Part shown: positions 1-14,074 of the stretch, in pieces
How the letters are laid out: each line of letters begins with the position of its first letter
How positions within the stretch are numbered: the stretch's first letter is position 1
IMG/VR virus record: IMGVR_UViG_2778261358_000016
Location: 1 to 14,074 of that record
Origin: a virus
Lineage: Duplodnaviria; Heunggongvirae; Uroviricota; Caudoviricetes
Reading direction: 5' to 3' (one strand)
DNA: 14,074 bases
Translations under genes and position numbers: made by a program
Notes under the pieces: generated by a model
Seen by the model: only the letters and a program-made list of their open reading frames with translations
What the model was told of the DNA's origin: nothing
Database searches by the model: none

Positions 1-71
1 ATGATATACATGTTGATTACACTATGCATCGACAACGATGCCACATTTTTGGCTGGTTGGCAAATCTGTCA

Positions 72-257
72 TCAGGGCGGACAACAACGCCACGATCTCA
101 TCTTTCTTGGGCAATTTTTAAGAAAATCCTCAAGGGCAAATCTTTTTGGCCTTGCTTCCTGTTCATGGTCAGGCATTTCATCCATTTCTCTTAATTTTTT
201 TTCTACCTGTCTTTCAAGTATGGATAATGCGATTTCCCGTAATTCTTCGTTGTTCAT
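72..257 (-). CDS. Hypothetical small protein (61 aa), the only leftward gene in the island; candidate regulator
   Basis: AGGAG Shine-Dalgarno about 7 nt upstream of the ATG at 257 (minus strand); divergent from the rightward operon and adjacent to operator-like dyads; no recognisable motif. Confidence 0.35.
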   Translation of the reverse strand: MNNEELREIALSILERQVEKKLREMDEMPDHEQEARPKRFALEDFLKNCPRKMRSWRCCPP

Positions 258-482
258 TGTCTACTCCTGTAAAGAAATGCGCCGTAGTTCCTCACACCAC
301 GGCGCTGATAGTTTTTATCCTTTGGGTTCTATGCCGCGTTGCTGTAATTCTTTGCGGATTATTCGCTTTATCCAGGCAGCAAGAGAATCATCGCCGTCCT
401 GTTGTTGTGCCTTTTCCATCTTTTCCCGTAAGTCAGGATCTAAACGGAACTGGAACGGAGGATTACCACGCCTTTCGTTTTT

Positions 483-543
483 GTGTATTGACACGTTAAT
501 TACACCTCATATAATGTATTTATGTGTAATGACACATTACACA
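483..543 (+). promoter_or_regulatory. Two operator-like sites sharing GTGTAWTGACACRTTA (483..498 and 524..539); second lies in a perfect 8-bp inverted repeat TGTGTAAT-N5-ATTACACA (523..543)
   Basis: Direct repeat of a 16-bp motif spaced 41 bp apart, one copy overlapping the -35 and one just downstream of the -10; dyad symmetry typical of dimeric repressor binding. Confidence 0.4.
488..515 (+). promoter_or_regulatory. Sigma70-type promoter with consensus -35 TTGACA (488..493) and -10 TATAAT (510..515), 16-bp spacer, driving the rightward small-gene operon
   Basis: Exact hexamer matches read directly from sequence; located about 110 bp upstream of the first rightward gene with a strong RBS. 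Confidence 0.5.
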
Positions 544-623
544 CAATCAACACAAAAAGCAAAGCCCCGCACTGTAGGAGCAGTAACGGGGCTTCTAACC
601 AACAACGTAAACTAGGAGCCGTT

Positions 624-821
624 ATGGTTGCCGTAAATCATATACCACACCTTGTACACACACAAACGGCCTTTGTGTGGCGTTTTCTGGCACTGAGTGC
701 CGGAGAATCTCAAATAATCCACGTAACCGCCTGGACGGAACGCGAAGCGCGTAACCGTTGCCCGTCAGGTTGTGTTGCTGTATTCGCCGCCCGTATTCGC
801 CAGGGGTCACATCATGCGTAA
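624..821 (+). CDS. Hypothetical small protein A (65 aa), paralog of the C-terminal part of the next gene
   Basis: AGGAG RBS 5 nt upstream of ATG; conserved blocks FVWRF and TEREAR...ARIRQG shared with ORF 814..1275, differing mainly at synonymous third positions. Confidence 0.55.
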   Translation: MVAVNHIPHLVHTQTAFVWRFLALSAGESQIIHVTAWTEREARNRCPSGCVAVFAARIRQGSHHA

Positions 822-1275
822 AAACCGCTTGCAAAAAATTATCACGGGGCTGTATGCTTCCCCCGTCGCCCACATGGCGACCGGGTTTAGCAGCCTGAAT
901 ACATCTGGCGGACAGCCGCCCACATCCGATAAGCGGTTTTTTTGTGTCCGTAAACCTACCCATACCCGCATTATGGCGGGGCGTAACGGGGGAGCCTTTG
1001 TGCTCGCTGGTTTCCAGATGACCAGTCTGCTAACCCTGTTACGTCTCGCCACCATGTTTAGCAGCGTAGTAGCGAGACTCCTTAAAATTCATCTGGGAGC
1101 CTTTCACATGGCTGTATCCGCACGCCCTTATTTTGTCTGGCGCTTTATGCAGTGCCTGACAGACAGCATTGCAATATTCACCGTTACCGCAGCCACTGAA
1201 CGCGAAGCACGCGCCCAGCTGCCGCACGCACATCTGATTTTTGTCGCCCGTATTCGTCAGGGGGTAGGCTTATGA
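814..1275 (+). CDS. Hypothetical protein B (153 aa) carrying a C-terminal copy of the protein A domain
   Basis: ATG at 814 overlaps the stop of gene A (ATGCGTAA); AGGGG RBS; C-terminal 60 aa align with protein A (FVWRF, VTAxTEREAR, ARIRQG). Confidence 0.5.
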   Translation: MRKNRLQKIITGLYASPVAHMATGFSSLNTSGGQPPTSDKRFFCVRKPTHTRIMAGRNGGAFVLAGFQMTSLLTLLRLATMFSSVVARLLKIHLGAFHMAVSARPYFVWRFMQCLTDSIAIFTVTAATEREARAQLPHAHLIFVARIRQGVGL

Positions 1276-1502
1276 GTCAGGAAATCACACTACAACAGGC
1301 AGCAGAACGCGCCCACCAAATCGAAGTTATTTGCGCACTGGCAGAGGATTACCCTGGCATGATGACCGACAGCGAATCAGGGGCAATCATCGGCTTACTT
1401 AAACGCCTTAGCGGTGAGGTCTGCGTATTCCTGAGCGATGAACAGGAAAGAAGAACGCTTATTTCTAACGAAAAAAAATGCGGAGGGGTACATGTGCAAT
1501 AA
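1272..1502 (+). CDS. Hypothetical small protein C (76 aa)
   Basis: ATG overlaps stop of gene B (TTATGA); G-rich RBS upstream; no recognisable motif. Confidence 0.45.
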   Translation: MSQEITLQQAAERAHQIEVICALAEDYPGMMTDSESGAIIGLLKRLSGEVCVFLSDEQERRTLISNEKKCGGVHVQ

Positions 1503-1722
1503 AACCACACCGGACGCAGCAGAAGAAGCAATGCAAATACTGATACGTGCGCTCGTTGATGTTACCCACATGGTGGAGATTATGGAGAGAAAATCACAGT
1601 CGGAGCACGACAAAAGAAAACTTAAAACAATAAAAATAATTGCCAAAAACTCGCTGATAAAAGTTACAGACATCCTTAATGAGGACATTAAAAGAATAAG
1701 GGAGAAAATTTGTGATGCATAA
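1492..1722 (+). CDS. Hypothetical small protein D (76 aa) in low-GC cassette
   Basis: GGAGGGG RBS 3-4 nt upstream of ATG at 1492; overlaps end of gene C; region about 37 percent GC by eye versus over 50 percent in flanks; Lys/Glu-rich, likely helical. Confidence 0.45.
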   Translation: MCNKTTPDAAEEAMQILIRALVDVTHMVEIMERKSQSEHDKRKLKTIKIIAKNSLIKVTDILNEDIKRIREKICDA

Positions 1723-1942
1723 AATCCCTTTTGAAGTATTAATCCACTCTGAAAACGCATTAATTAAAGCACGCGAAATGAATGCGTTGTTAATTAAATT
1801 AATTGAAGTGCCGGAAGGTGGTGAAGAATCAGGTGTATTAATGTTTGCAGCCATTCAGACATTACTATCGCCGGTTATTGATGAACTGGATAAGGCAATG
1901 GCAATTCACGAGAATAATAACTCGCCCCATACCGGAGAATAA
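1712..1942 (+). CDS. Hypothetical small protein E (76 aa) in low-GC cassette
   Basis: GTG/ATG start at 1712/1715 preceded by AAGGGAG; overlaps stop of gene D; same low-GC patch. Confidence 0.45.
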   Translation: MMHKIPFEVLIHSENALIKAREMNALLIKLIEVPEGGEESGVLMFAAIQTLLSPVIDELDKAMAIHENNNSPHTGE

Positions 1943-1947
1943 AAATA

Positions 1948-2247
1948 ATGAAACTTAAATATTCTGGCTTAACTGCCAGTGGCAAAACTCGCACTAAATT
2001 CATGCGCGGTGATATTTACCGCGACCAGTACGGCGGCACGGTAATGATTAAGGGCGTGGAGGAACGGCGCGTAACCTACCGTCGTGAAGGCTACGAATAT
2101 GATTGCGTGATGCCTGTTTATCAGTTCGACCGTGATTTTTCTCTGGTGCAGGCTGTACCGCGTAACGTTCCAACCAGCAGGGAGAAAGCACGCGCCAATA
2201 TTCAGGAAATAAGAAAGATGTTGAATGTATTCAGGGGTAAAAAATGA
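1948..2247 (+). CDS. Hypothetical small protein F (99 aa), translationally coupled to the replication helicase
   Basis: Stop TGA overlaps rep ATG (ATGA at 2244..2247); GGAG upstream; no recognisable motif. Confidence 0.5.
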   Translation: MKLKYSGLTASGKTRTKFMRGDIYRDQYGGTVMIKGVEERRVTYRREGYEYDCVMPVYQFDRDFSLVQAVPRNVPTSREKARANIQEIRKMLNVFRGKK

Positions 2248-3650
2248 AACTGGCACCGAACGTAAAACTGTTACCGAAAGATAAACACACTGAGGCGGTT
2301 ATTTTTGCGGGTGATAATGCTCACTCCTTTGCAGAACATTACATGATTGCACAGGCCAAAAAAGCAGGCGATCCCATCCCTCCGGTTTACCTGGGCCGTT
2401 ATCAGTTAAGCGAACTGGACAATTTACAGATTGTTGATGAAGGACGATACAGAGCAAAGGTCATACGCGCCGGAAACCTGGACGATATGCAGATGCTGAC
2501 CATTGCCACCAAACTGGCGATCGCAGGTGTCCGGGAAGCGCGGTTACTTTCAGAGAATTTCGAACTACTGGAGGACTGGAGCGAGCAACTACCGCGACTT
2601 AAAGAAACCTGGGAACGCGGGGAAAGTCTGGTCATGAATGGCGTAAAGCGAAAAATCACACTTCCCATCTCATGGGGTTCTGAGGGATTCGACGCGCAGC
2701 AAAGCTACGTAATTAAGGGGCTTATTCCGGCTGAATCATTATGCAGCACCTACGGGGCCAGCGGTTCTTATAAATTGTTCCTGGCTATTTCCTGGTCGTG
2801 CCATGTTGCCACAGGTATGGCATGGGGAGGCCGCAGGGTAAGTAAGGGCGCGGTTATCTATATCGCTGGCGAAGGCAGTATGGGCGTAAAACGCCGCGTT
2901 AAGGCGTGGGAGATAACCCACGACAAGGTGGTTACGGATTTGTGCATCGTTAACGCGCCTGTCTTCCCTGCATCGCCTGACTATGTGGAGCAGGTTATCA
3001 GGACTGCCGGACTTGTTAAGAGCAGAACGGGCGAAAATGTGCGGCTGATTGTGATCGACACGCTGGCCCGTTGCTTTGGTGGGAATGATGAAAATGATTC
3101 CCGTGATATGGGCGCATTTATCCAGGGGTGTGACGCGATAAAGCAGGCCACAGGGGCCACGGTACTGGTGGTTCACCATTCCGGCAAGGATGAAACAAAG
3201 GGGGCGCGAGGTTCCAGCGCATTCCGCGCTGCACTGGATGCAGAGTACCGAATCAGCCGGGAAAATTCAGACGTTACAGCACTGGTGGCGGCGTGTACGA
3301 AGATGAAAGACGCAGAGGAGCCAAAAGAGAGCGCATACGACCTTAAAAGCGTGGAGGTGTTTACCGATACCGATGGCGAAGAGATTGTGTCCATGGTGGT
3401 GATTGACGTTCCCCGCGCCCCTGCTGAACTGGAGCGCATAGAGGAGGCCGGGAACAAGACGGAAAATCACACGGCTTTATGGGGTTGTATCCGGTCACGT
3501 ATACAGCATGGTGATAAATGCACGATCCCGCTGCTACGTGATGACATGAAAAAGCTGGGATATGACACAAAACACCTTAAACGATGGTTAGCCAAACTGG
3601 AAAAAGACGGCGTGATTTGCGTCGATGGGGATGATGTTCACCCACTGTAA
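2244..3650 (+). CDS. Replication protein, RepA-like RecA-fold helicase (AAA_25 family) with N-terminal and C-terminal extra domains
   Basis: Motifs resembling RSF1010 RepA-type helicases: GASGSYKLFLAISW (P-loop region, deviant), VIYIAGEGS, VIDTLARCF (Walker B-like), VLVVHHSGKDETKGARGSSAF (HH..K and RGSS motifs); iteron array immediately downstream. Confidence 0.7.
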   Translation: MKLAPNVKLLPKDKHTEAVIFAGDNAHSFAEHYMIAQAKKAGDPIPPVYLGRYQLSELDNLQIVDEGRYRAKVIRAGNLDDMQMLTIATKLAIAGVREARLLSENFELLEDWSEQLPRLKETWERGESLVMNGVKRKITLPISWGSEGFDAQQSYVIKGLIPAESLCSTYGASGSYKLFLAISWSCHVATGMAWGGRRVSKGAVIYIAGEGSMGVKRRVKAWEITHDKVVTDLCIVNAPVFPASPDYVEQVIRTAGLVKSRTGENVRLIVIDTLARCFGGNDENDSRDMGAFIQGCDAIKQATGATVLVVHHSGKDETKGARGSSAFRAALDAEYRISRENSDVTALVAACTKMKDAEEPKESAYDLKSVEVFTDTDGEEIVSMVVIDVPRAPAELERIEEAGNKTENHTALWGCIRSRIQHGDKCTIPLLRDDMKKLGYDTKHLKRWLAKLEKDGVICVDGDDVHPL

Positions 3651-3714
3651 AAAGTGGGCGTTAAAAGTGGGCGTTAAAAGTGGGCGTTAAAAGTGGGCGT
3701 TAAAAGTGGGAATA
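3650..3714 (+). repeat. Iteron array: four perfect tandem copies of 13-bp AAAAGTGGGCGTT plus one degenerate copy; further GTGGG-core copies in both orientations to about 3895; candidate origin of replication
   Basis: Perfect 13-bp direct repeats start at the rep stop codon; inverted copy CGCCCACTTT at 3744..3753; additional AAGTGGGC/AGGTGGGC copies at 3774..3890. Confidence 0.7.
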
Positions 3715-3891
3715 GTGGGTAATTTAACTGGAATTTAACAAAATCGCCCACTTTCCCACGTGTATACATCCCAAAAAGTGGGCACTAAAAAAATACTTAT
3801 GAAACAGTACGATATAAAACCACAAAATCCCAGGTGGGACGAAGTGGGAAACCATGAAAAGTTGGTAGAAAAAGTGGGCACAGGTGGGCGC

Positions 3892-4143
3892 ATGACCAGA
3901 AAAACCAGAGATAAGACAGCACCAAAATATCGCGCATTAGACATGACAGAGCACGCCTTAAAGGTGGCAATCAGAACGATAGACCGACACGTAGGGGAAG
4001 GATACGCGAAGGAACATCCCGACCTGATAAGCGCATTCATGACCACAGCAGCGGCAAACTTTGCCACGCTGACAGAACGGGAGATCGCAGAAGCAGAACA
4101 GGTAACAACCATCAACGTTAAAACCGGAGAGGTGGAATCATGA
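3892..4143 (+). CDS. Hypothetical protein (83 aa; start uncertain, ORF is open from 3760)
   Basis: AGGTGG RBS before ATG at 3892; upstream part of the open frame is occupied by iteron copies; stop overlaps the SSB start. Confidence 0.4.
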   Translation: MTRKTRDKTAPKYRALDMTEHALKVAIRTIDRHVGEGYAKEHPDLISAFMTTAAANFATLTEREIAEAEQVTTINVKTGEVES

Positions 4144-4550
4144 CAGCACAGATAGCGGCTTACGGGCGGCTGGTGGACGACCCGCAGGTAAAACAGACCA
4201 GTAAGGGCACACCGATGACGCTGGCGCGTATGGCGGTATCGTTGCCATGTAGTCAGGCGCAGGATGGGCAGGCGACGTTATGGCTATCGGTCATCGCATT
4301 TGGTAAGCAGGCCGACTTCCTGGCTAAACATCAAAAAGGCGACGTTGCCAGCGTATCCGGCACGATGCAGGTCAGCCAGTGGACCGGACAGAACGGGGAA
4401 ACGCGGCAGGGTTATCAGGTTATTGCAGACAGCGTAATCAGTGCCCGTGCGGCACGTCCTGGCGGGAACAGACGCAAAACCACAGGCACACAGGGTAATC
4501 AGCCACCAGCGGGAGGCGATGACCCTTACGGTGACGGTATTCCGTTCTGA
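4140..4550 (+). CDS. Single-stranded DNA-binding protein (SSB) homolog
   Basis: OB-fold core resembling E. coli SSB (WLSVIAFGKQADFLAKHQKGDVASVSGTMQVSQWTGQNGETRQGYQVIADSV), Gly/Gln-rich linker and acidic C-terminal tip DDPYGDGIPF (compare DDDIPF); strong GGAGAGGTGG RBS. Confidence 0.75.
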   Translation: MTAQIAAYGRLVDDPQVKQTSKGTPMTLARMAVSLPCSQAQDGQATLWLSVIAFGKQADFLAKHQKGDVASVSGTMQVSQWTGQNGETRQGYQVIADSVISARAARPGGNRRKTTGTQGNQPPAGGDDPYGDGIPF

Positions 4551-4560
4551 GGGGGTGGCG

Positions 4561-4833
4561 ATGGTACATGACCGCATAGCGGAAGAACTCGAGGCGAAAG
4601 GCTTTTACCGGAGGGCGTCGGCGCGATGGGGTGAAGTCATGCTGCTGGTGGAGACAGACAAGGAACGGCATCAGGTTACGATGCGACGGCTGGAATGTTC
4701 CAGGAAGGCACAGAAGCCACCGGAGCCGCCGGATAACTTCGGAGACCTGAGAAAGGCAGTAGATCGCACTTATGCTGAAATGGGTATAGATGGTGTAAGC
4801 GATGAAATATGGCGAAATTACCAGGACAGATAA
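4561..4833 (+). CDS. Hypothetical protein (91 aa)
   Basis: GAGGGGGTGG RBS before ATG at 4561; followed by an intrinsic terminator; ORF-track start at 4441 would overlap SSB and is less likely. Confidence 0.45.
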   Translation: MVHDRIAEELEAKGFYRRASARWGEVMLLVETDKERHQVTMRRLECSRKAQKPPEPPDNFGDLRKAVDRTYAEMGIDGVSDEIWRNYQDR

Positions 4834-4839
4834 TCACAC

Positions 4840-4862
4840 AGCCGGAGCAATCCGGCTTTTTG
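4840..4862 (+). terminator. Rho-independent terminator closing the replication operon
   Basis: AGCCGGA-GCAA-TCCGGCT hairpin followed by TTTTTGTCATGTTTT. Confidence 0.6.
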
Positions 4863-4981
4863 TCATGTTTTGTAAATTATTTGTTCGTGGTTGTTCCACG
4901 TTGCTCGCTGACCGGAACGGCATATTTTACCCGACCTGAATCATGATTATTCTCGCCCGTGGTGCCAGGACGCTGGGGCCA

Positions 4982-5031
4982 TTTTCCCGCCTGTTAATGT
5001 GCTCGCCAATATTCATTACCAGGCGGGAAAA
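4982..5031 (+). repeat. Perfect 12-bp inverted repeat TTTTCCCGCCTG-N26-CAGGCGGGAAAA in the leader of the capsid operon
   Basis: Arms are exact reverse complements; about 90 bp upstream of the capsid start; not followed by a T-run on either strand. Confidence 0.5.
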
Positions 5032-5120
5032 CGATCGGTGCGATTACTGATTTCCTTATGAAAAACGGTTGAGTGTTTGCCGCGTCCTGGAGTTCCTTAC
5101 TTAACCCCAGGACTTTTTTT

Positions 5121-6278
5121 ATGCCGAGAATAATCGAATTACGCCAGCAGAAAACCGCCATTAAAAATCAGATGCGCGACATGCTGGAGAACGCGGAAAA
5201 AGAAAACCGCAGTCTTAACGATGCTGAGGGCGCAAAATTTGACGAATTACGCGCTAAAGCTGAATCCCTCGATAAAGACATTTCCCGCCTTGAAGCCATT
5301 GCAGACGAAGAGCGCAGCAAGCCAGGTAAAAGCAGCCAGACCACTGACCCCGCAGAACTACGCAACTACATTCTGACAGGTGAAACCCGCGCATTAAGTA
5401 CAGGCGTTCCCGCTGATGGTGGTTATACCGTTATCCCCGAACTGAACACCGAAATCATGCGAATGCTGACGGATGAATCCACCATGCGCCGCATCTGTAC
5501 CGTGAAGAAAATCAGCAGCAACGAGTTTAAGCAGCTTGTTTCCGCTGGCGGTGCGACCGTTAACCACGGTGAAGAGGGTAAGACACGCGAACAGACCAGC
5601 ACCCCGCAGATTAACGAGGTGAGCATTAAGCTGTATCCGGTCTATGCGTACCCGCGCACCACATAGGAAATCGTGGATTTTTCCGATGTGGACATCCTTT
5701 CATGGCTGACGGGTGAGATTGGCGACACCTTCACGGAAACCGAAGAAAGCGATCTGGTTGTGGGCGACGGTGACAAAAAAGCAAAAGGTTTTTTATCCGT
5801 ACCCCGTGCAGAGAAGAACGACAAAGAGCGTGATTTTGGTACGTTGCAGGTAATTAAACCTTCCGAATCTCTGGCGTGGACATCTGCGGACCCGCTGATC
5901 GACCTGAAATTTGCATTACGTAAAAAATACCGCAAAAACGCGGTCTGGGTGGTTAACTCCACGACGGCGGCAAAACTTCAGAAGGTGAAGAACGCGAACG
6001 GTGATTACATCTGGCGCGACCGTTTACAGGCGGGTGATCCTGATACGTTGCTGGGCCTTCCGGTCGAATATCTGGAGTTTATGCCTGATAACGTTATTGC
6101 CCTGGGTGACTTCAAACGCGGTTACTACATTGTTGATCACGAAACAGGTGTTCGCACCAGACCGGACAACCTCACAGAGCCGGGCTTCATCAAAATTTTC
6201 ACGCAGAAATATTTAGGCGGTGGCGTGGTGGATTCGAACGCGATCAAGATTCTGGAACTGCCACAGGACGACGATTAA
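5121..6278 (+). pseudogene. HK97-family major capsid protein interrupted by a single in-frame amber codon (TAG 5664..5666); pseudogene or suppression-dependent
   Basis: ORFs 5073..5666 and 5673..6278 are in the same frame, separated only by TAG; conserved capsid region continues across the stop (YPRTT*EIVDFSDVDILSWL...GDGDKKAKGFL); N-terminal coiled-coil delta-like domain; AGGA RBS before ATG 5121. Confidence 0.7.
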
Positions 6279-6288
6279 CAGCATACAG

Positions 6289-6319
6289 AAGGGGCTTAAA
6301 AGCCCCTTTAGTGTTTTAT
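6289..6319 (+). terminator. Intrinsic terminator/attenuator directly after the major capsid gene
   Basis: AGGGGCTT-AAA-AGCCCCT hairpin followed by TTAGTGTTTT; overlaps the protease start region. Confidence 0.5.
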
Positions 6320-6890
6320 GGGTGAAAAAATTATGAAGAGTATGGAAATCCGGTCATCGGAAATCACTACCAGCGGAGCCGGTACGCTGACGGGCTACGT
6401 TGTTCGCTGGGATAAGCTTTCAGAACTGCTATGGGGGGAGTTTTACGAAAAATTCCAGCGGGGGGCGTTTACTGAGTGGCTTGCGGCGGGTAATGACGTT
6501 CGCGGCCTGTATGAGCATGACCACAGCATGTTACTGGGGCGCACCCGTTCCGGCACGCTGAAACTGGAAGAGGACGAAACAGGGTTACGCTTTGAACTGA
6601 CCCCACCGGATACCAGTACAGGGCGCGACGTTATCGAACTGGTTAAACGAGGTGATATATCCGGCATGAGCTTTGGCTTTCGTTCCCGTAAGGATGTATG
6701 GGATACCACAACAGATCCATGCGTGCGCACCGTGCTGGTGGCGGAACTATACGAAATTACCGTTACATCCGTACCGGCTTACCCTGATTCCGGCGTGGAG
6801 CTGGCCCGCCGCTCCCTGTACGAGCAGCACCCCGAAAAAATGCCGCGTGCGGATAATCGCCGCTGGTGGGCGGATTTAGCGGGGGTGTGA
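6318..6890 (+). CDS. Prohead maturation protease, HK97 family (start may be 6333 or 6342)
   Basis: Position next to capsid and portal; motifs LYEHDHSMLLGRT and GDISGMSFGF consistent with HK97-type prohead proteases. Confidence 0.75.
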   Translation: MGEKIMKSMEIRSSEITTSGAGTLTGYVVRWDKLSELLWGEFYEKFQRGAFTEWLAAGNDVRGLYEHDHSMLLGRTRSGTLKLEEDETGLRFELTPPDTSTGRDVIELVKRGDISGMSFGFRSRKDVWDTTTDPCVRTVLVAELYEITVTSVPAYPDSGVELARRSLYEQHPEKMPRADNRRWWADLAGV

Positions 6891-6891
6891 T

Positions 6892-8103
6892 ATGTGGCCT
6901 TTCAGAAGAAAAAAAGAGCAGCGCAGCATGACGCTTGATGAGTTTATGGCGCTGGCTGGCACATCGAACACGGGGGCGGGTGAGTACGTATCATCGGGGA
7001 CAGCGGAATCACTGCCCGCCGTCATGAACGCCGTCACGGTCATCTCTGAGGCGGTGGCTACCATGCCGTGTTACCTGTACCTGGTACGCAATGAGAAGGG
7101 GAAGGAGGCCCGAGAGTGGCTTGATTCTCATCCGGTCGATCACATCCTCAACGAGCGCCCGAACGCATGGCAAACCCCCTACCAGTTTAAGCGAATGATG
7201 ATTCGCCACTGCCTGTTAAACGGTAATGCTTATGCGGTGATTCAGTGGGGGCGTGATGGTTTTCCAGTCGCTTTGCATCCTTACCCGCCGCAGTCGGTGA
7301 ACGTTGAGCAGACAGGTGAGCATAACTGGCGCTACTGCATCACTGACGCCTACACCGGAAACACCCGCAACTATTTACCGTGGGAGGTTCTCCACCTTCG
7401 TTACTCCACGGATGACGGTTTTATGGGGCGCTCACCTGTAACCATCTGCCGCGAATCGCTGGGGCTTGGGCTGGCCCAACAACGCCACGGCGCGAGCGTG
7501 ATGCGTGATGGCATGATGGCGGCAGGGGTTATCACGTCAGGCGAATGGCTGGACGGCGTGAAGGGCAAACAGGCATTAGCCGCACTGGAACGCTACAAAG
7601 GGGCCAGAAACGCCGGAAAAACGCCCATCCTTGAAGGGGGTATGAGCTATCAGCAGCTGGGCATGAGTAATCAGGATGCTGAATGGCTGGCCTCCCGTCG
7701 CTTCACCATTGAAGACATCGCCCGAATGTTCAACGTCTCGCCGATTTTTTTGCAGGAATACAGCAACAGCACCTACAGCAATTTCAGCGAGGCAAGCCGC
7801 GCATTTCTCACCATGACGATGCGCCCGTGGCTGGCGAACTTTGAGCAGCAGATAAAAAACGCCCTGCTGGTGGCCTCACCTGTACCTGGTATCCGGTATC
7901 AGGTGGAGTTTGACAGCGCGGACCTGTTACGGGCCACTCCTGGCGAACGCTTTGCCACCTATGAACGCGGCATCAAATCCGGCGTTATGTGCCCGAACGA
8001 AGCCCGCGAACGTGAAGGGCTGTCCCCGCGTGATGGTGGTGATGAGTTCAGCCAGGCATGGAAACAGGAAGTAAAAATCAGCGAGGGAGAAAAACCGGAA
8101 TGA
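6892..8103 (+). CDS. Portal protein, HK97 family
   Basis: 403-aa protein with portal-like conserved blocks (NAYAVIQ, EDIARMFNVSPIFL); start overlaps protease stop. Confidence 0.8.
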   Translation: MWPFRRKKEQRSMTLDEFMALAGTSNTGAGEYVSSGTAESLPAVMNAVTVISEAVATMPCYLYLVRNEKGKEAREWLDSHPVDHILNERPNAWQTPYQFKRMMIRHCLLNGNAYAVIQWGRDGFPVALHPYPPQSVNVEQTGEHNWRYCITDAYTGNTRNYLPWEVLHLRYSTDDGFMGRSPVTICRESLGLGLAQQRHGASVMRDGMMAAGVITSGEWLDGVKGKQALAALERYKGARNAGKTPILEGGMSYQQLGMSNQDAEWLASRRFTIEDIARMFNVSPIFLQEYSNSTYSNFSEASRAFLTMTMRPWLANFEQQIKNALLVASPVPGIRYQVEFDSADLLRATPGERFATYERGIKSGVMCPNEAREREGLSPRDGGDEFSQAWKQEVKISEGEKPE

Positions 8104-8438
8104 ACATAGGGCGACTGCGTGACAGGGTAACGATTCAGACCCTGAAACAGACCAGGGATATAACCGGCGAAATACTCGAAACGTGGGTGGACGGTCACAC
8201 ACTCTGGGCAAGCGTGAACATGATCAGCAGCAAGGAGGCCATTTCATCGGGTGCAGAACTGGCGACTGGAACGGTAAGGATATGGATACGCTACAGGAAG
8301 GACATCAACGCCACCAGCCGGATAAAGGTCAATACGGGGCCGCTGGCGGGGCGTGTACTGAATATCATCGGGCAGCCGCTGCCGGATGCCGCCAGGACAC
8401 GCCTTGAAATTCTTTGTCGTGAGGGCGCGGAAAAATGA
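8100..8438 (+). CDS. Head-tail joining / head closure protein (Phage_H_T_join-like)
   Basis: About 112 aa; N-terminal GRLRDRVTIQ...TWVDGHTLWASV pattern typical of the family; ATGA overlap with portal stop; GAGGGAG RBS. Confidence 0.6.
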   Translation: MNIGRLRDRVTIQTLKQTRDITGEILETWVDGHTLWASVNMISSKEAISSGAELATGTVRIWIRYRKDINATSRIKVNTGPLAGRVLNIIGQPLPDAARTRLEILCREGAEK

Positions 8439-8731
8439 CAGAAGAACTTATCACCCTGGAAGAAGTGAAACTCCATTGCCGCATCGATGGCGACGAGGAA
8501 GACCAGTTAATCAGCGGATACATCGCCGCATCGCTTGAGGCGTGCCAGATACACATAGGCAGGCGCTTTGATGACGGGCTGGAGTTCACGCCAGCCATAA
8601 AGATTGGCTGCATGATGTTTATCGCTCACCTGTATGAAAATCGCCAGATTGTCGCGGATAACGCAAAAACACGCGTACCCATGACGATTGGTGCACTCTG
8701 GACGGCTTACCGTGATGTGGGGGTGTACTGA
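8435..8731 (+). CDS. gp6-like head-tail connector protein
   Basis: N-terminal ITLEEVKLHCRIDGDEEDQLISGYIAAS matches the characteristic LxxAKxHLRID..D.LI motif of gp6-like connectors. Confidence 0.65.
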   Translation: MTEELITLEEVKLHCRIDGDEEDQLISGYIAASLEACQIHIGRRFDDGLEFTPAIKIGCMMFIAHLYENRQIVADNAKTRVPMTIGALWTAYRDVGVY

Positions 8732-9171
8732 TGCCGTGGCAACCATTAAGACGATGCACAGAACCAGGCTGTAACAGGCGCGTGAAGTCCGGCAAGTGTG
8801 AGGAGCACAGGCGGGCGGCATGGCGTGCAGAGGATGCCAGACGAGGACACCGCCGCGCGCGTGGGTACTCCAGACAGTGGGACAAATACCGCGCCATGTA
8901 TCTGAGTAAAAACCCGTTATGCGTGCGATGCCTTGAGAAGGGGATATATACGCCCGCCGTGGTGGTGGATCACATTATCCCGATTAATGGCGGTGATGAT
9001 GTTCTCTTCTGGCCCGAATGGAACCATCAGCCATTGTGCCAGGCGTGCCATAACCAGAAAACGAAATGGCTTGATCCGGCAACAAAAAGCAAGCGTGCCG
9101 CAGGTGGATTTCGTGAAGAGGAAGAACGGGCCGCTAACCGCAATAACTGGATGTATGACGCTGATGAATGA
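8731..9171 (+). CDS. HNH endonuclease associated with the terminase (HK97 gp74-like role)
   Basis: Cys-rich zinc-binding N-terminus and HNH motif VVVDHIIPINGGDD...NHQPLCQACHNQKT; sits immediately upstream of terS/terL. Confidence 0.8.
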   Translation: MPWQPLRRCTEPGCNRRVKSGKCEEHRRAAWRAEDARRGHRRARGYSRQWDKYRAMYLSKNPLCVRCLEKGIYTPAVVVDHIIPINGGDDVLFWPEWNHQPLCQACHNQKTKWLDPATKSKRAAGGFREEEERAANRNNWMYDADE

Positions 9172-9337
9172 GCGGGAACAAAACCGCCTTATCCGTGGAC
9201 TTATAAGGCAGCGTGACGCATGGAAGACACAGGAAACAGGGCATAAAGATAAAGCGTCAGGACGCGCAGAACGCATCACAGCGAAGCGATTAACCGACCG
9301 TGACTGCGAGGTTATGGAATGTTTCCGCAATCGCTGA
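9164..9337 (+). CDS. Hypothetical small basic protein (57 aa)
   Basis: ATG overlaps HNH stop (ATGAATGA); no clear RBS; Arg/Lys-rich; could be non-coding. Confidence 0.3.
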   Translation: MNEREQNRLIRGLIRQRDAWKTQETGHKDKASGRAERITAKRLTDRDCEVMECFRNR

Positions 9338-9460
9338 TGAGGCTGTATGACGGGGTGGGGGGCGTTTTCAGGACAAACCCGACCCCGCCGGGCACCGAAC
9401 GCCTCCTCAAATTTTTATGCACGGGAATTTTTTGAAAAATAATCTGGCGAAAAAATAAGC
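9338..9460 (+). other. Putative cos region between HNH and terS
   Basis: G-rich imperfect dyad GGGGTGGGG-N17-CCCGACCCC at about 9352..9386; position matches the HNH-cos-terS-terL arrangement known from HK97-like cos phages. Confidence 0.3.
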
Positions 9461-9817
9461 ATGGCAAGACCACCGAAAGCCCCCGCCTACCTGGATGATA
9501 TCGCCGTGAAGCAGTGGCGGGAAAAATCGCGGCAGCTTGCGGAACGGGGAGACCTTACCCCCGCCGACTGGAGTAATCTGGAACTGTATTGTGTCAACTA
9601 CTCCATTTACCGGAAAGCCGTTGCAGACCTTGCGGCGCGCGGGTTCAGCATTGTTAACAGTCAGGGCGGCGAGAGCAGAAACCCCGCATTAAGCGCAAAA
9701 TCCGACGCTGAAAGAGTGATGATAAAAATGGCCTCCTTGCTCGGTTTTGACCCGATAAGCCGCCGTAAAAATCCACCGGAAACAGAAGAAGAGGACGAGC
9801 TTGACCGCCTGGAATAA
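9461..9817 (+). CDS. Terminase small subunit (P27-family-like)
   Basis: About 118 aa starting MARPPKAP, acidic C-terminus, immediately upstream of and overlapping terL. Confidence 0.65.
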   Translation: MARPPKAPAYLDDIAVKQWREKSRQLAERGDLTPADWSNLELYCVNYSIYRKAVADLAARGFSIVNSQGGESRNPALSAKSDAERVMIKMASLLGFDPISRRKNPPETEEEDELDRLE

Positions 9818-11462
9818 GTACGCAGAAGACGTAAAAACGGGCAAAATTCCGGCCTGTAAACGGCTGAAACAGGCCGTTAAACGGTACTTTTCGGACCTTG
9901 AAAGCCCCCTTTACACGTTCGATCGTGAGGTTGTGGAGCGGTTTATTGCCTTTTCCAGGGTGTGCCCGCACGTAAAAGGCGCAATGCGCGGTAGCCCCAT
10001 TGAGCTGGAGCCGTGGCAGCAGTTCGCCTTTGCGTGCATCCTCGGCTTTAAGGTTAAGGCCACCGGACGGCGCAAATACACGAGCGCCTTTATCGAAGTG
10101 CCGCGCAAAAATGCGAAATCCACGACCGCCGCGATTCTGGCTAACTGGTTTTTGATTATGGAGAACGGTCAGCAGGATATCTACACCGCAGCGGTGAGCC
10201 GTGACCAGGCGCGGATCGTCTTTGATGATGCGCGTCAGATGTGCCTTTTATCCCGACCGTTACGCAGGCGGGTGAATATTCAGGCGCATAAGGTGATACA
10301 CCCGAAAAGCAACAGCCTGTTAAAGCCGCTGGCAGCAAAAGCGGCAACCATTGAAGGTACAAACCCGAGTCTTGCCATTGTGGATGAATATCACCTGCAC
10401 CCTGACAACGGGGTTTATTCCGCGCTTGAACTGGGAATGGGGGCGCGTCCGGAGGGGCTGTTATTTGCCATCACCACATCGGGGAGCAACGTTGTTTCAG
10501 CCTGTAAACAACACTACGACTATTGCTGCCAGATACTGGATGGTGAAGAGGTGAACGAATCCATGTTCGTGCTGATTTACGAGCTGGATGATGAAAGCGA
10601 GGTTGACGATCCGGCGATGTGGATAAAGGCGAATCCCAATATCGATGTTTCCGTCGATCGTGAAAAACTGGCCTCAACCATCCAGAAAGCGCGGGGAATA
10701 CCGTCGCAGTGGGTGGAGATGATGACAAAGCGATTTAATATCTGGTGCCAGGGGGCTACCCCGTGGATGGGTAACGGCGCATGGGCTGAGTGTGCCGGAA
10801 CGTTCACGGAGGAAGATTTACACGGCCAGGAGTGTTACGCGGGGCTGGATTTATCATCAACCAGCGATATTTCCAGCGTATGCTATGCCTTTCCGGTCGG
10901 TAAAACCATTATGCTGATTTCCCGTCATTATCTGCCGGAGTTCCAGCTACAGAACCCCGCCAATAAAAACCGCGCTGTCTATCGTCAGTGGGCTAAAGCG
11001 GGCTGGATACGCACAACGCCTGGCGACTGCATTGATTACGACCGGATCAGAGATGACATCATGCAGGACGCGGAGAAATTTCATATCAGGCTGGTGGGCT
11101 TTGATACGTGGAACGCCACGCATCTCAGAACGCAATTACAGGGGGCAGGTTTTGAGGTGGAGCCGTTCCCGCAAACCTACCTCAGATTCAGTCCGGCGGC
11201 GAAATCGTTCGAAGTTTTTGTTAACCGCAGGGTGATTGTGCATCGTGGCGATCCGGTGTTGTCCTGGTCGATGAGTAACGTCGTGATGCAGAGTGACGCG
11301 AACGCCAATATCAAGCCGAACAAGAAAAAATCACCGAACAAGATAGACCCGAGCGTGGCGGCACTGATGGCGTTTGGTACATTCCAGGCAGAGCATGAGG
11401 ATTTTGCTTTTGATATAAGCGACAGCCACCGCCAGAAACTGGAAGAATTCAGCGGGGTGTAA
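9801..11462 (+). CDS. Terminase large subunit (TTG start)
   Basis: 553 aa; ATPase Walker A-like VPRKNAKST and Walker B LAIVDEYHL; nuclease-domain motif GLDLSSTSD; GAGGA RBS 5 nt before TTG at 9801, which overlaps the terS 3-prime end by 17 nt. Confidence 0.85.
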   Translation: MTAWNKYAEDVKTGKIPACKRLKQAVKRYFSDLESPLYTFDREVVERFIAFSRVCPHVKGAMRGSPIELEPWQQFAFACILGFKVKATGRRKYTSAFIEVPRKNAKSTTAAILANWFLIMENGQQDIYTAAVSRDQARIVFDDARQMCLLSRPLRRRVNIQAHKVIHPKSNSLLKPLAAKAATIEGTNPSLAIVDEYHLHPDNGVYSALELGMGARPEGLLFAITTSGSNVVSACKQHYDYCCQILDGEEVNESMFVLIYELDDESEVDDPAMWIKANPNIDVSVDREKLASTIQKARGIPSQWVEMMTKRFNIWCQGATPWMGNGAWAECAGTFTEEDLHGQECYAGLDLSSTSDISSVCYAFPVGKTIMLISRHYLPEFQLQNPANKNRAVYRQWAKAGWIRTTPGDCIDYDRIRDDIMQDAEKFHIRLVGFDTWNATHLRTQLQGAGFEVEPFPQTYLRFSPAAKSFEVFVNRRVIVHRGDPVLSWSMSNVVMQSDANANIKPNKKKSPNKIDPSVAALMAFGTFQAEHEDFAFDISDSHRQKLEEFSGV

Positions 11463-11475
11463 TGAGGTCAGCAGC

Positions 11476-11757
11476 ATGACAGAAGCCGAACTACTGGGAT
11501 TAATCCGCCGCGTATCTGGAATCAGCCAGCAGGCTGACGAACAGACCACGCAGCCGGACAGCGTGACAGCCGAAAATTATGCGCGTGTTGTTGCTGAGGT
11601 GATGTGCCGTGATGGTATCCAGCTTAATGATGTTGATATGCGCAACATACGGATCCGCGTTCTTGAAATGCTGGCCTACAATCGCCGCGTTGAACTGCAT
11701 CGGGAGAAAGAAAAAATAACGTACCACTGGAAGAAGCCGGAGCGGTTGCGGCGGTAA
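11476..11757 (+). CDS. Hypothetical protein (93 aa) downstream of terL
   Basis: ORF following terL; its stop codon lies inside the first copy of the downstream repeat box. Confidence 0.45.
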   Translation: MTEAELLGLIRRVSGISQQADEQTTQPDSVTAENYARVVAEVMCRDGIQLNDVDMRNIRIRVLEMLAYNRRVELHREKEKITYHWKKPERLRR

Positions 11758-12173
11758 CTGGTTGATATTTTCGAAATTCGCCAGCGGCGAACATCGGGGA
11801 AACCAGCCTAACCCGTTGATTCTTTCGGAAACAGCCATTGGCGGAATCCGGCGCGGTAACTTGCTGATATTCCCGATAACGCAAAATTGCGTGGCTGAAT
11901 GAACATTATGATTACTTATGATTACGCAGATGATTAAGGCCTAAACCGTTGATTCTTCCCAATTTCCACAGACTGTGGAAGTTGGCGCGGTAACTTACTG
12001 AGATTAAAGCAAAGCGCAAAATTGCGCCGACTACATCCCTCACATGCGAAATTTTCGCAGTTTAATTACTCGCCAGTTTGATCGTTAACCCGCTGATATT
12101 TTCGGGAACCTCAATTTGAGGAAGTCGGCGCGGTAACTGGTTGATACTTTCGACCTCCTCAATTTGAGGAGGT
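11748..12173 (+). repeat. Array of diverged about 133-bp tandem units, each with a Y box (TAAMCCGYTGATWYTTYC) and an X box (GGCGCGGTAACTNNNTGANAT) followed by palindromes of unit-specific sequence
   Basis: X boxes at 11748, 11848, 11982, 12125; Y boxes at 11809, 11942, 12084; palindromes TTCGCC-N3-GGCGAA, CGCAAAATTGCG (twice), TTCCACAGACTGTGGAA, CCTCAATTTGAGG (twice, once extended to 11-bp arms). Confidence 0.7.
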
Positions 12174-12613
12174 CGGGGCACAGAAAAACAACGAATATGT
12201 TGTTTTTGGGAATGGTCATAATGACCACGCAGACCATCAAGGCAACCACAACGAACATCGTTACGGTTGGAGCTTTTACCCCACTGGGGGAAAGGTATTA
12301 CGATAATCATAACACCTACCGAACAGGTAAAACCCACCAGCCTGATTAACAGTTAACCGGAAAAAAAATCCGGTAGCCCCGTTATGGGGATCCCCATATC
12401 GACATTAACGCCCCTCATGAATTGGTGCGCTTCCCCCTGGAAAGATTACCCGCCTGTATATTTCTTGTGTCTATTTGTTCCACGTTGTTTCATACAGTGC
12501 ACCGAACGGTGTAGTTAATGGTGTAGTCAATTTGCTGTTTTTAGCACTTTTTGCAGTGTGGGTTGTTTAATTAAATCAATTGGTTGCCTTGCTGTGGTGA
12601 TAAAAGGACATAT

Positions 12614-14074
12614 TTATTCATCTTTCGGCGCAGAATGCTGGCGACCAAAAATCACCTCCATCCGCGCACCGCCCAGCATGCTCTCTCCGGCGACGATTTT
12701 ACCCTCATATTGCTCGGTGATTTCGCGGGCTACCGCCAGCCCTACACCTTGCCCAGGGCGTAAAGTATCAACCCGTTGACCACGGTCGAAAATGACCTCT
12801 CGCTTGCTTAATGGAATACCGGGGCCATCATCCTCGACCACAATATAGAGATGCTCGTCGGTTTGCCTTGCAGAAATTTCGACAAACTCGAGGCAATATT
12901 TACAGGCATTATCCAGCACGTTGCCCATCACCTCGACAAAATCGTTCTGCTCACCGACAAAGCTGATCTCTGGCGAAATATCGAGAGAGATATTGACCCC
13001 TTTGCGTTGATACACTTTGTTCAGCGCTGAGGTGAGATTGTCCAGCAGTGGGGCGACCGGATGCAGCTCGCGGCTGAGCAATGTCCCGCCGCGCATACTG
13101 GCACGATGCAGGTAGTAGCCAATTTGCTGTGAAATGCGGCTGATTTGCTCCAGCATTACCGGCTCAGCATCACTGACGCTCATCTTTTCACTACGCAGAG
13201 AACGCAGCGTACTTTGCAGCACCGCCAGTGGCGTTTTCAGACTATGGGTCAGGTCGGTGAGCGTCGTACGGTATTTGTCGTAACGTTCGCGTTCACTTTT
13301 TAACAATCGGTTCAGGTTTCGTACCAGACTGGTCAGTTCTCGCGTTGTGGCTGGATTGAGCAATTCGCGGTTATGTTCTTCCAGTTCGCGGACTTCTTTT
13401 GCCAGGGCTTCGATGGGGCGTAAACTCCACCAGGCGGCGACCCACAGCAGCGGGATCACTAACAGCAGATTGGCTGAGAGCACATAGATAAACCAGCTCC
13501 AGACCATATAGGAACTTTTTAGCTCCACCGGAATGGTATCCACCACCACAATGGTTAATTTTGGCATCCGCGATGTTGCCGGGTAGACGTTTACTGCCAC
13601 CGAGTGGGTCATCTCCGCGTCGTCATCATCTTCCCGCACTTCCTGCAACTGTTGCTGTATCGAATGATCTCCACTCAGCAAGAGGCTGGTATCGTTAACA
13701 TCCGCTTCAATTTCATGAAAACCATTCGATTTCAGCCAGTCAGGCTGGATCATCTTCATCAGCCAGGGCACGTCACGTTGCGCCCATAAAAGCTGCCCGT
13801 TCTCATCATAAATTAGCGTCATGGTGGGGCTTTGCTTGTCGATATTTTCGGGTAACTCGACATGCAACTTATTGTTTTCCCACTTCGCAAGGGTATAGAA
13901 CAGATTGCTCTCGCCACGTAACAGCCGAAACGTAGTTTTATCGAAACTGACGCTATAACCGATCAGCGCGACCATTCCGTAGGCAAGCGAAAGCACCAGT
14001 ACTACCGCAGCCGTTGCCAACAGAAAACGTACCCGCAGTGAGAGCGGGAAAAAAAGACGCAGTAATTTTTTCAT
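12614..14074 (-). CDS. phoQ: Sensor histidine kinase PhoQ (complete, 486 aa)
   Basis: Translation shows two transmembrane segments, an acidic periplasmic patch (EDDDDAE), the H-box ([12 protein letters not shown]) and ATP-binding G-boxes; C-terminus [11 protein letters not shown] as in enterobacterial PhoQ. Confidence 0.95.

Follow-up and report, generated by a model that had tools for sequence, protein, structure and literature searches.

A compact set of capsid and terminase genes lying beside phoQ, with no tail genes to accompany it, raises the question of what kind of element it belongs to and whether that element can still move. We analyzed the locus in a stretch of 14,074 nucleotides (the window), for which an earlier note had proposed a satellite that forms its own capsids and borrows the tails of a helper phage. 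The element has already been described: it is a capsid-forming PICI (cf-PICI) of the EcCIEDL933 type, present here as a mosaic copy at its usual phoQ site. We are highly confident of this class assignment for positions 1-12615, and the naming in the earlier note was correct because the island is a copy of this described satellite, a variant of EcCIEDL933 at the same site with packaging DNA 98.4-98.5% identical. The mosaic copy in the window is probably immobilized.

Family calls throughout the island were made with Pfam and PHROGs, and the class was judged by the cf-PICI criteria of the He et al. 2025 methods and of SatelliteFinder (de Sousa et al. 2023). Positions 1-12605 contain a RepA helicase, an iteron origin, SSB, capsid, protease, portal, two connectors, HNH, TerS, and TerL; the positions and order first read for the replication, head and packaging genes were reproduced with Pfam and PHROGs, all on the plus strand. 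All eight packaging genes were identified in cf-PICI order, and the element has a replication module of its own (RepA/AAA_25 helicase, iteron origin, SSB). Searches with Pfam, PHROGs, and PADLOC gave the island ORFs no matches to tail, baseplate, holin, endolysin, or defence families, in agreement with the absence of tail and lysis genes noted before and with a class defined as lacking both lysis genes and a tail module. Between its att cores the island measures 14,857 bp in E110019 and 15,461 bp in EDL933, within the att-bounded range of ~10-18 kb expected of cf-PICIs.

The likeness to EcCIEDL933 (Alqurainy et al. 2022/2023; He et al. 2025) includes the roxA-phoQ site and the 10-bp core, and in EDL933 the matching island sits between roxA and phoQ. 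The packaging module is 98.4% identical to EDL933 DNA over 100% of its 6.8 kb, window positions 4835-14074 are 98.5% identical to the EDL933 locus, and the DNA from orf83 to attR is 96.7-98.5% identical. Gene order is alike, and the packaging proteins are 94-100% identical to their counterparts: SSB, Ad1, TerS, and orf93 are 100% identical, portal, TerL, and HNH at least 99%, protease 98%, and Hc1 94%. Three differences set the island apart from the prototype, namely a RepA/AAA_25 protein with 13-bp iterons where EcCIEDL933 has a DUF927 primase-replicase, a C4 antisense RNA with a second Icd-like ORF, and an amber codon that interrupts the capsid gene. Production of its own small capsids, exclusive self-packaging, helper induction, and dependence on the helper for tails only have been demonstrated experimentally for the prototype EcCIEDL933 alone (Alqurainy et al., bioRxiv 10.1101/2022.09.08.507074).

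Of the ~14.9-kb island, the window contains the rightmost 12.6 kb, at positions 1-12615. Its right end is the attR core GGACATATTT at 12606-12615 (plus strand), which overlaps the phoQ stop codon; the identical 10-mer is carried by the left junction in E110019 and EDL933, making the att core a direct repeat. The extent of 1-12600 proposed earlier was accurate to within ~10 nt of the attR core on the right, whereas in near-identical genomes the start lies ~2.26 kb to the left of position 1. Only 103 nt of the source contig (GCA_002460955.1 NJZN01000011.1) precede the window, and int and alpA are known from relatives (E110019, Z1323HEC0393, and draft genomes): in near-identical genomes, where the integrase and att repeats that the note had suggested seeking leftwards are in place, the island continues for ~2.26 kb with attL, a tyrosine integrase, and alpA (PF05930). 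A cf-PICI is expected to have an integrase at one end and, in Proteobacteria, AlpA as regulator. The integrase (PF13356 Arm-DNA-bind_3 and PF00589 Phage_integrase) adjoins roxA in the islands of E110019, Z1323HEC0393, and L010, which are 99.3-99.8% identical. Beyond alpA and int in these relatives come the core genes roxA, pepT, and potAB. No tail or lysis genes, the finding that would have spoken against a satellite, are hidden on the left, because int and alpA directly adjoin core genes. The empty site in K-12 is GGGCATATTT in the 75-bp roxA-phoQ spacer, and of 5,426 complete E. coli genomes 4,822 have an unoccupied roxA-phoQ junction, confirming the presence/absence polymorphism that had been proposed as a check. 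Near the right end, tandem GGTGTAGTYAAT repeats (12507-12531, plus strand) are likely arm-type integrase sites; a 21-bp match to them recurs beside int at the left end, and an IHF consensus lies at 12574-12586, between the repeats and the attR core. A further array of ~7 IHF-consensus sites, each followed by a short hairpin, occupies non-coding DNA at 11741-12180. Judged by their consensus, these sites may bind IHF. The same IHF/hairpin motif is found again downstream of orf93 in diverged relatives.

The head and packaging genes that follow the capsid gene all lie on the plus strand. They encode a prohead serine protease of the S78 family (6318-6890; PF04586, E=7e-48), the portal protein (6892-8103; PF04860, E=9e-91), the head closure/connector Hc1 (8100-8438; PF05521, phrog_25), the gp6-like head-tail adaptor Ad1 (8435-8731; PF05135, phrog_40), and an HNH endonuclease of the packaging machinery (8731-9171; PF01844, phrog_144). 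A conserved 60-aa ORF (9155-9337; phrog_3173, E=4e-36) and a G-rich intergenic gap (9338-9460) separate HNH from terS; from its position, and by comparison with HNH-dependent cos phages, the gap is a candidate cos site. Next come the P27-family small terminase TerS (9461-9817; PF05119), the large terminase TerL (9801-11462; PF03354 and PF20441, phrog_9), and orf93, a conserved 93-aa ORF of unknown function (11476-11757; phrog_1561), whose homologue alone occurs in many other E. coli islands. HK97-like siphophages with HNH-dependent cos (helpers HK106 and HK446) share with the island the families of HK97-fold capsid, S78 protease, portal, gp6-like adaptor, head closure, HNH, P27-type TerS, and TerL; however, they are arranged portal-protease-capsid-Ad1-Hc1, whereas the island reads capsid-protease-portal and Hc1-Ad1 and has neither tail nor lysis genes. 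The description of this arrangement as the reverse of the usual order was too simple: the capsid-protease-portal and Hc1-Ad1 groups are each permuted on the same strand, in what is the standard cf-PICI order.

The replication module lies upstream of the head genes, also on the plus strand. An intact RepA-family (AAA_25) replicative helicase/initiator (2244-3650; PF13481, E=6e-41, phrog_2850 over its full length) of 468 aa takes the place of the 710-aa DUF927 primase-replicase of EcCIEDL933. It is followed by the replication origin (3650-3890), with tandem iterons, dispersed AAGTGGG motifs in both orientations, and an AT-rich spacer at 3720-3745. The iterons that had been noted are real: 4.7 tandem copies of the 13-bp AAAAGTGGGCGTT occupy 3650-3710, and 9 of the 10 AAGTGGG matches in the window fall within 3652-3878, where the expectation for the whole window is 1.5. 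Tandem copy number of the iterons varies among near-identical copies of the island. Downstream are orf83, a conserved 83-aa protein of unknown function (3892-4143; phrog_1231, E=8e-52), the single-stranded DNA-binding protein SSB (4140-4550; PF00436), and a PerC-family transcriptional regulator (4561-4833; PF06069, E=7e-45), directly 3' of which the terminator scan placed a terminator at 4840-4857.

In the early region, a leftward regulatory pair on the minus strand consists of an Arc-like (ribbon-helix-helix) repressor (315-494; phrog_228, E=2.5e-6), divergent from the early operon and 45% identical to its positional counterpart in EcCIEDL933, and a second, hypothetical 61-aa gene (72-257), which is a PGAP CDS in E110019 and Z1323HEC0393 and had no Pfam, PHROG, or PADLOC match. 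The early rightward promoter (483-544, plus strand) contains TTGACA-16-TATAAT at 488-515, the sole 12/12 sigma-70 match within the island, and is flanked by operator-like GTGTAWTGACAC repeats at 483-494 and 524-544 that may, from their placement, act as operators. The A at 511 occurs only in this assembly, and nine relatives have TGTAAT; the capsid-amber allele is accompanied here by a promoter-up G to A change that completes a perfect -10 ahead of the C4 RNA/Icd/RepA operon.

That operon continues on the plus strand with Icd-like small protein 1 (624-821, 65 aa; phrog_29966 and phrog_1743, PGAP Icd-like), 95.5% identical to the EDL933 copy, followed by an a1/b1-type target of C4 antisense RNA (852-901; Rfam RF03163, 45.5 bits, E=6e-9, slightly below the gathering score of 46.7) and the C4 antisense RNA itself, a P1/P7 immI-type regulatory RNA (969-1056; Rfam RF01695 over model positions 1-87 of 87, E=6.7e-13 and 72.7 bits, above the gathering score of 45). 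Rfam gave no C4 RNA match in EcCIEDL933. Icd-like small protein 2 (1108-1275, 55 aa) has PHROG matches that span the whole ORF; a 153-aa PGAP CDS at 814-1275 was rejected as over-extended across the C4 RNA, its PHROG matches being confined to residues 102-151. Three small overlapping ORFs of unknown function follow (1272-1942; 1272-1502, phrog_1478; 1492-1722, phrog_5146; 1715-1942, phrog_2196), with no transmembrane-like stretches in their translations, and then a DUF4222 protein (1948-2247; PF13973, E=5e-24) that is 92% identical to the EDL933 copy. A full-length, above-threshold C4-family RNA is common to the island, the P1/P7 immI system (c4-icd-ant), and P4 RNA immunity, and the arrangement with the a1/b1-type target upstream and an Icd-like ORF downstream is like that of P1/P7 immI; the island differs in having no ant homologue and in placing the module before a satellite replication operon. 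On the most speculative reading, which we consider improbable, C4 and Icd would together act as a switch for RNA-based immunity, hitherto undescribed for cf-PICIs.

These genes bear on what else the island might be. A P4-like satellite that remodels helper capsids instead of making its own is hardly conceivable: the Icd-like ORFs, the C4-type antisense RNA and, in relatives, the AlpA regulator and arm-binding tyrosine integrase would all suit it, whereas P4 is without the capsid, portal, protease, and terminase that the island encodes for itself, and the comparison with cf-PICI and P4-like references that had been called for returned EcCIEDL933, with no Sid, Psu, Delta/Ogr, epsilon, or alpha primase family in any island protein by Pfam and PHROGs. 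Classical Gram-negative PICIs (EcCICFT073, EcCIED1a) have in common with the island, as it is seen in near-identical genomes, the int-alpA-replication left half, a chromosomal location, and att repeats, and their induction logic is that of cf-PICIs (Alqurainy et al., bioRxiv 10.1101/2022.09.08.507074). However, they hijack helper capsids and are without portal, adaptor, connector, and TerL, the exclusion markers for that class; all four genes were found in the island, and classical PICI identity was rejected.

A degraded lambdoid or HK97-like prophage that has lost its tail and lysis genes is very improbable as well. Such a remnant could account for the pseudogenes in some copies (the capsid amber here, RepA and protease in E110019, a terL stop in L010), and a prophage with tail-fibre genes does lie ~8 kb further left in E110019; yet potB, potA, pepT, and roxA separate that prophage from the island. 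Many genomes have this compact gene set in unchanged order, bounded by precise att repeats and 14.9-15.5 kb long, and no phage genome carries the module: only 6 of 50,697 phage records match it, at ~70% identity or less over at most 54% of its length. The prototype EcCIEDL933 is, moreover, a functional satellite. The earlier statement that this is not a degraded prophage is upheld.

For the EcCIEDL933-type satellite, a life cycle can be extrapolated from the prototype. A helper phage would trigger AlpA-dependent induction, and the island, inserted by a tyrosine integrase at the 10-bp core, would excise and then replicate, here presumably by way of RepA, the iteron origin, and SSB. Expression of its own capsid, protease, portal, Hc1, and Ad1 would yield small capsids, into which its own HNH-TerS-TerL would package island DNA, and the filled heads would join tails from an HK97-like helper (HK106-type). 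Ad1 and Hc1 are 100% and 94% identical to those of the prototype. Induction and tail choice in this copy may follow the same scheme.

In this copy, capsid formation probably fails. The HK97-family major capsid gene (5121-6278, plus strand; PF05065 in the intact allele of E110019) differs from the EcCIEDL933 capsid only by an in-frame amber at 5664-5666, codon 182 of 385, which is TAG here and CAG in relatives. The head set is thus not complete as had been stated, and the claim that the satellite builds its own capsids stands for this kind of element and probably fails for this copy. We think it quite probable that the amber copy cannot form capsids. Transfer of the prototype is abolished by mutation of its capsid (Alqurainy et al., bioRxiv 10.1101/2022.09.08.507074), suggesting loss of mobility in the amber copy too. 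With its capsid gene stopped at codon 182, this is therefore most likely a vertically inherited copy, capsid-less unless suppressed or complemented. An intact sister island, 99.3% identical, is present in Z1323HEC0393. Lesions of other kinds occur in further close copies: in E110019 RepA has an amber codon and the protease gene a frameshift, and in L010 terL has an internal stop. Part of the sub-lineage therefore resembles a decaying satellite remnant rather than an active one.

The alternative that survives best, although we consider it unlikely, is that the cf-PICI is still mobile, the TAG being read through or suppressed or another cf-PICI in the cell providing the capsid in trans. Because the amber has replaced a Gln codon, wild-type protein would be made again in the presence of a glnV-type suppressor, and some E. 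coli genomes do hold several copies of the packaging module (in up to 5 places per genome); against this reading, no tRNA gene was found in the window. Besides this assembly, at least 8 other public assemblies or metagenome contigs have the amber allele, and its persistence in at least 9 with slight surrounding diversity could be taken as a sign of continued mobility. However, few contigs have the allele (9, whereas the exact full-length protein is found in at least 1,000), and they group in a single small clade, as would fit a dead allele passed on clonally, and the complete loss of transfer in prototype capsid mutants also argues against mobility. An immobilized, vertically inherited copy remains the preferred reading. 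A long shot is that the allele is not merely dead and that the island persists as a capsid-less derivative. If it rode in the capsids of a co-resident cf-PICI, it would be a satellite of a satellite; alternatively, the 181-aa N-terminal capsid fragment could disturb the assembly of capsids by cf-PICIs or phages that enter the cell.

The packaging module of the window (5000-11800) matches E. coli O157:H7 EDL933 along its full length at 98.4% identity; in that strain the corresponding element lies between roxA and phoQ, has the same core repeat and is 15,461 bp long. EcCIEDL933, the prototype capsid-forming phage-inducible chromosomal island (cf-PICI), has a reported length of 15.4 kb (Alqurainy et al., bioRxiv 10.1101/2022.09.08.507074), and the EDL933 element is this island. 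The earlier note had read the gene content as that of a capsid-forming satellite, and a packaging module nearly identical to that of the prototype cf-PICI at the same locus places the element in that class. SSB, the gp6-like adaptor Ad1, TerS and a 93-aa ORF 3′ of terL (orf93) are 100% identical to their EcCIEDL933 counterparts, and the capsid is identical save for a stop codon; portal and TerL are 99.5%, HNH 99.3%, the protease 97.9%, the PerC-family regulator 96.7% and the head closure protein Hc1 93.8% identical. Only 6 of 50,697 phage records match the module, with coverage of at most 54% and an identity of ~70%. The best phage matches are entries of 15-16.5 kb (LR881103.1, vB_KppS-Ant, 16.5 kb; OR544139.1, Pmp8, 15.3 kb), which could be satellites of the cf-PICI type that were submitted as phages. 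The cf-PICIs were described in 2022-2023 and are reported to be very abundant in Enterobacteriaceae, at 13% of genomes.

Using a six-frame ORF listing and family searches of the window against Pfam and PHROGs, we recovered all of the plus-strand genes that had been read from the sequence. The plus-strand genes found encode a DUF4222 protein (1948-2247), a 468-aa RepA/AAA_25 helicase (2244-3650), a conserved 83-aa protein (3892-4143), SSB (4140-4550), the PerC-family transcriptional regulator (4561-4833), the HK97-family capsid (5121-6278, with an in-frame TAG), an S78 prohead protease (6318-6890), the portal (6892-8103), Hc1 (8100-8438), Ad1 (8435-8731), HNH (8731-9171), a 60-aa ORF (9155-9337), a P27-type TerS (9461-9817), TerL (9801-11462) and orf93 (11476-11757, phrog_1561 in PHROGs), followed by phoQ on the minus strand (12614-14074). 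The order capsid-protease-portal-connectors-HNH-terS-terL is as the earlier note gave it and is the standard cf-PICI order; it is a same-strand permutation of the usual phage order and not an inversion, so that the description of it as reversed does not hold. None of the ORFs in the island matched tail, baseplate, holin or endolysin families in PHROGs or Pfam, in agreement with the absence first noted. No tRNA genes were found in the window, and PADLOC gave zero matches for defence cargo on every small ORF and RepA. The PerC-family gene may be the 'pchE' of O157:H7, from the prophage-like element SpLE2; the location of pchE is not stated in the literature searched. Many E. coli genomes without the packaging module, Nissle 1917 among them, have a homologue of orf93 alone (81-95% DNA identity), indicating that orf93 is shared with other island types. 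Right-arm ORFs at 12062-12337 (−), 12164-12349 (+) and 11500-11838 (−) have no PHROGs or Pfam match and were taken as non-coding. A 204-aa plus-strand ORF at 1-615, called in the source assembly and 286 aa long in relatives, was also rejected: it has no family match on record and an odd Cys/Ser/Arg-rich composition, and opposite it lie two small minus-strand genes (72-494), one encoding an Arc-like repressor that PGAP annotates rather than the long ORF, which is probably spurious.

The head and packaging set had been called complete, and all of its genes are present, but an in-frame TAG (5664-5666) interrupts the capsid reading frame at codon 182 of 385. The same codon is CAG in E. coli E110019, which matches the entire window at 99.8% identity, and the prototype capsid is likewise uninterrupted. 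Residues 100-379 of the intact protein make up the Pfam capsid domain, so the stop costs the protein most of its HK97 fold. EcCIEDL933 makes the small capsids itself and relies on the helper phage for tail genes only, and its packaging-gene mutants still replicate but no longer transfer, save for the mutant of one small hypothetical gene, in which transfer persists but is severely reduced (bioRxiv 10.1101/2022.09.08.507074). Because capsid mutants of the prototype fail to transfer, we infer that the window's copy would be unable to complete the capsid step, and the nonsense codon probably decides whether this copy is functional. Less probably, the amber codon is suppressed, or capsid is supplied by a second cf-PICI in the same cell; the packaging module finds matches in up to five places per genome. 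Sequencing error is ruled out as the source of the codon, since independent assemblies (NCBI, ENA and Logan) yield the identical 181-aa truncated product, the window itself being 100% identical to positions 104-14177 of contig NJZN01000011.1 (GCA_002460955.1).

The amber allele is rare: 9 contigs have it, compared with at least 1,000 that encode the exact full-length capsid protein. In the SNP table position 5664 is T in the near-identical island copies L005-L009, L011 and L012 and C in E110019, L010 and EDL933; a sister copy, Z1323HEC0393, also has C. Among these islands, otherwise almost identical, the amber allele marks a single small clade. Other close copies carry other lesions: in E110019, RepA (14244-15650 of the E110019 locus, L001) has an internal stop and the protease gene (18305-18876 of the same locus) a frameshift, and in L010 terL is interrupted by a stop codon. 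The RepA-type variant is fully intact in Z1323HEC0393, which is 99.3% identical with zero pseudogene flags. Together with the amber clade, these differing lesions suggest, in a small sample, that several copies at the roxA-phoQ site are vertically inherited and decaying.

In several draft genomes, as in E110019 and Z1323HEC0393, the island runs ~2.26 kb beyond the left end of the window. In these relatives the extra sequence carries alpA (PF05930) and the gene of a tyrosine integrase that has an arm-binding domain, and it borders immediately on the core genes roxA, pepT, potA and potB, so that no tail or lysis genes are contiguous on the left; the leftward extension proposed in the earlier note yields, in the relatives, an integrase and, as follows, an att repeat. 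The island agrees with the operational definitions of a cf-PICI, the integrase and AlpA being demonstrable in near-identical relatives only. A 10-bp direct repeat, GGACATATTT, is found at both island ends, its right copy (12606-12615) overlapping the phoQ stop codon, and K-12 has GGGCATATTT inside an uninterrupted 75-bp roxA-phoQ spacer. Just inside both ends lies the 21-bp CGGTGTAGTTAATGGTGTAGT, beside int on the left and at 12507-12527 on the right, with an IHF consensus (12574-12586) between the right copy and the att core. The arrangement is that of a lambda-type attP arm, with putative binding roles. The locus is polymorphic for presence and absence, as the earlier note had asked of it: the roxA-phoQ junction is uninterrupted in 4,822 of 5,426 complete E. 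coli genomes and interrupted in ~11%, or about 604 genomes. In E110019 tail-fibre genes and genes for the type III effectors NleB and EspK (nleB, espK) belong to a separate prophage end (54-4574 of L001) that lies ~8-12 kb left of the island, beyond potB, with potB, potA, pepT and roxA between the two.

The non-coding right arm is 850 bp long and contains, at 11741-12180, ~7 copies of a unit that reads as the IHF consensus in reverse complement, each followed by a short hairpin. Four exact matches to WATCAANNNNTTR, the reverse complement of GGTAACTnnYTGATA, are found at 11755-12146, compared with 0.53 expected for the entire window, and the motif also occurs 3′ of orf93 in diverged relatives. 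This array could be tied to cos, packaging or integration architecture. The G-rich gap from the HNH block to terS (9338-9460) is a candidate cos site by position. A search for the lambda-type cosN GGGCGGCGACCT gave a single 2-mismatch match in the window, inside phoQ and at chance level, and no shared ends that could mark cos were seen among the few metagenome contigs in IMG/VR, most contigs there being isolate prophage predictions trimmed at gene ends.

The replication and early regions differ from those of the prototype. In place of the 710-aa DUF927 protein of EDL933, the window encodes RepA/AAA_25 with 13-bp iterons. The iterons noted from the sequence are confirmed by 4.7 tandem copies of AAAAGTGGGCGTT directly 3′ of the repA stop codon (3650-3710) and by further AAGTGGG copies that flank an AT-rich stretch in either orientation; of ten AAGTGGG matches in the window, where 1.5 would be expected, nine cluster within 3652-3878. 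Tandem iteron number varies from ~2.7 to 5.7 among islands otherwise 8-20 SNPs apart over 13.6 kb (the window compared with L001, L010, L011 and L012). A full-length C4 antisense RNA (RF01695; 72.7 bits, gathering score 45) lies at 969-1056 (+), and an a1/b1-type target (RF03163) at 852-901 (+) scores 45.5 bits, under its gathering score of 46.7; EDL933, in contrast, has no Rfam match for such an RNA, and our literature search found no paper on C4 antisense RNA in PICIs. Both RNA features fall within a 153-aa 'Icd-like' CDS called by PGAP at 814-1275. Since PHROG matches reach only its last 50 residues, the true Icd-like ORF is probably 1108-1275. Upstream, the gene for the Arc-like repressor (315-494, −) is divergent from an early rightward promoter at 488-515, which is bracketed by two GTGTAWTGACAC repeats and is the only perfect sigma-70 match in the island. 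The A at 511 that completes its TATAAT is unique to the source assembly; each of the nine relatives examined, the intact copy among them, has G and thus TGTAAT. This G-to-A change may be a promoter-up mutation in an already capsid-defective copy.

For an island of this type the life cycle would begin with a helper phage inducing it through AlpA, as taken from the prototype, whose induction is alpA-dependent (bioRxiv 10.1101/2022.09.08.507074). Int would then excise the island, RepA, the iteron origin and SSB would replicate it, small capsids would self-assemble, and HNH-TerS-TerL would fill them with island DNA. These heads would then dock to HK106-type tails, because the adaptor and connector proteins of EcCIEDL933 set this choice of tail and those of the window are 100% and 94% identical to them.

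The element has already been described; the present analysis adds the nonsense allele of the capsid gene, the island's exact boundaries, the swap of the replication module and the C4 RNA in an annotated CDS. As a check on the reading of raw sequence, the case is one in which the class of element was right and a single nonsense codon was overlooked. The replication module swapped on an otherwise near-identical packaging module, the C4 antisense RNA concealed in an annotated 'Icd-like' CDS, and the differing lesions of several close copies, which suggest vertical inheritance and decay in part of the sub-lineage, are minor points that may interest satellite specialists.

What the first reader, a model, noticed from the sequence alone, without database searches (positions are those of the whole stretch)
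483..594. Regulatory switch: consensus promoter bracketed by two operator dyads, plus a structured leader
A textbook sigma70 promoter (TTGACA-16-TATAAT) is overlapped at -35 and followed just after -10 by two copies of GTGTAWTGACACRTTA, the second inside a perfect 8-bp inverted repeat. Downstream, the leader contains an 8-bp stem AAGCCCCG...CGGGGCTT (562..594). This looks like a repressor-controlled early promoter, which would set island induction. The only leftward gene (72..257) is the obvious candidate repressor, but it has no recognisable HTH.
Basis: seen in the sequence. Interest (0 to 1): 0.5.

Follow-up and report, generated by a model that had tools for sequence, protein, structure and literature searches.

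The report
Repressor-controlled promoter switch with antisense RNA

Summary
The window is an E. coli capsid-forming phage-inducible chromosomal island (cf-PICI).

The interpretation needs three corrections:
- **Repressor.** The best candidate is not the 61-aa gene (72-257). It is an overlooked 59-aa leftward gene (494→315) with ribbon-helix-helix (RHH) topology. Its start codon lies inside the -35 hexamer. Across 72 related loci the operator sequence changes with this protein's N-terminal strand, not with AlpA.
- **Hairpin.** In 46 homologues the 562-594 helix is 97% paired as a leftward RNA (79 G·U cells) and 84% as a rightward RNA (1 G·U). A U-tract follows on the minus strand. A TAnnnT -10 lies at a fixed distance in 55 of 56 sequences. 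This predicts a roughly 80-nt antisense RNA (about 630→552) covering the ribosome-binding site and start codon of the first rightward gene, an Icd-like gene.
- **-10 hexamer.** TATAAT comes from one base (A511). The nearest relatives have G there (TGTAAT), and the family norm is TA(A/G)TGT with an 18-bp spacer.

The closest analogues by logic are P22 immI and pMV158 CopG/RNAII. All function is inferred from sequence. The switch could be the unidentified repressor of Gram-negative PICIs.

The parts
315..494 (-). 59-aa ribbon-helix-helix-like protein, the candidate repressor. GTG start at 494-492; Shine-Dalgarno GAGGTG at 510-505.
   Evidence: ORF listed. 117 homologous protein clusters, mostly 59 aa, in Enterobacterales, Orbales and Pasteurellales. 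Codon-position diversity 0.19/0.09/0.49; 655 synonymous against 278 non-synonymous codon changes. AF2 model: extended N-terminus plus helices 20-33 and 38-52, pLDDT 75. Top PDB fold hits are NikR, Arc, MazE, CopG, ParD and VapB, each with E about 1 or weaker. Weak NCBIfam YlcI/YnfO and VapB hits. RefSeq annotates the gene in close relatives.
483..505 (.). Operator O1: 12-bp core GTGTATTGACAC (483-494) plus an ATTACAC half-site (499-505). Overlaps the -35 hexamer and the repressor's start codon.
   Evidence: Conserved blocks TGTGTgTTGACAC and AATTACAC in 43 unique group-1 promoter regions. Replaced by other palindromes in loci with a different RHH strand.
488..517 (+). Rightward promoter P_R: -35 TTGACA 488-493; -10 TATAAT 510-515 (16-bp spacer), overlapping the family-type -10 TAATGT 512-517 (18-bp spacer). 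Predicted start near 522-524.
   Evidence: Family consensus. A511 is specific to this window.
524..542 (.). Operator O2: perfect 19-bp palindrome GTGTAATG-ACA-CATTACAC. The 12-bp core is GTGTnATnACAC at 524-535. It covers about +1 to +20 of P_R and the candidate -10 of the leftward promoter.
   Evidence: It is the most conserved non-coding block, with the pattern GTGTnATnACAC followed by ATTAC.
534..562 (-). Candidate leftward promoter P_L for the repressor gene: -35 TTGCTT 562-557, 17-bp spacer, -10 TAATGT 539-534. Predicted start near 527. This part is inferred.
   Evidence: PWM score 6.5 bits. In group 1, ACATTA and the CAA of nnnCAA are conserved, the spacer between them is not, and the alignment opens no gaps there in most rows (the 17-bp count was made by eye in four sequences). 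The Shine-Dalgarno and start codon lie under P_R, so the mRNA must begin to the right of 510 (sequence).
551..594 (-). Intrinsic terminator of a leftward RNA: helix 594-562 followed on the minus strand by UUUGCUUUUUG (561-551).
   Evidence: Terminator-like call on the minus strand. The minus-strand fold is more stable in 53 of 56 homologues, mean -20.4 against -16.8 kcal/mol. The helix is 97.0% paired as leftward RNA with 79 G.U cells, against 83.9% and 1 G.U as rightward RNA. 8 of its 13 pairs show changes on both sides.
552..630 (-). Predicted cis-antisense small RNA of about 79 nt. It comprises stem-loop 1 (623-604, anti-Shine-Dalgarno CUCCU in the loop), the conserved linker UGGUUAGA, and the terminator. 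It is complementary to the 5' UTR, ribosome-binding site and first codons of the Icd-like gene.
   Evidence: RNAalifold consensus on 46 sequences. 96.9% of cells paired, 13 pairs with double changes, 0 of 500 shuffles as high. The covariance model hits one site per module on the minus strand only, including L003 and the second L005 module, which were not in the training alignment (52-59 bits). No Rfam family matches.
637..665 (-). Candidate promoter of the antisense RNA (P_as): -35 TTGTGT 665-660, 17-bp spacer, -10 TATGAT 642-637.
   Evidence: Best minus-strand PWM hit in 400-900, 9.6 bits. TAnnnT lies 48-54 nt from the GGTTAGA linker in 55 of 56 unique homologues. The middle bases vary and the encoded residues differ.
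624..821 (+). Icd-like protein 1 (65 aa), the first gene of the rightward unit and the target of the antisense RNA.
   Evidence: NCBIfam NF033153, 64.8 bits against a cut-off of 25. RefSeq annotation in relatives.
852..943 (+). Downstream control layer: C4 target a1b1 (852-901) and an isrK-like element ending in an intrinsic terminator (hairpin 914-938, T-run to 943).
   Evidence: Rfam c4-a1b1 45.5 bits (gathering score 46.7) and isrK 36.8 bits (gathering score 50), both below threshold.
969..1056 (+). C4-type antisense (immunity) RNA, followed by Icd-like gene 2 (1108-1275).
   Evidence: Rfam RF01695 72.7 bits, E 6.7e-13. Icd-like 2 scores 53.8 bits.

Best explanation
This is the regulatory switch at the head of the early (rightward) genes of a capsid-forming phage-inducible chromosomal island.

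Shown from sequence:
- A strong sigma-70-type promoter, P_R, faces right.
- Its -35 hexamer is also the start codon of a divergent 59-aa ribbon-helix-helix-like gene.
- Two copies of a 12-bp palindromic core (GTGTnATnACAC) are present. O1 sits over the -35. O2 sits over the start site.

Inferred:
- Dimers of the 59-aa protein bind O1 and O2. O1 occludes the -35 and O2 blocks the start region.
- O2 also covers the -10 of the protein's own candidate face-to-face promoter, P_L, so the repressor would limit its own synthesis.
- A second layer acts after transcription. A roughly 80-nt RNA is made leftward from a promoter inside the first codons of the Icd-like gene. It carries the anti-Shine-Dalgarno sequence in a loop and ends at the 562-594 hairpin plus U-tract.
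- By pairing with the 5' end of any P_R transcript, this RNA would block translation of the Icd-like protein and may promote decay or termination of the transcript.
- A third layer lies further downstream: C4 RNA, its targets and a terminator.
- Operator sequence and repressor reading strand come in matched sets, so the module would define immunity types.
- How a helper phage relieves repression is not known. Two options are an anti-repressor, or AlpA-driven read-through from the convergent alpA gene.
For: - The promoter and repeats are present and non-random.
- Context is a cf-PICI: int, alpA, Icd-like genes, RepA helicase, SSB, HK97 capsid module, terminase, no tail genes.
- The 59-aa gene is real: 117 clusters, a coding substitution pattern, and RefSeq annotation in relatives.
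- Its fold matches RHH topology: strand, helix, helix, with RHH proteins heading the PDB fold hits.
- In 72 loci from more than 30 genera, the -35 TTGACA(C/T) coincides with the repressor's GTG or ATG.
- Operators co-vary with the N-terminal strand:
  - PFQFRLD goes with GTGTnATnACAC.
  - YQ(M/I)RL goes with T(G/T)GTAATTAC(C/A)A, twice, at the same two positions.
  - A YlcI/YnfO-type protein goes with GTGTTCAACAC, three times.
- Double dissociation from AlpA:
  - Window against L002: AlpA 98% identical, repressor 58%, operators differ.
  - Window against L003: AlpA 31%, repressor 98%, operators the same.
- Conserved blocks in 43 promoter regions are exactly O1, the -35, the -10 and O2.
- Antisense RNA: strand-specific G.U pattern and covariation, a U-tract, a conserved TAnnnT at fixed distance, and a single minus-strand model hit per module.
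- The leftward operon ends at a strong terminator just outside the window.
- The literature states that a global repressor of Gram-negative PICIs is unidentified (PMC6092414). YlcI/YnfO and HicB-like genes are listed only as accessory genes (PMC13612085).
Against: - There are no expression, transcription-start or binding data. Everything functional is inferred.
- RHH assignment rests on topology and weak scores: Foldseek E about 1, NCBIfam 20 bits against a cut-off of 30, no Pfam hit, no PDB sequence hit.
- The AF2 monomer shows no strand, which is expected for a fold that forms its sheet only as a dimer.
- P_L and P_as are weak by PWM (6.5 and 9.6 bits) and their -35 elements are poor.
- Part of O1's conservation could come from coding constraint and the -35. 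Part of O2's symmetry could come from two facing -10 elements.
- The compared loci are related by descent.
- In the window itself the hairpin has only Watson-Crick pairs, so its strand cannot be read from this one sequence (-19.3 against -20.1 kcal/mol).
- Published work attributes induction of Gram-negative PICIs to the activator AlpA, with no repressor needed so far.
Confidence: 0.62

Rival explanations
1. P_R is repressed by the 61-aa product of 72-257, and the 562-594 hairpin is a structured 5' leader of the rightward mRNA.
For: The 61-aa gene lies in the same leftward operon, which ends in a terminator. The complement of the helix can also fold in the rightward RNA (-19.3 kcal/mol in the window).
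Against: Genes downstream of the RHH gene differ or are absent in relatives, while the promoter, operators and RHH gene stay together. The 61-aa protein matches no family. The helix shows 79 G.U cells on the leftward strand against 1 on the rightward strand. Paired cells fall to 83.9% on the rightward strand.
Confidence: 0.05
2. P_R is an essentially constitutive immunity promoter like P4 P_LE or P1 P51a. The dyads serve only autoregulation of the small leftward gene, or merely reflect two overlapping face-to-face promoters. Silencing of downstream genes is done by the RNAs (antisense RNA, C4 and the terminator).
For: C4 RNA, its targets and a terminator lie downstream. Mageeney et al. describe RNA immunity in the same zone of Gram-negative PICIs (PMC10111431). 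The -10 elements of P_R and the candidate P_L form an inverted repeat.
Against: O1 sits on the -35 of P_R and far inside the leftward transcript, which is a poor position for autoregulation alone. In other immunity types two identical 12-bp palindromes flank the P_R -10 at the same positions. A separate candidate promoter (829-858) could supply C4 without P_R.
Confidence: 0.17
3. The 59-aa protein is an antitoxin-like partner of the Icd-like protein, in the manner of a type II toxin-antitoxin pair. The operators mediate conditional autoregulation rather than island immunity.
For: Weak VapB antitoxin hit. JGI names some members HicB-like. Fold hits include MazE, ParD, VapB and AtaR. P1 Icd is a cell-division inhibitor (established knowledge). 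Helix 2 and the C-terminal tail are nearly invariant across operator types, which could be a partner-binding surface.
Against: The genes are divergent, not co-transcribed. The tail after helix 2 is only about 7 residues. The first rightward gene is not always Icd-like, for example 189-aa proteins in Xenorhabdus, while the switch is retained.
Confidence: 0.08
4. The long plus-strand ORF that PGAP annotates across the region (286 aa in FORC_042, reaching window position 615) is the real gene, and the small leftward ORFs are shadows.
For: PGAP annotates it in some genomes. The antisense frame stays open over the RHH gene in 52 of 72 loci.
Against: In that frame, codon position 1 rather than position 2 is the least variable, and synonymous and non-synonymous changes are about equal (476/460). 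The RHH frame gives 655/278. The translation is Cys/Ser-rich with no family hit. It would run through a promoter, operators and a terminator. Other RefSeq genomes annotate the leftward genes instead.
Confidence: 0.03

Closest known systems
Phage P22 immI region (Mnt and Arc repressors, Pant/Pmnt promoters, sar antisense RNA)
   Same: Small ribbon-helix-helix repressors act on operators that overlap a very strong promoter. The repressor gene is transcribed in the opposite direction from an overlapping promoter. A roughly 70-nt cis-antisense RNA covers the ribosome-binding site of a downstream gene. Basis: established knowledge, with primary references listed in PMC2629481. Arc is the second-ranked fold hit.
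   Different: No detectable sequence homology to Arc or Mnt. Here one repressor gene is seen rather than two. Its start codon is embedded in the -35 hexamer. The antisense RNA targets the first gene (Icd-like), not an antirepressor. The host element is a satellite, and a C4-type RNA layer follows.
Plasmid pMV158 copy control (CopG RHH repressor plus antisense RNAII)
   Same: Dual control of a replication operon. An RHH repressor binds a pseudo-symmetric element at the promoter. A short counter-transcript with its own terminator blocks translation. Basis: PMC2724298 (abstract seen) and established knowledge. CopG is among the fold hits.
   Different: CopG is co-transcribed with its target gene, whereas here the repressor is divergent. 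The first regulated gene here is Icd-like, and the replication genes lie further downstream behind another terminator.
P1/P7 immI, the P4 immunity region and the N15 antirepressor locus (C4/CI/CA RNAs)
   Same: The operon begins with a promoter followed by Icd-like genes and a C4-family RNA with upstream and downstream targets. This layer was already noted in Gram-negative PICIs (PMC10111431). P1's P51b is also repressor-controlled (established knowledge).
   Different: C4 and CI are processed from the sense transcript and act on sites in the same transcript. The RNA proposed here is a true counter-transcript with its own promoter and terminator, and it matches no Rfam family. The repressor is an RHH protein, not P1 C1.
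SaPI/PICI master repressor Stl (Rpr) of Gram-positive islands
   Same: A divergently transcribed repressor at the boundary between the integrase side and the replication side of a phage satellite (PMC6092414).
   Different: Stl proteins are larger helix-turn-helix proteins inactivated by helper-phage proteins. No inducer is known here, and Gram-negative PICIs are reported to depend on the activator AlpA.

Membership tests
Sigma-70 promoter | -35 TTGACA and -10 TATAAT hexamers separated by 16-18 bp | tested here: met
   12/12 match at 488-515. 0 of 200 shuffles contain one. In relatives the -10 is TA(A/G)TGT with an 18-bp spacer.
Sigma-70 promoter | Transcription initiates there in vivo | not testable with these tools
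   Needs 5' RACE, dRNA-seq or a reporter fusion.
Ribbon-helix-helix (Arc/MetJ/CopG) repressors | Strand-helix-helix fold of about 45 residues | tested here: inconclusive
   AF2 gives an extended N-terminus plus two helices (20-33, 38-52), pLDDT 75. Most Foldseek PDB hits, including the top five, are RHH proteins (NikR, Arc, MazE, CopG, ParD, VapB), with TM 0.57-0.64 for the best but every E-value about 1 or weaker. No Pfam hit and no PDB sequence hit.
Ribbon-helix-helix (Arc/MetJ/CopG) repressors | The N-terminal strand determines DNA specificity; operators are short repeated or palindromic subsites overlapping the promoter | tested here: met
   Variation in the strand motif (PFQFRLD, YQMRLP, YQIRLA, KQIALRVE) tracks the operator sequence. 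Helix 2 stays nearly invariant. The subsites overlap the -35 and +1. This is comparative evidence only.
Ribbon-helix-helix (Arc/MetJ/CopG) repressors | Dimer formation and DNA binding | not testable with these tools
   Needs EMSA or footprinting, or a dimer-DNA structure.
YlcI/YnfO family (NCBIfam NF041551) | Score at or above the curated cut-off of 30 bits | tested here: not met
   20.0 bits, E 5e-4. RefSeq nevertheless names the protein of a 97.8%-identical locus, WP_000103622.1 (98% identical to the window's where that same accession was translated), as YlcI/YnfO. Treated as a distant relative, not a member.
Intrinsic (Rho-independent) terminator | G+C-rich hairpin immediately followed by a U-tract on the transcribed strand | tested here: met
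   On the minus strand the helix 594-562 is followed by UUUGCUUUUUG. The helix is supported by covariation and G.U pairs on that strand only. On the plus strand it is followed by CUAACCA, with no U-tract (sequence).
Cis-encoded antisense small RNA (sar, CopA, RNAII type) | Own promoter, own terminator, and complementarity to a translation-initiation region, often presented in a loop | tested here: met
   TAnnnT at fixed distance in 55 of 56 sequences. Terminator as above. Anti-Shine-Dalgarno sequence in the loop of stem-loop 1, whose four pairs all show compensatory changes.
Cis-encoded antisense small RNA (sar, CopA, RNAII type) | The RNA is actually expressed and regulates its target | not testable with these tools
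   Needs a Northern blot, strand-specific RNA-seq or promoter mutants.
Rfam C4 / isrK / c4-a1b1 clan | Covariance-model score at or above the gathering threshold for the 546-631 element | tested here: not met
   No clan hit at 546-631 on either strand, even at E up to 10. The window's C4 member lies elsewhere, at 969-1056 (72.7 bits).
Capsid-forming PICI (context) | int and alpA, a replication module, a full capsid and packaging module, no tail genes, about 15 kb | tested here: met
   RefSeq annotation of the 99.8%-identical locus in FORC_042, between roxA and phoQ. Definition from bioRxiv 10.1101/2022.09.08.507074. Mobilisation by a helper phage was not tested.

The most novel reading that the evidence does not exclude
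The 59-aa RHH protein, its paired operators and the counter-transcript together are the missing master repressor switch of Gram-negative PICIs and cf-PICIs, and of related P4-like satellites. It would be functionally equivalent to Stl of SaPIs. It would come in interchangeable immunity types that set which islands can coexist and which helper phages can induce them. AlpA would act upstream, by read-through or antitermination, rather than being the sole regulator.
Probability: 0.3. Interest if true: 0.75.

Novelty: new variant of a known kind. Interest (0 to 1): 0.6.

Why it matters
In Gram-positive PICIs the Stl repressor explains quiescence and helper specificity. [quoted passage not shown]

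A conserved repressor, operator and antisense-RNA module sits between alpA and the early genes. That gives a concrete, testable candidate for what keeps these islands silent. It also suggests immunity types and flags an unannotated small RNA family.

The work also corrects database annotation. A 286-aa shadow ORF and "Icd-like pseudogenes" are called over the real small genes. It shows as well that this strain carries a one-base change making the -10 hexamer a perfect consensus match, which might alter island behaviour.

Tried and rejected
- **Phage DNA search.** Megablast of window 1-3000 against the phage collection gave no match. tblastn with the 59-aa protein found only 4 phage records. 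The module therefore belongs to chromosomal satellites, not typical phages.
- **Family searches.** Pfam scans of both small leftward proteins gave nothing. A PDB sequence-profile search gave only chance hits to NsrR.
- **61-aa gene as repressor.** Rejected because it is not conserved with the module.
- **AlpA as the operator-binding protein.** Rejected by the double dissociation.
- **Long plus-strand ORF as the real gene.** Disfavoured by the substitution pattern, although its frame stays open in many relatives.
- **Hairpin as a mini-C4 or C4 target.** The leader shares ACGGGGC and CUAACC in the same sense as the C4 a2/b2 segments. I found no convincing complementarity and no Rfam hit, so I left it as an unexplained resemblance.
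- **LexA box in the hairpin loop.** The spacing does not fit CTG-N10-CAG (by eye).
- **Leftward promoter choice.** Several alternative hexamer pairs score similarly. I chose the pair whose two hexamers are conserved at a gap-free spacing in the group-1 alignment, and it remains tentative.
- **Literature.** Searches for an RHH repressor in PICIs, for YlcI/YnfO function, and for small RNAs in CP-933C found no characterisation.
Full report

Yes. The window carries TTGACA (488-493), a 16-bp spacer and TATAAT (510-515), a 12/12 consensus match. That pattern occurs once in the window and in none of 200 dinucleotide-preserving shuffles. GTGTAWTGACACRTTA occurs exactly twice, at 483-498 and 524-539, against 0.02 expected.

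The second copy lies in a perfect 8-bp inverted repeat, extendable to 12 nt at 92%. The 8-bp stem at 562-569 / 587-594 is also present. A relaxed operator core, GTGTNWTNACAC, is found nowhere else in the 14 kb.

**2. What is the element?**

The region is 99.8% identical to chromosomal loci in E. coli. In strain FORC_042 the element lies between roxA and phoQ. It carries the following genes:
- integrase and a 62-aa AlpA-type regulator;
- two Icd-like genes, DUF4222, a RepA-family helicase, SSB and PerC;
- an HK97 capsid, protease, portal, adaptors, HNH, TerS and TerL;
- no tail genes.

This is the gene set of a capsid-forming PICI as defined in bioRxiv 10.1101/2022.09.08.507074.

**3. A missed gene.**

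A 59-aa ORF runs leftward from GTG 494 to 315. Its start codon is inside the -35 hexamer, because TTGACAC reads GTGTCAA on the other strand. A GAGGTG Shine-Dalgarno sequence lies at 510-505.

Evidence that the gene is real:
- 117 protein clusters, mostly 59 aa long, across Enterobacterales, Orbales and Pasteurellales.
- Codon-position diversity of 0.19/0.09/0.49, with 655 synonymous against 278 non-synonymous codon changes.
- The shadow plus-strand frame that PGAP annotates in some genomes gives 476/460.
- Other RefSeq genomes annotate the leftward gene, one of them as "YlcI/YnfO family".

Evidence on the fold:
- NCBIfam gives only weak YlcI/YnfO (20 bits, cut-off 30) and VapB hits. Pfam gives none.
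- AF2 predicts an extended N-terminus followed by helices 20-33 and 38-52 (pLDDT 75).
- Foldseek against the PDB returns mostly ribbon-helix-helix proteins, including its top five hits: NikR, Arc, MazE, CopG, ParD, VapB, AtaR. TM-scores for the best are 0.57-0.64, but every E-value is about 1 or weaker.

I treat RHH as the likely fold, not as proven.

**4. Comparative test of the operator idea.**

An alignment of family members was used to fetch 72 loci from more than 30 genera. In virtually all of them the repressor's ATG or GTG coincides with a TTGACA(C/T) -35 on the opposite strand.

In 43 unique promoter regions of the PFQFRLD subgroup the conserved blocks are as follows:
- TGTGTgTTGACAC, which is O1 plus the -35;
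- AATTACAC;
- TA(A/G)TGT, 18 bp after the -35;
- TATGTGTnATnACACATTAC, which is O2.

The segments between these blocks vary. The operator core is therefore a 12-bp palindrome, GTGTnA|TnACAC.

Loci whose protein has a different N-terminal strand carry different palindromes at the same two positions, one abutting the -35 and one just after the -10:

| N-terminal strand | Loci | Operator |
|---|---|---|
| PFQFRLD | window, L003, L005 first module | GTGTnATnACAC |
| YQMRLP | E. coli L002, L004 | TGGTAATTACC(C/A), twice |
| YQIRLA | L052, L053 | TTGTAATTACAA, twice |
| YlcI/YnfO-type | L005 second module | GTGTTCAACAC, three times |

All but the YlcI/YnfO type keep the frame xxGTnATnACxx. Helix 2 of the protein is nearly invariant.

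AlpA does not track the operators:

| Comparison | AlpA identity | Repressor identity | Operators |
|---|---|---|---|
| Window against L002 | 98% | 58% | differ |
| Window against L003 | 31% | 98% | same |

**5. The hairpin belongs to the other strand.**

The 562-594 helix is conserved in nearly all loci, with the consensus AAAAnCAACGCCCCG-nAGTGC-nGGA-ACACT-nnCGrGGCGT-CTAACCA.
- Folding each of 56 unique sequences in both orientations, the leftward RNA is more stable in 53. The means are -20.4 and -16.8 kcal/mol.
- On a 46-sequence alignment in leftward orientation, RNAalifold finds two hairpins.
- Over the whole 20-pair structure, 96.9% of cells pair and 13 pairs show changes on both sides. 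None of 500 shuffles reaches any observed measure, and sliding the partners drops pairing to 38-46%.
- The terminator helix is 97.0% paired as leftward RNA with 79 G.U cells. As rightward RNA it is 83.9% paired with a single G.U. C.A mismatches in one orientation are G.U pairs in the other, which is the classical indicator of strand.

On the minus strand the helix is followed by UUUGCUUUUUG. On the plus strand it is followed by CUAACCA.

A TAnnnT hexamer lies 48-54 nt upstream of the conserved GGTTAGA linker on the minus strand in 55 of 56 unique sequences. The variants include TATGAT, TATGCT, TAGACT, TACACT, TAAACT, TACCAT and TATAAT. The distance holds even where the Icd-like start codon is shifted and the encoded residues differ. 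In the window this is TATGAT 642-637 with TTGTGT 665-660, the best minus-strand promoter score in the region at 9.6 bits.

Together these predict a counter-transcript of about 80 nt, from about 630 to about 552:
- Its first hairpin (623-604) displays the anti-Shine-Dalgarno CUCCU in the loop.
- It is complementary to the 5' UTR, ribosome-binding site and first codons of the Icd-like gene at 624-821.

A covariance model built from the alignment hits once per module and only on the minus strand. The hits include two sites not used for training, at 52 and 59 bits. No Rfam family matches this element.

In the window itself the helix is all Watson-Crick.

**6. The repressor's own promoter (inferred).**

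The Shine-Dalgarno sequence and start codon lie beneath P_R, so the repressor mRNA must start to the right of 510. The best-supported candidate is TTGCTT (562-557), a 17-bp spacer and TAATGT (539-534).

In the PFQFRLD group both hexamers are conserved and the spacer sequence between them is not. The alignment opens no gaps across it in most rows. I counted the spacer as 17 bp by eye in four sequences. Its -10 mirrors the family -10 of P_R.

The two promoters would face each other, with starts a few bases apart and the O2 core between them. This is a weak PWM hit (6.5 bits) and is tentative.

The leftward unit ends at a strong terminator just outside the window (L001 15746-15727).

**7. What P_R feeds into.**

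Downstream on the plus strand lie, in order:
- Icd-like 1 (64.8 bits);
- a near-threshold match to the C4 target a1b1 (852-901);
- an isrK-like element ending in a terminator (to 943);
- a C4 RNA (969-1056, 72.7 bits);
- Icd-like 2 (1108-1275), then the replication genes.

RNA immunity of this type has been noted in the same zone of Gram-negative PICIs (PMC10111431). A separate candidate promoter at 829-858 (9.0 bits) could supply the C4 layer independently of P_R.

**8. The "textbook" -10 is a one-base peculiarity.**

Over 1051 bp (E110019) and 451 bp (FORC_042), the only difference from the window is position 511. The window has A and the relatives have G, which gives TGTAAT. The family norm is TA(A/G)TGT with an 18-bp spacer. 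This strain therefore carries a -10 that has become a perfect consensus match.

**9. Mechanism and confidence.**

Shown by sequence and comparison:
- the promoter and the paired palindromes;
- the repressor start codon within the -35;
- co-variation of protein and operator;
- a strand-specific RNA structure with a U-tract and a conserved -10.

Inferred:
- RHH dimers bind O1 and O2 and repress P_R.
- They autoregulate through O2.
- The counter-transcript blocks translation of the Icd-like gene.
- The module sets immunity type.

Unknown: how a helper phage relieves repression. AlpA is required for induction of the prototype cf-PICI and is an antiterminator in Pseudomonas (PMC7969949, listed). 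The alpA gene here converges on the repressor operon with no strong plus-strand terminator between them, so read-through interference is possible but speculative.

Overall confidence in the integrated model is about 0.6. Confidence in the antisense RNA and terminator is about 0.8. Confidence that the RHH protein is the operator-binding repressor of P_R is about 0.7.

**10. Comparison and novelty.**

The logic most resembles P22 immI: the RHH repressors Mnt and Arc, the strong Pant with the overlapping opposed Pmnt, and the sar antisense RNA (references in PMC2629481). It also resembles pMV158 CopG with RNAII (PMC2724298). There is no detectable sequence homology to either, so this is "works like", not membership.

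In the PICI literature a global repressor for Gram-negative elements is described as unclear (PMC6092414). YlcI/YnfO and HicB-like genes are listed only as accessory genes (PMC13612085). My searches found no description of this repressor family or of the counter-transcript.

I rate it a new variant of a known kind of switch, of moderate to good interest.

Noticed in passing
window 511: A511 is the only difference from the two closest E. coli relatives over 451 and 1051 bp; they have G. It turns TGTAAT into the perfect TATAAT, which looks like a promoter-up change specific to this strain. An independent TATAAT occurs in the decayed first module of L005.
   Followed up: partly
window 852-1056: A C4-family antisense RNA (969-1056, 72.7 bits) is preceded by a near-threshold a1b1 target (852-901) and an isrK-like terminator element (865-943). 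A candidate promoter, TTGCAA-18-TATGCT at 829-858, could drive this layer independently of P_R.
   Followed up: partly
window 624-821 and 1108-1275: Two paralogous Icd-like genes are present. One lies before the C4 RNA and one after it. The second lies in frame within a longer GTG ORF (772-1275) that contains the C4 RNA.
   Followed up: no
window 279-305 (minus strand): A conserved 10-bp-stem hairpin lies between the repressor's stop codon and the 61-aa gene, followed by AUUUCUUUAC. It could be an attenuator or a processing site. The surrounding roughly 60 bp (window 254-312) match many otherwise unrelated E. coli loci at about 83%, so it may mark a module junction.
   Followed up: no
window 659-689 (plus strand): A terminator-like hairpin, CACACAAA-CGGCC-TTTGTGTG followed by GCGTTTTCTG, lies inside the Icd-like 1 coding sequence. 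It overlaps the candidate -35 of the antisense promoter. It may be only a coding constraint (the FVWRF motif) or an attenuator.
   Followed up: no
L001 15506-16366; L002 2119-2712; L004 2197-2712: PGAP annotates a long plus-strand 'hypothetical' or 'Icd-like, incomplete' ORF across the leftward genes, the promoter and the terminator in some genomes. In others it annotates the two small leftward genes. The long ORF is probably a shadow-frame artefact.
   Followed up: yes
L005 2500-3640: Two complete switch modules lie in tandem. The first is a PFQFRLD-type repressor with a mutated O2 (GTGTATATACAC) and a broken downstream ORF. The second is a YlcI/YnfO-type repressor with GTGTTCAACAC operators next to the intact Icd-like gene. 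This looks like immunity-module replacement by insertion.
   Followed up: partly
A1 alignment; repressor residues 33-58: Helix 2 and the C-terminal tail (DGD..S..WIKRIIRKELQQRGIEPK) are almost invariant across subgroups whose N-terminal strand and operators differ. This could be a shared oligomerisation surface or a partner (inducer) surface.
   Followed up: no
L024-L034 (Xenorhabdus) and other loci, first rightward ORF: The first 12 or so codons (MA..QHxQTRPKF) are conserved at the nucleotide level even where the rest of the protein is unrelated, for example 189-aa proteins. This fits a DNA- or RNA-level constraint from the antisense promoter rather than protein function.
   Followed up: partly
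window 562-605 against 980-1045: The plus-strand leader shares GTAACGGGG and CTAACC in the same sense as the a2- and b2-like segments of the downstream C4 RNA. The loop motif TAGGAGCAGTAACGG (575-589) repeats the Icd-like ribosome-binding region TAGGAGCCGTTATGG (613-627). This may be a trace of module duplication. It remains unexplained.
   Followed up: no

Follow-up and report, generated by a model that had tools for sequence, protein, structure and literature searches.

Two Icd-like genes separated by a predicted C4-type antisense RNA cassette at the probable head of the early operon of a capsid-forming phage satellite

In the immunity region of the satellite P4, which comprises PLL/PLE, seqA, the CI RNA with seqB, seqC and the nested eta/kil ahead of the replication genes, an IsrK/seqA-like element is followed by a C4-family RNA and then by the Icd-like ORF encoding Kil (65 aa); the P4 ORF beginning after the b2-like site is 65 aa long. 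The cassette heads the P4 replication operon, two copies of the target flank the antisense RNA, and the cassette is spanned by a long ORF that shares the frame of the small toxic gene and starts 5′ of the internal promoter. This eta/kil precedent was reportedly described by Forti et al. in 1999, and our comparison draws on that precedent together with a direct reading of the P4 sequence. In the immI region of P1 and P7, a −10 element precedes a1, b1, C4, a2, b2 and the start of icd, the icd stop overlaps the ATG of the next gene (ATGA), and the ant1/ant2 antirepressor follows. The product, P1 Icd, binds FtsZ and inhibits division, with residues 12–51 forming the active core (PMC11897509). A third relative is the Gifsy-1 isrK locus of Salmonella, comprising IsrK, STnc1160, orf45 and anrP, where a processed C4-like RNA comes after an IsrK element with a leaky terminator, and translation of a small upstream ORF gates the downstream genes (PMC4825925).

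The locus investigated here, positions 624–1275 of a 14,074-nt viral sequence (IMG/VR record IMGVR_UViG_2778261358_000016, positions 1–14,074; hereafter the window), resembles all three. The host element lies between roxA and phoQ and encodes an integrase (int), an alpA-like HTH protein, RepA, an HK97 capsid protein, a protease, a portal protein, connectors, an HNH protein, TerS and TerL, while no tail genes are found in the RefSeq annotation of a 99.8% identical island from E. coli E110019. Judged by this gene content it is a capsid-forming PICI (cf-PICI), the features of which family have been described elsewhere (bioRxiv 10.1101/2022.09.08.507074). We consider it probable, at roughly 75%, that 624–1275 serves this cf-PICI as the regulatory head of its early (replication) operon and consists of two Icd/Kil genes split by an RNA cassette of the P1-immI/P4 type. 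The features are, in order of position:

315–494, minus strand: divergent 59-aa ORF, candidate Arc-like (ribbon-helix-helix) repressor (PHROG 228 'Arc-like repressor', E 2.5e-6)
483–542, plus strand: early promoter region, TTGACA-16-TATAAT at 488–515, matching the consensus at 12/12 positions
564–595, plus strand: icd-1 leader stem-loop, GCCCCG...CGGGGC then TCTAACC, conserved and folded
624–821, plus strand: icd-1 (protein A), 65 aa, Icd/Kil family, without C4 target sites
814–1275, plus strand: long ORF (protein B), P4 eta-like, 153 aa from ATG 814, in frame with icd-2 across the RNA cassette
829–858, plus strand: candidate internal promoter, TTGCAA-18-TATGCT, homolog by position of P1 P1c4/P51b and analog of P4 PLE
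852–947, plus strand: IsrK/P4 seqA-like element, with a hairpin, a1 and b1, followed by a weak terminator hairpin and a U7 tract (about 914–947)
887–893, plus strand: a1 site, TTAGCAG
902–908, plus strand: b1 site, CATCTGG
975–1053, plus strand: C4/P4 CI-type antisense RNA, 79 nt in its predicted mature form
1014–1020, plus strand: C4 b′ loop, CCAGATG
1027–1033, plus strand: C4 a′, CTGCTAA
1058–1099, plus strand: antisense operator a2/b2, with a2 at 1058–1064 (TTAGCAG) and b2 at 1089–1099 (TCATCTGGGAG)
1108–1275, plus strand: icd-2, encoding the portion of protein B that is truly Icd-like (55 aa; homologous to P1 Icd and P4 Kil)
1272–3650, plus strand: tightly packed genes, comprising three small ORFs, a DUF4222 protein and a RepA-family helicase

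As in P4, the cassette heads a satellite replication operon, the antisense RNA lies between two copies of its target, and a long ORF spans the cassette in frame with the small gene. Compared to P4, the window adds an upstream, C4-independent Icd gene that translationally overlaps the long ORF. The upstream promoter of the window is apparently under an Arc-like repressor, the replication protein is a RepA-family helicase instead of the alpha primase, and the host element is a cf-PICI that encodes capsid and terminase itself. At the nucleotide level there is little similarity to P4, whereas the cassette from a1 through a2 shares 75–79% identity with P1/P7 immI, and the annotated P1/P7 a1, b1, c4, a2, b2 and icd start all align collinearly with the window, as does the −10 element. 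The two differ in that an upstream icd copy was found in 0 of 58 P1-like loci, and no antirepressor is found downstream of icd-2 (no Ant, KilA or Bro domain in Pfam, NCBIfam or PHROG searches), so that the output logic of P1 does not carry over. In Gifsy-1, the short form of IsrK acts in trans to switch on translation, with an antiterminator cascade as output, whereas the window has no sign of such polarity. A further close relative, the EcCIEDL933-type cf-PICI of E. coli O157:H7, occupies the same roxA-phoQ site with the same gene order, and its leader and icd-1 are 94.7% identical to the window at the nucleotide level (icd-1 dN/dS 0.25), but it carries icd-1 only, with icd-2 absent and no C4 RNA detected.

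The initial annotation had proposed that protein A is a paralog of the C-terminal part of protein B (772/814–1275), and this is borne out, as BLASTP aligns icd-1 to the C-terminal 55 codons of protein B with 24 of 51 residues identical (E 3e-11). The motifs FVWRF, VTAxTEREAR and ARIRQG are indeed common to both proteins, and the codons that had been quoted for the first of them, TTTGTGTGGCGTTTT and TTTGTCTGGCGCTTT, are found in the sequence. The claim that both are real coding sequence under purifying selection likewise stood: codon choice differs at 9 of the 25 identical aligned residues, both genes are roughly twice as diverse at third positions as at positions 1 and 2 across 11 related islands, and ortholog dN/dS was 0.06–0.35 for icd-1 against 11 orthologs and 0.13–0.48, plus a single value of 0.94, for the icd-2 product (B′). 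The data thus support icd-1 and icd-2 as two coding paralogs in tandem under purifying selection in a phage-satellite island.

The family had been regarded as unknown, which it is not, since RefSeq already names both products "host cell division inhibitor Icd-like protein". The NCBIfam profile NF033153 (phage_ICD_like, cut-off 25 bits) matches protein A with 64.8 bits over residues 17–60 and B′ with 53.8 bits over residues 9–51, and on the long protein B the match (49.9 bits) is confined to residues 107–149. The same profile matches P1 Icd and also the C-terminal end of what used to be called the P4 'cI' ORF. In P1 Icd the profile covers residues 12–51, the same portion over which A and B′ align, and F, WRF, V, A, TE, EAR, P, F and AR are invariant in the core alignment. 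The alignment of icd-2 with P1/P7 Icd starts at the annotated P1/P7 start codon, but the protein is 55 aa in the window and 73 aa in P1/P7, the dispensable C-terminal tail being the missing part. Each of the two window proteins is little more than the 40-residue core sufficient for P1 Icd activity. The probable role of Icd-1 and Icd-2 is to bind FtsZ and so stop cell division in the course of the satellite's cycle. Pfam holds no model for the Icd-like proteins of the window, and no solved structure matches them. In tblastn searches of 50,697 phage records icd-2 gave no match and icd-1 a single record, because proteins this short are poorly suited to such a search; it was searches at the DNA and RNA level that tied the icd genes to P1, P7 and P4.

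Positions 852–1107, between the two coding regions, are predicted to hold a C4 antisense-RNA immunity cassette, not a protein repeat. The Rfam C4 model (RF01695) matches 969–1056 over model positions 1–87 of 87 with 72.7 bits (gathering threshold 45, E 6.7e-13), and the ends of the mature RNA were mapped via alignment to the annotated P1 C4. The RNA folds with −45.9 kcal/mol (z −5.4) with a′ in an unpaired joint, a tRNA-like closing stem and a 3′ GCCACC are visible, and the stems show compensatory pairs among 37 homologs. The sites a1, b1, a2 and b2 are exact 7-nt complements of a′ and b′ (starting at 887, 902, 1058 and 1090), and the cassette region contains every TTAGCAG of the window (three) and all but one of its four CATCTGG. 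Of these sites, b2 covers the icd-2 Shine-Dalgarno sequence GGGAG, 9 nt before ATG 1108. No TTAGCAG or CATCTGG is found upstream of the icd-1 start at 624, and C4 control of icd-1 was rejected as neither an a nor a b site lies 5′ of it.

Two further Rfam models match in the expected order with C4. The c4-a1b1 model (RF03163) scores 45.5 bits in the window (gathering 46.7) and 46.8 bits in its orthologs in four related islands (L008, L120, L077 and L101). The isrK model (RF01394) scores 36.8 bits at 865–943, below its gathering threshold of 50, while the upstream modules of related islands and P4 reach 60.8–66 bits; the window copy is therefore a diverged relative that is referred to here as IsrK-like only. 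A terminator scan did not report the IsrK-type terminator of the cassette.

The possible third, degenerate protein copy that had been placed in the N-terminal part of protein B is thus replaced by the C4 antisense RNA and its target pairs. The weak echoes on which it was based, HMATGFSS and LATMFSS, do recur within the ORF, but they are translations of 871–894 and 1045–1065, i.e. of the repeated a-site TTTAGCAGC and its flanking stem, and so reflect an RNA target site and not a protein repeat. Protein B is correspondingly a composite and not one unit, as it is Icd-like in its last 55 codons only while the first ~98 codons overlie the IsrK/a1b1 element, the C4 RNA gene and the icd-2 operator a2/b2. 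The number of RNA cassettes in related islands ranges from zero to two. Some of these islands contain a complete additional isrK-C4-icd module or, in fused form, a 5′ fragment of one more icd copy. Additional copies therefore exist in the family, though none where the third copy had been placed.

The ATG of the long ORF at 814 overlaps the icd-1 stop (ATGCGTAA) and precedes the candidate −35 at 829 by 15 nt, and both ATG 814 and the TAA at 819–821 are invariant in 11 of 11 islands. The frame has no in-frame stop from 727 to 1272, compared to 5–7 stops in each of the other two frames within 814–1107 (shuffle P = 0.021). It is open over 110–205 codons in 16 of 16 satellite-type loci, which are related so that the open frames are not independent observations, over 152 codons in P4, and also in the upstream module of six islands, whereas in P1-like phages the frame through c4 is mostly open for only 11–14 codons. 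In satellites, P4 and upstream modules it keeps the same register relative to the RNA elements, with frame-compensating indels. In the related islands, the diversity of 814–1107 by codon position is 0.085/0.089/0.060, without a third-position excess; this part of protein B shows no constraint at the amino-acid level and has no family match in NCBIfam, Pfam or PHROG; on both counts a diverged protein repeat was rejected for it. By homology, we infer that the long ORF is translated from 814 through the cassette; as it is absent from most P1-like phages, such translation is not obligatory for the module.

How closely antisense RNA and targets are coupled became apparent across relatives, gathered by a C4 DNA pattern scan of viral contigs. 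An earlier contig scan with the Icd alignment had returned one locus only, the back-translated patterns being too specific. In all 74 parsed unique loci, a1 and a2 are identical and equal the reverse complement of a′, and b1 and b2 match the reverse complement of b′, so that target sites and C4 loops change together in 74 of 74. The code comprises two a-types and at least 13 b-types, and it switches rapidly between islands that are otherwise about 90% identical. The window combines the P7 a-type with the b-type CATCTGG, unlike those of P1 (GTTAGTG) and P7 (GATTGTG).

Upstream, four half-sites GTGTA(A/T)T/ATTACAC at 483, 499, 524 and 536, including inverted repeat I2, lie in the early promoter region and are presumed operators. 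The divergent 59-aa protein, which also has a weak NCBIfam YlcI/YnfO match (its L008 ortholog is annotated as YlcI/YnfO family), would by its Arc-like profile match repress this promoter. The icd-1 leader stem shows compensatory changes in three islands (L006, L008 and L113). On the minus strand the stem-loop resembles an intrinsic terminator, and its loop has only a 5-bp match to a′. At the candidate internal promoter, TATGCT (853–858) aligns with the annotated P1 −10 TATAGT and is followed directly by the conserved TCCNCCGTCG; this promoter is nearly invariant in 11 islands, and it was missing from the promoter scan output because it matches the consensus at only 8 of 12 positions. Both promoters, the transcription starts, C4 processing and Rho-dependent polarity are assigned to the window by homology and are to be read as predictions.

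Downstream, the icd-2 stop overlaps the next ATG (ATGA at 1272), and from there to 3650 stops and starts mostly overlap or are spaced by 5 nt. DUF4222 and AAA_25 matches are found in this stretch, while the ORFs 3′ of icd-2 have no Pfam or NCBIfam match or only match PHROGs of unknown function. The genes at 1272–3650 are presumably under C4 control.

Taken as the head of the early operon, the locus could operate as follows. The weak internal promoter at 829–858 would give rise to the IsrK-like RNA and, by read-through, to a C4 precursor, and mature C4 would pair with a2/b2 and block icd-2 translation. With icd-2 untranslated at the head of a packed gene chain, we propose that the transcript would therefore be terminated. 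Rho-dependent polarity is described for both P1 and P4. Termination of this kind would keep the downstream small genes and the RepA helicase silent. Upon induction, the consensus promoter at 488–515, previously held off, probably by the divergent Arc-like repressor, would fire, and icd-1, lacking C4 sites, would be translated. Ribosomes could then re-initiate at the ATGCGTAA overlap on the long ORF at 814 and cross the RNA cassette into icd-2. Like that of P4 eta, such translation would hide both the target sites and the terminator, so that transcription could reach the replication genes.

A different emphasis would be that the locus primarily serves addiction or stabilisation in the manner of a type I toxin-antitoxin system, with C4 restraining a toxic Icd-2, so that a cell losing the island or C4 would be killed or arrested, and the control of replication genes being secondary. 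Overexpression of P4 Kil is lethal. Overexpressed P1 Icd prevents Z-rings and is likewise lethal (PMC11897509), S. Typhi transposon libraries showed that growth requires the IsrK-like elements of P4-like prophages (PMC3632133), and the antisense RNA of the window lies directly 5′ of the toxin RBS. However, icd-2 is the first gene of a compact operon that ends in RepA and in which starts and stops mostly overlap, the P4 replication genes and P1 ant are controlled by the same cassette, and icd-1 has the same presumed toxicity yet no C4 sites, which makes this explanation unlikely. Less likely still, and in our view distinctly improbable, is that C4 acts in trans as a weapon or immunity against incoming satellites or P1/P7-like phages sharing its a/b code, shutting off the operons linked to their icd genes. 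A combinatorial, fast-switching code is the pattern expected of immunity specificities, the a-type of the window is that of P7, and it has been speculated that IsrK-C4 systems are protective (PMC3632133). Its b-type nevertheless differs from those of P1 and P7, so that full pairing with them is not predicted, and diversification is equally expected from mere avoidance of cross-talk with co-resident relatives. That the locus instead holds two or three tandem protein copies of an unknown domain, with B a genuine 153–167-aa protein whose N-terminal half is a degenerate repeat, would agree with the extent of the ORF (772/814–1275), the 153-aa form annotated by RefSeq and the recurring HMATGFSS and LATMFSS, but is highly improbable given that only the C-terminal part of B matches a family (the N-terminal part none in NCBIfam, Pfam or PHROG), that substitutions in 814–1107 lack a third-position excess, that the recurring motif is the 7-nt RNA target TTAGCAG covarying with the C4 loop in 74 loci, that the stretch holds a high-scoring C4 RNA and is 75–79% identical to the non-coding P1/P7 c4 region, and that the frame of part of it differs between islands via compensated indels.

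Returning to the reading of 624–1275 as the regulatory head of a replication operon, we tentatively extend it to the cassettes of enterobacterial satellites, while considering the joint extension somewhat less probable than its failure: cassettes residing in a translated pass-through ORF, tandem arrays of RNA locks, and a master-key override. In these satellites but mostly not in P1-like phages, the ORF may be free in sequence while its openness and frame are conserved. In the arrays, the RNA locks may be orthogonal to one another, every one having a separate a/b code and a separate Icd, and recombination between icd repeats may let the arrays grow and shrink. The window may accordingly represent a one-and-a-half-module state, with icd-1 a crossover product minus the first cassette. 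If this holds true, translation from the protein-repressed upstream promoter would be a master key overriding all RNA locks at once.

The system described here is of a known kind in a variant tandem architecture and not a new principle; it extends the P1/P4 system, in tandem form, to another satellite family. For annotation, it matters that RefSeq treats the long ORF as a 153-aa protein and that PHROGs, via the old P4 'cI repressor' label, treat it as a 'transcriptional repressor', while the C4 RNA, the probable regulator, is unannotated in the E. coli genome records examined. The bioRxiv report on cf-PICIs (10.1101/2022.09.08.507074) contains no mention of Icd or a division inhibitor, of antisense RNA or RNA immunity, or of a repressor. 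The compensated a/b code, with its two a-types and at least 13 b-types, represents a ready-made set of orthogonal antisense regulators and marks which co-resident elements can cross-talk. The cf-PICIs are described as being induced through AlpA. A P4-type RNA lock on the replication operon would constitute an added layer of control for these satellites and, being found in some cf-PICIs and absent from the O157:H7 prototype at the same site, it offers natural isogenic comparisons.

Two tandem ORFs occupy the stretch 624-1275:

624-821, ORF A (icd-1), 65 aa
772 (GTG) or 814 (ATG) to 1275, ORF B (long), 167 or 153 aa

A and the last ~50 residues of B are identical at 24 of 51 residues (E 3e-11) and have FVWRF, VTAxTEREAR and ARIRQG in common; the tandem paralogy proposed in the initial annotation thus stands, and the synonymous codon differences quoted there were located in the sequence. 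Across 11 related islands, the mean pairwise diversity at codon positions 1/2/3 was 0.15/0.13/0.28 in A and 0.09/0.10/0.19 in the C-terminal part of B, a coding signature in both cases. Compared to orthologs, dN/dS was 0.06-0.35 for A and 0.13-0.48, plus a single outlier of 0.94, for B' (icd-2, 1108-1275, the C-terminal part of B). The third-position excess and the low dN/dS confirm that both copies are real coding sequence, which was the core of the original observation. Compared as paralogs, A and B' gave dN 0.59 and dS 1.04, the latter close to saturation. The IRQG codons (CGT CAG GGG) at 801-816 and 1258-1274 double as the Shine-Dalgarno sequence of the next, overlapping gene, in both copies as well as in P1, and the conservation of this motif may therefore be partly nucleotide-level.

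The family, previously left unassigned, was recovered by a profile search: NCBIfam NF033153 ('host cell division inhibitor Icd-like protein'; cut-off 25 bits) matched A at 64.8 and B' at 53.8 bits, and within long B it matched residues 107-149 only. RefSeq already gives both genes this name in the 99.8% identical E. coli E110019 island and many other genomes. The model also matches P1 Icd and, in P4, the C-terminal end of the ORF formerly called 'cI protein', which corresponds to Kil. P1 Icd binds FtsZ and blocks Z-rings, and its active core comprises residues 12-51 (PMC11897509). NF033153 covers exactly this core in P1 Icd, and A and B' are made up almost wholly of the equivalent stretch; by analogy, FtsZ is the putative target of the Icd proteins in the window. 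No Pfam model was found for these proteins, nor any solved structure matching A or B'. In PHROGs, 624-821 and 1108-1275 match families 1743 and 6196, Icd-like families labelled 'transcriptional repressor', a label probably inherited from an outdated annotation in which the P4 cI locus was treated as protein-coding.

The N-terminal part of B, where a third, degenerate copy had been suspected, is occupied by an RNA cassette, and the HMATGFSS/LATMFSS echo is not a protein repeat but the a1 and a2 target sites plus flanking stems in translation. The Rfam C4 antisense RNA model matched at full length at 969-1056 (72.7 bits, E 6.7e-13; gathering score 45). In a permissive scan, two further matches appeared below their gathering scores: the target element c4-a1b1 (852-901, 45.5 bits; gathering 46.7) and an IsrK-like element (865-943, 36.8 bits; gathering 50). 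Positions 877-1066 share 75-79% identity with the P7 and P1 c4 region, and the annotated P1 record is in register with the window for the P1c4/P51b -10, a1, b1, the C4 RNA, a2, b2 and the icd start codon.

Elements of the cassette preceding icd-2
887-893, target site a1, TTAGCAG
902-908, target site b1, CATCTGG
975-1053, predicted mature C4 RNA, 79 nt
1014-1020, C4 segment b', CCAGATG
1027-1033, C4 segment a', CTGCTAA
1058-1064, target site a2, TTAGCAG
1089-1099, target site b2, TCATCTGGGAG, which takes in the Shine-Dalgarno GGGAG
1108, icd-2 start, ATG

The C4 segment has a predicted fold of -45.9 kcal/mol (z -5.4) that leaves a' unpaired. All three copies of TTAGCAG and three of the four copies of CATCTGG in the 14-kb window sit within the ~200-nt cassette stretch.

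Scanning viral contigs with the C4 5' pattern yielded 119 loci, with 74 unique ones parseable. In 74 of 74, both a sites equal the a' segment in reverse complement, and both b sites correspond in the same way to b' over at least 7 nt. Among these loci are two a-types (TTAGCAG and TTGACAG) and 13 or more b-types, and such covariation is evidence for a working antisense system. The a-type of the window is that of P7, its b-type neither that of P1 nor that of P7. In L008, a related island 88.5% identical overall to the window, both codes differ and all sites are compensated; compensatory pairs also occur in the C4 stems (37 sequences). In contrast, nt 814-1107 display no third-position excess (by codon position 0.085/0.089/0.060, and 0.031/0.057/0.022 once the target sites are left out); this stretch is constrained as RNA or regulatory sequence, not as protein.

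The icd-2 frame is stop-free from 727 to 1272, compared to 5-7 stops in 814-1107 in each of the other two frames (shuffle probability of the open frame 0.021). Satellite-type loci have 110-205 open in-frame codons (16 of 16), against mostly 11-14 in P1-like phages, and the upstream cassette is likewise spanned by an open frame in six islands. The long frame keeps one register to the RNA elements across four diverged lineages: the U-tract of the terminator is translated as FF(C)V and the 5' end of C4 as (I/T)M(A/V)G. Insertions and deletions in b1, in the loop of the terminator and in that of b' offset one another. ATG 814 overlaps the icd-1 stop (ATGCGTAA), lies upstream of a candidate internal promoter at 829-858, and is invariant in 11 of 11 islands, though two bases between ATG and TAA vary. 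Judged from these patterns, the long ORF is probably no accident, and 'protein B' could well be translated, in which case selection would act on the first 98 residues for openness only. In P4, 152 open in-frame codons precede the Icd-like ORF (65 aa), an arrangement which we take to be kil nested in eta. Forti et al. in 1999 reportedly placed the eta start upstream of the constitutive PLE, with translation only from the upstream regulated promoter PLL, and eta translation is said to let transcripts escape CI-dependent termination.

Some part of 560-1290 was matched in ~1,715 of 5,426 complete E. coli genomes, the full arrangement in only 66. Four states were seen. In the O157:H7 island at the same site, nothing but the leader and icd-1 is present, and no C4 was detected; P4-like elements have a single cassette and a single icd. 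An upstream icd at fixed spacing was found in 11 of 16 unique satellite-type loci vs 0 of 58 P1-like loci. Five islands (L113 at 2642-3530, L030, L077, L120 and L101) contain two complete modules (cassette plus icd) in tandem, isrK-C4-icd-1 followed by a1b1-C4-icd-2, which repeat at a period of ~478 bp and differ in their codes; a long ORF, in frame with the icd concerned, runs across each module. The first of these ORFs in L120 and L077 opens with the same 24 residues as icd-1 of the window (MVAVNHIPHLVHTQTAFVWRFLAL) and then reads through cassette 1; given this common start, the window's icd-1 looks like the product of a crossover between icd repeats that may have removed cassette 1. Recombination between icd repeats is thus suggested to add or remove cassettes. 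In another related island, L006, RefSeq places a 'partial Icd-like pseudogene' at 2819-3412 (+), overlying apparent minus-strand small repressor-side genes; as no C4 or Icd signal was found there, the annotation looks spurious.

The host element is a capsid-forming PICI (cf-PICI) between roxA and phoQ:

First: int, alpA-like HTH gene, two small minus-strand genes, icd region
After the icd region: three small ORFs, DUF4222 gene, RepA helicase, SSB, PerC
Then: HK97-type capsid, protease, portal, connectors, HNH, TerS, TerL

A perfect consensus sigma-70 promoter (TTGACA-16-TATAAT, 488-515) sits among four GTGTA(A/T)T / ATTACAC half-sites (483-542), adjoining a divergent 59-aa ORF (315-494, minus strand) that matches an Arc-like repressor PHROG (E 2.5e-6); ORF and half-sites are likely the repressor-operator pair of the early operon. 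L113 has another repeated motif, GGTCACCT, at the position of the half-sites. Genes overlap or lie almost end to end all the way from icd-1 to RepA. A stem-loop in the icd-1 leader (564-595; GCCCCG...CGGGGC, then TCTAACC) is kept in L006, L008 and L113, where stem bases change in a compensating manner and the loop varies. Read on the minus strand, with a T-rich tail after it, this stem-loop resembles an intrinsic terminator (fold z -2.9); neither a gene nor a promoter that might use it turned up on that strand. The window has an intact RepA-family helicase ORF (2244-3650, 468 aa); in the E110019 RefSeq record (99.8% identical) this ORF is annotated as a pseudogene interrupted by a stop codon, and in O157:H7 SS17 as frameshifted. 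The PerC-family transcriptional regulator gene (~4548-4820, placed by correspondence with 18049-18321 of L001) may bear on how virulence is regulated in EPEC/EHEC hosts.

We favour a two-state switch, in which the anatomy, homology and complementarity of the region are observed, while the promoters, processing of the RNAs, polarity, long-ORF translation and FtsZ as the target are presumed. In the quiescent state, the internal promoter would make the IsrK-like RNA and C4, C4 would occlude the icd-2 RBS, and polarity would silence the replication genes. Upon induction, the upstream promoter would drive icd-1, coupled ribosomes would pass through the cassette and override the RNA lock, and the Icd proteins would arrest division.

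P4 immunity is the closest system by architecture, with the same order of IsrK-like, C4 and Icd-like elements, and P1/P7 immI by sequence. An immI operon can be ruled out, as domain and PHROG searches found no ant gene downstream of icd-2. The IsrK-C4 relationship among P4, P1, P7 and Gifsy-1 has already been described (PMC4825925, PMC3632133), and a cf-PICI paper (bioRxiv 10.1101/2022.09.08.507074) mentions neither Icd nor antisense RNA. What distinguishes the window from known systems is modules that are in tandem and partly collapsed, an additional Icd independent of C4, and the cf-PICI host. Known biology largely explains the finding.

Follow-up and report, generated by a model that had tools for sequence, protein, structure and literature searches.

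The two small overlapping genes D and E, which occupy a low-GC patch at positions 1492–1942 of the window (the whole 14,074-nt stretch of viral DNA analyzed here, IMGVR_UViG_2778261358_000016), belong to the early operon of an E. coli phage satellite and are not foreign cargo; both of these statements are well supported. Our preferred and more specific reading, to which we give about an even chance, is that the two genes are the local alleles (D1 and E1) of two satellite-specific families of two-helix hairpins, and that their products are made early and act as small protein-binding modulators of the satellite's life cycle. The target and the mechanism of such early modulators are inferences. 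PICIs and capsid-forming PICIs (cf-PICIs) are abundant in E. coli and carry virulence regulators such as RgdR, and their capsid and packaging genes have already been dissected. What is new is that the patch of hypothetical proteins upstream of rgdR consists of defined families confined to satellites: E, with three divergent AT-rich alleles (70 of 72 islands), usually accompanied by a matched D. Both belong to a known kind of gene, the small genes in the early operons of P4-type and PICI satellites, as new and uncharacterized members, and both families are newly defined here.

The window consists of E. coli chromosome, with phoQ at 12614–14074 on the minus strand, and of a satellite island, a cf-PICI inserted between roxA and phoQ. 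A copy 99.7% identical, in strain Z1323HEC0393 (L001), contained the whole element between these two genes. The element spans ~14.7 kb enclosed by a 21-bp direct repeat, within the ~10–18 kb characteristic of cf-PICIs, with the integrase gene and alpA at its left end (seen in L001, upstream of the window). The gene order in L001 runs from int and alpA through two small leftward genes and two Icd-like genes to C, D and E, and continues with F (DUF4222), a RepA-family helicase, a small gene, SSB and a PerC-like gene. The head and packaging set that marks a cf-PICI was complete (capsid, protease, portal, head closure, connector, HNH, TerS and TerL; RefSeq features of L001 17121–23461, equal to window 5121–11461), and no tail or lysis genes were present from int to phoQ among the L001 RefSeq features and the genes of the window. 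A related backbone was found in 1,678 of 5,426 complete E. coli genomes; D and E occurred together, at the DNA level, in only 43 of the 5,426. The coordinates of the early region and of the origin are collected in Table 1. The origin has the layout of Gram-negative PICI origins (PMC6092414), and its iteron-type structure at this location ruled out the AT-rich D/E patch as a replication origin.

Table 1 Early-region features and replication origin of the island, in coordinates of the window
Feature	Position	Strand	Description
σ70 promoter	488..515	+	TTGACA-16-TATAAT, 12/12 consensus; upstream of Icd-like gene
Icd-like gene 1	624..821	+	NCBIfam phage_ICD_like, E = 5e-18; RefSeq annotation
c4-a1b1 C4 target-type motif	852–901	+	45.5 bits, just under the gathering score (46.7)
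isrK-like element	865–943	+	36.8 bits, likewise just under the gathering score (50)
C4/CI-type antisense immunity RNA	969..1056	+	full-length match to Rfam RF01695 at 72.7 bits and E = 7e-13 (gathering score 45)
Icd-like gene 2	1108..1275	+	NCBIfam phage_ICD_like, E = 1.5e-14; stop overlaps C start (ATGA)
Gene C	1272..1502	+	76 aa; phrog_1478; optional slot member, 15/72 distinct islands
Gene D, class D1	1492..1722	+	76 aa; ATG start; GGAGG 5 nt upstream; helical hairpin
Gene E, class E1	1712 (GTG) or 1715 (ATG) to 1942	+	75/76 aa; RefSeq start 1715; acidic helical hairpin
Gene F, DUF4222, RgdR orthologue	1948..2247	+	RGD motif; Pfam DUF4222, E = 5e-24; overlaps RepA start (ATGA)
RepA-family helicase (AAA_25)	2244..3650	+	island replicase
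Replication origin	3647..3879		five tandem 13-nt iterons (GTTAAAAGTGGGC, 3647–3711), inverted copies around an AT-rich core

The junctions from the second Icd-like gene onward all overlap or leave a 5-nt gap. Icd2/C and F/RepA share ATGA, C and D overlap by 11 nt, the D stop codon (1720–1722) overlaps the start of E, and the E stop lies 5 nt upstream of the F start. D and E both have a Shine-Dalgarno sequence, and the ribosome-binding site of F (GGAG, 1934–1937) lies within the last codons of E. The Icd-like gene, C, D, E, the RgdR-like gene and RepA form a translationally coupled chain, in which the RgdR orthologue corresponds to the OI-51 regulator of type III secretion in EHEC. The likely start of this early rightward operon is the consensus σ70 promoter, a role assigned from its place ahead of the Icd-like gene and from the parallel with P4's constitutive promoter (PMC10111431).

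The region ahead of the chain resembles known antisense immunity systems. The motif TTTAGCAGC occurred at 886 and again at 1057, between the C4 RNA and the start of Icd2, and its TTAGCAG part is complementary over 7 bases to CUGCUAA (1027–1033) in an unpaired part of C4. The CI RNA of P4 was matched by the same Rfam model (RF01695) as the RNA of the island. Matches to C4 and isrK in Gram-negative PICIs, together with P4-type regulation, have been described (PMC10111431). At the gathering threshold, the C4 RNA was undetected in 7 of 11 related islands tested, among them the D1-E1 carriers L002 and L003, and C4 gating is therefore not a general part of the D/E context. The immI region of phage P1 (c4 RNA, icd, ant1/ant2) has, like the island, a C4 RNA and repeated target motifs before an icd-like ORF. 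In both, this ORF is translationally coupled to the effector genes behind it; the effector in P1 is the large Ant antirepressor, whereas in the island the corresponding place is taken by a chain of ~76-aa genes followed by the replicase.

A preliminary description of this DNA had noted the low GC of the D/E patch within an island otherwise above 50% GC, and had taken the patch for candidate accessory cargo. The composition was borne out. The patch has 37.9% GC (D 37.7%, E 38.1%) compared to 52.2% for island bases 600–11900 and 51.2% for the whole window, so that GC is not uniform on calculation. Among 451-bp windows, with a mean of 51.5% (sd 4.4), 1492–1942 lies ~3 sd lower (rank 178 of 13,624), and the window-wide 451-bp minimum, 35.9% GC, starts at 1521 within the patch. 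The dip is not due to amino-acid composition alone, because GC at third codon positions was also low (0.40 in D and 0.34 in E, compared to 0.55–0.65 in the neighbouring genes).

The same dip appeared wherever the E position was inspected. The 200 nt upstream of the F start had 38–39% GC (sd 2%) across 72 islands, with the allele classes E1, E2 and E3 each at 38–40%, and third-position GC was 0.34 in E1 and 0.36 in E2 compared to 0.54–0.56 in F and the replicase. Of the D classes, D1 is AT-rich (39%) and D2–D4 have 47–51% GC. Low GC is an old and lasting feature of the E position, as it is of the D1 allele, and since the dip is common to all islands and all E classes, it is no mark of recent import. 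Within a mobile element, then, locally low GC is not by itself a sign of imported cargo. The early-modulator reading leaves this conserved low GC without an explanation.

The slot between the last Icd-like gene and F was surveyed at 91 loci (72 distinct) anchored on F and drawn from IMG/VR contigs (80 loci) and E. coli genomes; a one-genome-per-species retrieval on F gave only 2 loci. Ten annotated E. coli islands carried one to four small, tightly overlapping genes in this slot, the last of which always ended 5 nt ahead of the F start codon. An E-family gene ending 5 nt before F was present in 70 of the 72 distinct islands (E1 in 23, E2 in 43 and E3 in 4), and a D-family gene in 53 (D1 in 11, D2 in 8, D3 in 9 and D4 in 25). 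All-against-all comparison of the slot genes of the ten annotated islands sorted them into a few families with an invariant order of C, (G2), D, (X), E, F. Across the surveyed loci the order C, D, (X), E, F likewise held without exception, with slot contents in the 72 distinct islands confined to about eight small families (C, C2, D1–4, X, G, G2, H and E1–3). The cargo proposal had suggested comparing homologous islands for other gene sets in this place; no unrelated set replaced the slot in any of the 72 distinct islands. The E family is near-universal at its position and the D family is common.

Profile comparisons joined E1 with E2/E3 (hhalign probability 95.9%, E = 6e-9), although the E1, E2 and E3 proteins are only about 25–35% identical, and D1 with D2–D4 (98.6%, E = 6e-16). 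The D and E profiles were unrelated to each other. C, D and E were also considered as paralogues, a relationship rejected by both BLASTP and hhalign. By profile homology, E belongs to the family of ~75–80-aa hairpins encoded just upstream of DUF4222 (phrog_2196) and D to the family defined by its N-terminal helix (phrog_5146). Distant E-like proteins (P0112 and P0117) are encoded in the early operons of AlpA islands, upstream of the replicase.

The classes of the two families were linked. D1 occurred only with E1 (11/11), D2 and D3 only with E2, and of the D4 islands 24 had E2 and one had E1, whereas replicase type (primase, RepA or DUF927) and F alleles recombined freely across the E classes. 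This linkage may simply reflect adjacency and the absence of a shared recombination junction between the classes. A D–E complex is not obligatory, because 11 of the 23 E1 islands were without any D gene; the converse, that every D came with an E-family gene, carries no information, as E is present almost everywhere. In terms of alleles the slot is modular, with D present or absent and classes of only ~35% identity swapped between islands. To this extent the idea of an accessory position between regulation and replication genes was upheld, and its foreign-cargo part failed. Both genes keep their position, but neither has a known function, so that the refuting case set out with the cargo proposal applies by half. 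The variable regions reported for cf-PICIs lie beside the packaging module and just after alpA. D and E are located outside these regions, where the "Bro" and "Replication" zones (PMC10111431) adjoin, with the Icd/C4 region on one side and the replicase on the other.

Both overlapping ORFs are real genes under purifying selection, as indicated by dN/dS values of ~0.19 for E1 alleles (112 pairs, median dS 0.67) and ~0.41 for D1 alleles, the latter from only 4 informative pairs. AlphaFold2 predicted a two-helix hairpin for each protein, with helices 6–30 and 36–68 in E (pLDDT 82.8) and helices 9–34 and 38–75 in D (pLDDT 87.2), in agreement with the helical character that had been proposed from the sequence. 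Within the D family (~73–78 aa) the N-terminal helix is conserved (M.NKTTPDAA...L..AL.D) and the second helix is variable. The three neighbours differ in charge: D is mildly basic (pI 8.6), E is acidic (pI 4.9, net charge −7) and F is strongly basic (+10.5).

Database searches agreed with the earlier impression that neither protein has a recognizable motif. D and E had no match in Pfam (E ≤ 1), NCBIfam or PADLOC, and thus none to a toxin-antitoxin, defence or enzyme family; at E ≤ 1 the PADLOC defence models matched none of C, D, E and F. PHROGs matched both proteins over their full length but weakly, D to phrog_5146 (E = 4.5e-8) and E to phrog_2196 (E = 2e-8), two profiles of ~74 aa annotated as of unknown function. 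In 50,697 deposited phage genomes, tblastn detected nothing homologous to either protein, and the members of these PHROGs are therefore probably derived from satellites or prophages. Searched exhaustively as a profile, the alignment of E recovered only 13 representatives among 1.84 billion proteins, all small and unannotated. Foldseek with the D and E models against PDB, and with the E model against BFVD, gave best E-values of 0.16 to 1.3 and only generic helical hairpins, and profile searches against PDB sequences gave nothing below E = 0.2 for either protein. In fold and size the predicted proteins resemble hairpins that dimerize into four-helix bundles, such as ColE1 Rop and the encapsulated ferritins; EncFtn-type two-helix hairpins were the top Foldseek matches for D, at non-significant E-values (0.16 and above). 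Rop and EncFtn share no motifs or metal-binding residues with D or E, which makes the resemblance generic and uninformative on function. In the literature searched, no experiment touched a member of either family, and the slot genes of the related islands EcCIEDL933 and EcCICFT073 are unstudied there.

The closest parallel to the arrangement of the early region is the left operon of satellite P4 (Vis/ORF88, eta/kil with CI RNA, epsilon, ORF151, ORF106 and alpha primase, with 8-nt overlaps). Both elements are satellites of temperate coliphages, and both have an AlpA-type regulator, an Icd/Eta-like ORF with a C4/CI RNA, small overlapping ORFs and a replicase. They differ in that the replicase of the island is a RepA-type helicase and that the island has capsid and terminase genes of its own. 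E lies downstream of the C4 RNA and of an Icd-like ORF, upstream of the replicase and in the same operon, as epsilon does in P4, and in the minimal islands L004 and L005 it comes straight after the Icd-like ORF, with the next small gene and the replicase behind it, exactly in the place of epsilon. This analogy is one of position, because sequence and profile comparisons gave no likeness: D and E profiles matched epsilon at an hhalign probability <1%, and neither protein matched the Derepression protein family PF25738 (Pfam, E ≤ 1), to which epsilon itself matches at 4e-50. Similarity of D or E to P4 ORF151 and ORF106 was likewise undetectable by sequence or profile. A possible likeness of F (DUF4222) to ORF151 was rejected, at an hhalign probability of 11% unconfirmed by Pfam.

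These comparisons suggest how D and E might work as early modulators. By analogy with P4 and P1, C4 RNA derived from a constitutive transcript would silence the downstream chain in the quiescent island, and D and E would be made only when the island enters a new cell or when a helper activates it by way of AlpA, together with RgdR and the replicase. The two proteins appear too small and too simple for enzymes or sequence-specific DNA binders. Most likely they would bind another protein, encoded by either helper phage or host, and would probably do so as dimers in the form of four-helix bundles. E would be the constant element of the system, and D, where present, would be a partner that fits the class of E. 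A helper or host regulator as the target is our preferred guess and the weakest step of the proposal, suggested by the position of epsilon in P4.

The positional argument could be taken further, to a derepressor like epsilon itself. E, with or without D, would then bind the repressor of a resident helper prophage and so induce it, as epsilon does with the C protein of P2, and the allele classes would correspond to helper immunity types. This reading would account for the identical position in the two minimal islands and for the location of E downstream of the C4/CI RNA in this window, as in P4, and specificity determinants typically come in discrete allele classes that have diverged strongly. 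We nevertheless consider it unlikely. Besides the missing similarity to epsilon and PF25738, induction of Gram-negative PICIs has been described as proceeding from helper to satellite via AlpA, and derepression in the opposite direction, of the helper by the satellite, is unreported. Moreover, only three E classes stand against the many lambdoid immunity types, and the distant island L093, which has an E-like gene, also has a gene with an AntA domain. If D and E do set compatibility with helper or host, they would help to explain which satellites work with which phages.

A role of the DNA rather than of the proteins, which is compatible with functional genes, is improbable to a similar degree. 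Here selection would maintain the AT-rich tract as an H-NS nucleation or silencing site or as an internal promoter region for rgdR. It is the conservation of composition that speaks for this possibility, with the GC content and third-position GC given above held across E1–E3 despite the low protein identity, and synonymous sites of E1 were invariant at codons 12–16, 62–68 and 73–75 despite the median dS of 0.67. In addition, rgdR phenotypes are seen in uninduced EHEC, so some transcription must reach rgdR. However, a consensus scan of the + strand of 1492–1947 for an internal rgdR promoter showed no promoter-like site, and E is clearly under purifying selection at the protein level.

The AT-rich palindromes reported for the patch did not strengthen the case for a DNA site, being unconserved. 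Their existence was confirmed, as short inverted repeats were enriched (17 with 6-nt arms compared to 5.3 ± 3.3 expected under a first-order Markov model), and the best of them was located at 1754–1765/1777–1788 (AACGCATTAATT/AATGAATGCGTT). Divergent E1 alleles kept only 7 of its 12 complementary positions, without compensating changes, and synonymous variation at the palindrome was the same as in the rest of the E gene. The main palindrome arises merely from the coding of an Asn-Ala-Leu tripeptide that occurs twice (AAC GCA TT / AAT GCG TT). As conserved DNA sites the palindromes were rejected, in view of their decay in divergent alleles and the lack of synonymous constraint.

The tight association of E with its downstream neighbour raised another possibility, that E is a partner or antagonist of the RgdR-like F, with the acidic E made in step with F, a basic, non-specific DNA binder, and buffering or chaperoning it. 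The two genes are linked in 70 of 72 islands across a 5-nt gap, with the ribosome-binding site of F inside E, their products are oppositely charged, and RgdR is reported to bind DNA non-specifically and has been proposed to serve as a co-factor (RgdR literature). Part of this co-occurrence is built in, the survey having been anchored on F. An allele-specific E–F complex is unlikely, because F alleles at least 93% identical occurred with all three E classes. In addition, rgdR cloned on its own is enough to complement the type III secretion phenotype (RgdR literature), and distant E-like genes lie one gene away from DUF4222 or in operons without a recognizable DUF4222. A partnership of E and F is quite unlikely on this evidence; if D and E did modulate RgdR, they would bear on the regulation of EHEC virulence.

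A rather slim chance attaches to a more elaborate form of the early-modulator reading. In it D1 and E1 would assemble into an allele-matched heteromeric four-helix bundle that serves as a helper specificity module, either an epsilon-like antirepressor or an interference factor, without sequence relationship to any known one and released only when the C4 switch opens, and the classes E1–E3 and D1–D4 would be helper-compatibility types.

Entry-phase proteins for anti-defence or host takeover, made after DNA entry and before C4 RNA accumulates, like the products of lambda PL, T7 class I genes and plasmid leading regions, make a very unlikely explanation; such proteins would inhibit a restriction or defence component, or some other process, of the host. 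D and E do lie in an early operon beside Icd genes resembling cell-division inhibitors, and both proteins are small, while their families diverge quickly, are confined to satellites and fall into discrete allele classes, E being acidic in addition. Yet homologues were absent from bona fide phage genomes, and nothing linked the two proteins to any particular defence system.

Least probable of all is the imported two-gene module, a toxin-antitoxin pair or anti-phage system inserted into the early region: the GC minimum of the window, the pairing of small overlapping basic and acidic genes, the presence or absence of D between islands and the rarity of D and E together among E. coli genomes would fit it, but against it stand the fixed place of both families, a dip common to all E classes, the empty PADLOC, Pfam and NCBIfam searches, the E1 islands that dispense with D and so with obligate toxin-antitoxin pairing, the plain helical hairpins without enzyme-like or membrane-toxin-like character, and the location of the reported cf-PICI hotspots elsewhere.

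The cf-PICI EcCIEDL933 (OI-51/CP-933C, of EHEC O157:H7) and the PICI EcCICFT073 occupy the same site as this island (ycfD/roxA to phoQ) with the same architecture, and in both, as here, the RgdR orthologue lies immediately downstream of the slot. In the O157-type island (L009/L034) an E3-class gene takes the place of E, preceded by a C2-class gene (the E equivalent in EcCIEDL933 is z1841), so that its slot reads H-C2-E3 with a DUF927 replicase, compared to C-D1-E1 with RepA in this window. The sequence just upstream of rgdR has been reported to vary by lineage (Flockhart et al.).

Synonymous sites of the E1 allele are invariant in codons 62-65, 67-68 and 73-75 (window 1898-1942) despite a median dS of 0.67 among the alleles, which suggests that the 3′ end of E is under constraint at the nucleotide level. 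Synonymous sites in codons 12-16 are likewise invariant among these alleles. This 3′ end may serve as the translation-initiation region of rgdR, the DUF4222 gene directly downstream, or as a recombination junction common to E1 and E2, which share the C-terminal ending ...HTGE. In the D family, the N-terminus M.NKTTPDAA...L..AL.D (window 1492-1530; protein P0108; alignment A5) is kept in D1-D4 and the second helix is swapped out, and P0112, a distant E-like protein, starts with the D-type N-terminus MFSNNTPD. Conserved sequences of this kind at gene boundaries may provide the junctions at which recombination shuffles the small genes in the slot between the last Icd-like gene and rgdR; in some islands D is fused with the next gene, X, into a product of ~154 aa.

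Profile comparison of residues 19-67 of DUF4222/RgdR with the N-terminus of P4 ORF151 (P4 locus L097, 7440-7895) revealed a faint similarity (hhalign probability 11%, E = 0.003), in which 'GDIYRD..G.V.IKGV' of RgdR aligned with 'GEIYRS..V.VVGI' of ORF151, and which was not confirmed by Pfam. If true, this similarity would mean that RgdR corresponds to ORF151 and E exactly to epsilon. Two protein families with a link to LEE regulation have homologues encoded on the island, namely the RgdR orthologue and a PerC-family protein. In the closest genome match, nleB and espK, which encode type III effectors, are also located near the island, so that the host is probably LEE-positive.

Upstream of the slot, the RefSeq annotation of the near-identical genome places a 153-aa 'Icd-like' CDS at window 814-1275. 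This long CDS looks like an over-call spanning an RNA gene, since the true Icd-like ORF probably comprises only 1108-1275 and the annotated span holds a C4 RNA. The C4 target-type motif TTTAGCAGC is present twice, at 886 and at 1057. The consensus promoter directly adjoins the 5′ end of a YlcI/Arc-like gene that reads leftward (315-494); by analogy with P4, it is probably the constitutive early promoter feeding the C4 RNA.

Coordinates of features in the island
Feature	Position	Strand	Remarks
σ70 consensus promoter	488-515	+	TTGACA-16-TATAAT, perfect 12/12
C4 target-type motifs	852-943		inside RefSeq 'Icd-like' CDS span
C4/CI-type antisense RNA, full-length	969-1056		inside RefSeq 'Icd-like' CDS span
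RgdR orthologue	1948-2247		RGD motif intact (FMRGDIY)
Replication origin	3647-3879		directly downstream of RepA
PerC-family protein	4561-4833		
Right-end 21-bp direct repeat	12506-12526		CGGTGTAGTTAATGGTGTAGT; second copy between roxA and int in near-identical island L001

The replication origin combines a tandem array of five 13-nt iterons (GTTAAAAGTGGGC) with several copies in inverted orientation around an AT-rich core, and it partly overlaps the 5′ start of an ORF called at 3760-4143, a gene for which RefSeq gives the start at 3892. At the right end of the island, a gene-free stretch of ~750 nt separates the last island gene from the direct repeat and contains four copies of a ~48-nt repeat (63-100% identical, window 11752-12178). 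This stretch is island DNA, found in 1,384 of 5,426 E. coli genomes, and could either be what remains of the terminal variable region or act in cis as a site.

What the first reader, a model, noticed from the sequence alone, without database searches (positions are those of the whole stretch)
3650..3895. 13-bp iteron array immediately after the helicase gene: candidate satellite origin
Four perfect tandem copies of AAAAGTGGGCGTT begin at the rep stop codon, followed by degenerate and inverted copies with a GTGGGC core over about 240 bp, partly overlapping the start of the next ORF. Iterons next to a Rep helicase are the usual origin layout in PICI-type satellites.
Basis: partly seen in the sequence, partly recalled or inferred. 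Interest (0 to 1): 0.5.

Follow-up and report, generated by a model that had tools for sequence, protein, structure and literature searches.

The report
Satellite replication origin with expanded iterons
The repeats are almost certainly the binding sites that mark the replication origin of a phage-satellite island in E. coli; this is a known kind of origin, though the four perfect copies are a recent strain-specific expansion.

Summary
A perfect 13-bp tandem array (3650-3710) starts at the last base of the rep stop codon. The 241-bp gap between rep and the next gene holds 13 GTGGG cores, and a 14th lies in the last rep codons; no other 251-bp stretch of the window has more than 3.

The element is an EcCIEDL933-type capsid-forming PICI at the roxA|phoQ site. 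It carries a RepA-family helicase as initiator.

Evidence that this is the Rep-bound origin:
- **Layout:** the same pattern occurs after this rep family across Enterobacterales: direct repeats, an inverted repeat, a TGTATACA element, a direct repeat, an AT-rich spacer, then direct repeats.
- **Covariation:** the repeat core tracks one residue at the start of the predicted recognition helix of Rep's C-terminal winged-helix domain. Asn pairs with GTGAG, His or Lys with GTGGG, and Ser, Gly or Ala with GTGCG. This held in 67 of 67 loci and in four later tests.
- **Natural point mutant:** two Rep C-terminal domains that differ only His to Asn have GTGGG and GTGAG iterons.
- **Sister islands:** two islands at the same site carry unrelated initiators with unrelated iterons at the same position. 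The EcCICFT073 origin was tested experimentally.

Corrections: about 20 of 24 E. coli genomes with this rep allele have one perfect copy, so four is a +39-bp expansion. The array does not overlap the next gene, which starts at ATG 3892.

This is a new member of a known kind. Replication itself is untested.

The parts
1948..2247 (+). DUF4222 gene overlapping the rep start. It is the conserved left neighbour of the rep-ori cassette.
   Evidence: Pfam DUF4222, E 5e-24. It is 85% identical to the EcCICFT073 homologue, although the initiators differ. One DUF4222 protein (WP_000770163.1) occurs with two different iteron types, so it does not set iteron specificity.
2244..3650 (+). rep: a 468-aa RepA-family helicase-initiator. 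It has an N-terminal domain (aa 1-126), a RecA-type helicase core and a C-terminal winged-helix domain.
   Evidence: Pfam AAA_25, E 6e-41. PDB RSF1010 RepA 1g8y matches by sequence and by fold. PGAP names it 'helicase RepA family protein'. AlphaFold model. The N-terminal 126 aa are 45% identical to the initiators of EcCICFT073 and EcCIEDL933, and the rest is unrelated.
3441..3647 (+). Coding region for the Rep C-terminal winged-helix domain (aa about 400-468). The predicted recognition helix is aa 445-454.
   Evidence: Model of the domain alone: pLDDT 85, helix-helix-helix-strand-strand. Foldseek best matches are winged-helix DNA-binding domains (DtxR/IdeR, PcaR, LexA, MCM WH), TM about 0.6, rmsd 2-3 A, probability 0.9-0.99 but weak E-values of 0.06 or more.
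3573..3575 (+). Codon CAC for His444, the residue just before the predicted recognition helix. It covaries with the 4th base of the iteron core.
   Evidence: Motif K-X-[FLM]-x-R-W. X=N pairs with GTGAG, X=H or K with GTGGG, X=S with GTGCG, in 67 of 67 loci with at least 4 sites. Later tests agreed: P0118 (S, C), P0117 (G, C), P0115 (A, C), and P0093/P0035 (N, A).
3650..3701 (+). Four perfect tandem copies of AAAAGTGGGCGTT, the expanded part of the left iteron set.
   Evidence: The common allele has a single copy here and E110019 has three. L001 has four, but its first copy reads GAGGG.
3702..3723 (+). Two degenerate left iterons, AAAAGTGGGAAT and ATAGTGGGTAAT.
   Evidence: They are positionally conserved in related alleles, where the allele's own core replaces GTGGG.
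3719..3745 (.). First AT-rich spacer (TAATTTAACTGGAATTTAACAAAAT).
3745..3759 (-). Two inverted iterons (CGCCCACTTTCCCAC on the + strand).
   Evidence: One or two inverted copies occupy this position in nearly all related loci.
3761..3768 (.). Palindrome TGTATACA between the inverted and the following direct iteron. It is conserved whatever the iteron type and is a candidate melting or helicase-loading point.
Evidence: Invariant columns in alignment A4.
3773..3785 (+). Direct iteron AAAAAGTGGGCAC, facing the inverted pair.
   Evidence: (I1, I15). As single-stranded DNA, the inverted and direct copies could pair as a 9-bp stem (z = -3.3).
3786..3830 (.). Second AT-rich spacer, the least stable duplex segment near the origin.
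   Evidence: The least stable 30-mers within 3300-4300 start at 3786-3790. GC is 0.30 at 3760-3819.
3831..3891 (+). Right iteron set. Cores lie at 3834, 3844, 3874 and 3884, with a mutated copy GTTGG at 3861-3865.
   Evidence: T at 3863 is specific to this window; L001, L086, L087 and L088 have G.
3892..4143 (+). 83-aa protein of unknown function (phrog_1231), the conserved right neighbour of the origin.
   Evidence: PGAP start in L001. phrog_1231, E 8e-52. 76% identical to the EcCICFT073 homologue.
4140..4550 (+). Single-stranded DNA-binding protein gene, part of the replication module.
   Evidence: Pfam SSB, E 4e-17. Annotated as SSB.

Best explanation
The 241-bp region between rep and the next gene (3651-3891) is the replication origin of a capsid-forming phage-inducible chromosomal island.

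Proposed mechanism:
1. After induction and excision, Rep is made. Rep is a RepA/DnaB-like hexameric helicase fused to a C-terminal winged-helix domain.
2. The winged-helix domains bind the AAAGTGGG iterons. There is a left set of direct repeats, a central pair in opposite orientation around TGTATACA, and a right set of direct repeats.
3. Binding distorts and melts the AT-rich DNA, either at the central TATA-like element or at the 3786-3830 spacer.
4. The helicase loads itself there. The island's SSB coats the single strands, and host primase and polymerase complete the replisome.

Shown here: the repeat architecture, its conservation, its exact covariation with one Rep residue, and the swapping of rep and ori together as a cassette.
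Inferred: binding, melting, self-loading and priming.

The four perfect copies are a recent 39-bp slippage expansion of the outermost left iteron. Its effect on initiation or copy control is unknown.
For: **Position and layout** match the PICI origin rule: immediately 3' of rep, with two iteron sets around AT-rich DNA and opposed iterons. See PMC6092414 (Fig. 2a legend and text), PMC9371898 and window.

**Conservation.** The same layout follows this rep family in E. coli, Xenorhabdus, Pantoea, Pectobacterium, Serratia, Morganella, Kosakonia, Klebsiella and others.

**Concerted change.** At 11 positionally homologous sites, the 4th core base switches G to A between E. coli alleles.

**Covariation with Rep.**
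- The residue after the invariant Lys of K-X-[FLM]-x-R-W predicts the base in 67 of 67 loci.
- A tree built from the helicase core alone shows about 7-8 co-changes.
- Four later look-ups agreed.
- One of these is a natural pair whose 74-aa C-terminal domains differ only His to Asn, with iterons GTGGG and GTGAG.

**Structure.** The residue sits at the N-terminal cap of helix 3 of a confidently modelled winged-helix domain.

**The repeats follow rep, not other genes.**
- L004 and L005 share one Rep and the same iterons but have different packaging modules.
- L002 and L003 share one DUF4222 protein but have different iterons.

**Cassette exchange.** EcCICFT073 and EcCIEDL933 sit at the same roxA|phoQ site with the same flanking genes. 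They have unrelated initiators and unrelated iterons (TCTACC and TGCGGGTTA types) in the same gap. The EcCICFT073 rep-ori segment supported plasmid maintenance, and deleting rep or ori impaired it (PMC6092414).

**Episomal relative.** A 16,971-bp circular Klebsiella record deposited as a plasmid is a cf-PICI-like element with this Rep class and layout.

**Replication module.** An SSB gene lies two genes downstream.
Against: - No experiment on this Rep class or this origin was found in the searchable literature. Whether Fig. 2a of PMC6092414 shows this allele could not be determined.
- The Rep C-terminal coding region lies within 100 bp of the iterons, so some co-inheritance is expected from linkage alone. 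The point-mutant pair and the repeated co-changes argue that linkage is not the whole story.
- No primase domain was recognised in Rep, so priming is unexplained.
- Iteron orientation is mostly one-directional on both sides and is not symmetric.
- Foldseek E-values for the small winged-helix domain are weak, 0.06 or more.
- This copy of the island may be decaying. It has a capsid nonsense codon and one right-arm iteron is mutated.
Confidence: 0.85

Rival explanations
1. The repeats are Rep-binding sites whose main job is control, not initiation. They would titrate or 'handcuff' Rep, or let Rep regulate read-through into the downstream genes, as the extra iterons of iteron plasmids do. The true origin would then be only the central part, or would lie elsewhere.
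For: The outer left copies vary in number (1, 3 or 4) among near-identical islands without apparent loss of the element, so they are dispensable in number. The last right iteron abuts the start codon of the next gene. No promoter-like site and no + strand terminator was found in 3400-4300, so the region is probably transcribed through.
Against: The complete layout, including both outer sets, is conserved across genera. It matches the layout of the tested PICI origins. This reading also does not exclude an origin function, because control iterons and origin iterons coexist in plasmids (established knowledge of P1, F and RK2).
Confidence: 0.1
2. The repeats are a packaging signal (a cos- or pac-type terminase binding site) or operator sites for a transcription factor of the island such as AlpA or PerC. 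On this reading they are not Rep sites.
For: Small-terminase and regulator binding sites are often short repeats (general knowledge). The island encodes TerS, TerL, HNH and PerC.
Against: The repeats track the Rep C-terminal residue exactly. Islands with identical Rep and iterons carry different packaging modules (L004 and L005). The same cassette precedes tail genes, a ClpP-capsid fusion or ProQ in other elements. HNH-dependent cos sites normally lie next to terS, and the window has a separate 290-bp gap there at 9171-9461.
Confidence: 0.03
3. The four-copy array is only a slippage-generated microsatellite with no function. The remaining GTGGG copies would be chance or compositional bias.
For: The perfect identity of the four copies and their copy-number polymorphism show that recent slippage did occur.
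Against: There are 14 cores in 251 bp against at most 3 elsewhere. None of 200 shuffles reaches the observed AGTGGG count. The sites are positionally conserved, with concerted base changes, across alleles and genera.
Confidence: 0.02

Closest known systems
Replication origins of phage-inducible chromosomal islands: SaPI ori bound by SaPI Rep, and the EcCICFT073 pri-rep-ori (PMC6092414; PMC9371898)
   Same: The origin lies immediately downstream of rep. It consists of short iterons in two sets around AT-rich DNA, with opposed iterons near the centre. The initiator is itself a helicase with a C-terminal winged-helix domain that confers iteron specificity. Each rep allele has its own iterons. EcCICFT073 sits at the same chromosomal site, has the same flanking genes (DUF4222, 83-85-aa protein, SSB, PerC) and shares the first 126 residues of the initiator.
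   Different: The helicase here is a RecA-fold RepA/DnaB-like (AAA_25) protein. SaPI Reps are AAA+ helicases related to MCM, and EcCICFT073 has a primase-family protein. No primase domain or separate pri gene was recognised. The iteron is AAAGTGGG at 13-bp spacing in the left set. This origin has not been tested experimentally.
EcCIEDL933, the prototype capsid-forming PICI (bioRxiv 10.1101/2022.09.08.507074)
   Same: It has the same attachment site (roxA|phoQ) and the same packaging operon: HK97-type capsid, protease, portal, connectors, HNH, TerS and TerL. It also has the same gene order, with an origin-like repeat region in the same gap between the initiator gene and the 83-aa gene.
   Different: Its initiator is a 710-aa DUF927 protein with TGCGGGTTA-type repeats. 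Only the first ~126 residues resemble the window's Rep. The window's island therefore carries a different rep-ori cassette. Its capsid gene also carries a nonsense codon.
IncQ plasmid RSF1010 replicon (RepA helicase, RepC iteron-binding initiator, RepB' primase, oriV)
   Same: The helicase core is homologous to RSF1010 RepA (1g8y). Both origins use direct-repeat iterons next to AT-rich DNA.
   Different: In RSF1010, iteron binding is done by a separate protein (RepC) and priming by RepB' at ssi sites (established knowledge). Here a winged-helix domain is fused to the helicase, and no RepC or RepB homologue was seen in the window.
Phage P4 alpha protein with ori and crr
   Same: It is a satellite replicon in which one protein combines helicase and origin recognition through a C-terminal DNA-binding domain that reads short repeated octamers (established knowledge; discussed in PMC6092414).
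   Different: P4 alpha has a primase domain and a superfamily-3 helicase. Its iterons and genome organisation are unrelated. PMC6092414 treats P4 and the PICIs as separate lineages.
Classical iteron plasmid origins (pPS10, R6K, RK2, F, P1)
   Same: Repeated initiator-binding sites lie next to an AT-rich unwinding element. Extra iterons can act in copy control.
   Different: Those iterons are typically 17-22 bp, are bound by WH1-WH2 Rep initiators that are not helicases, and usually come with DnaA boxes. No DnaA box within one mismatch lies in 3600-3950, and the initiator here is the helicase itself.

Membership tests
PICI-type replication origin (SaPI / EcCI ori) | Lies immediately 3' of the replication initiator gene | tested here: met
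   The array starts on the last base of the rep stop codon. The region fills the gap up to the next gene.
PICI-type replication origin (SaPI / EcCI ori) | Two sets of short iterons flanking AT-rich DNA | tested here: met
   The left set is 3650-3723 and the right set 3831-3891. AT-rich stretches lie at 3719-3745 and 3786-3830, with GC down to 0.30.
PICI-type replication origin (SaPI / EcCI ori) | Iterons in opposite orientation around the central region | tested here: met
   Inverted copies at 3747 and 3755 face the direct copy at 3778 across TGTATACA. The arrangement is conserved in relatives. The outer sets all point one way, so the layout is not fully symmetric.
PICI-type replication origin (SaPI / EcCI ori) | The initiator is a helicase with a C-terminal winged-helix DNA-binding domain | tested here: met
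   AAA_25 / RepA-like helicase core. The C-terminal domain is modelled as a winged helix, pLDDT 85. This rests on prediction only.
PICI-type replication origin (SaPI / EcCI ori) | Iteron sequence is specific to the rep allele | tested here: met
   Residue-base covariation holds in 67 of 67 loci and in four later tests. Unrelated initiators at the same site have unrelated iterons.
PICI-type replication origin (SaPI / EcCI ori) | Rep binds the iterons and melts the AT-rich region | not testable with these tools
   This needs EMSA or footprinting and permanganate probing.
PICI-type replication origin (SaPI / EcCI ori) | The rep-ori segment drives autonomous, Rep-dependent replication | not testable with these tools
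   It was shown only for the EcCICFT073 cassette, which has a different initiator (PMC6092414). A circular 17-kb Klebsiella relative deposited as a plasmid is suggestive only.
Capsid-forming PICI (the element that carries the origin) | About 10-18 kb, with integrase, regulator, replication module and its own capsid, protease, portal, connector, HNH, TerS and TerL genes, and no lysis genes or complete tail module | tested here: met
   Pfam hits. The near-identical island L001 shows int and alpA just left of the window and phoQ on the right. The packaging operon and site are the same as in EcCIEDL933. The capsid gene is interrupted in this copy.
Classical iteron-plasmid origin | 17-22-bp iterons bound by a WH1-WH2 Rep initiator, with DnaA boxes | tested here: not met
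   The repeat unit is 13 bp with a core of about 9 bp. No DnaA box within one mismatch was found. The adjacent protein is a helicase.
IncQ (RSF1010) replicon | Separate RepC initiator and RepB' primase acting with the RepA helicase at oriV | tested here: not met
   Only the helicase core is homologous. No RepC or RepB family hit was found among the window's proteins.

The most novel reading that the evidence does not exclude
In this helicase-initiator family, a single residue at the N-terminal cap of the winged-helix recognition helix sets one base of the iteron: Asn gives A, His or Lys gives G, and Ser, Gly or Ala gives C. All 8-14 iterons of an origin would then be re-written in concert when that residue changes. 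This would create new replicon specificities among satellites that share integration sites and neighbouring genes. Iteron copy-number expansions such as the four-copy array would be a second, faster way to tune Rep occupancy. If true, this is a naturally occurring, readable recognition code. It would allow orthogonal Rep-ori pairs to be designed, and satellite compatibility to be predicted from sequence.
Probability: 0.45. Interest if true: 0.55.

Novelty: new member of a known kind. Interest (0 to 1): 0.3.

Why it matters
- **It locates the origin.** It places the probable origin of a widespread class of E. coli and Enterobacterales phage satellites. These use a RepA/DnaB-like helicase fused to a winged-helix domain. 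Their replication module does not appear to have been dissected in the papers I could search.
- **rep and ori move as one cassette.** In these islands rep and ori swap together between conserved flanks, with the joint inside rep after residue ~126. This explains why otherwise near-identical satellites carry unrelated initiators.
- **It gives a testable specificity rule.** The residue-to-base covariation predicts that changing His444 to Asn, together with G to A in the iterons, should switch specificity.

For genome annotation the practical point is modest. This is an ordinary satellite origin, and the eye-catching perfect array is a polymorphic expansion.

Tried and rejected
- **Promoter and terminator scan of 3400-4300.** It found no sigma-70-like site and no + strand terminator. 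A promoter role for the repeats is therefore not supported.
- **Rfam search of 3400-4200 at a permissive threshold.** No match.
- **DnaA box, IHF consensus and GATC in 3600-3950.** None found. A classical iteron-plasmid layout is rejected.
- **Whole-Rep fold search.** It recovered only the helicase core, so the C-terminal domain had to be modelled separately.
- **N-terminal domain (aa 1-140).** No Pfam or NCBIfam hit and no informative PHROG hit. Its function stays unknown.
- **Was this allele already shown in Fig. 2a or S10 of PMC6092414?** The supplement text names four Pri-Rep alleles but gives no sequences. A guessed region of the E. coli 042 chromosome did not contain the island. The question is unresolved.
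- **Do co-resident islands need different iteron types?** This was considered as an orthogonality argument. Several genomes carry two or three islands of the same type, for example L008 and L013, L007 and L016, and L043 and L044. The idea is not supported as a general rule.
- **The inverted GTGGG at 3641-3646 inside the last rep codons.** It is not conserved in other alleles and is probably incidental.
Full report
**1. What is in the sequence**

The rep ORF (2244-3650) ends in TAA at 3648-3650. Tandem Repeats Finder reports an array at 3650-3710 with period 13, 4.7 copies, 100% identity and unit AAAAGTGGGCGTT.

Beyond the four perfect copies there are two degenerate direct copies (cores at 3706 and 3715). 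Next come an AT-rich stretch and two inverted copies (3747, 3755). These are followed by the palindrome TGTATACA (3761-3768), a direct copy (3778) and a second AT-rich stretch. A right-hand set then has cores at 3834, 3844, 3874 and 3884, plus a copy that reads GTTGG at 3861-3865.

In all, 14 GTGGG cores lie in 3641-3891, and no other 251-bp stretch of the window has more than 3. AGTGGG occurs 19 times in the window, against 5.4 +/- 2.5 in shuffles, and 11 of the 19 lie in this region. GC content drops to 0.30-0.37 between 3720 and 3820. The least stable 30-mers of the neighbourhood start at 3786-3790.

**2. Context**

Pfam assigns the neighbouring genes as follows:
- DUF4222
- an AAA_25 (RepA-like) helicase
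- SSB
- PerC
- an HK97-type capsid, prohead protease and portal
- head completion and connector proteins
- HNH
- TerS and TerL
- phoQ on the opposite strand

A 99.8% identical island in E. coli Z1323HEC0393 (L001) shows the whole element lying between roxA and phoQ. It has an integrase and alpA just left of the window. The next gene after rep starts at the ATG that corresponds to window 3892. The repeat region is therefore intergenic.

The prototype capsid-forming PICI, EcCIEDL933, lies at the same site with the same packaging operon. The classical PICI EcCICFT073 also lies there.

**3. Rep**

- **Helicase core.** It matches the RSF1010 RepA helicase by sequence (1g8y) and by fold. It also matches the helicase modules of phage primase-helicases.
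- **C-terminal domain.** AlphaFold gives a confident C-terminal domain (aa ~400-468) with helix-helix-helix-strand-strand topology. Its best structural matches are winged-helix DNA-binding domains (DtxR/IdeR, PcaR, LexA, MCM WH). TM is about 0.6, although E-values are weak for so small a domain.
- **N-terminal domain.** Residues 1-126 form a confident alpha/beta domain of unknown family. They are 45% identical to the N-termini of the EcCICFT073 and EcCIEDL933 initiators. Those initiators are otherwise unrelated: a 584-aa primase-family protein and a 710-aa DUF927 protein.

**4. Comparative test of the origin reading**

I collected rep-downstream regions from E. coli. I added 80 loci from one genome per species across Enterobacterales.

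*Layout.* Nearly all loci have the same layout after the rep stop: two to four direct iterons, one or two inverted iterons, a TGTATA/TATATA element, one direct iteron, a spacer of about 50-60 bp, and four to five direct iterons.

*Covariation.* The iteron sequence differs between alleles. It tracks the residue X in the motif K-X-[FLM]-x-R-W, which sits immediately before the third helix of the winged-helix domain (His444 in the window):

| Residue X | Iteron core |
|---|---|
| Asn | GTGAG |
| His or Lys | GTGGG |
| Ser | GTGCG |

This held in 67 of 67 loci with at least four sites. A tree built only from the helicase core shows about 7-8 joint changes.

*Concerted change.* Within E. coli, 11 positionally homologous sites switch G to A together between alleles.

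*Later predictions.* Four look-ups made after the rule was stated all fitted:
- P0118 (Ser) has GTGCG.
- P0117 (Gly) and P0115 (Ala) also have GTGCG.
- P0093 and P0035 have a 74-aa C-terminal domain that differs from the L090 domain only by His to Asn. They have AAAAGTGAGG where L090 has AAAAGTGGGG.

*Linkage.* Because the C-terminal coding region is adjacent to the iterons, linkage alone would give some co-inheritance. It would not give a consistent residue-to-base rule across independent switches.

**5. The repeats follow rep, not other genes**

- L004 and L005 encode the identical Rep and have identical iterons. One has a lambda-like capsid and decoration module, the other an HK97-type module.
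- L002 and L003 share the identical DUF4222 protein but have GTGAG and GTGGG iterons.
- In other elements the same cassette is followed by tail genes, a ClpP-capsid fusion or ProQ.

**6. Cassette exchange**

EcCICFT073, EcCIEDL933 and the window's island share several features:
- the integration site
- the DUF4222 gene (85% identity)
- the first ~126 residues of the initiator
- the 83-85-aa protein after the origin (76% identity)
- SSB and PerC

The rest of the initiator and the repeats differ completely. The iterons are TCTACC-type in EcCICFT073, TGCGGGTTA-type in EcCIEDL933 and AAAGTGGG here.

For EcCICFT073, Fillol-Salom et al. showed that the rep-ori segment supports plasmid maintenance, and that deleting rep or ori impairs it. 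They describe E. coli PICI origins as two iteron sets flanking an AT-rich region 3' of rep (PMC6092414).

For SaPIs, the Rep helicases recognise 5-6-nt iterons through a C-terminal winged-helix domain. Six to twelve iterons lie immediately downstream of rep around an AT-rich centre, with opposed iterons, and the helicases load themselves (PMC9371898). The window fits this pattern with a helicase of a different superfamily.

**7. The four perfect copies**

Twenty-four complete E. coli genomes carry this rep allele at 96% identity or more.

| Genomes | Length of match to the 461-bp query | Perfect copies |
|---|---|---|
| About 20 | 422-423 bp (39 bp shorter) | one |
| E110019 (rep is a pseudogene) | 448 bp | three |
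| Z1323HEC0393 | full length | four, but the first copy reads GAGGG |

The alignment and the comparison confirm these states. The window is thus the only sequence seen with four perfect copies. The array is a recent slippage expansion at the distal end of the left set, so the spacing of the proximal sites to the central element is unchanged. Its functional effect is unknown.

The window also carries a G-to-T change in a right-arm iteron (3863) and a nonsense codon in the capsid gene. This copy of the island may therefore be decaying.

**8. Rivals**

- **Promoter or operator role.** This lacks support. No sigma-70-like site was found, and the repeats do not track any regulator.
- **Packaging-site role.** This is contradicted by section 5.
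- **Chance or pure microsatellite.** This is contradicted by section 4.
- **Control role for the outer iterons.** A titration or handcuffing role remains possible and is compatible with an origin.
- **Other checks.** No Rfam family matches. No DnaA box, IHF consensus or GATC is present.

**9. Extrachromosomal relative**

pKp_Goe_795-4 of K. pneumoniae is a 16,971-bp circular record typed as a non-mobilizable plasmid. It encodes an integrase, a Rep of this family (X = Ser), capsid and terminase genes. It has GTGCG iterons in the standard layout. This is consistent with an excised, replicating satellite. An assembly artefact cannot be excluded.

**10. Verdict**

This is the probable origin of a capsid-forming PICI that uses a RepA-type helicase-initiator. 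It is a new member of a known kind.

New here:
- the residue-to-base covariation
- the mosaic joint inside rep
- the conserved central TGTATACA element
- the finding that the perfect array is a polymorphic expansion

Not shown here: binding, melting, self-loading, priming and replication.

Noticed in passing
window 5121-6278 (stop codon at 5664-5666): The major capsid gene of this capsid-forming island has a premature stop (Gln182 to stop). The 99%-identical island in strain Z1323HEC0393 has an intact 385-aa gene. This copy probably cannot build its own capsids.
   Followed up: partly
window 3861-3865 (T at 3863): One right-arm iteron reads GTTGG in the window. It reads GTGGG in the four other sequences with this rep allele that were examined (L001, L086, L087, L088).
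   Followed up: partly
window 2244-2621 (Rep aa 1-126); L092 6242-6634; L100 8039-8419: The first ~126 residues of Rep form a confidently modelled alpha/beta domain with no family assignment. They are 45% identical to the N-termini of two otherwise unrelated initiators, the EcCICFT073 primase-family protein and the EcCIEDL933 DUF927 protein. The recombination joint of the rep-ori cassette therefore lies inside rep, and this domain probably contacts a shared partner.
   Followed up: partly
window 3761-3768; same relative position in L002-L004, L025, L031, L039, L042, L057, L064, L065, L077, L081, L093, L095, L096, L098, L101: A TGTATACA or TATATA-type element lies between the inverted and the direct central iteron. 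It is conserved across genera whatever the iteron sequence. It could be the melting or loading point, or a host-factor site.
   Followed up: partly
L098 (CP018459.1, whole record; rep 5081-6445 on the - strand; repeats 4866-5081): A 16,971-bp circular K. pneumoniae 'plasmid' is really a capsid-forming-PICI-like element. It has an integrase, a Rep of this family, capsid and terminase genes, and also an annotated tape measure gene. It has GTGCG iterons in the standard layout.
   Followed up: partly
L101 2013-2490 and L102 1998-2477: In these E. coli loci the gap after rep is about 480 bp. It contains a second inverted-iteron / TATATATA / direct-iteron unit downstream of the first complete origin layout, and the next gene is ProQ-like.
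   Followed up: no
L093 3354-4419 and L095 3364-4404: In a Salmonella genome and in a metagenome contig, the DUF4222 / RepA-helicase / iteron cassette is followed by tail assembly chaperone and tape measure genes, not by the 83-aa protein and SSB. The cassette therefore also serves other kinds of elements.
   Followed up: no
L087 (E. coli E110019, rep cut at locus 1-351): The one genome with a three-copy array has rep annotated as a pseudogene with an internal stop.
   Followed up: no
window 11906-11925 and 12508-12531: Two short perfect or near-perfect tandem duplications (TTATGATTAC x2 and GGTGTAGTCAAT x2) lie in the non-coding stretch between the last island gene and phoQ. They may be near the right attachment site.
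   Followed up: no
window 1-615: The 204-aa + strand ORF at the left edge has no family hit. In the near-identical annotated island it overlaps two short - strand genes, so it is probably not a real gene.
   Followed up: no

Follow-up and report, generated by a model that had tools for sequence, protein, structure and literature searches.

The Rep initiators of SaPIs and PICIs combine a helicase with an origin-specificity domain, and iterons lie adjacent to them. The Gly that normally precedes the Lys of the Walker A motif is replaced by Ala or Ser in MCM and MoxR-type AAA+ ATPases, which are active ring ATPases without it. RSF1010 RepA, a RecA-fold hexameric 5'-3' helicase (PDB 1g8y, 1nlf and 1olo) with the canonical loop GAGKS, is a bare motor that is loaded by a separate initiator, RepC (PMC8965321). 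The prototype of the capsid-forming PICIs (cf-PICIs) is EcCIEDL933, which is induced by helper phages and yields the classical PICI bands of replicating and packaged DNA (10.1101/2022.09.08.507074). Its Rep is a DUF927 + HTH_56 protein.

In the present study, we analysed the rep gene of an island related to EcCIEDL933. The stretch of DNA under study, referred to below as the window, comprises 14,074 nucleotides (positions 1 to 14,074 of the IMG/VR virus record IMGVR_UViG_2778261358_000016). Together with the flanks present in loci L001 and L003, it revealed the gene order int, alpA, rep/ori, capsid, protease, portal, connectors, HNH, TerS and TerL within about 15 kb, with no tail genes; int and alpA are placed just upstream of the window. 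To judge from this sequence, the island is an EcCIEDL933-like cf-PICI located at the same roxA/phoQ site. The packaging module (positions 4835-14074) shares 98.5% nucleotide identity with EcCIEDL933, and the two islands are 97-98.5% identical outside the replication module. The placement of a DUF4222 gene followed by rep was observed in every related island examined, including EcCIEDL933, in which rep occupies the same position. The features of the island considered here are as follows.

1948-2247, plus strand: DUF4222 gene, immediately upstream of rep (Pfam, E=5e-24)
2244-3650, plus strand: rep, predicted to encode a RepA-family (AAA_25) initiator-helicase of 468 aa (ORF, Pfam, phrog and PGAP)
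3650-3895, no strand assigned: origin region with iterons (TRF and AAGTGGG counts)
4140-4550, plus strand: island-encoded SSB, downstream of the origin (annotation, Pfam SSB)
5121-6278, plus strand: major capsid gene with an in-frame TAG (Q182*, C>T at 5664; ORFs split at 5666/5673)

The replication modules of the two islands were found to differ. The first ~125 residues of Rep are homologous (45% identity with the N-terminus of the EcCIEDL933 DUF927 protein, E=6e-28), but the DUF927 motor of EcCIEDL933 is unrelated to AAA_25, and both its C-terminal HTH and its origin differ from those of the window. Between EcCIEDL933 and the window island, the replication module has been exchanged as a cassette. 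The replication data available for EcCIEDL933 were considered as functional evidence for the window Rep and were rejected, because the motor domain concerned is DUF927.

The ATG start codon of rep overlaps the stop codon of the DUF4222 gene. Its product matched Pfam AAA_25 (PF13481; aa 146-317, E=6e-41, 140.6 bits against a cut-off of 27) and phrog_2850 (E=9e-185), and PGAP labels it 'helicase RepA family protein'. NCBIfam and Pfam searches with the N- and C-terminal domains yielded no significant match (sub-threshold RadA/RadB, and a non-significant MCM5_C for the C-terminal domain). An AF2 model based on an alignment of 147 sequences reached a pLDDT of 90.3, with values of 97-99 around the P-loop; an earlier prediction, made with a shallow set of 27 close homologues (pLDDT 64, below 50 in the P-loop region), was set aside. 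The best PDB folds for the model were those of RSF1010 RepA (1olo, 1g8y and 1nlf; target-normalised TM 0.66-0.72, E~3e-11). The same protein was the best PDB match by sequence (E=2.7e-4 with a single sequence, 1e-13 with a profile), at an identity of only about 17-19%. Common to both are the Walker A Lys, the motif 1a Glu, the Walker B Asp, the motif 3 His and the Arg following motif 3; motif 1a Glu, Walker B, motif 3 His and the arginine finger form the motif list used for RepA-family helicases (PMC8965321). Unlike RSF1010 RepA, the Rep motor is fused to an N-terminal domain and to a C-terminal domain of DNA-binding type, and has iterons beside its gene. The following parts of Rep are referred to below.

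2244-2618, plus strand: N-terminal alpha/beta domain, aa 1-125 (strands alternating with helices in the AF2 model)
2679-3443, plus strand: RecA-fold NTPase core, aa 146-400 (AF2 pLDDT 95-99)
2754-2777, plus strand: Walker A/P-loop, G171-A-S-G-S-Y176-K177-L178 (alignments with RepA and with canonical relatives, model)
2769-2771, plus strand: Tyr176 codon, TAT, at the site of the Gly before the Walker A Lys; clade-wide variant
2775-2777, plus strand: Leu178 codon, TTG, replacing the Mg-coordinating Ser/Thr; private TCG>TTG at nt 2776
2871-2873, plus strand: Glu210, motif 1a catalytic Glu, in 'AGEG' (opposite the RepA segment 'PAED')
3057-3059, plus strand: Asp272, Walker B, in 'LIVIDTLAR' (opposite RepA 'LMVLDTLRR')
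3174-3179, plus strand: His311-His312, motif 3 (opposite RepA 'LHHASK')
3207-3209, plus strand: Arg322, putative arginine finger, in 'GARGSS' (role by analogy to RepA-family helicases; PMC8965321)
3456-3647, plus strand: C-terminal domain of three helices and a beta-hairpin, aa 405-468 (AF2), the presumed winged-helix iteron reader

The Walker A motif of Rep departs from GxxxxGK[S/T] at two positions, with Tyr at K-1 and Leu at K+1, while the first Gly and the Lys are kept. This had been noticed in the original prediction, which relied on an alignment made by eye and warned that it could be offset. Nucleotides 2751-2780 encode Y170-G-A-S-G-S-Y-K-L-F179, i.e. the span first given begins one codon early, but the register itself held. 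In the phmmer alignment with RSF1010 RepA (1g8y), G-S-Y-K-L of the query stands opposite G-A-G-K-S, and 52 canonical GK[ST] relatives align to the Rep P-loop gap-free in the same register. The AAA_25/RepA profile concurs, and the AF2 model shows a strand (166-171), a loop (172-176) and a helix (177-190), i.e. the canonical strand/P-loop/helix arrangement. A regex search for [AG]xxxxGK[ST] over the full protein found no canonical motif elsewhere; the sole other 'GK' belongs to HHSGKD of motif 3. The motifs downstream of the P-loop, which had been described as intact, are indeed present (D272 in IVIDTL, H311-H312, K315 and R322-G-S-S) and conserved in relatives: K177, E210, D272, T273, H311, H312 and G323 were found in all 144 diverse sequences compared, and R322 in 143 of them. 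The non-canonical P-loop is real and correctly aligned, and it is no chance pattern because its position is fixed by homology. A sequencing error at Leu178 was ruled out, since the allele occurs on 19 independent contigs. Apart from the warning about a by-eye alignment, nothing speaks for an artefact of sequencing or alignment; the exact L178 protein was recovered from contigs in NCBI, ENA and Logan, and the profile, pairwise and structural evidence agrees on the register, which leaves such an explanation with virtually no probability.

The loop had been treated as one designed feature. Our comparisons point instead to two origins, an old trait of the clade (Tyr176) and a private mutation (Leu178). 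Tyr176 was present in all of the 120 closest Rep homologues, whose loop reads G[AP]SGSYKS. Among the 144 diverse relatives the residue at K-1 was G in 52 cases, Y in 45, F in 34, L in 7 and another residue in 6, and in a distance tree the aromatic forms made up a largely coherent block. Three phage genomes were sampled for the aromatic motif: the helicase-primases of one Jerseyvirus and one Kagunavirus (Guernseyvirinae; phrog_3228) carry GESGTYKSF, and the helicase-primase of Vibrio phage 1245 carries GATGTFKTF. These phage proteins share with Rep the RecA-fold core, the aromatic Walker A and all catalytic motifs, at 25-28% identity. They are longer (about 730-900 aa, with primase-type N-terminal regions), come from lytic phages and not from satellites, and retain Ser/Thr where the window has Leu.

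It appears, from these sequences, that there is an aromatic-loop subfamily of RepA-like helicases with the Walker A motif Gx[SP]Gx[Y/F]K[S/T]F, in which an aromatic residue replaces the Gly before the Lys, and that Tyr176 of Rep is a conserved trait common to hundreds of phage and satellite helicases. Y176 and F179 of the window protein fit this pattern; Leu at K+1 occurs in the window allele only, all relatives having S/T. In the literature, searches on unusual Walker A motifs (aromatic, atypical or non-canonical) of phage and RepA-like helicases brought up nothing of relevance, and the aromatic K-1 is apparently a functional subfamily variant not previously described. Tyr-for-Gly is best regarded as a working variant, because it is conserved and is carried by the sampled lytic phages. 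From the same two observations we infer NTPase and helicase activity for the Ser178 form with its aromatic loop. The MCM and MoxR-type ATPases provide a precedent for activity without this Gly, although their fold is AAA+ and not RecA-like, and the residue in place of Gly is small, not bulky and aromatic.

The aromatic residue is accompanied by an upstream motif, G-S-x-G-[YFW]-D (aa 145-150; G145-S-E-G-F149-D150 in the window), and by Pro162, which the window protein also has. The Y/F and G groups are told apart by these columns (distribution distances 0.69-0.84), an association that may be partly phylogenetic. It is possible, if rather doubtful, that the aromatic K-1 and the co-varying G-S-x-G-[Y/F/W]-D together give a large clade of RecA-fold replicative helicases of phages and satellites their own mode of nucleotide binding, and that the aromatic residue is more than a tolerated substitution of Gly. 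If so, an aromatic pair might, for example, clamp the base or gate the site and alter nucleotide preference or coupling.

The distribution of the second substitution is quite different. The residue at K+1 was S in 125, T in 18 and L in one (the window) of the 144 diverse sequences; S/T was thus found in 143/143 diverse relatives as well as in 133/133 close ones, and Leu178 in none of the 263 other Rep homologues inspected. The nearest genomes have TCG (Ser) at codon 178; one S178 allele is WP_406874191.1, from strain Z1323HEC0393. The exact L178 protein was identified on 19 draft contigs, at one and the same locus; the allele was absent from all 5,426 complete genomes, and none of the 36 complete genomes bearing the segment matched it exactly. 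Leu178 is evidently a single-nucleotide change private to one E. coli lineage. The Ser/Thr at K+1 is a strictly conserved Mg ligand (PMC9599734). S178L most likely abolishes productive NTP hydrolysis and makes the allele helicase-dead, to judge from what is known of P-loops in general rather than of this protein. Poor NTP hydrolysis, proposed in the original prediction, is probable for this L178 protein.

Other genes of the island are also damaged. The lesions of the L178 lineage include the capsid nonsense mutation Q182* (in the window and in L004-L007) or a nonsense mutation in TerL (C316*, in L003); the capsid gene is intact in L001, L002 and L003. The sister strain E110019 has kept Ser178 but carries W184* in rep and a frameshifted protease gene. 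No second helicase is encoded on the island, which seems to be decaying in place. Because Rep carries L178 and the capsid gene Q182*, this copy of the island is predicted to fail in helper induction, replication and transfer in small capsids. It is worth mentioning that the role of a missing Ser/Thr at K+1 could be taken over in part by water or by an adjacent residue. Moreover, the occurrence of the L178 lineage in at least 19 assemblies, with the rep ORF otherwise intact, would also agree with an allele that is tolerated or even selected.

Directly downstream of rep, TRF detected a 13-bp iteron, AAAAGTGGGCGTT, in 4.7 tandem copies (3650-3710). These are followed by an inverted copy (3747-3753), an A/T-rich stretch and copies at 3776, 3842 and 3872, with dispersed copies up to 3878. 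Nine of the ten matches to AAGTGGG in the window fall in the origin region, the number expected in the whole window being 1.5. The copy number of the iteron varies between strains. In the AF2 model the C-terminal domain of Rep consists of helices 407-421, 428-437 and 442-454 and strands 458-461 and 464-467 (pLDDT >90). Four variants of this domain were found, each beside a different iteron core: GTGGGCG, GTGGGGAG, GTGAGGCG and GTGCGGCA. The domain is presumed to be the iteron binder on the grounds of this co-variation in four cases and of its predicted fold. The system appears to follow the logic of SaPI and PICI Rep proteins, in that a single island protein would provide both origin recognition and helicase, an A/T-rich stretch next to the gene has iterons on either side, and the specificity changes together with the C-terminal domain; the motors of SaPI Rep proteins belong to a helicase family other than that of the window Rep.

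Taking these results together, we consider it probable that the ORF at 2244-3650 encodes a cf-PICI initiator-helicase in which Tyr176 is a functional clade variant and Leu178 a private disabling mutation in a decaying island. The winged-helix-like C-terminal domain would bind the AAAAGTGGGCGTT iterons directly downstream, and the RecA-fold core would form a ring, by analogy with RSF1010 RepA. NTP hydrolysis and origin unwinding would then depend on K177, the Ser at K+1 (as Mg ligand), E210, D272, H311/H312 and R322, the last acting in trans. The L178 allele would be a replication-dead remnant, possibly still able to bind iterons.

It had been suggested that the protein might act as a loader or initiator rather than as a motor. 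The initiator role is supported by the C-terminal domain and the matching iterons downstream, but for the family as a whole a loader that is not a motor finds no support. Tyr-for-Gly is no sign of a non-motor, because the catalytic apparatus is fully conserved and lytic phages have the variant in the only helicase-primase that they encode. That the aromatic P-loop marks a clade of inactive pseudo-NTPases, with scaffolding or DNA-binding functions only, could be argued from the fact that few residues of P-loop proteins are as conserved as the Gly that precedes the Walker Lys, and literature and PDB searches found no member of the aromatic clade characterised or solved. Such a reading is nevertheless highly improbable: the remaining catalytic residues are all invariant within the clade, near relatives switch between G and Y/F (relative P0164, with the loop GAGKSF, is 49% identical to the window protein), and the variant is present in the annotated helicase-primase of the sampled lytic Guernseyvirinae and in the sampled Vibrio phage. 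Only slightly better placed, and still very unlikely, is the view that the whole loop, Tyr and Leu alike, is adaptive and that Rep is an origin-binding loader or initiator requiring no NTP-driven motor. An origin-binding-type C-terminal domain with adjacent iterons, and an ORF otherwise intact in 19 assemblies, are consistent with it, but Leu178 was absent from all 263 other homologues inspected, the island has no other helicase, and nonsense mutations are building up in capsid and TerL of the L178 lineage. Moreover, the family-invariant catalytic Glu, Walker B Asp, His-His and Arg finger would not be expected to persist in a non-motor.

Leu-for-Ser bears the signature of a lesion and not of an alternative mechanism, because it is a private SNP in a lineage that is gathering nonsense mutations in the island. 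Leu178 might instead be near-neutral and tolerated, with Rep still hydrolysing NTP (e.g. with water completing the Mg shell) and island replication unaffected. In favour of this, the allele persists in a lineage represented by at least 19 samples, in which rep shows no additional lesion, and a few P-loop families naturally have no Ser/Thr at K+1 (PMC9599734). However, those exceptions are kinases that have Gly there and not RecA-fold motors in which a bulky Leu occupies the site, S/T is kept by all diverse and close relatives, the sister lineage has independently lost rep six codons downstream, and the L178 lineage shows decay of its packaging genes; we judge neutrality to be unlikely. Alternatively, S178L, like W184* in the sister lineage, might have been selected by the host, if a helicase-dead Rep that holds the iterons blocks replication of the island on induction, or has a dominant-negative effect on related satellites that enter the cell. 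Rep was hit independently in two sister lineages of 99.8% identity, the lesions lying within 18 bp of each other, and the remainder of the L178 ORF is preserved; both facts would suit such a scenario. Two events are, however, too few to tell selection from drift, truncated rep ORFs are common in databases, and capsid, TerL and protease are also breaking, as under general relaxed selection; host selection thus has very little chance of being the explanation.

The interpretation that we favour, a functional clade variant combined with a private disabling mutation, separates the family trait (Tyr176) from the lesion, the disabling change most likely being the single private Ser>Leu. It documents an EcCIEDL933-type cf-PICI whose replication cassette has been swapped, and a lineage that is losing its replication and packaging genes stepwise. 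Filters that demand GxxxxGK[ST] would mis-flag as degenerate the phage and satellite replicative helicases of an entire clade, including the sampled helicase-primases of Jerseyvirus and Kagunavirus. For this clade, a bulky aromatic residue conserved by selection at a site normally restricted to Gly represents a natural experiment on the geometric requirements of the P-loop.

Translation of the ORF at 2244-3650 (plus strand) yields a 468-aa protein, Rep, in which the codons at 2751-2780 read Y170-G-A-S-G-S-Y-K-L-F179. The original prediction had recognized here, by eye, the P-loop of a replication helicase with Tyr before and Leu after the lysine; its residues and coordinates are correct apart from an offset of one codon:

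2754-2777, plus strand: eight-residue loop, G171 to L178, from the translation

The register was confirmed by the agreement of Pfam, phmmer, gap-free relatives and an AF2 model. Residues 146-317 match Pfam AAA_25 (E=6e-41), and a phmmer comparison with the PDB matched RSF1010 RepA, pairing GSYKL of the query with GAGKS of RepA. The same comparison also aligned Walker B, His-His and the motif 1a Glu with RepA. The downstream motifs named in the original prediction are intact. The 52 relatives with a canonical GK[ST] fall in the same columns as the Rep loop without gaps. A canonical loop elsewhere in Rep, which would have spoken against the prediction, was sought by scanning the whole protein for [AG]xxxxGK[ST]; none was found, and the sole other GK lies in HHSGKD (motif 3). 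The AF2 model (mean pLDDT 90.3; 97-99 over the P-loop region) places a strand at 166-171, a loop at 172-176 and a helix at 177-190, and its best PDB fold matches are three RSF1010 RepA entries. By profile, fold and catalytic motifs Rep is a RepA-family helicase, and two of its residues depart from the strict Walker A definition, Tyr176 (K-1, before K177) and Leu178 (K+1, after it).

Tyr176 is shared with many relatives. The loop G[AP]SGSYKS is present in 120/120 best homologues, at identities down to 53%. In a diverse alignment of 144 sequences (the window plus 143 representatives of 50%-identity clusters, from a search giving 30,956 relatives) the K-1 residue was G in 52, Y in 45, F in 34, L in 7 and another residue in 6; K177, E210, D272, T273, H311, H312 and G323 were invariant (144/144), and R322 was found in 143 sequences. 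On a distance tree built after removal of the P-loop columns, the aromatic forms largely clustered together, with G appearing here and there (parsimony gives about 15 changes, a crude count); the homologue P0164, 49% identical to the window Rep, has GAGKSF. Among the 144 relatives the aromatic residue co-varies with two upstream features:

2676-2693, plus strand: motif G-S-x-G-[Y/F/W]-D, aa 145-150 (G145 to D150, aromatic at 149)
2727-2729, plus strand: Pro162

This covariation may be partly phylogenetic. The aromatic loop also occurs outside islands: of five phages sampled from 1,316 matching phage records, one Jerseyvirus and one Kagunavirus carry GESGTYKSF in their helicase-primases and Vibrio phage 1245 has GATGTFKTF, while Mycobacterium phage Saguaro gp56 and Salicola phage CGphi29 retain GK[ST]. 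The nearest precedent is provided by MCM and MoxR AAA+ proteins, in which K-1 is occupied by Ala or Ser, whereas Rep has Tyr. No solved structure from the aromatic group was present among the PDB matches, a literature search for an aromatic Walker A variant found no mention, and AAA_25 proteins were described in 2022 as without known function so far (PMC8965321). Tyr at K-1 thus appears to be an undescribed subfamily trait; that it defines, together with the co-varying upstream motif, a distinct nucleotide-binding mode is rather unlikely.

Leu178 is a private change. In the diverse set K+1 is Ser (125) or Thr (18), the single Leu being that of the window, and Ser is found in 120/120 close homologues and in 13/13 other cluster members read. 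The residue arises by one transition (TCG>TTG, nt 2776), peculiar to the window relative to its two nearest complete genomes. A sequencing error was ruled out by the identical protein on 19 contigs (NCBI, ENA, Logan), all at the same locus. The allele is rare: a 61-base segment was present in 36 of 5,426 complete E. coli genomes, with an exact match in 0/36. Ser/Thr at K+1 is a buried Mg ligand, called strictly conserved, with few exceptions among kinases (PMC9599734). Leu178 is therefore most likely an ordinary inactivating missense mutation; because it takes away the Mg ligand, NTP hydrolysis and island replication have probably been lost in the window allele, and DNA binding may be retained.

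The window comes from an E. coli chromosome and shares 99.8% identity with strain E110019, the nearest complete genome; over 13,650 overlapping bases it is 100% identical to draft contig NJZN01000011.1 (GCA_002460955.1). The rep-bearing island is inserted between roxA and phoQ, in the following order:

integrase and AlpA-type regulator (just upstream of the window), Icd-like genes, DUF4222, rep, repeats, SSB, PerC
then major capsid, prohead protease, portal, head closure protein, connector, HNH, TerS, TerL

Tail genes are absent. EcCIEDL933 of strain EDL933, the prototype capsid-forming PICI (10.1101/2022.09.08.507074), occupies the same site and is 98.5% identical to 4835-14074 and 96.7% to 3882-4861, but lacks nucleotide similarity to 2320-3882, and carries a 710-aa DUF927 + HTH_56 protein in place of the AAA_25 Rep. 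Judging from these alignments, the replication cassette (motor, C-terminal domain and origin) has been exchanged between two otherwise 97-98.5% identical cf-PICIs. The first ~125 aa of Rep (2244-2618), which have no Pfam match, share 45% identity (E=6e-28) with the N-terminal end of the DUF927-type Rep (EDL933 locus L011, 24039-24420); therefore, one N-terminal module is joined to two unrelated helicase motors. The DUF4222 gene (1948-2247) always directly precedes rep, its stop codon overlapping the rep start (ATGA). Because it stays there whether the motor is AAA_25 or DUF927, its product is suggested to be a conserved partner of this module.

Iterons follow rep:

3650-3710: 4.7 perfect tandem copies of AAAAGTGGGCGTT, directly after the rep stop codon
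3747-3753: inverted iteron copy, after the tandem copies

An A/T-rich stretch and three further copies, as far as 3878, come next. The window has ten AAGTGGG matches, against 1.5 expected by chance in its whole length, and nine of them lie in the origin region. Near-identical islands differ in their number of 13-bp iterons: E110019 has one unit fewer than the window, contigs L004 and L005 two fewer and L003 one more. The layout DUF4222-rep-repeats-SSB is common to related islands, in which the repeat core shifts with the Rep C-terminal variant (GTGGGCG, GTGGGGAG, GTGAGGCG, GTGCGGCA); the last 60 residues of Rep are predicted by AF2, with high confidence, as three helices and a hairpin. This C-terminal domain would read the iterons, the RecA-fold core would assemble a RepA-like ring and unwind the origin using K177, the K+1 Ser, E210, D272, H311/H312 and R322, and the island SSB would coat the resulting single strands.

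Alignment of Rep homologues indicated a mosaic family, in which recombination shuffles the N-terminal segment, the core and the C-terminal segment independently: P0035 and P0045 combine a window-type core with different N-termini, and P0076 differs in its N-terminal half but is of the window type from about aa 320 onward. Databases contain many rep ORFs truncated at the N-terminus (e.g. P0075, P0119, P0111); P0075, standing for 329 member sequences, begins at the residue corresponding to Met131. Such entries point either to upstream lesions being frequent or to starts having been mis-called.

Other genes of the island are also damaged:

5121-6278: major capsid gene, interrupted by an in-frame TAG at 5664-5666 (Q182*, C>T at 5664)

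Within the L178 lineage Q182* is carried by the window and contigs L004-L007, while L003 has an intact capsid gene (as do E110019, Z1323HEC0393 and EDL933) and TerL C316*. S178L is therefore older than both lesions. In terL, codon 417 (11049-11051) has two window-specific substitutions (Ser to Arg); all other changes peculiar to the window in the portal, connector and TerL genes are silent. The E110019 rep (L001 6244-7650) keeps Ser178 and has W184* (TGG>TAG), 18 bp from the codon-178 change, and its prohead protease gene (L001 10305-10876) is frameshifted; in this sister lineage the same island has thus been inactivated independently. Such a pattern is in keeping with relaxed selection on an island that has become immobilised. 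That sister lineages acquired rep lesions independently could also hint at selection against replication, though two events are too few to decide.

Follow-up and report, generated by a model that had tools for sequence, protein, structure and literature searches.

The inverted repeat ahead of the capsid operon of a capsid-forming PICI is probably the central hairpin of a switch-like leader RNA

Introduction

We think it probable that the perfect inverted repeat lying ahead of the capsid gene in the 14,074-nucleotide stretch of DNA analysed here (the window) forms the stem of the central one among three hairpins in a structured 5' leader of about 160 nt, and that this leader is a cis-acting switch between two folds which governs the capsid operon of capsid-forming PICIs (cf-PICIs). 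The most likely mode of action is that of an attenuator-like switch: sequestration of the ribosome-binding site (RBS) in all lineages, joined in E. coli by a terminator 1-7 nt before the ATG. The initial annotation of the repeat had offered, as one possibility, RNA structure as a control on read-through to the structural genes, and in outline this is what emerged, the dyad being one of three covarying leader hairpins.

The window is an EcCIEDL933-type cf-PICI of E. coli, a phage satellite adjoining phoQ, which forms the right end of the window. EcCIEDL933 is the prototype of the capsid-forming PICIs (bioRxiv 10.1101/2022.09.08.507074); in O157:H7 EDL933 the island is found between roxA and phoQ. 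Overexpression of AlpA alone gives EcCIEDL933 capsids without a helper (bioRxiv 10.1101/2025.02.11.637232), and the slot preceding the packaging operon is a variable accessory region (10.1101/2025.02.11.637232). In the literature searched we found no description of how the packaging operon of cf-PICIs is switched on, only AlpA being named, as an activator of induction.

Results

The island and the place of the dyad within it

By megablast, the region is present in 841 of 5426 complete E. coli genomes, with 99.9% identity to strain CFSAN061761 and 98% to EDL933. Pfam searches identified an AAA_25 replication protein (2244-3650), an SSB (4140-4550), a PerC-family protein (4561-4833; 90 aa as annotated in relatives), an HK97-type major capsid protein (5121-6278), a prohead protease and a portal, together with a head completion protein, a connector, an HNH endonuclease and the small and large terminase subunits. 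The major capsid gene (5121-6278, + strand; Phage_capsid matches on both halves) is the first of the packaging operon, and the dyad is placed in the 287-bp spacer between it and the PerC-family gene. The capsid gene is interrupted by an in-frame amber codon at 5664-5666 (CAG to TAG, Gln182), a single C-to-T change that is its sole difference from the 1158-bp capsid gene of CFSAN061761; barring a sequencing error or codon suppression, the island in this particular genome probably does not make its own capsid. Three further features of the island can be recorded here. Between the capsid and protease genes (6288-6309, +) there is a 9-bp G+C-rich hairpin with a T-rich tail, which may be a partial terminator or a stabiliser setting the capsid-to-protease ratio. 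In the spacer just 3' of the replication gene, direct 10-mers at 3677 and 3690 are each complementary to 3745-3754, and these repeats (3677-3754) are a candidate replication origin. A cos site is expected between the HNH and TerS genes, by likeness to HNH-dependent cos phages.

The dyad (hairpin H2; 4982-5031, + strand) comprises TTTTCCCGCCTG at 4982-4993 and its exact reverse complement CAGGCGGGAAAA at 5020-5031, 26 nt apart, just as first described; its 3' end is 89 nt from the capsid ATG at 5121, in keeping with the roughly 90 bp reported. The upstream terminator after which it was said to lie is likewise present, as a terminator-like hairpin with a T-run at 4840-4857 (+), detected by terminator scan, which ends the upstream ssb-PerC unit. 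A repeat search and minimum-free-energy (MFE) folding extended the dyad to 18-nt arms (4982-4999 / 5014-5031) that form 17 of 18 pairs, with one T/C mismatch, around a 14-nt loop; relatives have a hairpin at the same position with other stem sequences. No second inverted repeat with perfect arms of 12 bp or more and a loop of up to 60 nt was found anywhere in the window. At least one such repeat was nonetheless held by 3.7% of 1000 dinucleotide-preserving shuffles, so the statement that the dyad is too long to be chance went too far: taken alone it is unusual, suggestive rather than compelling, and we regard it as real because its pairing is kept across relatives.

Two familiar kinds of palindrome were compared with the dyad. 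Like an intrinsic terminator it has a G+C-rich stem-loop, with a stem of 12-18 bp, but no U-run follows the stem on either strand (the sequences downstream are CGATCGG on the + strand and TGGCCCC on the - strand) and the terminator scan passed it over; that it is not a terminator, as originally stated, therefore stands for the dyad, the terminator-like hairpin being H3, described below. Nor does it behave as a dispersed palindrome of the REP/BIME kind, many copies in unrelated intergenic regions not being found: the E. coli-type leader was matched at 470 places, spread over 432 of the 5426 E. coli genomes, with a median of one per genome, and among the leader matches listed all the full-length ones abut 'phage major capsid protein'. 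Sites resembling TTTTCCCGCCTG with at most 2 mismatches number 8 in the window against 1.8 expected, one of them at 5280-5291 inside the capsid gene; the extra sites have no counterpart in relatives, and their excess probably reflects codon or oligonucleotide bias.

A predicted promoter places the dyad within the transcript

From conservation alone, a sigma-70-like promoter is predicted at 4926-4953 (+), with a -35 element TTTACC (4926-4931), a 16-nt spacer and a -10 element TATTCT (4948-4953) exactly 5 nt 5' of the first leader hairpin, H1. A consensus promoter scan passes over it, since only 8 of 12 positions match. In all of 93 distinct upstream segments TAnnnT stands exactly 5 nt ahead of H1 and the -35 position has TT, 48 of the 93 having TTTAC(A/T/C). 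Given such a promoter, H1 would form the 5' end of the transcript, placing the dyad at about +24 to +73.

Upstream of the predicted promoter lies a conserved box, TTTGTAAATTATTTGT (4869-4884, +), with two TTTGT 11 nt apart and a core that is invariant in distant relatives; it could be an activator site, AlpA's or another's, of the late promoter. The distance from box to H1, obtained by position subtraction, is about 88-90 nt in 9 of 10 leaders checked and about 100 nt in the tenth (L091). The interval itself varies in sequence, and in many relatives a terminator-like hairpin is found there. The window contains no second copy of the box, which is also found in islands without H1-H3. A loose look-alike, TTCTGTAAATCAT, is present about 90 nt 5' of alpA in CFSAN061761 (L002). 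In EDL933 (L001, 7435-7790) a 354-bp insertion with a 74-aa ORF inside it separates the PerC-family gene from the upstream box; the insertion is flanked by two copies of the 4840-4857-type terminator hairpin, lies 5' of the promoter and leaves the leader intact.

Anatomy of the leader

Hairpin H1 (4959-4981, +; GUGGUG CCAG GACG CUGG GGCCA) was predicted by MFE folding and shows compensatory changes in relatives, its stem appearing as CCAG/CUGG, CUCA/UGAG or CUCC/GGAG. Between H2 and H3, E. coli-type leaders alone have a small linker hairpin (5033-5052, +), predicted by MFE and absent from relatives. H3, found by repeat search and MFE, occupies 5084-5120 (+) together with the seven T residues (5114-5120) that directly precede the ATG; its arms (5084-5094 / 5103-5113) form 11 pairs, including one mismatch, around an 8-nt loop and hold the leader's only Shine-Dalgarno-like sequence, AGGA at 5109-5112. 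A stem-loop followed by T7 is the form of an intrinsic terminator, an activity that is predicted for H3; the simple terminator scan misses it because of the stem mismatch. Variants of H3 among E. coli-type leaders are G.U-compatible. In other lineages H3 is without the T-run, yet covers GGA/GAGA at about -12; termination may thus be specific to the E. coli lineage. Just 5' of H3, at 5059-5073, E. coli-type leaders, and these only, have a four-codon mini-ORF (ATG AAA AAC GGT TGA) with no Shine-Dalgarno sequence.

The + strand of the window leader folds with z = -5.1, and the minus strand folds well too (z = -4.1), so that assignment of the structure to the + strand rests on the promoter, the G.U bias described below and the link to the ATG. 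All 27 representatives drawn from 58 box-carrying leaders have the same order—H1, H2 beginning 0-4 nt on, a pyrimidine-rich linker, and H3 ending a few nt short of the ATG.

Distribution of the leader among related islands

Leaders were collected through a capsid-protein scan of species-representative genomes, which yielded islands in Shigella, Rosenbergiella, Citrobacter, Erwinia and Gilliamella, through three capsid-protein scans of IMG/VR, and through one IMG/VR scan for the H1 DNA motif; a fourth IMG/VR scan brought no further H1 variants. In all, 131 leaders with a recognisable first hairpin were extracted, 98 of them distinct. The E. coli-type leader is carried by about 8% of complete E. 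coli genomes (432/5426), of which 360 have a single match covering at least 80% of the query, the full-length matches among those listed being at least 93% identical. At least 120 contigs of IMG/VR carry the main-class H1 motif, and in every one of the 118 that could be tested a capsid start follows 120-146 nt downstream.

A subgroup of islands (L043, L044, L046, L050 and L052) has the box, a terminator-like hairpin and a -10-like element, TGTTAAAT, these elements being about 215 nt 5' of the capsid ATG, and a leader of about 45 nt without H1-H3. The surroundings of the -10 in these short-leader islands are complementary to the start-codon region. The existence of islands lacking H1-H3 implies that the module is a regulatory add-on, dispensable for capsid assembly or packaging.

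H2 is conserved as a helix and not as a sequence

The islands of Rosenbergiella, Citrobacter, Erwinia and Gilliamella have a dyad at the same place before the capsid ATG, built from unrelated sequences. Conservation in related islands had been proposed as a test of the dyad, and the answer is divided: position and pairing are kept throughout the 98 leaders, and the stem sequence differs between lineages. Those 98 leaders have 45 distinct H2 arm pairs, of about nine stem types, such as TTTCCCGCCTG, GGCCGTTTAATC, TGTCCACC(C/T)GG, GGCCGTCAG, GCCGCCTGAC, GCCCGCCCC and GGTCGCTTAC. H2 starts 0-4 nt after H1, its loop measures 14-49 nt, and its apex ranges from a plain loop to a three-way junction, the base stem being under selection and the apex free. 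Many relatives have no more than 9-12 bp of uninterrupted stem at the base. A GCCG core is common to many of the stems, and H2 is thus not free of sequence constraint.

Pairing was counted in a MAFFT alignment (A4) made without fitting to structure. Standard pairs fill 90.4% of H1+H2+H3 cells, a share that falls to 33-48% once the partners are shifted by 1-3 columns; the figure is conservative, because 11 E. coli-type rows misaligned in H2 were counted as unpaired. Both sides have changed in 11 of the 12 aligned H2 pairs, and the covariation score was matched by none of 500 shuffles, a control that overstates significance for sequences that are related, as these are. A covariance model, R1, finds the window leader (E = 1.4e-10) and misaligns the H2 arms, which is why pair counts were taken from the MAFFT alignment.

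Non-Watson-Crick cells in the H2 columns, read on the + strand, are G.U in 26 cases and A.C in 10, a moderate bias, and the arm changes seen in E. coli-type leaders are wobble-compatible (C-to-U in L020, A-to-G in L026). Varied stem sequences, variable loops and the G.U bias together indicate selection on an RNA helix rather than on a DNA operator; half-site spacing that ranges over 14-49 bp, and a location inside the transcribed region in every lineage, make a dimeric DNA-binding protein an unlikely partner. We conclude from these comparisons that the dyad is probably an RNA helix on the sense strand and not a protein-binding site. In most main-class leaders (e.g. L064:1398-1432) the apex forms a three-way junction with two short hairpins, having 5-nt loops (GCGAG/GAGAA and GAGAG/GGGAU), followed by AAAAAG; these hairpins, for which comparative support is weak, bear a faint resemblance to the boxB type.

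H1 can pair with H3 as well as with itself

The H1 segment CCAGGACGC (4965-4973) is fully complementary (9/9) to GCGTCCTGG (5082-5090), in the 5' arm of H3; the latter segment, GCGUCCUGG (5082-5090, +), could therefore pair alternatively with H1 around H2, as its complementarity and covariation indicate. CCAGGACGC is at the same time a copy of the 3' arm of H3, CCAGGAC. The counterpart of this long-range pair in the main class is AGACGTGA / TCACGTCT, and in a third class GACGGGA / TCCCGTC. Across the 98 leaders 97% of the cells of the long-range helix are paired, one pair being UA in 77 leaders, CG in 11 and GC in 10; this covariation of H1 with H3 comes from about three or four lineages, and so from few independent events. 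H1 with CUCC-GACG-GGAG is accompanied by CCCGUC in H3 in 10 of 10 cases, and CUCA-GACG-UGAG always by CACGUC: the differing base (U, G or C) shifts together with both its partners, in H1 and in H3, with no exception in the 98 leaders. Two leaders with a GGCG loop retain the long-range pair as G.U. The consensus structure returned by RNAalifold on A4 consists of the long-range helix plus H2.

The same nucleotides of H1 thus appear to be under selection to form two pairings that exclude each other, the hallmark of a switch. When the long-range pairing is forced, the leader is 5-10 kcal/mol less stable than in the H1+H2+H3 fold; the default should therefore be the off state, and something must favour the on state.

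The Gilliamella-type leader, which has no sequence similarity to the others, has a 5' hairpin (TTAGACTGC/GCAGTCTAA) in which GCGCAGATATG repeats the sequence of the start-codon region; downstream of it TTTCATATCT-CGC pairs with the start codon itself. The same logic, a decoy held in a 5' hairpin, seems to have arisen with unrelated sequences in the islands of Enterobacterales and of Gilliamella.

Candidate partners of the leader

We considered several molecules that might act on the leader. The product of the neighbouring PerC-family gene was rejected as the factor acting at the dyad: outside E. coli-type loci, tblastn detects PerC only in L031-L033, and Pfam finds none among the 10 ORFs upstream of the leader in 9 relatives. 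Where PerC is present its identity ranges from 76 to 100%, with the dyad unchanged.

C4 is the immunity RNA of the P1, P7 and P4 type. An Rfam search identified a C4 antisense RNA in the early region of the window (969-1056, +; 72.7 bits), the only family to reach threshold there; nothing meaningful was found in 4800-5200 with the cut-off relaxed to E = 10, nor in 9 relatives searched to E = 0.1. C4 was discarded as a regulator of the leader, there being no complementarity between it and the window leader, duplex energies no better than those of shuffles, and a C4 in only 1 of the 10 related islands examined; an 8-mer match of the window C4 with the H3 of relatives is at chance level.

Late operators of helper phages were sought in 50,697 phage records, in which the window leader has no match; the main-class leader matches only PICI-like records of that collection. 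A conserved leader peptide was dismissed as well: the ATG preceding H1 is missing in many leaders, and where it exists the frame that it opens reads MYILKSGTQT-stop in some relatives and runs for 35 codons in the window. Two other long-range pairings fell on comparison with relatives. The first, in which capsid codons 2-5 (5125-5135) match the -10 region (4945-4955) at 11/11 positions in the window, is broken without compensation in EDL933, and relatives show only matches of T-runs with A-runs instead; the second, of the H2 3' arm with 5281-5290 in the capsid gene, 10/10, has no counterpart in relatives.

The effector search thus gave no conserved leader peptide, Rfam aptamer, complementary RNA or linked gene, and the H2 apex proved variable. 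With no effector identified and an alternative fold that is the less stable of the two, the switch is something we infer from the dual pairing.

Discussion

How the leader may work

Transcription would start at about 4959-4961, and the RNA would run through H1, H2 and H3 to the capsid ATG. In the default fold (H1+H2+H3) the RBS would be hidden and, in the E. coli lineage, transcription would be ended at U7, leaving the operon off; in the alternative fold the 5' arm of H3 would be taken up by H1, with H2 enclosed between them, which would turn the operon on. H2, common to both folds, would hold the competing segments close together, closing off a stretch that, left unpaired, would form a loop of about 100 nt, or else would be a docking or processing site for a factor that tips the balance. 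The simplest role for H2 could be that of a structural clamp enabling the exchange between H1 and H3, a site for a protein or for a double-strand-specific nuclease being equally possible.

A bolder proposal, which we make tentatively and hold to be somewhat unlikely, is that the leader represents a new class of sensor RNA for satellites, in which a signal docked at H2 would unlock H1, the decoy so released would open H3, and capsid synthesis would be timed to the helper cycle. What docks at H2, or in many lineages at its three-way-junction apex, might be a protein encoded by the satellite or by the helper phage, or else a host factor, nuclease or small molecule.

Alternative explanations

The leader could instead act as HK022 put RNAs do. 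putL is an RNA of about 73 nt with two stem-loops, directly downstream of PL (PMC9378689), and H1+H2 (4959-5031) is likewise 73 nt long from the predicted +1 and has two stem-loops, a likeness of topology only. As a cis-acting antiterminator bound to RNA polymerase, H1+H2 would make the enzyme read through H3-U7 and the post-capsid hairpin, and these terminator-like elements (the latter at 6288-6309) would indeed give a processive antiterminator work to do. We consider this unlikely nevertheless. Model R1, run with filters off against HK022 23000-31000, gave a best E of 1.6, a one-way comparison of the leader model against put; particular bulges and bases are essential to put, while the apex of H2 can be exchanged freely; most relatives have no U-run after H3; and the covarying complementarity of H1 and H3 would be left without a role.

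We attach similarly little probability to a role of H2 in processing, as a substrate of RNase III, or in stability, as a protector of the mRNA. The 17 of 18 pairs of the window stem, its closeness to the 5' end, and the retention of the helix without its sequence or apex, as for a signal of structure only, would all suit such a role, but the 9-12-bp continuous base stem of many relatives is short for RNase III. Cleavage could free H1 to open H3, and in that form processing is compatible with the two-fold switch rather than exclusive of it.

We think it very unlikely that the E. coli-type stretch from promoter to H3-U7 encodes a free-standing small RNA of about 160 nt, acting in trans and having the dyad as one of its hairpins. 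A predicted promoter (4926-4953) and a terminator-like H3-U7 (5084-5120) do bracket a highly structured RNA; in relatives, however, the leader lacks the U-run and passes directly into the capsid ATG, the motif is always 120-146 nt before the capsid start, and no target complementarity was found.

The idea first put forward for the dyad, a binding site for a late regulator, fares poorly. A dimeric activator or repressor recognising the dyad as a DNA operator might be the PerC-family protein, AlpA or a helper factor; we judge this highly improbable. The idea draws on the presence of a perfect dyad between a regulator-like PerC-family gene and a late operon. The dyad is, however, downstream of the conserved -10, at +24 to +73; its half-sites are replaced by unrelated ones in related islands, at spacings of 14-49 nt and with more G.U than A.C departures; and PerC is absent from most islands with this leader architecture, having been found only in the E. 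coli type and three others. A helper's late activator, the other form the suggestion took, is opposed by the lack of any match to the leader among the phage genomes searched, and by the formation of capsids upon AlpA overexpression alone (10.1101/2025.02.11.637232). Finally, that the dyad is a chance palindrome without function, for which the shuffled windows leave some room, is extremely unlikely given that pairing at this position has survived many replacements of sequence.

Relation to known systems

The two-fold switch that we favour resembles the attenuators and riboswitch platforms of trp, pyrBI and mgtA in having a terminating or RBS-hiding hairpin just before the first gene, an upstream segment that pairs with the 5' arm of that hairpin (here H3) in a mutually exclusive way, and compensatory changes in both folds. 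It differs from them in that we recognised no conserved leader peptide, no aptamer-like core and no tRNA- or protein-binding motif. With phage lambda nut it shares a leader hairpin in a phage-type operon, and the apex of the commonest relatives has 5-nt G-rich loops and then AAAAAG; unlike nut, the window H2 has a plain 14-nt loop with no boxB-type 5-nt loop, no boxA-like CGCTCTTA occurs in 4959-5120, and no gene for an N-like protein was identified.

Late promoters of satellite P4 that depend on P2 Ogr or P4 Delta have a dyad, TGT-N12-ACA, near -55. The present dyad is similarly near the start of a satellite morphogenetic operon; unlike theirs it is downstream of the promoter, much longer, and variable in sequence and spacing, and conserved half-sites upstream of the promoter, at about -55, were not found. 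Capsid production here, moreover, needs no helper activator (10.1101/2025.02.11.637232). putL and putR of HK022 are alike in being cis-acting RNAs of about 73 nt with two stem-loops, at the start of an operon transcript and 5' of terminators (PMC9378689); they have no detectable similarity to the leader in sequence or structure, and both H3 and the H1:H3 complementarity are foreign to them.

Significance

The leader is a conserved structured RNA, so far undescribed and uncurated, and a candidate for a new Rfam family. Its study corrects a natural assumption, that the neighbouring PerC-family gene or a helper's late activator acts through the dyad. A conserved promoter followed by a covarying leader, present in hundreds of islands, offers a concrete and mutable handle on the way in which the packaging operon is switched on; and where cf-PICIs are to be turned into delivery vehicles, capsid yield is likely to be limited by this leader.

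Follow-up and report, generated by a model that had tools for sequence, protein, structure and literature searches.

The island and its packaging genes

We analyzed a 14,074-nucleotide stretch of DNA (the window) that is 100% identical to positions 104-14177 of contig NJZN01000011.1 in assembly GCA_002460955.1. The window is an EcCIEDL933-type capsid-forming phage-inducible chromosomal island (cf-PICI) between roxA and phoQ on the E. coli chromosome, and both the cf-PICI gene content and the roxA-phoQ chromosomal site bear out the island character ascribed to this element in the first-pass annotation. The genes follow the order that matches cf-PICIs, namely, helicase, SSB, PerC, capsid, protease, portal, head closure, connector, HNH, TerS, and TerL, and the packaging genes that mark such islands were all found (PF05065, PF04586, PF04860, PF05521, PF05135, PF01844, PF05119, and PF03354/PF20441). 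No tail or lysis genes were found among the genes of the island, and between TerL and phoQ there is just one 93-aa protein of unknown function. phoQ itself lies after the island on the opposite strand, in the flank phoQ-phoP-purB. As for the PICI core, the window contains the RepA helicase, SSB, and iterons, with int and alpA falling beyond the window and past the point where the source contig starts; integrase and alpA are present at the left of the nearly identical roxA-phoQ islands in E110019 and Z1323HEC0393. The annotated genes of the E110019 island cover ∼13.8 kb, counted from the integrase gene through the final hypothetical gene, compared to about 15 kb for the cf-PICI class. The packaging module is contiguous on the 123-kb contig of the source assembly, and this contig begins just right of alpA, a layout that points to the left end as the sole repeated part of the island in the source genome.

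The replication module (2244-3710, plus strand) consists of an intact RepA-type helicase gene (2244-3650) and a 13-bp perfect tandem repeat, AAAAGTGGGCGTT, which is present in 4.7 copies at 3650-3710 on the same strand and begins at the RepA stop codon. The copy number of this repeat varies by strain, with one unit fewer in E110019 and two fewer in locus L011, and the repeats are probably the iterons of the island origin. The packaging genes are likewise encoded on the plus strand. The major capsid protein gene (5121-6278, 385 codons), assigned by PF05065 and by its identity to PDB entry 9GYI, is interrupted at codon 182 and is described below. It is followed by an intact prohead protease gene of the Peptidase_S78 family (6318-6890; 190 aa, equal in length to RefSeq WP_000504054.1), an intact portal protein gene (6892-8103; 403 aa), the intact head closure, head-tail connector, and HNH endonuclease genes (8100-9171; PF05521, PF05135, and PF01844, with lengths matching those of homologues), and the intact genes for the small (P27 family) and large terminase subunits (9461-11462). 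By domains and homologue lengths, every packaging gene other than the capsid gene is full length, in agreement with the earlier impression that the remaining structural genes look intact.

Two hairpins flank the capsid gene on the plus strand. The first, a stable structure with a run of seven U that ends at the capsid ATG (5084-5120), has a folding energy of -14.1 kcal/mol (z = -3.44), and none of 200 shuffled sequences was as stable. The sole Shine-Dalgarno-like bases for the capsid gene (CAGGAC) are buried in its 3′ arm, and in Z1323HEC0393 the same arm carries a change of CC to TT at 5106-5107. This hairpin may be a terminator or a translational gate for the packaging operon. The second, a strong terminator-like hairpin directly 3′ of the capsid gene (6288-6309), resembles the terminator annotated in HK106 downstream of its major head gene and may set the ratio of capsid to downstream products.

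Three further features of the window were seen outside the packaging genes. The Rfam C4 antisense RNA (RF01695) was matched at 969-1056 on the plus strand with 72.7 bits, against a gathering score of 45, within the region of an Icd-like ORF; together they resemble the c4-icd-ant immunity arrangement of phages P1 and P7. Positions 1-615 (plus strand) form a 204-aa ORF that is open from the first base and has no Pfam or PHROG match; RefSeq annotates two small ORFs on the opposite strand instead, and L011 has a stop at codon 182 of the 204-aa ORF. Lastly, the intergenic region between PerC and the capsid gene (4904-5001) contains 8 SNPs in ∼100 bp among otherwise near-identical islands, which suggests a recombination boundary or a fast-evolving regulatory segment.

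An amber codon at position 182 of the major capsid gene

Direct reading of the window sequence placed a TAG codon at 5664-5666, in the context CACCACATAGGAAATCGTG and within the longer stretch CGCGCACCACATAGGAAATCGTGGAT. The mechanically called ORFs 5073..5666 and 5673..6278 share one frame on the plus strand, and translation of 5121-6278 gave 385 codons with a single internal stop at codon 182, confirming the claim of the first-pass annotation that an in-frame amber codon splits the capsid gene. The start of the gene is the ATG at 5121 (MPRII...), as in RefSeq homologues and in PDB 9GYI, and the stop is the TAA at 6278. We rejected the GTG at 5073 as the biological start, as it is merely the first possible start after the preceding stop and homologues begin at ATG 5121. 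The stop leaves an N-terminal ORF of 181 aa and 20.3 kDa (5121-5666), which covers positions 1-83 of the 280-position Pfam HMM, and a downstream in-frame ORF of 201 aa and 22.5 kDa (5673-6278) that starts from a GTG and covers HMM positions 89-279; the TAG and this GTG are separated by two sense codons, GAA and ATC. ORF 5673..6278 is a by-product of the stop and not a conserved gene.

The identity of the interrupted gene is established at the level of a solved structure. With Gln restored at position 182, the protein is identical at 385 of 385 residues to chain B of PDB 9GYI, the major capsid protein of the prototype cf-PICI EcCIEDL933, which has an HK97 fold and forms a T=4 shell of 47.5 nm (10.1101/2025.02.11.637232). 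N-terminal cleavage of the EcCIEDL933 protein yields a 32.6-kDa mature protein that begins at residue 93 (10.1101/2025.02.11.637232), and the mass we computed for residues 93 to 385 is also 32.6 kDa. Without the stop, the computed mass of the whole product is 43.1 kDa, close to the ∼44 kDa estimated previously. Pfam PF05065 matched as one domain over residues 100 to 379, with the stop near HMM position 84 of 280, and this Phage_capsid domain is complete (1-279/280) only on read-through of the stop, so that neither fragment holds the full-length domain in one polypeptide. By homology to HK97 gp5, from which we take the assignment of residues 93 to 181, the 181-aa ORF would encode the coiled-coil segment removed on maturation (residues 1 to 92) followed by the N-arm and E-loop, and the 201-aa downstream ORF would hold the rest of the P-domain and the A-domain. 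An AlphaFold2 model of the capsid protein built from a 33-sequence alignment had a mean pLDDT of 50.7, with values of <50 across residues 67 to 242, and was set aside; our structural statements are based on PDB 9GYI and the accompanying paper (10.1101/2025.02.11.637232).

To the resolution of a single base, the intact form of the gene can be found in close relatives. Fifteen complete E. coli genomes match window positions 5000-6400 at 99.9%, and in the two that were compared base by base over this region, CFSAN061761 and E110019, the sole difference is at 5664, where the window has T and both relatives have C; their codon is therefore CAG (Gln). All sequenced comparators have CAG at codon 182. 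We aligned 121 homologue cluster representatives with 66 to 100% identity from Escherichia, Citrobacter, Salmonella, Morganella, Proteus, and Xenorhabdus, and Gln occupied position 182 in every one of them, inside an invariant T-T-Q-E-I-x-D-F-S motif. Gln was aligned at this position in the more distant capsid protein of the Rhodobacter gene transfer agent as well, and a relaxed PDB sequence search (E up to 10) returned no additional capsid alignment spanning residue 182. The earlier proposal that the stop is one transition away from the normal codon, in a conserved stretch of an HK97-fold protein, is thus supported by the C/T difference at 5664, the Pfam domain, the 9GYI identity, and the invariant motif. 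That proposal had named Gln or Leu as the usual residue; Gln was correct, and Leu was never seen. Nor do homologues consistently terminate here with a separately initiated downstream ORF, given the invariant Gln182 and the presence of Ile at codon 185 in 116 of 121 representatives.

Among the 3,465 possible single-base substitutions in the capsid gene, 129 (3.7%) create a stop, and a chance stop in this gene needs no special explanation. We also considered a Dcm deamination hot spot and rejected it, as the wild-type context is ACAGG and not CCAGG.

Carriers of the TAG allele and lesions in related islands

An exact-sequence look-up of both capsid fragments identified the TAG in 10 fetched loci beyond the source assembly, from nine further datasets that are both isolate and metagenome derived. 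The TAG datasets are SRR6396339, ERR180867, SRR29321906, ERZ28576141, SRR21858573, SRR15369461, ERZ28644226, SRR29071015, SRR18174127, and SRR15369618, one pair of which possibly belongs to a single project. One apparent divergent carrier, L010, was excluded; its contig has the wild-type base and stops at ...CACA, making the match an artefact of the contig end. Four long TAG contigs were available from four samples, including the source assembly, and all four place the island beside phoQ, at the roxA-phoQ site, with at most three flanking SNPs. The mutation is real and is inherited across datasets.

The allele is also rare. A 31-mer centred on the TAG had no match in 5,426 complete E. coli genomes; the capsid gene lacking the TAG 31-mer occurs in 358 of these genomes, all of which show one or more mismatches to a 63-base TAG-centred query. 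Likewise, the wild-type capsid protein was found on at least 1,000 contigs, compared to 9 to 21 for the TAG fragments; counted separately, the two fragments were recorded on 9 and 16 contigs.

The TAG copies are not identical to one another. One group carries T121S in the capsid protein together with R298W in TerL, another has the synonymous change 5969C, and three copies share the upstream block 4982C/4986T/5001T plus 6749G. One of these three, L017, is a mosaic across the portal and head-closure genes, with variants that also occur in CAG islands. The best complete-genome match to a CAG version of this mosaic backbone reached only 99.0%, and recombination and chimeric assembly are therefore indistinguishable in this case. 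Overall, the TAG backbones differ by 8 to 38 SNPs. The presence of the same TAG in nine further datasets and on several haplotypes speaks against the suggestion in the first-pass annotation that the mutation is very recent. Private substitutions in the TAG clade amount to ∼4 nonsynonymous (P28L, T121S, G58D, and R298W) and 4 synonymous changes, in addition to an in-frame 12-bp deletion in the portal gene; in comparisons of the window's genes with intact islands, the ratios of nonsynonymous to synonymous changes were 29:51, 45:134, and 40:161. The direction of the ∼4:4 ratio fits relaxed constraint, with counts that are too small for a conclusion.

Islands related to that of the window carry lesions of their own. 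In E110019, the closest complete genome, the same island occupies the same site and its capsid gene is intact; the RepA helicase there carries W184* and the protease is frameshifted (5244-6650 and 9305-9876, respectively, of locus L002). In L015 (ERR162635), where the island backbone is different and codon 182 is CAG, the capsid gene is frameshifted by the loss of 1 bp at the window equivalent of 5647, located 17 nt 5′ of codon 182; the deletion represents either another, independent lesion of the capsid gene or an error in the reads or assembly of this old run. Decay thus seems to be frequent and ongoing in islands of this type. Different lesions in nearly identical islands at the same site fit a repeated grounding of satellites after integration.

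Predicted consequences of the stop and relation to known systems

Taken together, these data make it very probable that the TAG is a vertically inherited Q182* null allele in one E. coli lineage, an ordinary knockout that grounds the satellite. A C-to-T transition turned the invariant CAG codon of Gln182 into TAG, and translation would end after 181 residues, leaving the cleaved N-terminal segment, the N-arm, and the E-loop, as judged by HK97 gp5 homology. With the rest of the P-domain and the entire A-domain missing, no T=4 satellite capsid would be expected to form, and the cf-PICI trait of building small capsids that are transferred with the tails of a helper would be lost. Single mutations of the packaging-module genes of EcCIEDL933, in all but the hypothetical gene 1792, completely abolished transfer (10.1101/2022.09.08.507074); replication of these mutants was unaffected, and complementation in trans restored their titres (10.1101/2022.09.08.507074). 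Because these mutants lose transfer and still replicate, we predict that upon helper-phage induction the TAG island would excise and replicate without packaging or transfer. The allele would then be passed on vertically with the host lineage, or be rescued only via capsid protein supplied in trans from a co-resident island, and polarity could reduce expression of the downstream protease and portal genes. We infer the loss of capsid assembly and transfer from these published knockouts and from the solved structure of the identical wild-type protein. Of the two alternatives raised by the first-pass annotation, an inactivating mutation is therefore upheld, with the stop lying within the sole capsid domain and published packaging knockouts abolishing transfer.

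Two findings count against a plain null allele: the remaining packaging module is intact in the window, and the TAG occurs on several haplotypes, a sign that it has lasted, and may have recombined, with no other obvious decay. Persistence on more than one backbone could reflect a successful host clone and recombination with other islands, or chimeric short contigs; trans-complementation or suppression is a less likely cause.

An unlikely alternative is that the island carries the null allele as a defective hitch-hiker and is moved by capsid protein supplied in trans from a co-resident, near-identical cf-PICI, which would explain the TAG on more than one island backbone. Some genomes do contain two or three copies of the capsid region, including two in E110019, and packaging-gene knockouts can be complemented in trans. 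The 8 to 38 SNPs between TAG backbones include variants common to CAG islands, and the short length of many TAG contigs is what repeated copies of the island in those genomes would produce. Against mobility of this kind, the long TAG contigs all lie at one chromosomal site, and the contiguous packaging module on the 123-kb source contig argues against a second near-identical copy in that genome. Moreover, the mosaic haplotypes come from short contigs, some of which are numbered like metagenome assemblies and are possibly chimeric, and the L017 backbone lacks a close match among complete genomes. A wider reading, in which the amber codon acts as a conditional switch via a suppressor tRNA or the island hitch-hikes on a co-resident cf-PICI as a satellite of a satellite, was retained because the TAG spans nine further datasets and more than one backbone and the other packaging genes are intact; we hold it to be decidedly unlikely. 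In a related variant of this reading, the 181-residue fragment might poison the capsid assembly of incoming relatives.

The first-pass annotation had also proposed a capsid that depends on amber suppression or read-through, in which the TAG would be decoded as Gln by an amber suppressor tRNA of the host or helper, or by near-cognate read-through, to give full-length capsid protein, perhaps conditionally or in reduced amounts. The change from CAG to TAG is one for which Gln-inserting suppression would restore the native protein; supE-type suppression or read-through by near-cognate tRNA-Gln would give the exact wild-type product. The allele has persisted, being present in nine further datasets alongside intact versions of the remaining packaging genes. 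None of 20 island genes has TAG as its natural stop, an outcome expected by chance at ∼19% if TAG makes up roughly 8% of E. coli stops, by our own estimate, and hence not significant. In-frame stops under purifying selection have been reported in bacteria (PMC7918605). On the other side, ARAGORN found no tRNA genes in the window or in HK106, the known and published helper phage. Recoding would entail several late-gene TAGs and a suppressor tRNA in the element or its helper, whereas only one gene is interrupted here, by one TAG. The frequency of the allele is very low, at 0 of 5,426 complete genomes and ∼1 to 2% or less of contigs with this capsid. A T=4 shell requires 240 subunits (60 × T), which basal read-through would be unlikely to supply, and 3′ of the stop there is one synonymous change, which has no statistical power and gives no evidence of selection. 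With no positive evidence in its favor, dependence on suppression or read-through is disfavored rather than refuted, and we consider it very unlikely.

A functional two-piece capsid, in which translation reinitiates at GTG 5673 and an HK97-like subunit folds from the 181-aa and 201-aa fragments, appears highly improbable. In its favor, the GTG follows the stop at a distance of 7 nt, with an AGGA before it, and the two fragments jointly cover nearly all of the Pfam domain. This AGGA is weak, however, with a Shine-Dalgarno spacing of only 3 nt from the GTG, and Ile at codon 185 in nearly all homologues leaves no conserved internal start. The stop and the downstream start are both unconserved, given Gln182 in all 121 representatives and the 358 genomes that carry the gene without the TAG, which is not the pattern of an evolved split gene. 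To our knowledge, no split HK97-fold capsid protein has been described. The split would also drop the invariant Q182, E183, and I184. Of these, E183 pairs with R156 in a salt bridge at the three-fold vertex of the shell, where the adjacent D186 likewise pairs with R345 (10.1101/2025.02.11.637232), and the capsid is very sensitive to substitution, as the single charge swaps K290D, E319K, and R345D each abolish transfer (10.1101/2025.02.11.637232). Finally, a sequencing or assembly error in the source assembly, which the single-base difference from otherwise identical relatives might suggest, can be dismissed, since the identical TAG is present in ten other fetched loci from nine further datasets in different archives and accession series, and these independent datasets differ elsewhere by several SNPs.

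The inherited null allele has practical implications. The two annotated "capsid" ORFs are one pseudogene, and satellite surveys should count the island as a defective cf-PICI. It represents a natural null allele of a structure-solved protein, and a one-base revertant would give a matched pair for transfer experiments. The island also exemplifies satellite decay, with capsid Q182* in the window and RepA W184* plus the protease frameshift in E110019. TAG carriers would be of wider interest only if found to transfer, via suppression or via capsid protein borrowed from another island.

Among known cases, the persisting nonsense polymorphisms described by Belinky et al. 2021 (PMC7918605) resemble the TAG allele in that the rest of the gene is intact, and they differ in that purifying selection 3′ of the stop is not evident in the window, where the counts are too small. 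As in HK97 gp5 (PF05065), the capsid protein shows one domain match, here running across the stop, a length of 385 residues, and an N-terminal segment cut by the neighboring S78 protease; unlike in HK97 gp5-type genes, the reading frame in the window is broken. The EcCIEDL933 capsid protein overlays HK97 gp5 with an RMSD of ∼1 Å (10.1101/2025.02.11.637232). The EcCIEDL933-type protein is distinguished from gp5 by its T=4 rather than T=7 shell, the lack of the K169-N356 crosslink, and an extra connector loop at residues 227 to 248. The window shares with EcCIEDL933 its gene order and gene families, a helicase-type replication module, an HNH/TerS/TerL packaging module without tail genes, and a capsid protein that matches at 384 of 385 positions, with the stop as the only exception. 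It differs from EcCIEDL933 in having TAG instead of CAG at codon 182 and in its location at roxA-phoQ, which is also the site of the CAG islands in E110019 and Z1323HEC0393. The window encodes a RepA-type helicase, in contrast to locus L001, which has a primase-family protein instead.

In stop-codon-recoded phages, TAG is read as Gln in late genes by means of a phage-encoded suppressor tRNA. The window is similar in having TAG at a Gln position of the major capsid gene, and it differs in that one TAG in one gene is involved, neither the window nor HK106 has a suppressor tRNA, the allele is rare, and the E. coli host uses the standard code. The closer parallel in kind of mutation is with the classical amber (sus) mutants of head genes, such as the lambda E and T4 gene 23 ambers. 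There, too, one CAG-to-TAG change in a head gene leaves an N-terminal fragment, and a Gln-inserting suppressor of the supE type would provide exact rescue. In contrast to those mutants, which were selected in the laboratory on suppressor hosts, the allele in the window is natural and circulates in wild and gut-associated E. coli. What the window shows is a nonsense allele, and both the gene that bears it and the mobile element were known before.

Follow-up and report, generated by a model that had tools for sequence, protein, structure and literature searches.

Where on its genome does a satellite that builds its own capsids carry the site at which its DNA is cut for packaging, and which parts of that site matter? 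The window (the whole 14,074-nucleotide stretch analyzed here) raises this question because an initial annotation placed a putative cos site in the noncoding gap in front of terS, drew attention to an imperfect G-rich dyad within it, and proposed that a cos of the satellite's own would make packaging independent of the helper terminase. Our analysis leads to a more specific answer: with a probability of roughly 80%, the cos site of this cf-PICI lies in the gap at 9338-9460 and is read by the island's own TerS, TerL, and HNH proteins, and the dyad is not its hallmark.

The element and its packaging genes

cf-PICIs are recently described, widespread satellites that make their own capsids and borrow tails alone. 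The window is a cf-PICI, similar to the prototype EcCIEDL933, that adjoins phoQ in E. coli. Pfam matches and RefSeq annotation identify capsid, protease, portal, connector, HNH, terS, and terL genes, and tail and lysis genes are absent. Beyond 5 kb, the open reading frames encode, by Pfam, a major capsid protein, an HK97-type prohead protease, a portal, a head-closure protein, a head-tail connector, HNH, TerS, and TerL, i.e., the order capsid, protease, portal, connectors, HNH, TerS, TerL that was published for proteobacterial cf-PICIs. With an identity of 99.8%, the window matches a chromosomal island in E. coli E110019, which is flanked by an integrase beside roxA and by phoQ and whose size, ~14-15 kb, falls in the cf-PICI range of 10-18 kb; between roxA and phoQ, this locus encodes an integrase and, as expected for regulation and replication of the PICI type, an HTH regulator and a RepA-family helicase, again without tail or lysis genes. 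Among 5426 complete E. coli genomes, 533 carry close relatives of the HNH-terS stretch, chromosomal in every case.

Two further observations concern the island as a whole. RefSeq lists two pseudogenes in the E110019 copy, the RepA-family helicase (5559-6965, internal stop) and the prohead protease (9620-10191, frameshift), whereas their counterparts in the window (2244-3650 and 6318-6890, respectively) are open. Furthermore, between the last island open reading frame (11476-11757, phrog_1561) and phoQ, the window carries ~5-8 imperfect direct repeats (11748-12178) with the core GGCGCGGTAACTkGyTGATATT / TAACCCGTTGATTCTT and spacings of 48-134 nt, for which iterons, an accessory site, or att-proximal repeats are candidate roles.

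Published work has established how such elements travel: EcCIEDL933 and KpCIDSM30104 are helper-induced and are transferred in their own small capsids with helper tails. In EcCIEDL933, transfer is lost or severely reduced when any of the packaging genes is mutated, an effect not seen with helper terminase mutants; cf-PICI packaging is independent of the helper terminase, and the packaging of EcCIEDL933 and HK106 is mutually exclusive. The proposal of helper-independent packaging was thus already in print for cf-PICIs.

The features around the gap are collected in Table 1. The HNH protein is probably a cofactor of cos cleavage, judging from its similarity to HK97 gp74. The gap itself has the proposed length of 123 bp, is noncoding, and abuts terS, but it does not directly follow HNH, as had been assumed: HNH ends at 9171, and a 60-aa open reading frame intervenes. 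This small frame overlaps the 3' end of HNH, and the sequence coding for its C terminus is conserved across Enterobacterales. It may correspond to "hypothetical gene 1792" of EcCIEDL933, mutation of which severely reduced transfer. HK75, Psymv2, and AbIPP1 also have a small open reading frame at the equivalent position, with no similarity detected between the window's protein and that of HK75.

Table 1. Packaging-region features of the window (coordinates are window positions).
Feature	Position	Strand	Sequence	Basis
HNH endonuclease gene	8731..9171	+		Pfam HNH, E 1.8e-08; 39% identity to HK97 gp74, E 2e-19
Conserved 60-aa ORF between HNH and cos	9155..9337	+		RefSeq hypothetical protein; phrog_3173, E 3.7e-36
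Noncoding gap holding the putative cos site	9338..9460	+		123 bp, ends at terS ATG (9461)
G-run (left arm of the dyad)	9352..9362	+	GGGGTGGGGGG	G9358-9361 invariant in 35 elements
GACAA element	9366..9376	+	TTTCAGGACAA	A9376 invariant, neighbouring columns at least 90% conserved
Variable spacer with right arm of the dyad (9378-9387)	9377..9390	+		Identity 0.52; pairing not kept across relatives
Predicted cleavage core (cosN-like)	9394..9420	+	ACCGAACGCCTC, then CTCAAATTTTTATGC	HK97 alignment; invariant ACC 9394-9396, T9407, A9411, TTTT 9412-9415
Predicted TerS-binding site (cosB-like)	9419..9442	+	GCACGGGAATTTTTTGAAAAATAA	TTTTT 9428-9432 invariant; HK97 TerS site +15..+29 has T-tract
Predicted specificity subsite after the T-run	9434..9442	+		Two versions co-varying with TerS
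terS, P27-family small terminase	9461..9817	+		Pfam Terminase_4, E 1.3e-23
terL, large terminase (ATPase, nuclease)	9801..11462	+		Pfam TerL_ATPase, TerL_nuclease; 27% identity to HK97 gp2, E 4e-47

A conserved noncoding block and its likeness to HK97 cos

Sequences 5' of terS were gathered from one genome per species, from IMG/VR, and from phage records, and 35 cf-PICI elements were aligned, which represent ~25 genera in four orders of Gammaproteobacteria (including Escherichia, Klebsiella, Citrobacter, Serratia, Erwinia, Pantoea, Pectobacterium, Xenorhabdus, Photorhabdus, Proteus, Aeromonas, Pasteurella, Avibacterium, Gilliamella, and Frischella). Across all 35, a block of ~95 nt (9352-9442) aligned with isolated one-base gaps only and contained 21 invariant columns. 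Its pieces are, in order, a G-run (9352-9362), GACAA (~9372-9376), ACC-N9-CCTCAAATTTTTAYGCACGG (ACC at 9394-9396, CCTCAAATTTTTAYGCACGG at 9405-9424), and a T-run (9428-9433) followed by GAAAATAA. Mean pairwise identity reached 0.80 in the right part of the block and 0.67 in the left part, as compared to 0.51 at terS third codon positions; the spacer of about 20 nt that contains the right arm of the dyad had an identity of 0.52, indistinguishable from this neutral level. The comparison supports purifying selection on the noncoding block. The anatomy of the site is very likely, in order, a G-run/GACAA block, an unconstrained spacer, a C-rich nicking core, and an A/T-tract TerS site with a lineage-specific distal subsite.

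That the conserved block is noncoding follows from the sequences in front of terS: 18 of the 32 relatives with a recognised terS start have in-frame stops no more than 10 codons 5' of it, and the distances from block to ATG fall in all three reading frames. These stops and frame-shifting length differences rule out that the block encodes an N-terminal extension of TerS, as gene calls of 156-165 aa would have it; since the block is noncoding, such public TerS calls appear to be over-extensions.

The core motif occurs once per cf-PICI, each time ~55 nt 5' of terS; the window contains this single occurrence, with 0 expected by chance. A blastn search of the region against 50,697 phage records returned matches to cf-PICI-derived records only, which agrees with the published independent and mutually exclusive packaging. 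Xenorhabdus genomes are rich in this terS type (X. kozodoii and X. innexi, for instance, each have no fewer than six loci), and several draft contigs break at or beside the block, presumably because it is repeated.

The closest known counterpart of this arrangement is the cos site of HK97, where, according to the literature, HNH stimulates cleavage, a 10-nt 3' overhang is produced, and the minimal TerS site, at +15..+29, contains a T-tract. The HK97 record closes with ...GGGCAGGGGGGGGGATCAAATCTTCAAAACCTTTGCCCCAAATGACCGCCGCCAAA and opens with GTTTGAATTTAACGCTAACCCGATTTTTTTAG, and the final 10 nt of the HK75 record are annotated as cos. The layout HNH, small ORF, cos, terS is common to the element, HK97, HK75, Psymv2, and AbIPP1, and in HK97, HK022, HK75, and HK106 the order HNH, small ORF, cos, terS, terL is the same as here. 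At the protein level, HNH and TerL are 39% and 27% identical, respectively, to their HK97 counterparts. Both DNA sites have an upstream G-run, whose end lies 65 nt from the start of the T-run in either case, a core of the form ACCGCC...ATTTxACGC, and a downstream A/T tract at the place where HK97 TerS binds. Base differences between the two fall at the predicted nick and within the GC portion of the TerS site, which is consistent with the mutually exclusive packaging of EcCIEDL933 and HK106. They also differ in TerS, which is a P27/Terminase_4 protein of 118 aa in the element and a 161-aa protein (gp1) in HK97.

Direct similarity of the window to HK97 cos is not significant (815 of 1000 shuffles scored as high), and the same holds for the window and the Psymv2 intergenic region (245 of 2000 shuffles); hence, the link to HK97 rests on the family consensus and on intermediates. 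For EDL933 against HK97 cos, the observed score was reached in 8 of 1000 shuffles; for the cf-PICI consensus and EDL933 against Psymv2, it was reached in 9 of 2000. Between the HK97 cos region and Psymv2, the score was 44, as compared to 17.9 ± 3.0 for shuffles, and was reached in none of 2000. The core of AbIPP1 is the same as that of Psymv2 and HK97, and, by sequence, the intergenic regions of Psymv2 and AbIPP1 are clearly homologous to HK97 cos. Psymv2 (Psychrobacter) and AbIPP1 (Acinetobacter) share with the element a homologous P27-family TerS (~38% identity), an HNH gene, a small ORF, and a G-run followed after ~28 nt by ACCGCCnCC..AAAG..ATTTTTACG. They differ from it in being complete phages with tails and in what follows ACG, which is AGCGTTTAATTAAAAG rather than the cf-PICI sequence GCACGG-N3-T7-GAAAATAA. 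A G-run equivalent is found 28-32 nt 5' of ACCGCC in HK97, HK75, Psymv2, and AbIPP1, and, by analogy with cosQ, the G-run may be a termination or nuclease-positioning element.

This comparison allowed us to predict where the DNA is nicked. Over 27 nt, the core can be aligned gaplessly to HK97 ACCGCCGCCAAA-GTTTGAATTTAACGC, and the span from ACCGCC to ACG, as read from the sequences, is 26 nt in HK97, AbIPP1, and the cf-PICIs alike; the HK97 nick (between ACCGCCGCCAAA and G) would therefore fall between 9405 and 9406 in the window (between ACCGAACGCCTC and C). We accordingly predict a top-strand nick at ~9405/9406 (range to 9411/9412) and a probable 10-nt 3' overhang at 9396-9405, CGAACGCCTC. 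Other routes gave nearby values: 9411/9412 when AAA was used as the anchor, 9404/9405 from the equal 65-nt spacing of G-run and T-run, and 9410/9411 from an unverified Pseudomonas phage contig whose start lies within the homologous core. Together with the midpoint of an assembly gap described below, these estimates, all of them inferred, agree within 8 nt. The nick position may vary by lineage, as the unverified Pseudomonas contig starts 5 nt from the HK97-equivalent nick.

Wider comparisons place the site among known packaging systems. Like lambda cos (cosQ, cosN, cosB), it would be tripartite, with a late upstream element, a nicking core, and a TerS-binding region between nick and terS; unlike it, lambda has 12-nt 5' overhangs, no HNH, and IHF plus three R sites, and the two have no sequence relationship. 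P4, SaPIbov5 (phi12/phiSLT), and EcCICFT073 (Rpp) are likewise phage satellites packaged from cos, but they need the helper TerL (and its TerS or a modified TerS), whereas the present element is predicted to use its own HNH, TerS, and TerL. An HK97-like cos beside terS is what a specialist would expect, and the architecture is one expected in a known satellite family; what is modestly new is the depth of its conservation and the pairing of TerS cassette and subsite.

TerS and the distal subsite

The short sequence after the T-run is of two kinds: 54 elements carry the version GAAAATAA, and 14 carry xxAGCAG (n = 68). The version co-varies perfectly with TerS residues 64-70 and 78. More broadly, two cassettes at TerS residues 61-80 (window 9641-9700), IVNSQGGESRNPALSAK and VEGSRGATTSNPALKAK, segregate perfectly with the two subsite versions in the same 68 elements, and both versions occur within Xenorhabdus and within Erwinia. 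Outside the cassette, version-B TerS proteins (residues 1-60 and 81-117) are equally similar to A and B (0.81/0.78 and 0.88/0.84 in Pectobacterium); within it, their identity to A is 0.43-0.68 (no higher than 0.53 in six of seven elements), and their identity to B is 0.73-0.88. Simple linkage explains this poorly, since the sequence coding for the N terminus, which does not follow the pattern, sits between the DNA subsite and the cassette. A matched specificity of TerS and subsite would be the better explanation, and the co-variation could partly reflect shared ancestry.

An AlphaFold model of TerS (mean pLDDT 73) has two long helices, with residues 64-72 folded between them as a beta-hairpin. 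The four best PDB matches of this model were HK97 TerS chains (8POP/6Z6E), all of them weak (E 0.23-0.81, TM ~0.5); at the sequence level, BLASTP found no similarity between TerS and HK97 gp1, and a sequence search of the PDB gave no match.

These data suggest a broader scheme, which we put forward tentatively, as a possibility about which we remain somewhat doubtful: cf-PICIs may comprise at least two packaging types, in which a swappable 20-residue beta-hairpin cassette of TerS (IVNSQGGESRNPALSAK or VEGSRGATTSNPALKAK) is matched to a 9-bp subsite (GAAAATAA or xxAGCAG), and the rest of cos (G-run, 28-32 nt, ACCGCC..ATTTxACGC) would be an ancient module common to HK97 and to phages with a P27-type TerS. 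If so, one could read from the pairing which satellite DNA is packaged by a given TerS, and the DNA-reading surface would differ from the N-/C-terminal clamp described for HK97 TerS. Binding and transfer would then follow matched pairs only (GAAAAATAA versus CAATAGCAG, and the cassette versus the VEGSRGATTS type).

Ends of packaged DNA and competing readings

A second line of evidence comes from DNA assembled from virions. The 16.5-kb record LR881103 (vB_KppS-Ant) carries terS, terL, integrase, primase, capsid, portal, connector, and HNH genes and, by this gene content, is a cf-PICI; its source, K. pneumoniae DSM 30104, is the strain after which KpCIDSM30104, the element studied by He et al., is named. 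The authors of the record described it as >99% identical to a region of the DSM 30104 genome and obtained the sequence from a DNase-treated lysate, using Nextera XT for the library and SPAdes for assembly. The first base of the record lies 22 nt 5' of the terS ATG, and the record closes with ...TTTTCAGGAC / ...GGGGTGGGGGAGGTTTTCAGGAC, its right end being the equivalent of window 9374. Relative to the copy integrated in ATCC 13883, 69 bp are missing from it (GAACACGAGGGCGCCAGGCACCACCCGCCCCCTCAAATTTTTTCGCACGGTGATTTTTTTGAAAATAAA), centred on CCCCCTCAAATTTTTT, with the midpoint of the gap in CTCAAA, i.e., at window ~9408/9409. A second, different Klebsiella cf-PICI with the same permutation forms the 3' end of PQ569648; it extends from the terS ATG into the small ORF, such that 133 bp around the core are missing. 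Hundreds of isolate genome assemblies, by contrast, continue unbroken through the region.

In tagmentation libraries, the outermost tens of bases of a linear molecule are poorly represented. On the simplest interpretation, cf-PICI DNA would be packaged as a unique linear molecule with its ends in the equivalent of 9375-9442; this argument assumes that terminal DNA is lost in tagmentation, places the ends only within ~70 bp, and draws on two Klebsiella relatives. He et al. reported that packaged cf-PICI DNA has cohesive cos ends, with cohesive-end concatemers seen. In the literature that we searched, the cos site of cf-PICIs was assumed, its location not being given, and no mapped ends were found for any E. 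coli cf-PICI. A search of IMG/VR with terS relatives and the conserved motif yielded no usable contigs that start or end at the site; among the matches listed, nearly all were of prophage type with the site internal.

Some features of these records call for comment on their own. PQ569648.1 is deposited as a 106.5-kb "complete genome" of Klebsiella phage P12620-1, with a whole cf-PICI at 90.6-106.5 kb, its 3' end. Apparently, a phage and a co-packaged satellite were assembled into one chimeric record, joined at the terS start codon, and we rejected the junction between the two as a cos end, as it coincides with the terS ATG and results from assembly. The ends of the AbIPP1 record were likewise dropped as evidence, that record having been rotated to begin at the terS ATG. 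"Escherichia phage vB_KppS-Ant" is called a filamentous ssDNA prophage in its paper, and its 2.3-kb ORF after terL is annotated as a tape measure protein.

In the mechanism that we propose, TerS would bind the A/T-tract site (9419-9442) after excision and replication, with its beta-hairpin (residues 61-80) reading the distal subsite (9434-9442). TerL and HNH would then nick the C-rich core in a staggered manner, at ~9405/9406 on the top strand and ~10 nt upstream on the bottom strand, yielding a 10-nt 3' overhang as in HK97. Packaging would run rightwards through terS, terL, the att junction, and int and on to HNH, and it would halt at the next cos, making the G-run/GACAA block (9352-9376) the last DNA to enter the capsid, where it likely aids termination or nuclease positioning. 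A defined site of ~95 bp would enable cosmid-type vectors for cf-PICI particles, permit clean tests of packaging exclusivity between satellite and helper, and help annotation, as many public TerS calls run through the block.

The placement of cos 5' of terS draws on four independent lines, namely the conservation of the block, the breaks in virion assemblies, the HK97-type synteny and core alignment, and the co-variation with the TerS cassette, and in this respect the initial annotation is supported. Two other readings would detach cos from the block. One holds that the block is a control element of terS-terL (a promoter, operator, antiterminator, or leader RNA) and that cos lies elsewhere. 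The block does sit just 5' of terS, and some records of HK97-like phages annotate a "promoter" in the equivalent gap; however, a + strand scan found no sigma-70-like promoter or intrinsic terminator, and an Rfam search gave no match. The consensus fold reached only -3.4 kcal/mol through a five-pair interaction of G-run and C-run and showed no covariation, such that folding, consensus fold, Rfam, and terminator scan together revealed no stable conserved hairpin, terminator, or known RNA family in the block. Moreover, the 25-50 nt beside the ATG, where a leader or ribosome-binding site would act, are the variable part, and a control element leaves both the virion-assembly breaks and the co-variation of subsite and TerS cassette unexplained; we consider it highly unlikely. 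Equally slim, in our judgment, are the chances that the packaging site lies in the repeat array (11748-12173) or 5' of the capsid gene, or that packaging is of the headful (pac) type. The array is a real family of ~5-8 repeats, and TerS proteins of pac systems can bind repeated sites, but it lies outside the alignment of the window with KpCIDSM30104, which comprises terS-terL, capsid-to-portal, and connector/HNH only. KpCIDSM30104 (vB_KppS-Ant) has other genes after terL, yet it has kept the block and ends there. The single core motif at a constant place before terS, the cohesive ends reported for cf-PICI DNA, and the one fixed permutation (terS to small ORF) shared by the virion-derived contigs also speak against these alternatives and for a cos site in the gap.

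The remaining alternative keeps cos in the gap but assigns the function to the dyad itself, as a hairpin or cruciform recognised by HNH or the terminase nuclease. The dyad exists as first described: a repeat search finds arms of 10 nt at 9351-9360 and 9378-9387 with 90% complementarity (9 of 10) and a spacing of 17 nt, reading GGGGTGGGG (9352-9360), 17 nt, and CCCGACCCC (9378-9386). Its left arm is the invariant G-run, and many relatives have some C-run 3' of the G-run. Yet it is at chance level: 291 of 2000 dinucleotide-preserving shuffles of the 123-bp gap yielded an inverted repeat of equal or better quality, and the whole window contains 54 inverted repeats of this grade (0.47 per 123 nt). 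The single-strand folding energy of the gap is ordinary as well (-18.8 kcal/mol versus -16.2 ± 2.7 for shuffles, z = -0.97). Conservation is lowest in the segment with the right arm, the spacer that evolves at a neutral rate, and the C-rich arm was not found in the EcCIEDL933, Pasteurella/Pmp7, Pectobacterium, Rosenbergiella, and Gilliamella elements. Across the 35 elements, pairing in the register of the dyad amounted to 59.3% of cells, as compared to 56.2% for column shuffles and 65.0% when the register was slid by two columns (+2). A functional dyad is, on these data, improbable; the dyad is a by-product of a conserved G-run facing a C-rich, unconstrained spacer and is incidental to cos.

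A different complementarity is present in the same region, which might reflect a single protein that recognises one motif in both orientations. The invariant G-run at 9357-9361 is complementary to the C-rich stretch at 9403-9407 that spans the predicted nick (GGGGG / CTCCT, 41 nt apart), which is the only pairing retained in the family consensus fold, and HK97, Psymv2, and AbIPP1 likewise have an upstream G-run and a C-rich overhang region.

Follow-up and report, generated by a model that had tools for sequence, protein, structure and literature searches.

The 14,074-nt stretch of DNA analysed here (positions 1 to 14,074 of IMG/VR record IMGVR_UViG_2778261358_000016; hereafter the window) carries an E. 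coli phage satellite, the CP-933C / EcCIEDL933 island. Between the last ORF of the packaging region and phoQ we found a real array of modules of about 48 bases, each consisting of an IHF-consensus box and then a short hairpin. The array extends to about 12178, essentially matching the end at 12173 proposed in the first-pass annotation of this DNA. It is apparently absent from earlier descriptions, as we found no account of it in the literature on cf-PICIs, Rpp/cos, enteric islands, helper-embedded satellites, OI-51/RgdR or EHEC Hfq-CRAC. The features of the region are:

11476–11757, + strand: ORF93, a 93-aa ORF of phrog_1561, a PHROG family without known function
11755–11808, + strand: module 1; box TAACTGGTTGATA (11755–11767), hairpin TTCGCC-AGC-GGCGAA (11777–11791)
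11809–11856, + strand: module 2; box TAACCCGTTGATT, degenerate hairpin CAGCCATTGGCGG with lower stem TCGG/CCGG
11857–11941, + strand: module 3; box TAACTTGCTGATA, hairpin ACGCAA-AA-TTGCGT (11879–11892)
11942–11990, + strand: module 4; box TAAACCGTTGATT, 13-bp hairpin CCAATTTCCACAG-A-CTGTGGAAGTTGG (11959–11985)
11991–12085, + strand: module 5; degenerate box TAACTTACTGAGA, hairpins GCGCAA-AA-TTGCGC (12014–12027) and TGCGAAA-T-TTTCGCA (12045–12059)
12086–12133, + strand: module 6; box TAACCCGCTGATA, hairpin CCTCAA-T-TTGAGG (12109–12121), lower stem TCGG/TCGG
12134–12178, + strand: module 7; box TAACTGGTTGATA, perfect 12-bp hairpin CGACCTCCTCAA-T-TTGAGGAGGTCG (12151–12175)
12184–12207, no strand assigned: A-run/hairpin/T-run element AAAAACAAC-GAATAT-GTTGTTTTT, directly 3' of the array
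12208–12615, no strand assigned: conserved right-end module with attR, outside the array; contains Chi (12334–12341, − strand), a palindrome (12380–12401), an arm-type doublet (12508–12531), an IHF consensus (12574–12586) and the att core GGACATATTT (12606–12615)

Modules and flanking signals

Seven boxes of the form TAAC-NNN-YTGAKW lie within 11755–12146, all on the + strand, where 0.04 would be expected by chance from shuffles. The pattern TAAMYNRYTGAKW matches at 11755, 11809, 11857, 11942, 11991, 12086 and 12134, and the rest of the 14 kb has no further match. Box 1 opens with the TAA stop of ORF93, bearing out the earlier claim that the array starts on that codon. X-type boxes (GGCGCGG followed by TAACT) alternate with Y-type boxes (GCC or TCGY followed by TAACC), with spacings of 133 and 144 nt from Y to Y and of 102, 134 and 143 nt from X to X. 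Because of these spacings the original description of three to four units of about 133 bp holds, but the elementary module is 48–54 nt long, with inserts lengthening two units to 85 and 95 nt. Tandem Repeats Finder, run on the window, did not detect the array.

A clear palindrome or hairpin follows six of the seven boxes, with only a weak one after box 2 (11809), and several palindromes have a centre of 1–2 nt. Predicted RNA folds reached −20.2 kcal/mol for module 1 (z = −4.2), −17.9 kcal/mol for module 4 (z = −3.3) and −21.5 kcal/mol for module 7 (z = −4.9). Modules 2 and 3, two of the seven in the window, fold no better than shuffles (z = 0.4 for module 2, whose relatives have CAGCC-AAC-GGCTG), and the module 3 hairpin is followed by a 49-nt insert with two copies of TTATGATTAC (11906–11925).

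We found no U tract, as in intrinsic terminators, behind any module hairpin following a box. A terminator scan returned three matches against 1.8 expected: a stem across the ORF93 stop and box 1 (11743–11760), the auxiliary hairpin of module 5 (12045–12059, + strand) and 12013–12028 on the − strand. The element at 12184–12207 folds at −7.8 kcal/mol on the + strand and −7.3 on the − strand, and other islands have variants of it behind their arrays. At best it could be a weak, bidirectional terminator, and the scan left it unflagged because its stem has too few G–C pairs. Upstream of the array, ORF93 was set aside as a functional clue: its PHROG has no assigned function, it has no Pfam match, only 38 cluster representatives in a set of 1.84 billion proteins make up its narrow family, and its AlphaFold model of three helices (pLDDT 66, low confidence) gave no fold match. 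Module 1 is identical behind 12 of 13 distinct, diverged ORF93 sequences.

IHF consensus and covarying stems

Read as reverse complements, the boxes fit the IHF consensus WATCARNNNNTTR (also written YAANNNNTYGATW) in six of seven cases, all in one orientation, the degenerate box of module 5 being the sole failure, and four of the seven fit the stricter WATCAA form. The window holds nine matches to WATCARNNNNTTR against 0.76 expected, six of them boxes and one in the att arm (12574). The window's seven boxes had been found without reference to this consensus, and they vary at positions 5–8 and 13, where it is degenerate (N, N, N, R, W); among the specified positions, variation is limited to position 12, in box 5 alone. 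The consensus has N at position 4, where six of the seven boxes have C; T at position 15 and CG at positions 18–19 are conserved beyond what IHF requires. The conservation profile of a larger unit set is partly circular, because its units were picked by a pattern fixing TAA and TGA. The match to IHF is post hoc, with a chance that we estimate at roughly 1e-3 to 1e-2 for one ancestral box, and we regard the boxes as candidate IHF sites that would be occupied by the protein. The first-pass annotation had overlooked this likeness.

If the boxes act at the level of DNA only, phased IHF sites, with or without some binder of the hairpins or palindromes, would fold the right end of the island and aid excision and integration, replication or its termination, or packaging, a reading that corresponds to the centromere or decoy array first proposed. 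The single orientation and 48–54 bp spacing of the six fitting boxes, the dyads that run to 1–2-nt centres and the further IHF consensus in the att arm speak for it, and on the excised circle the array would lie roughly opposite the probable ori iterons (AAAAGTGGGCGTT, 4.7 copies at 3650–3710). We nevertheless find this reading quite improbable. The att core is 430–860 bp away and arm-type sites lie elsewhere, as do the iterons themselves and also cos, judged by its position relative to HNH and terS (an earlier inference). Islands that differ in integrase and att site share these modules, and many ORF93 islands at the same att site are entirely without the array. No single sequence-specific dimer can read the stems, since their sequences vary freely, and stems of 6–13 bp are too short for cruciform extrusion.

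The geometry of the hairpins was followed in 97 distinct units from 232 loci, of which 72 form stems of 5 bp or more. The dyad centre lies 28.5–29.5 nt past the first box base in 63 of these 72, so the palindromes do keep their position while changing in sequence, as had been noted from the window by itself. Each hairpin, imperfect and roughly 30 nt long, follows a 13-bp box and is built from a lower stem of 4 bp, an A-rich 3x3 internal loop, an upper stem of 5–6 bp and a tiny loop. When 35 distinct units are aligned without gaps, 95% of cells pair, versus 23–52% with partners slid, and in seven of nine pairs both sides change (UA/CG/GC at columns 26–34, for instance). Those 35 units were selected by the upper helix; selection took no account of the lower helix, whose cells are 91% paired on the + strand versus 66% on the − strand, an advantage due to G.U pairs. 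Double changes also separate near-identical units, as in GCGCAA..TTGCGC versus GCTCAA..TTGAGC and in CCAAAGCTCA/TGAGCTTTGG versus CCATAGTGCAA/TTGCACTATGG. Given the two-sided pair changes, the internal loop and the G.U pairs of the lower stem on the + strand, folding of a single strand accounts for the stems better than binding by a sequence-specific dimer does. The single-nucleotide centres, taken at first to favour dimeric protein sites over RNA stems, are not decisive beside these stem changes.

Several dyads run to 1-nt centres, which RNA does not require, and template-switch correction can keep palindromes symmetrical without selection. The assignment of the fold to the + strand is weak: most of its advantage comes from one terminal U.G pair, which a T-rich 5' flank and a G-rich 3' flank alone could explain, and the non-Watson–Crick pairs within strong stems (five G.T versus six A.C) are so balanced that they are uninformative as to strand. 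Single-sequence folds hinted at an outer helix between the variable box bases (4–7) and the 3' linker (columns 44–48), a candidate that we rejected; it does not explain the variability of the boxes, because these columns show no consistent pairing across units. The box logo was not recovered from hairpins alone, since unrelated hairpins of the right-end module diluted the signal.

These stems could also serve at the level of RNA only, as a multi-unit ncRNA cut at an AU-rich single-stranded box (..GAUAUUUUCGG, of RNase E/Hfq type) into unit-length hairpin sRNAs, sponges or decoys aimed at the helper phage or host defence, in loose analogy to ToxI or CRISPR precursor processing, with the IHF match a coincidence. 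The array is co-oriented with the operon and begins at its stop codon, its conserved two-helix hairpins covary and use G.U pairs on the + strand, and a U-rich segment lies 5' of each hairpin. A preference for RN↓WUU has been reported for RNase E, and AU↓AUU in the box fits it. Such processing would, however, leave the fixed TAA(C) and TTGATW with 3–4 free bases between them unexplained; promoter-like sites in or before the array number 0 against 2.2 expected, and neither a partner toxin nor a cas gene is present. A search of the array against Rfam 15 gave nothing at the gathering or E-value thresholds, two chance-level microRNA matches (E = 5–10) being all that was returned, the sole true Rfam match in the window being C4 at 969–1056. 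A role as target or sponge for this C4 RNA was rejected, as the best complementarity is 10 nt (GGAAACCAGC), at chance level for the window. EHEC prophage regions are rich in Hfq-bound small RNAs (PMC4104026), which we counted in favour of action as RNA, but the supplement of Tree 2014 has no small RNA under Sp7, ECs1598, ECs1599 or ECs1600. Overall, we consider a purely RNA-level device unlikely.

Distribution and mosaicism of the arrays

The array belongs to the island and not to the chromosome. Island-free E. coli genomes match the window only from about 12606, which excludes a chromosomal repeat downstream of phoQ, and the array is conserved in homologous islands; its presence downstream of phoQ in island-free strains, or a lack of conservation in homologous islands, had been named at the outset as what would refute the first proposal, and neither was found. 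Of 5426 complete E. coli genomes, 1192 contain pieces of it, nearly always joined directly to the stop codon of ORF93, and array copies in complete genomes of the species number roughly 1400. Arrays terminate PICIs of the capsid-forming as well as the classical kind, and several att sites are represented. Nearly all arrays begin at the ORF93 stop, point the same way as ORF93 and have the A-run/hairpin/T-run element behind them. Among 50,697 phage genomes the array was absent, bar one 75-bp match at 80% identity to a related prophage-borne array. Plasmid records gave partial matches in four E. coli entries only, and a species-wide scan for ORF93 returned one Shigella locus.

Comparison of the islands revealed extensive mosaicism. 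A first set comprised 31 distinct arrays, box-to-box spacings range from 43 to 154 nt across arrays, and the same hairpins stand behind different boxes and linkers. Between two loci (L018 versus L021) the length differences are bordered by 29-nt direct repeats. The number of boxes ranges from 0 to 7 among islands whose TerL proteins are 93–100% identical, with six architectures already at TerL identities of at least 97%, and ORF93 is present without an array in many related islands (L015, L017, L019, L233). To judge from these genomes the array is dispensable, and any benefit it brings is modest or conditional, because islands without it are common.

An essential cis site is therefore unlikely, whether a centromere, a second origin or a packaging site, and the first two had been among the original candidates. 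The arrays are so mosaic and hypervariable, and so often missing behind ORF93, that cos, a second origin, att and CRISPR are each unlikely, and we give very little credence to a known cis site or array of any such kind (cos/pac, second origin, stacked att, CRISPR or mini-CRISPR, type III antitoxin array), even with a repetitive structure that adjoins packaging genes. Both copies of the CFT073 cosN (GGGCGGCGACCT) lie upstream of ORF93, the window holds no close cosN match, and the same array ends islands with HK97-type (HNH/TerS/TerL) and lambda-type (Nu1/Rpp) packaging, which agrees with the first-pass annotation in placing cos elsewhere. A replication origin was rejected, as the boxes share no sequence with the iterons. 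Stacked recombination-site remnants, another early suggestion, fit poorly: attL and attR have the att core GGACATATTT and the arm doublet GGTGTAGTTAATGGTGTAGT in common, the core and the arm sites at 12508–12531 are unrelated to the boxes, and the same modules are present in islands using other att sites. CRISPR had rightly been discounted too, as the conserved part is only 13–20 nt, the would-be spacers are palindromic and shared between arrays, the spacings are irregular and neither cas nor toxN-like genes are present.

Several sequence likenesses were also weighed. The module 1 hairpin has the 9-mer CGCCAGCGG and a GGGGA(A)AACC tail presumably in common with the E. coli type I-E CRISPR repeat, in a different stem register; TTGATATT resembles what we take to be the phiX174 origin nick region, TTGAT what is presumably the ISDra2 target, and GCCTAAC what we believe to be the integron attC inverse core. 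No cognate enzyme gene or partner site is present for any of them, and all four were rejected. Over some arrays gene callers place a minus-strand ORF of 140 aa. Minus-strand coding or read-through was rejected, as the ORFs are broken in the window, TAA-to-TAA distances are multiples of 3 in only about a third of cases and stem changes are paired.

The same variability raises the question of whether the array has any function for the island. Selfish or neutral repeats, or recombination scars at the junction of the late zone and the att arm, could have been kept palindromic by template-switch correction and spread by exchange between islands, a possibility that we rate as rather unlikely. Extreme mosaicism and copy-number variation, the frequency of islands without an array and the degenerate modules 2, 3 and 5 would all be expected from it. 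GGCGCGG before X-type boxes resembles the ORF93 end GCGGCGG, one array has 3' fragments of ORF93 embedded in it (L152), another locus has the right-end module duplicated around its array (L151), and assemblies break at the array start. Such repeats would not account for the tightly kept module geometry, for covariation that reaches the unselected lower helix or for a module 1 that stays invariant while the adjoining coding DNA diverges, and about 430 nt of non-coding DNA are kept in a size-limited satellite of about 15 kb, with pieces in over a thousand genomes.

Comparison with known repeats and interpretation

The closest architecture that we know is that of BIME-1, also called RIP (RIB), which in E. 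coli consists of a REP palindrome, an IHF site and a second REP palindrome. Like BIME-1, the array alternates short, imperfect extragenic palindromes with an IHF-consensus site just past the stop codon at an operon 3' end, and it forms dispensable clusters of variable copy number; the 3' extragenic position with an IHF site between palindromes is thus found here. The REP core itself (GCCGGATGCGGCG-type, at most three mismatches) is not above chance in the window, with nine matches against 6.2 expected, and the matches in the interval (11741–11753, 11840–11852 and 11841–11853, three mismatches each) do not fall on hairpins. The modules are all direct, in the seven boxes here and in every unit of 31 other arrays, whereas BIME units alternate; their stems are diverse in sequence and not of one family. 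BIME elements are scattered around the chromosome, whereas these modules are restricted to PICIs and a few prophages, and no RAYT-type transposase is associated with them.

The Correia elements of Neisseria and the enterobacterial ERIC/IRU elements, MITE-like repeats whose IHF site is central, are likewise small and non-coding, with an IHF consensus, transcript hairpins and variation between strains. Those are single elements of 100–150 bp with terminal inverted repeats and target-site duplications, whereas the array is built of 48-nt head-to-tail units that have no terminal inverted repeats, and the long direct repeats that flank its length changes point to unequal crossing-over and not transposition. 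In lambda, too, IHF consensus sites, there interleaved with protein-binding sites, lie near att (attP) and packaging genes (cosB) of a phage-type element. The att arm sites and core are here 330–860 bp to the right and cos, by the same positional inference as before, is upstream. Islands can do without the array, and its palindromes do not repeat a single binding sequence. CRISPR and ToxI (type III antitoxin) arrays share head-to-tail hairpin units of tens of nucleotides on a mobile element. The units here are non-identical and 43 to 154 nt apart, their variable part is the hairpin and not a spacer, and no cas or toxin gene adjoins them; the near-identical direct repeats of 23–47 nt, with unique spacers of similar length and usually cas genes, that define CRISPR are not what the array shows.

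We tentatively prefer to see the array as a BIME-1/RIP-like composite repeat, with hairpins in the 3' tail of an operon, IHF-site boxes, and spread and shuffling by recombination between boxes. It would be a stack of intergenic modules specific to the phage satellites of E. coli (PICIs). Its start at the ORF93 stop and its orientation, which is that of the late (packaging) operon, make it probable that it is transcribed as the 3' untranslated tail of this operon. Folded in the + strand RNA, the hairpins would block 3' exonucleases or serve as attenuators, so stabilizing the message or insulating the operon end; in the excised circle this end would be shielded from attP and int, and in the integrated island from phoQ, which is transcribed convergently. 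On the DNA, IHF may bind and bend the boxes. Unequal or homologous recombination between the conserved boxes would let modules multiply, be lost and be shuffled, leaving the region hypervariable and dispensable.

A more active device seems distinctly improbable. Hairpin RNAs cut at the boxes might serve as decoys or sponges against the helper phage or host defence, in which case the hypervariability could reflect an arms race, or the array might be a tunable IHF sink or architectural element that times excision and packaging. If this were true, either device would be a satellite-encoded non-coding weapon or regulator of a new class, found in about one fifth of complete E. coli genomes.

PICIs are under intense study, including the capsid-forming ones typified by EcCIEDL933, and the PICI papers that we searched make no mention of the 0.4–0.9 kb of non-coding DNA that closes these islands. 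As a composite repeat, the array offers a testable case of combined IHF sites and hairpins outside the chromosomal BIME family. It offers an explanation of why short-read assemblies break exactly at island ends, and it is a ready marker for recombination among satellites and between satellites and prophages. Should a regulatory or anti-helper role prove true, the array would add a non-coding layer to the conflict between satellite and helper; if it has no such role, it would be a clean example of repeat turnover at the junction of a mobile element.

Setting of the array in the island

The window holds most of a capsid-forming phage-inducible chromosomal island (PICI) together with phoQ, and E. 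coli O157 chromosomes match its sequence at 100% identity. The island is O-island 51 / CP-933C / Sp7 (PMC3378721), and CP-933C is named EcCIEDL933 in the PICI literature. In an annotated matching record, a frameshifted integrase and roxA lie to the left of the window; int occupies the left end of the island, on the same strand as the late operon. The main features are as follows.

2244-3650, +, AAA_25 replication protein, annotated together with an SSB (+)
+, HK97-type major capsid protein, prohead protease and portal (gene annotation)
+, head completion and connector proteins (gene annotation)
8731-9171, +, HNH
9461-9817, +, TerS
9801-11462, +, TerL
11476-11757, +, 93-aa ORF (ORF93)
11755, 11809, 11857, 11942, 11991, 12086 and 12134, +, starts of the seven boxes (pattern TAAMYNRYTGAKW)
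12184-12207, downstream of the array, A-run/hairpin/T-run element
12614-14074, -, phoQ (ECs1601)

Several other elements were detected in the island. The major capsid gene (5073-6278) is broken by an in-frame TAG at 5664-5666 into two ORFs (5073-5666 and 5673-6278) that share one frame and divide the Pfam capsid domain between them (1-83 / 89-279); with the integrase annotated as frameshifted in the matching record, this suggests that this island copy may be defective. A P1/P4-type RNA immunity module is present: a C4 antisense RNA at 969-1056 (+; Rfam RF01695, scoring 72.7 bits where the gathering cutoff is 45) lies beside an Icd-like division inhibitor gene, as annotated. At 3650-3710, 4.7 perfect tandem copies of the 13-bp AAAAGTGGGCGTT start at the final base of the AAA_25 replication gene's stop codon; they probably represent origin iterons. 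Judged by size and position, the 99-aa DUF4222 protein at 1948-2247 (+) probably corresponds to RgdR (ECs1581), which PMC3378721 describes as the type III secretion regulator of OI-51. Chi (GCTGGTGG) occurs nine times in the 14 kb against 0.46 in shuffles, six times on the + strand; its sites include 4169, 6734 and 11090 (+) and 12334 (-), the last (12334-12341) inside the conserved right-end module, and in several other islands Chi directly follows the array (GCGCTGGCTGGTGGGC).

Matches of island-free E. coli genomes to the right part of the window begin only at about 12606. There the 10-bp att core GGACATATTT (12606-12615) runs into the end of phoQ and is repeated at the left junction, and an arm-type doublet, GGTGTAGTTAATGGTGTAGT, is found both in attR (12508-12531) and in attL beside int (locus L150, 3600-3950). 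The array is therefore island DNA, which answers the earlier concern that it might be a chromosomal repeat near phoQ; it lies 430-860 bp from the att core. In island-carrying strains the phoQ 3' untranslated region is itself island DNA, and phoQ takes 74th place among the mRNAs crosslinked to Hfq in EHEC Sakai (PMC4104026 supplement). At one locus (L142, 8364-8600) a box, TAACCCGTTGATTCTTTCGG, is joined straight to the phoQ 3' end at the microhomology TCTTTCGG, with the remaining right end and attR deleted.

Boxes and hairpins

We found seven copies of the 13-nt box TAAMYNRYTGAKW, all on the + strand and none elsewhere in the 14 kb (0.04 in shuffles), and repeat finding recovered them independently. 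Box 1 opens with the TAA stop of ORF93, just where the first-pass annotation had begun the array. X-type boxes (preceded by GGCGCGG and opening TAACT) alternate with Y-type boxes (preceded by GCC or TCGY and opening TAACC), and this alternation yields a period of about 133-144 bp. The repeat of about 133 bp proposed earlier thus holds as the X/Y alternation but not as the elementary module, which measures 48-54 nt, with inserts stretching two units to 85 and 95 nt.

The reverse complement of the box is the classical IHF consensus. The IHF pattern WATCARNNNNTTR has nine matches in the window against 0.76 expected, six of them boxes in one shared orientation and another in the att arm (AATCAATTGGTTG, 12574-12586), and four boxes meet the stricter WATCAA form. 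The seven boxes were identified without reference to this consensus, and they vary at positions 5-8 and 13, which are degenerate in it (N, N, N, R, W); the sole specified position to vary is position 12, in box 5, and position 4, N in the consensus, is C in six of seven. The conservation profile of the larger unit set is partly circular because its selecting pattern fixed TAA and TGA. We saw no consistent pairing between box positions 4-7 and the 3' linker (columns 44-48), which leaves the variability of these positions unexplained by an outer helix. The match is post hoc, and we estimate its chance at about 1e-3 to 1e-2 for one ancestral box. The boxes are predicted to bind IHF on the DNA; a purely architectural IHF array is distinctly unlikely.

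A clear palindrome follows six of the seven boxes, as had been claimed for all, with only a weak one after box 2. Folding is much better than in shuffles for four modules (z = -2.3 to -4.9) but not for the other three. Among 97 distinct units from 232 loci, 72 carry a stem of at least 5 bp, of which 63 place the dyad centre 28.5-29.5 nt past the first box base; the description of palindromes that keep position and change sequence is therefore quantitatively true. In units aligned on their centres, pairing is near 100% at distances 2-6, drops to 17-50% at 7-9, an A-rich 3x3 internal loop, and returns as Watson-Crick pairing to 43-72% at 10-12 against 26% in displaced controls, with G.T pairs abundant immediately outside. 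In a gapless alignment of 35 distinct units, this two-helix structure is paired in 95% of cells against 23-52% with slid partners, the upper-helix share being partly circular because that helix was the selection criterion, and both sides change in seven of nine pairs (one position, for instance, shows UA, CG and GC). The lower helix, which played no part in the selection, reaches 91% paired cells when read on the + strand and 66% when read on the - strand, much of this advantage being due to one terminal U.G pair. Near-identical units also differ by clean double changes (GCGCAA..TTGCGC against GCTCAA..TTGAGC; CCAAAGCTCA/TGAGCTTTGG against CCATAGTGCAA/TTGCACTATGG).

Judged from these alignments, the pairing and double changes have the look of a folded single strand. 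The dimeric protein site favoured by the first-pass annotation would keep its sequence, whereas the stems here change, and cruciform extrusion calls for stems longer than these 6-13 bp. The reading as a folded strand is tempered by the balance of mismatches inside strong stems (5 G.T against 6 A.C), by the terminal U.G pair behind much of the + strand advantage, and by template-switch correction, which can keep palindromes symmetrical without selection. We consider it unlikely that the array is a multi-hairpin RNA processed into small RNAs or decoys. The array matched no Rfam family and is not mentioned in the PICI, OI-51 and EHEC small-RNA literature searched.

Distribution and mosaicism

Array pieces were detected in 1192 of 5426 complete E. 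coli genomes and, by the same method, ORF93, whose analyses gave no clue to function, in 1013. The array was absent from 50,697 sequenced phage genomes; a related prophage-borne array used as query gave a single match of 75 bp and 80% identity, located under roi in phage PhiR49_2, and otherwise matched them only at the start of Q. Just four E. coli plasmid records held partial matches, and a scan of species-representative genomes returned one Shigella locus only. Two lambdoid prophages carry array fragments upstream of the Q antiterminator gene (L152, 1500-1760; L164, 6900-7250), accompanied by decayed ORF93 or its last 21 nt. The ORF93 and array module is kept in homologous islands and ends islands of quite different kinds: it closes EcCICFT073, which sits at phoQ, as well as the Nissle 1917 island beside narP, and both have a lambda-type capsid (gpE/gpD) and Nu1/Rpp packaging with no HK97-type module. 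Both CFT073 cosN copies, whose positions agree with the published cos1/cos2 (PMC6739421), lie upstream of ORF93, and the array is therefore not cos, in agreement with the first-pass annotation.

The first collection comprised 31 distinct arrays. Capsid-forming islands with TerL 93-100% identical have 0 to 7 boxes in many different orders, and one hairpin recurs behind differing boxes and linkers. Long direct repeats flank length differences (locus L021 is about 170 nt longer than L018, between two CCTCAATTTGAGGAAGTCGGCGCGGTAAC copies), a pattern that reads as the signature of unequal crossing-over. Several ORF93-bearing islands have no array (L015, L017, L019 and L233, the last a classical PICI at the same phoQ site in other O157:H7 strains); in these the ORF93 stop lies at the centre of a perfect palindrome, CGTACGTAATACGTACG, with a strong terminator (GACGTGGCCAACGTC then T6) about 70 nt beyond. 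Such variability and dispensability speak strongly against an essential role as origin, centromere, packaging site or att site, and make the centromere-like array, second origin and stacked recombination-site remnants suggested earlier unlikely. We regard a classical cis site, a CRISPR array or an antitoxin array as highly improbable. Functionless repeats or recombination scars would suit the mosaicism, with the kept position and pairing of the stems on the other side, and we find them rather doubtful.

Two further observations concern the array region. In strain STEC299 (L151, 1100-2300) the conserved right-end module is duplicated with a six-unit array between the copies, and the junction lies at the palindrome CGATATGGTGATCCCCATATCG, fused to GGATACGGCGGTAAC; the arrangement looks like a collapsed tandem pair of islands. 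At least 10 IMG/VR contigs (e.g., L244, L253, L261, L284 and L297) terminate precisely on the ORF93 stop codon (...CGGCGGTAA); the beginning of the repeat array is apparently a point at which assemblies break.

A possible tail of the late operon

As the likeliest of the mechanisms considered, we tentatively propose that the modules are BIME-1/RIP-like composite intergenic repeats, in which a hairpin tail of the late operon is combined with IHF boxes. The analyses establish the anatomy, distribution, consensus match, covariation and mosaicism; transcription, IHF occupancy and any effect belong to the inferred part of this proposal. By analogy, the array would work most like BIME-1/RIP without being a member: both place an IHF site and palindromes at an operon's 3' end, whereas the array lacks a REP sequence, repeats its units in one direction instead of alternating them, varies in its stems and occurs solely in satellites. 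The late operon's transcript would carry the array as its 3' tail, since the start of the array coincides with the last stop codon, its orientation always matches that of the operon, and the A-run/hairpin/T-run element comes after it. Because int lies at the left end on the same strand, transcription reading through from the late operon in the excised circle would cross attP into int; in the integrated state, the operon converges on phoQ. We suggest that the hairpin stack may shield the late message from 3' exonucleases and damp such read-through.
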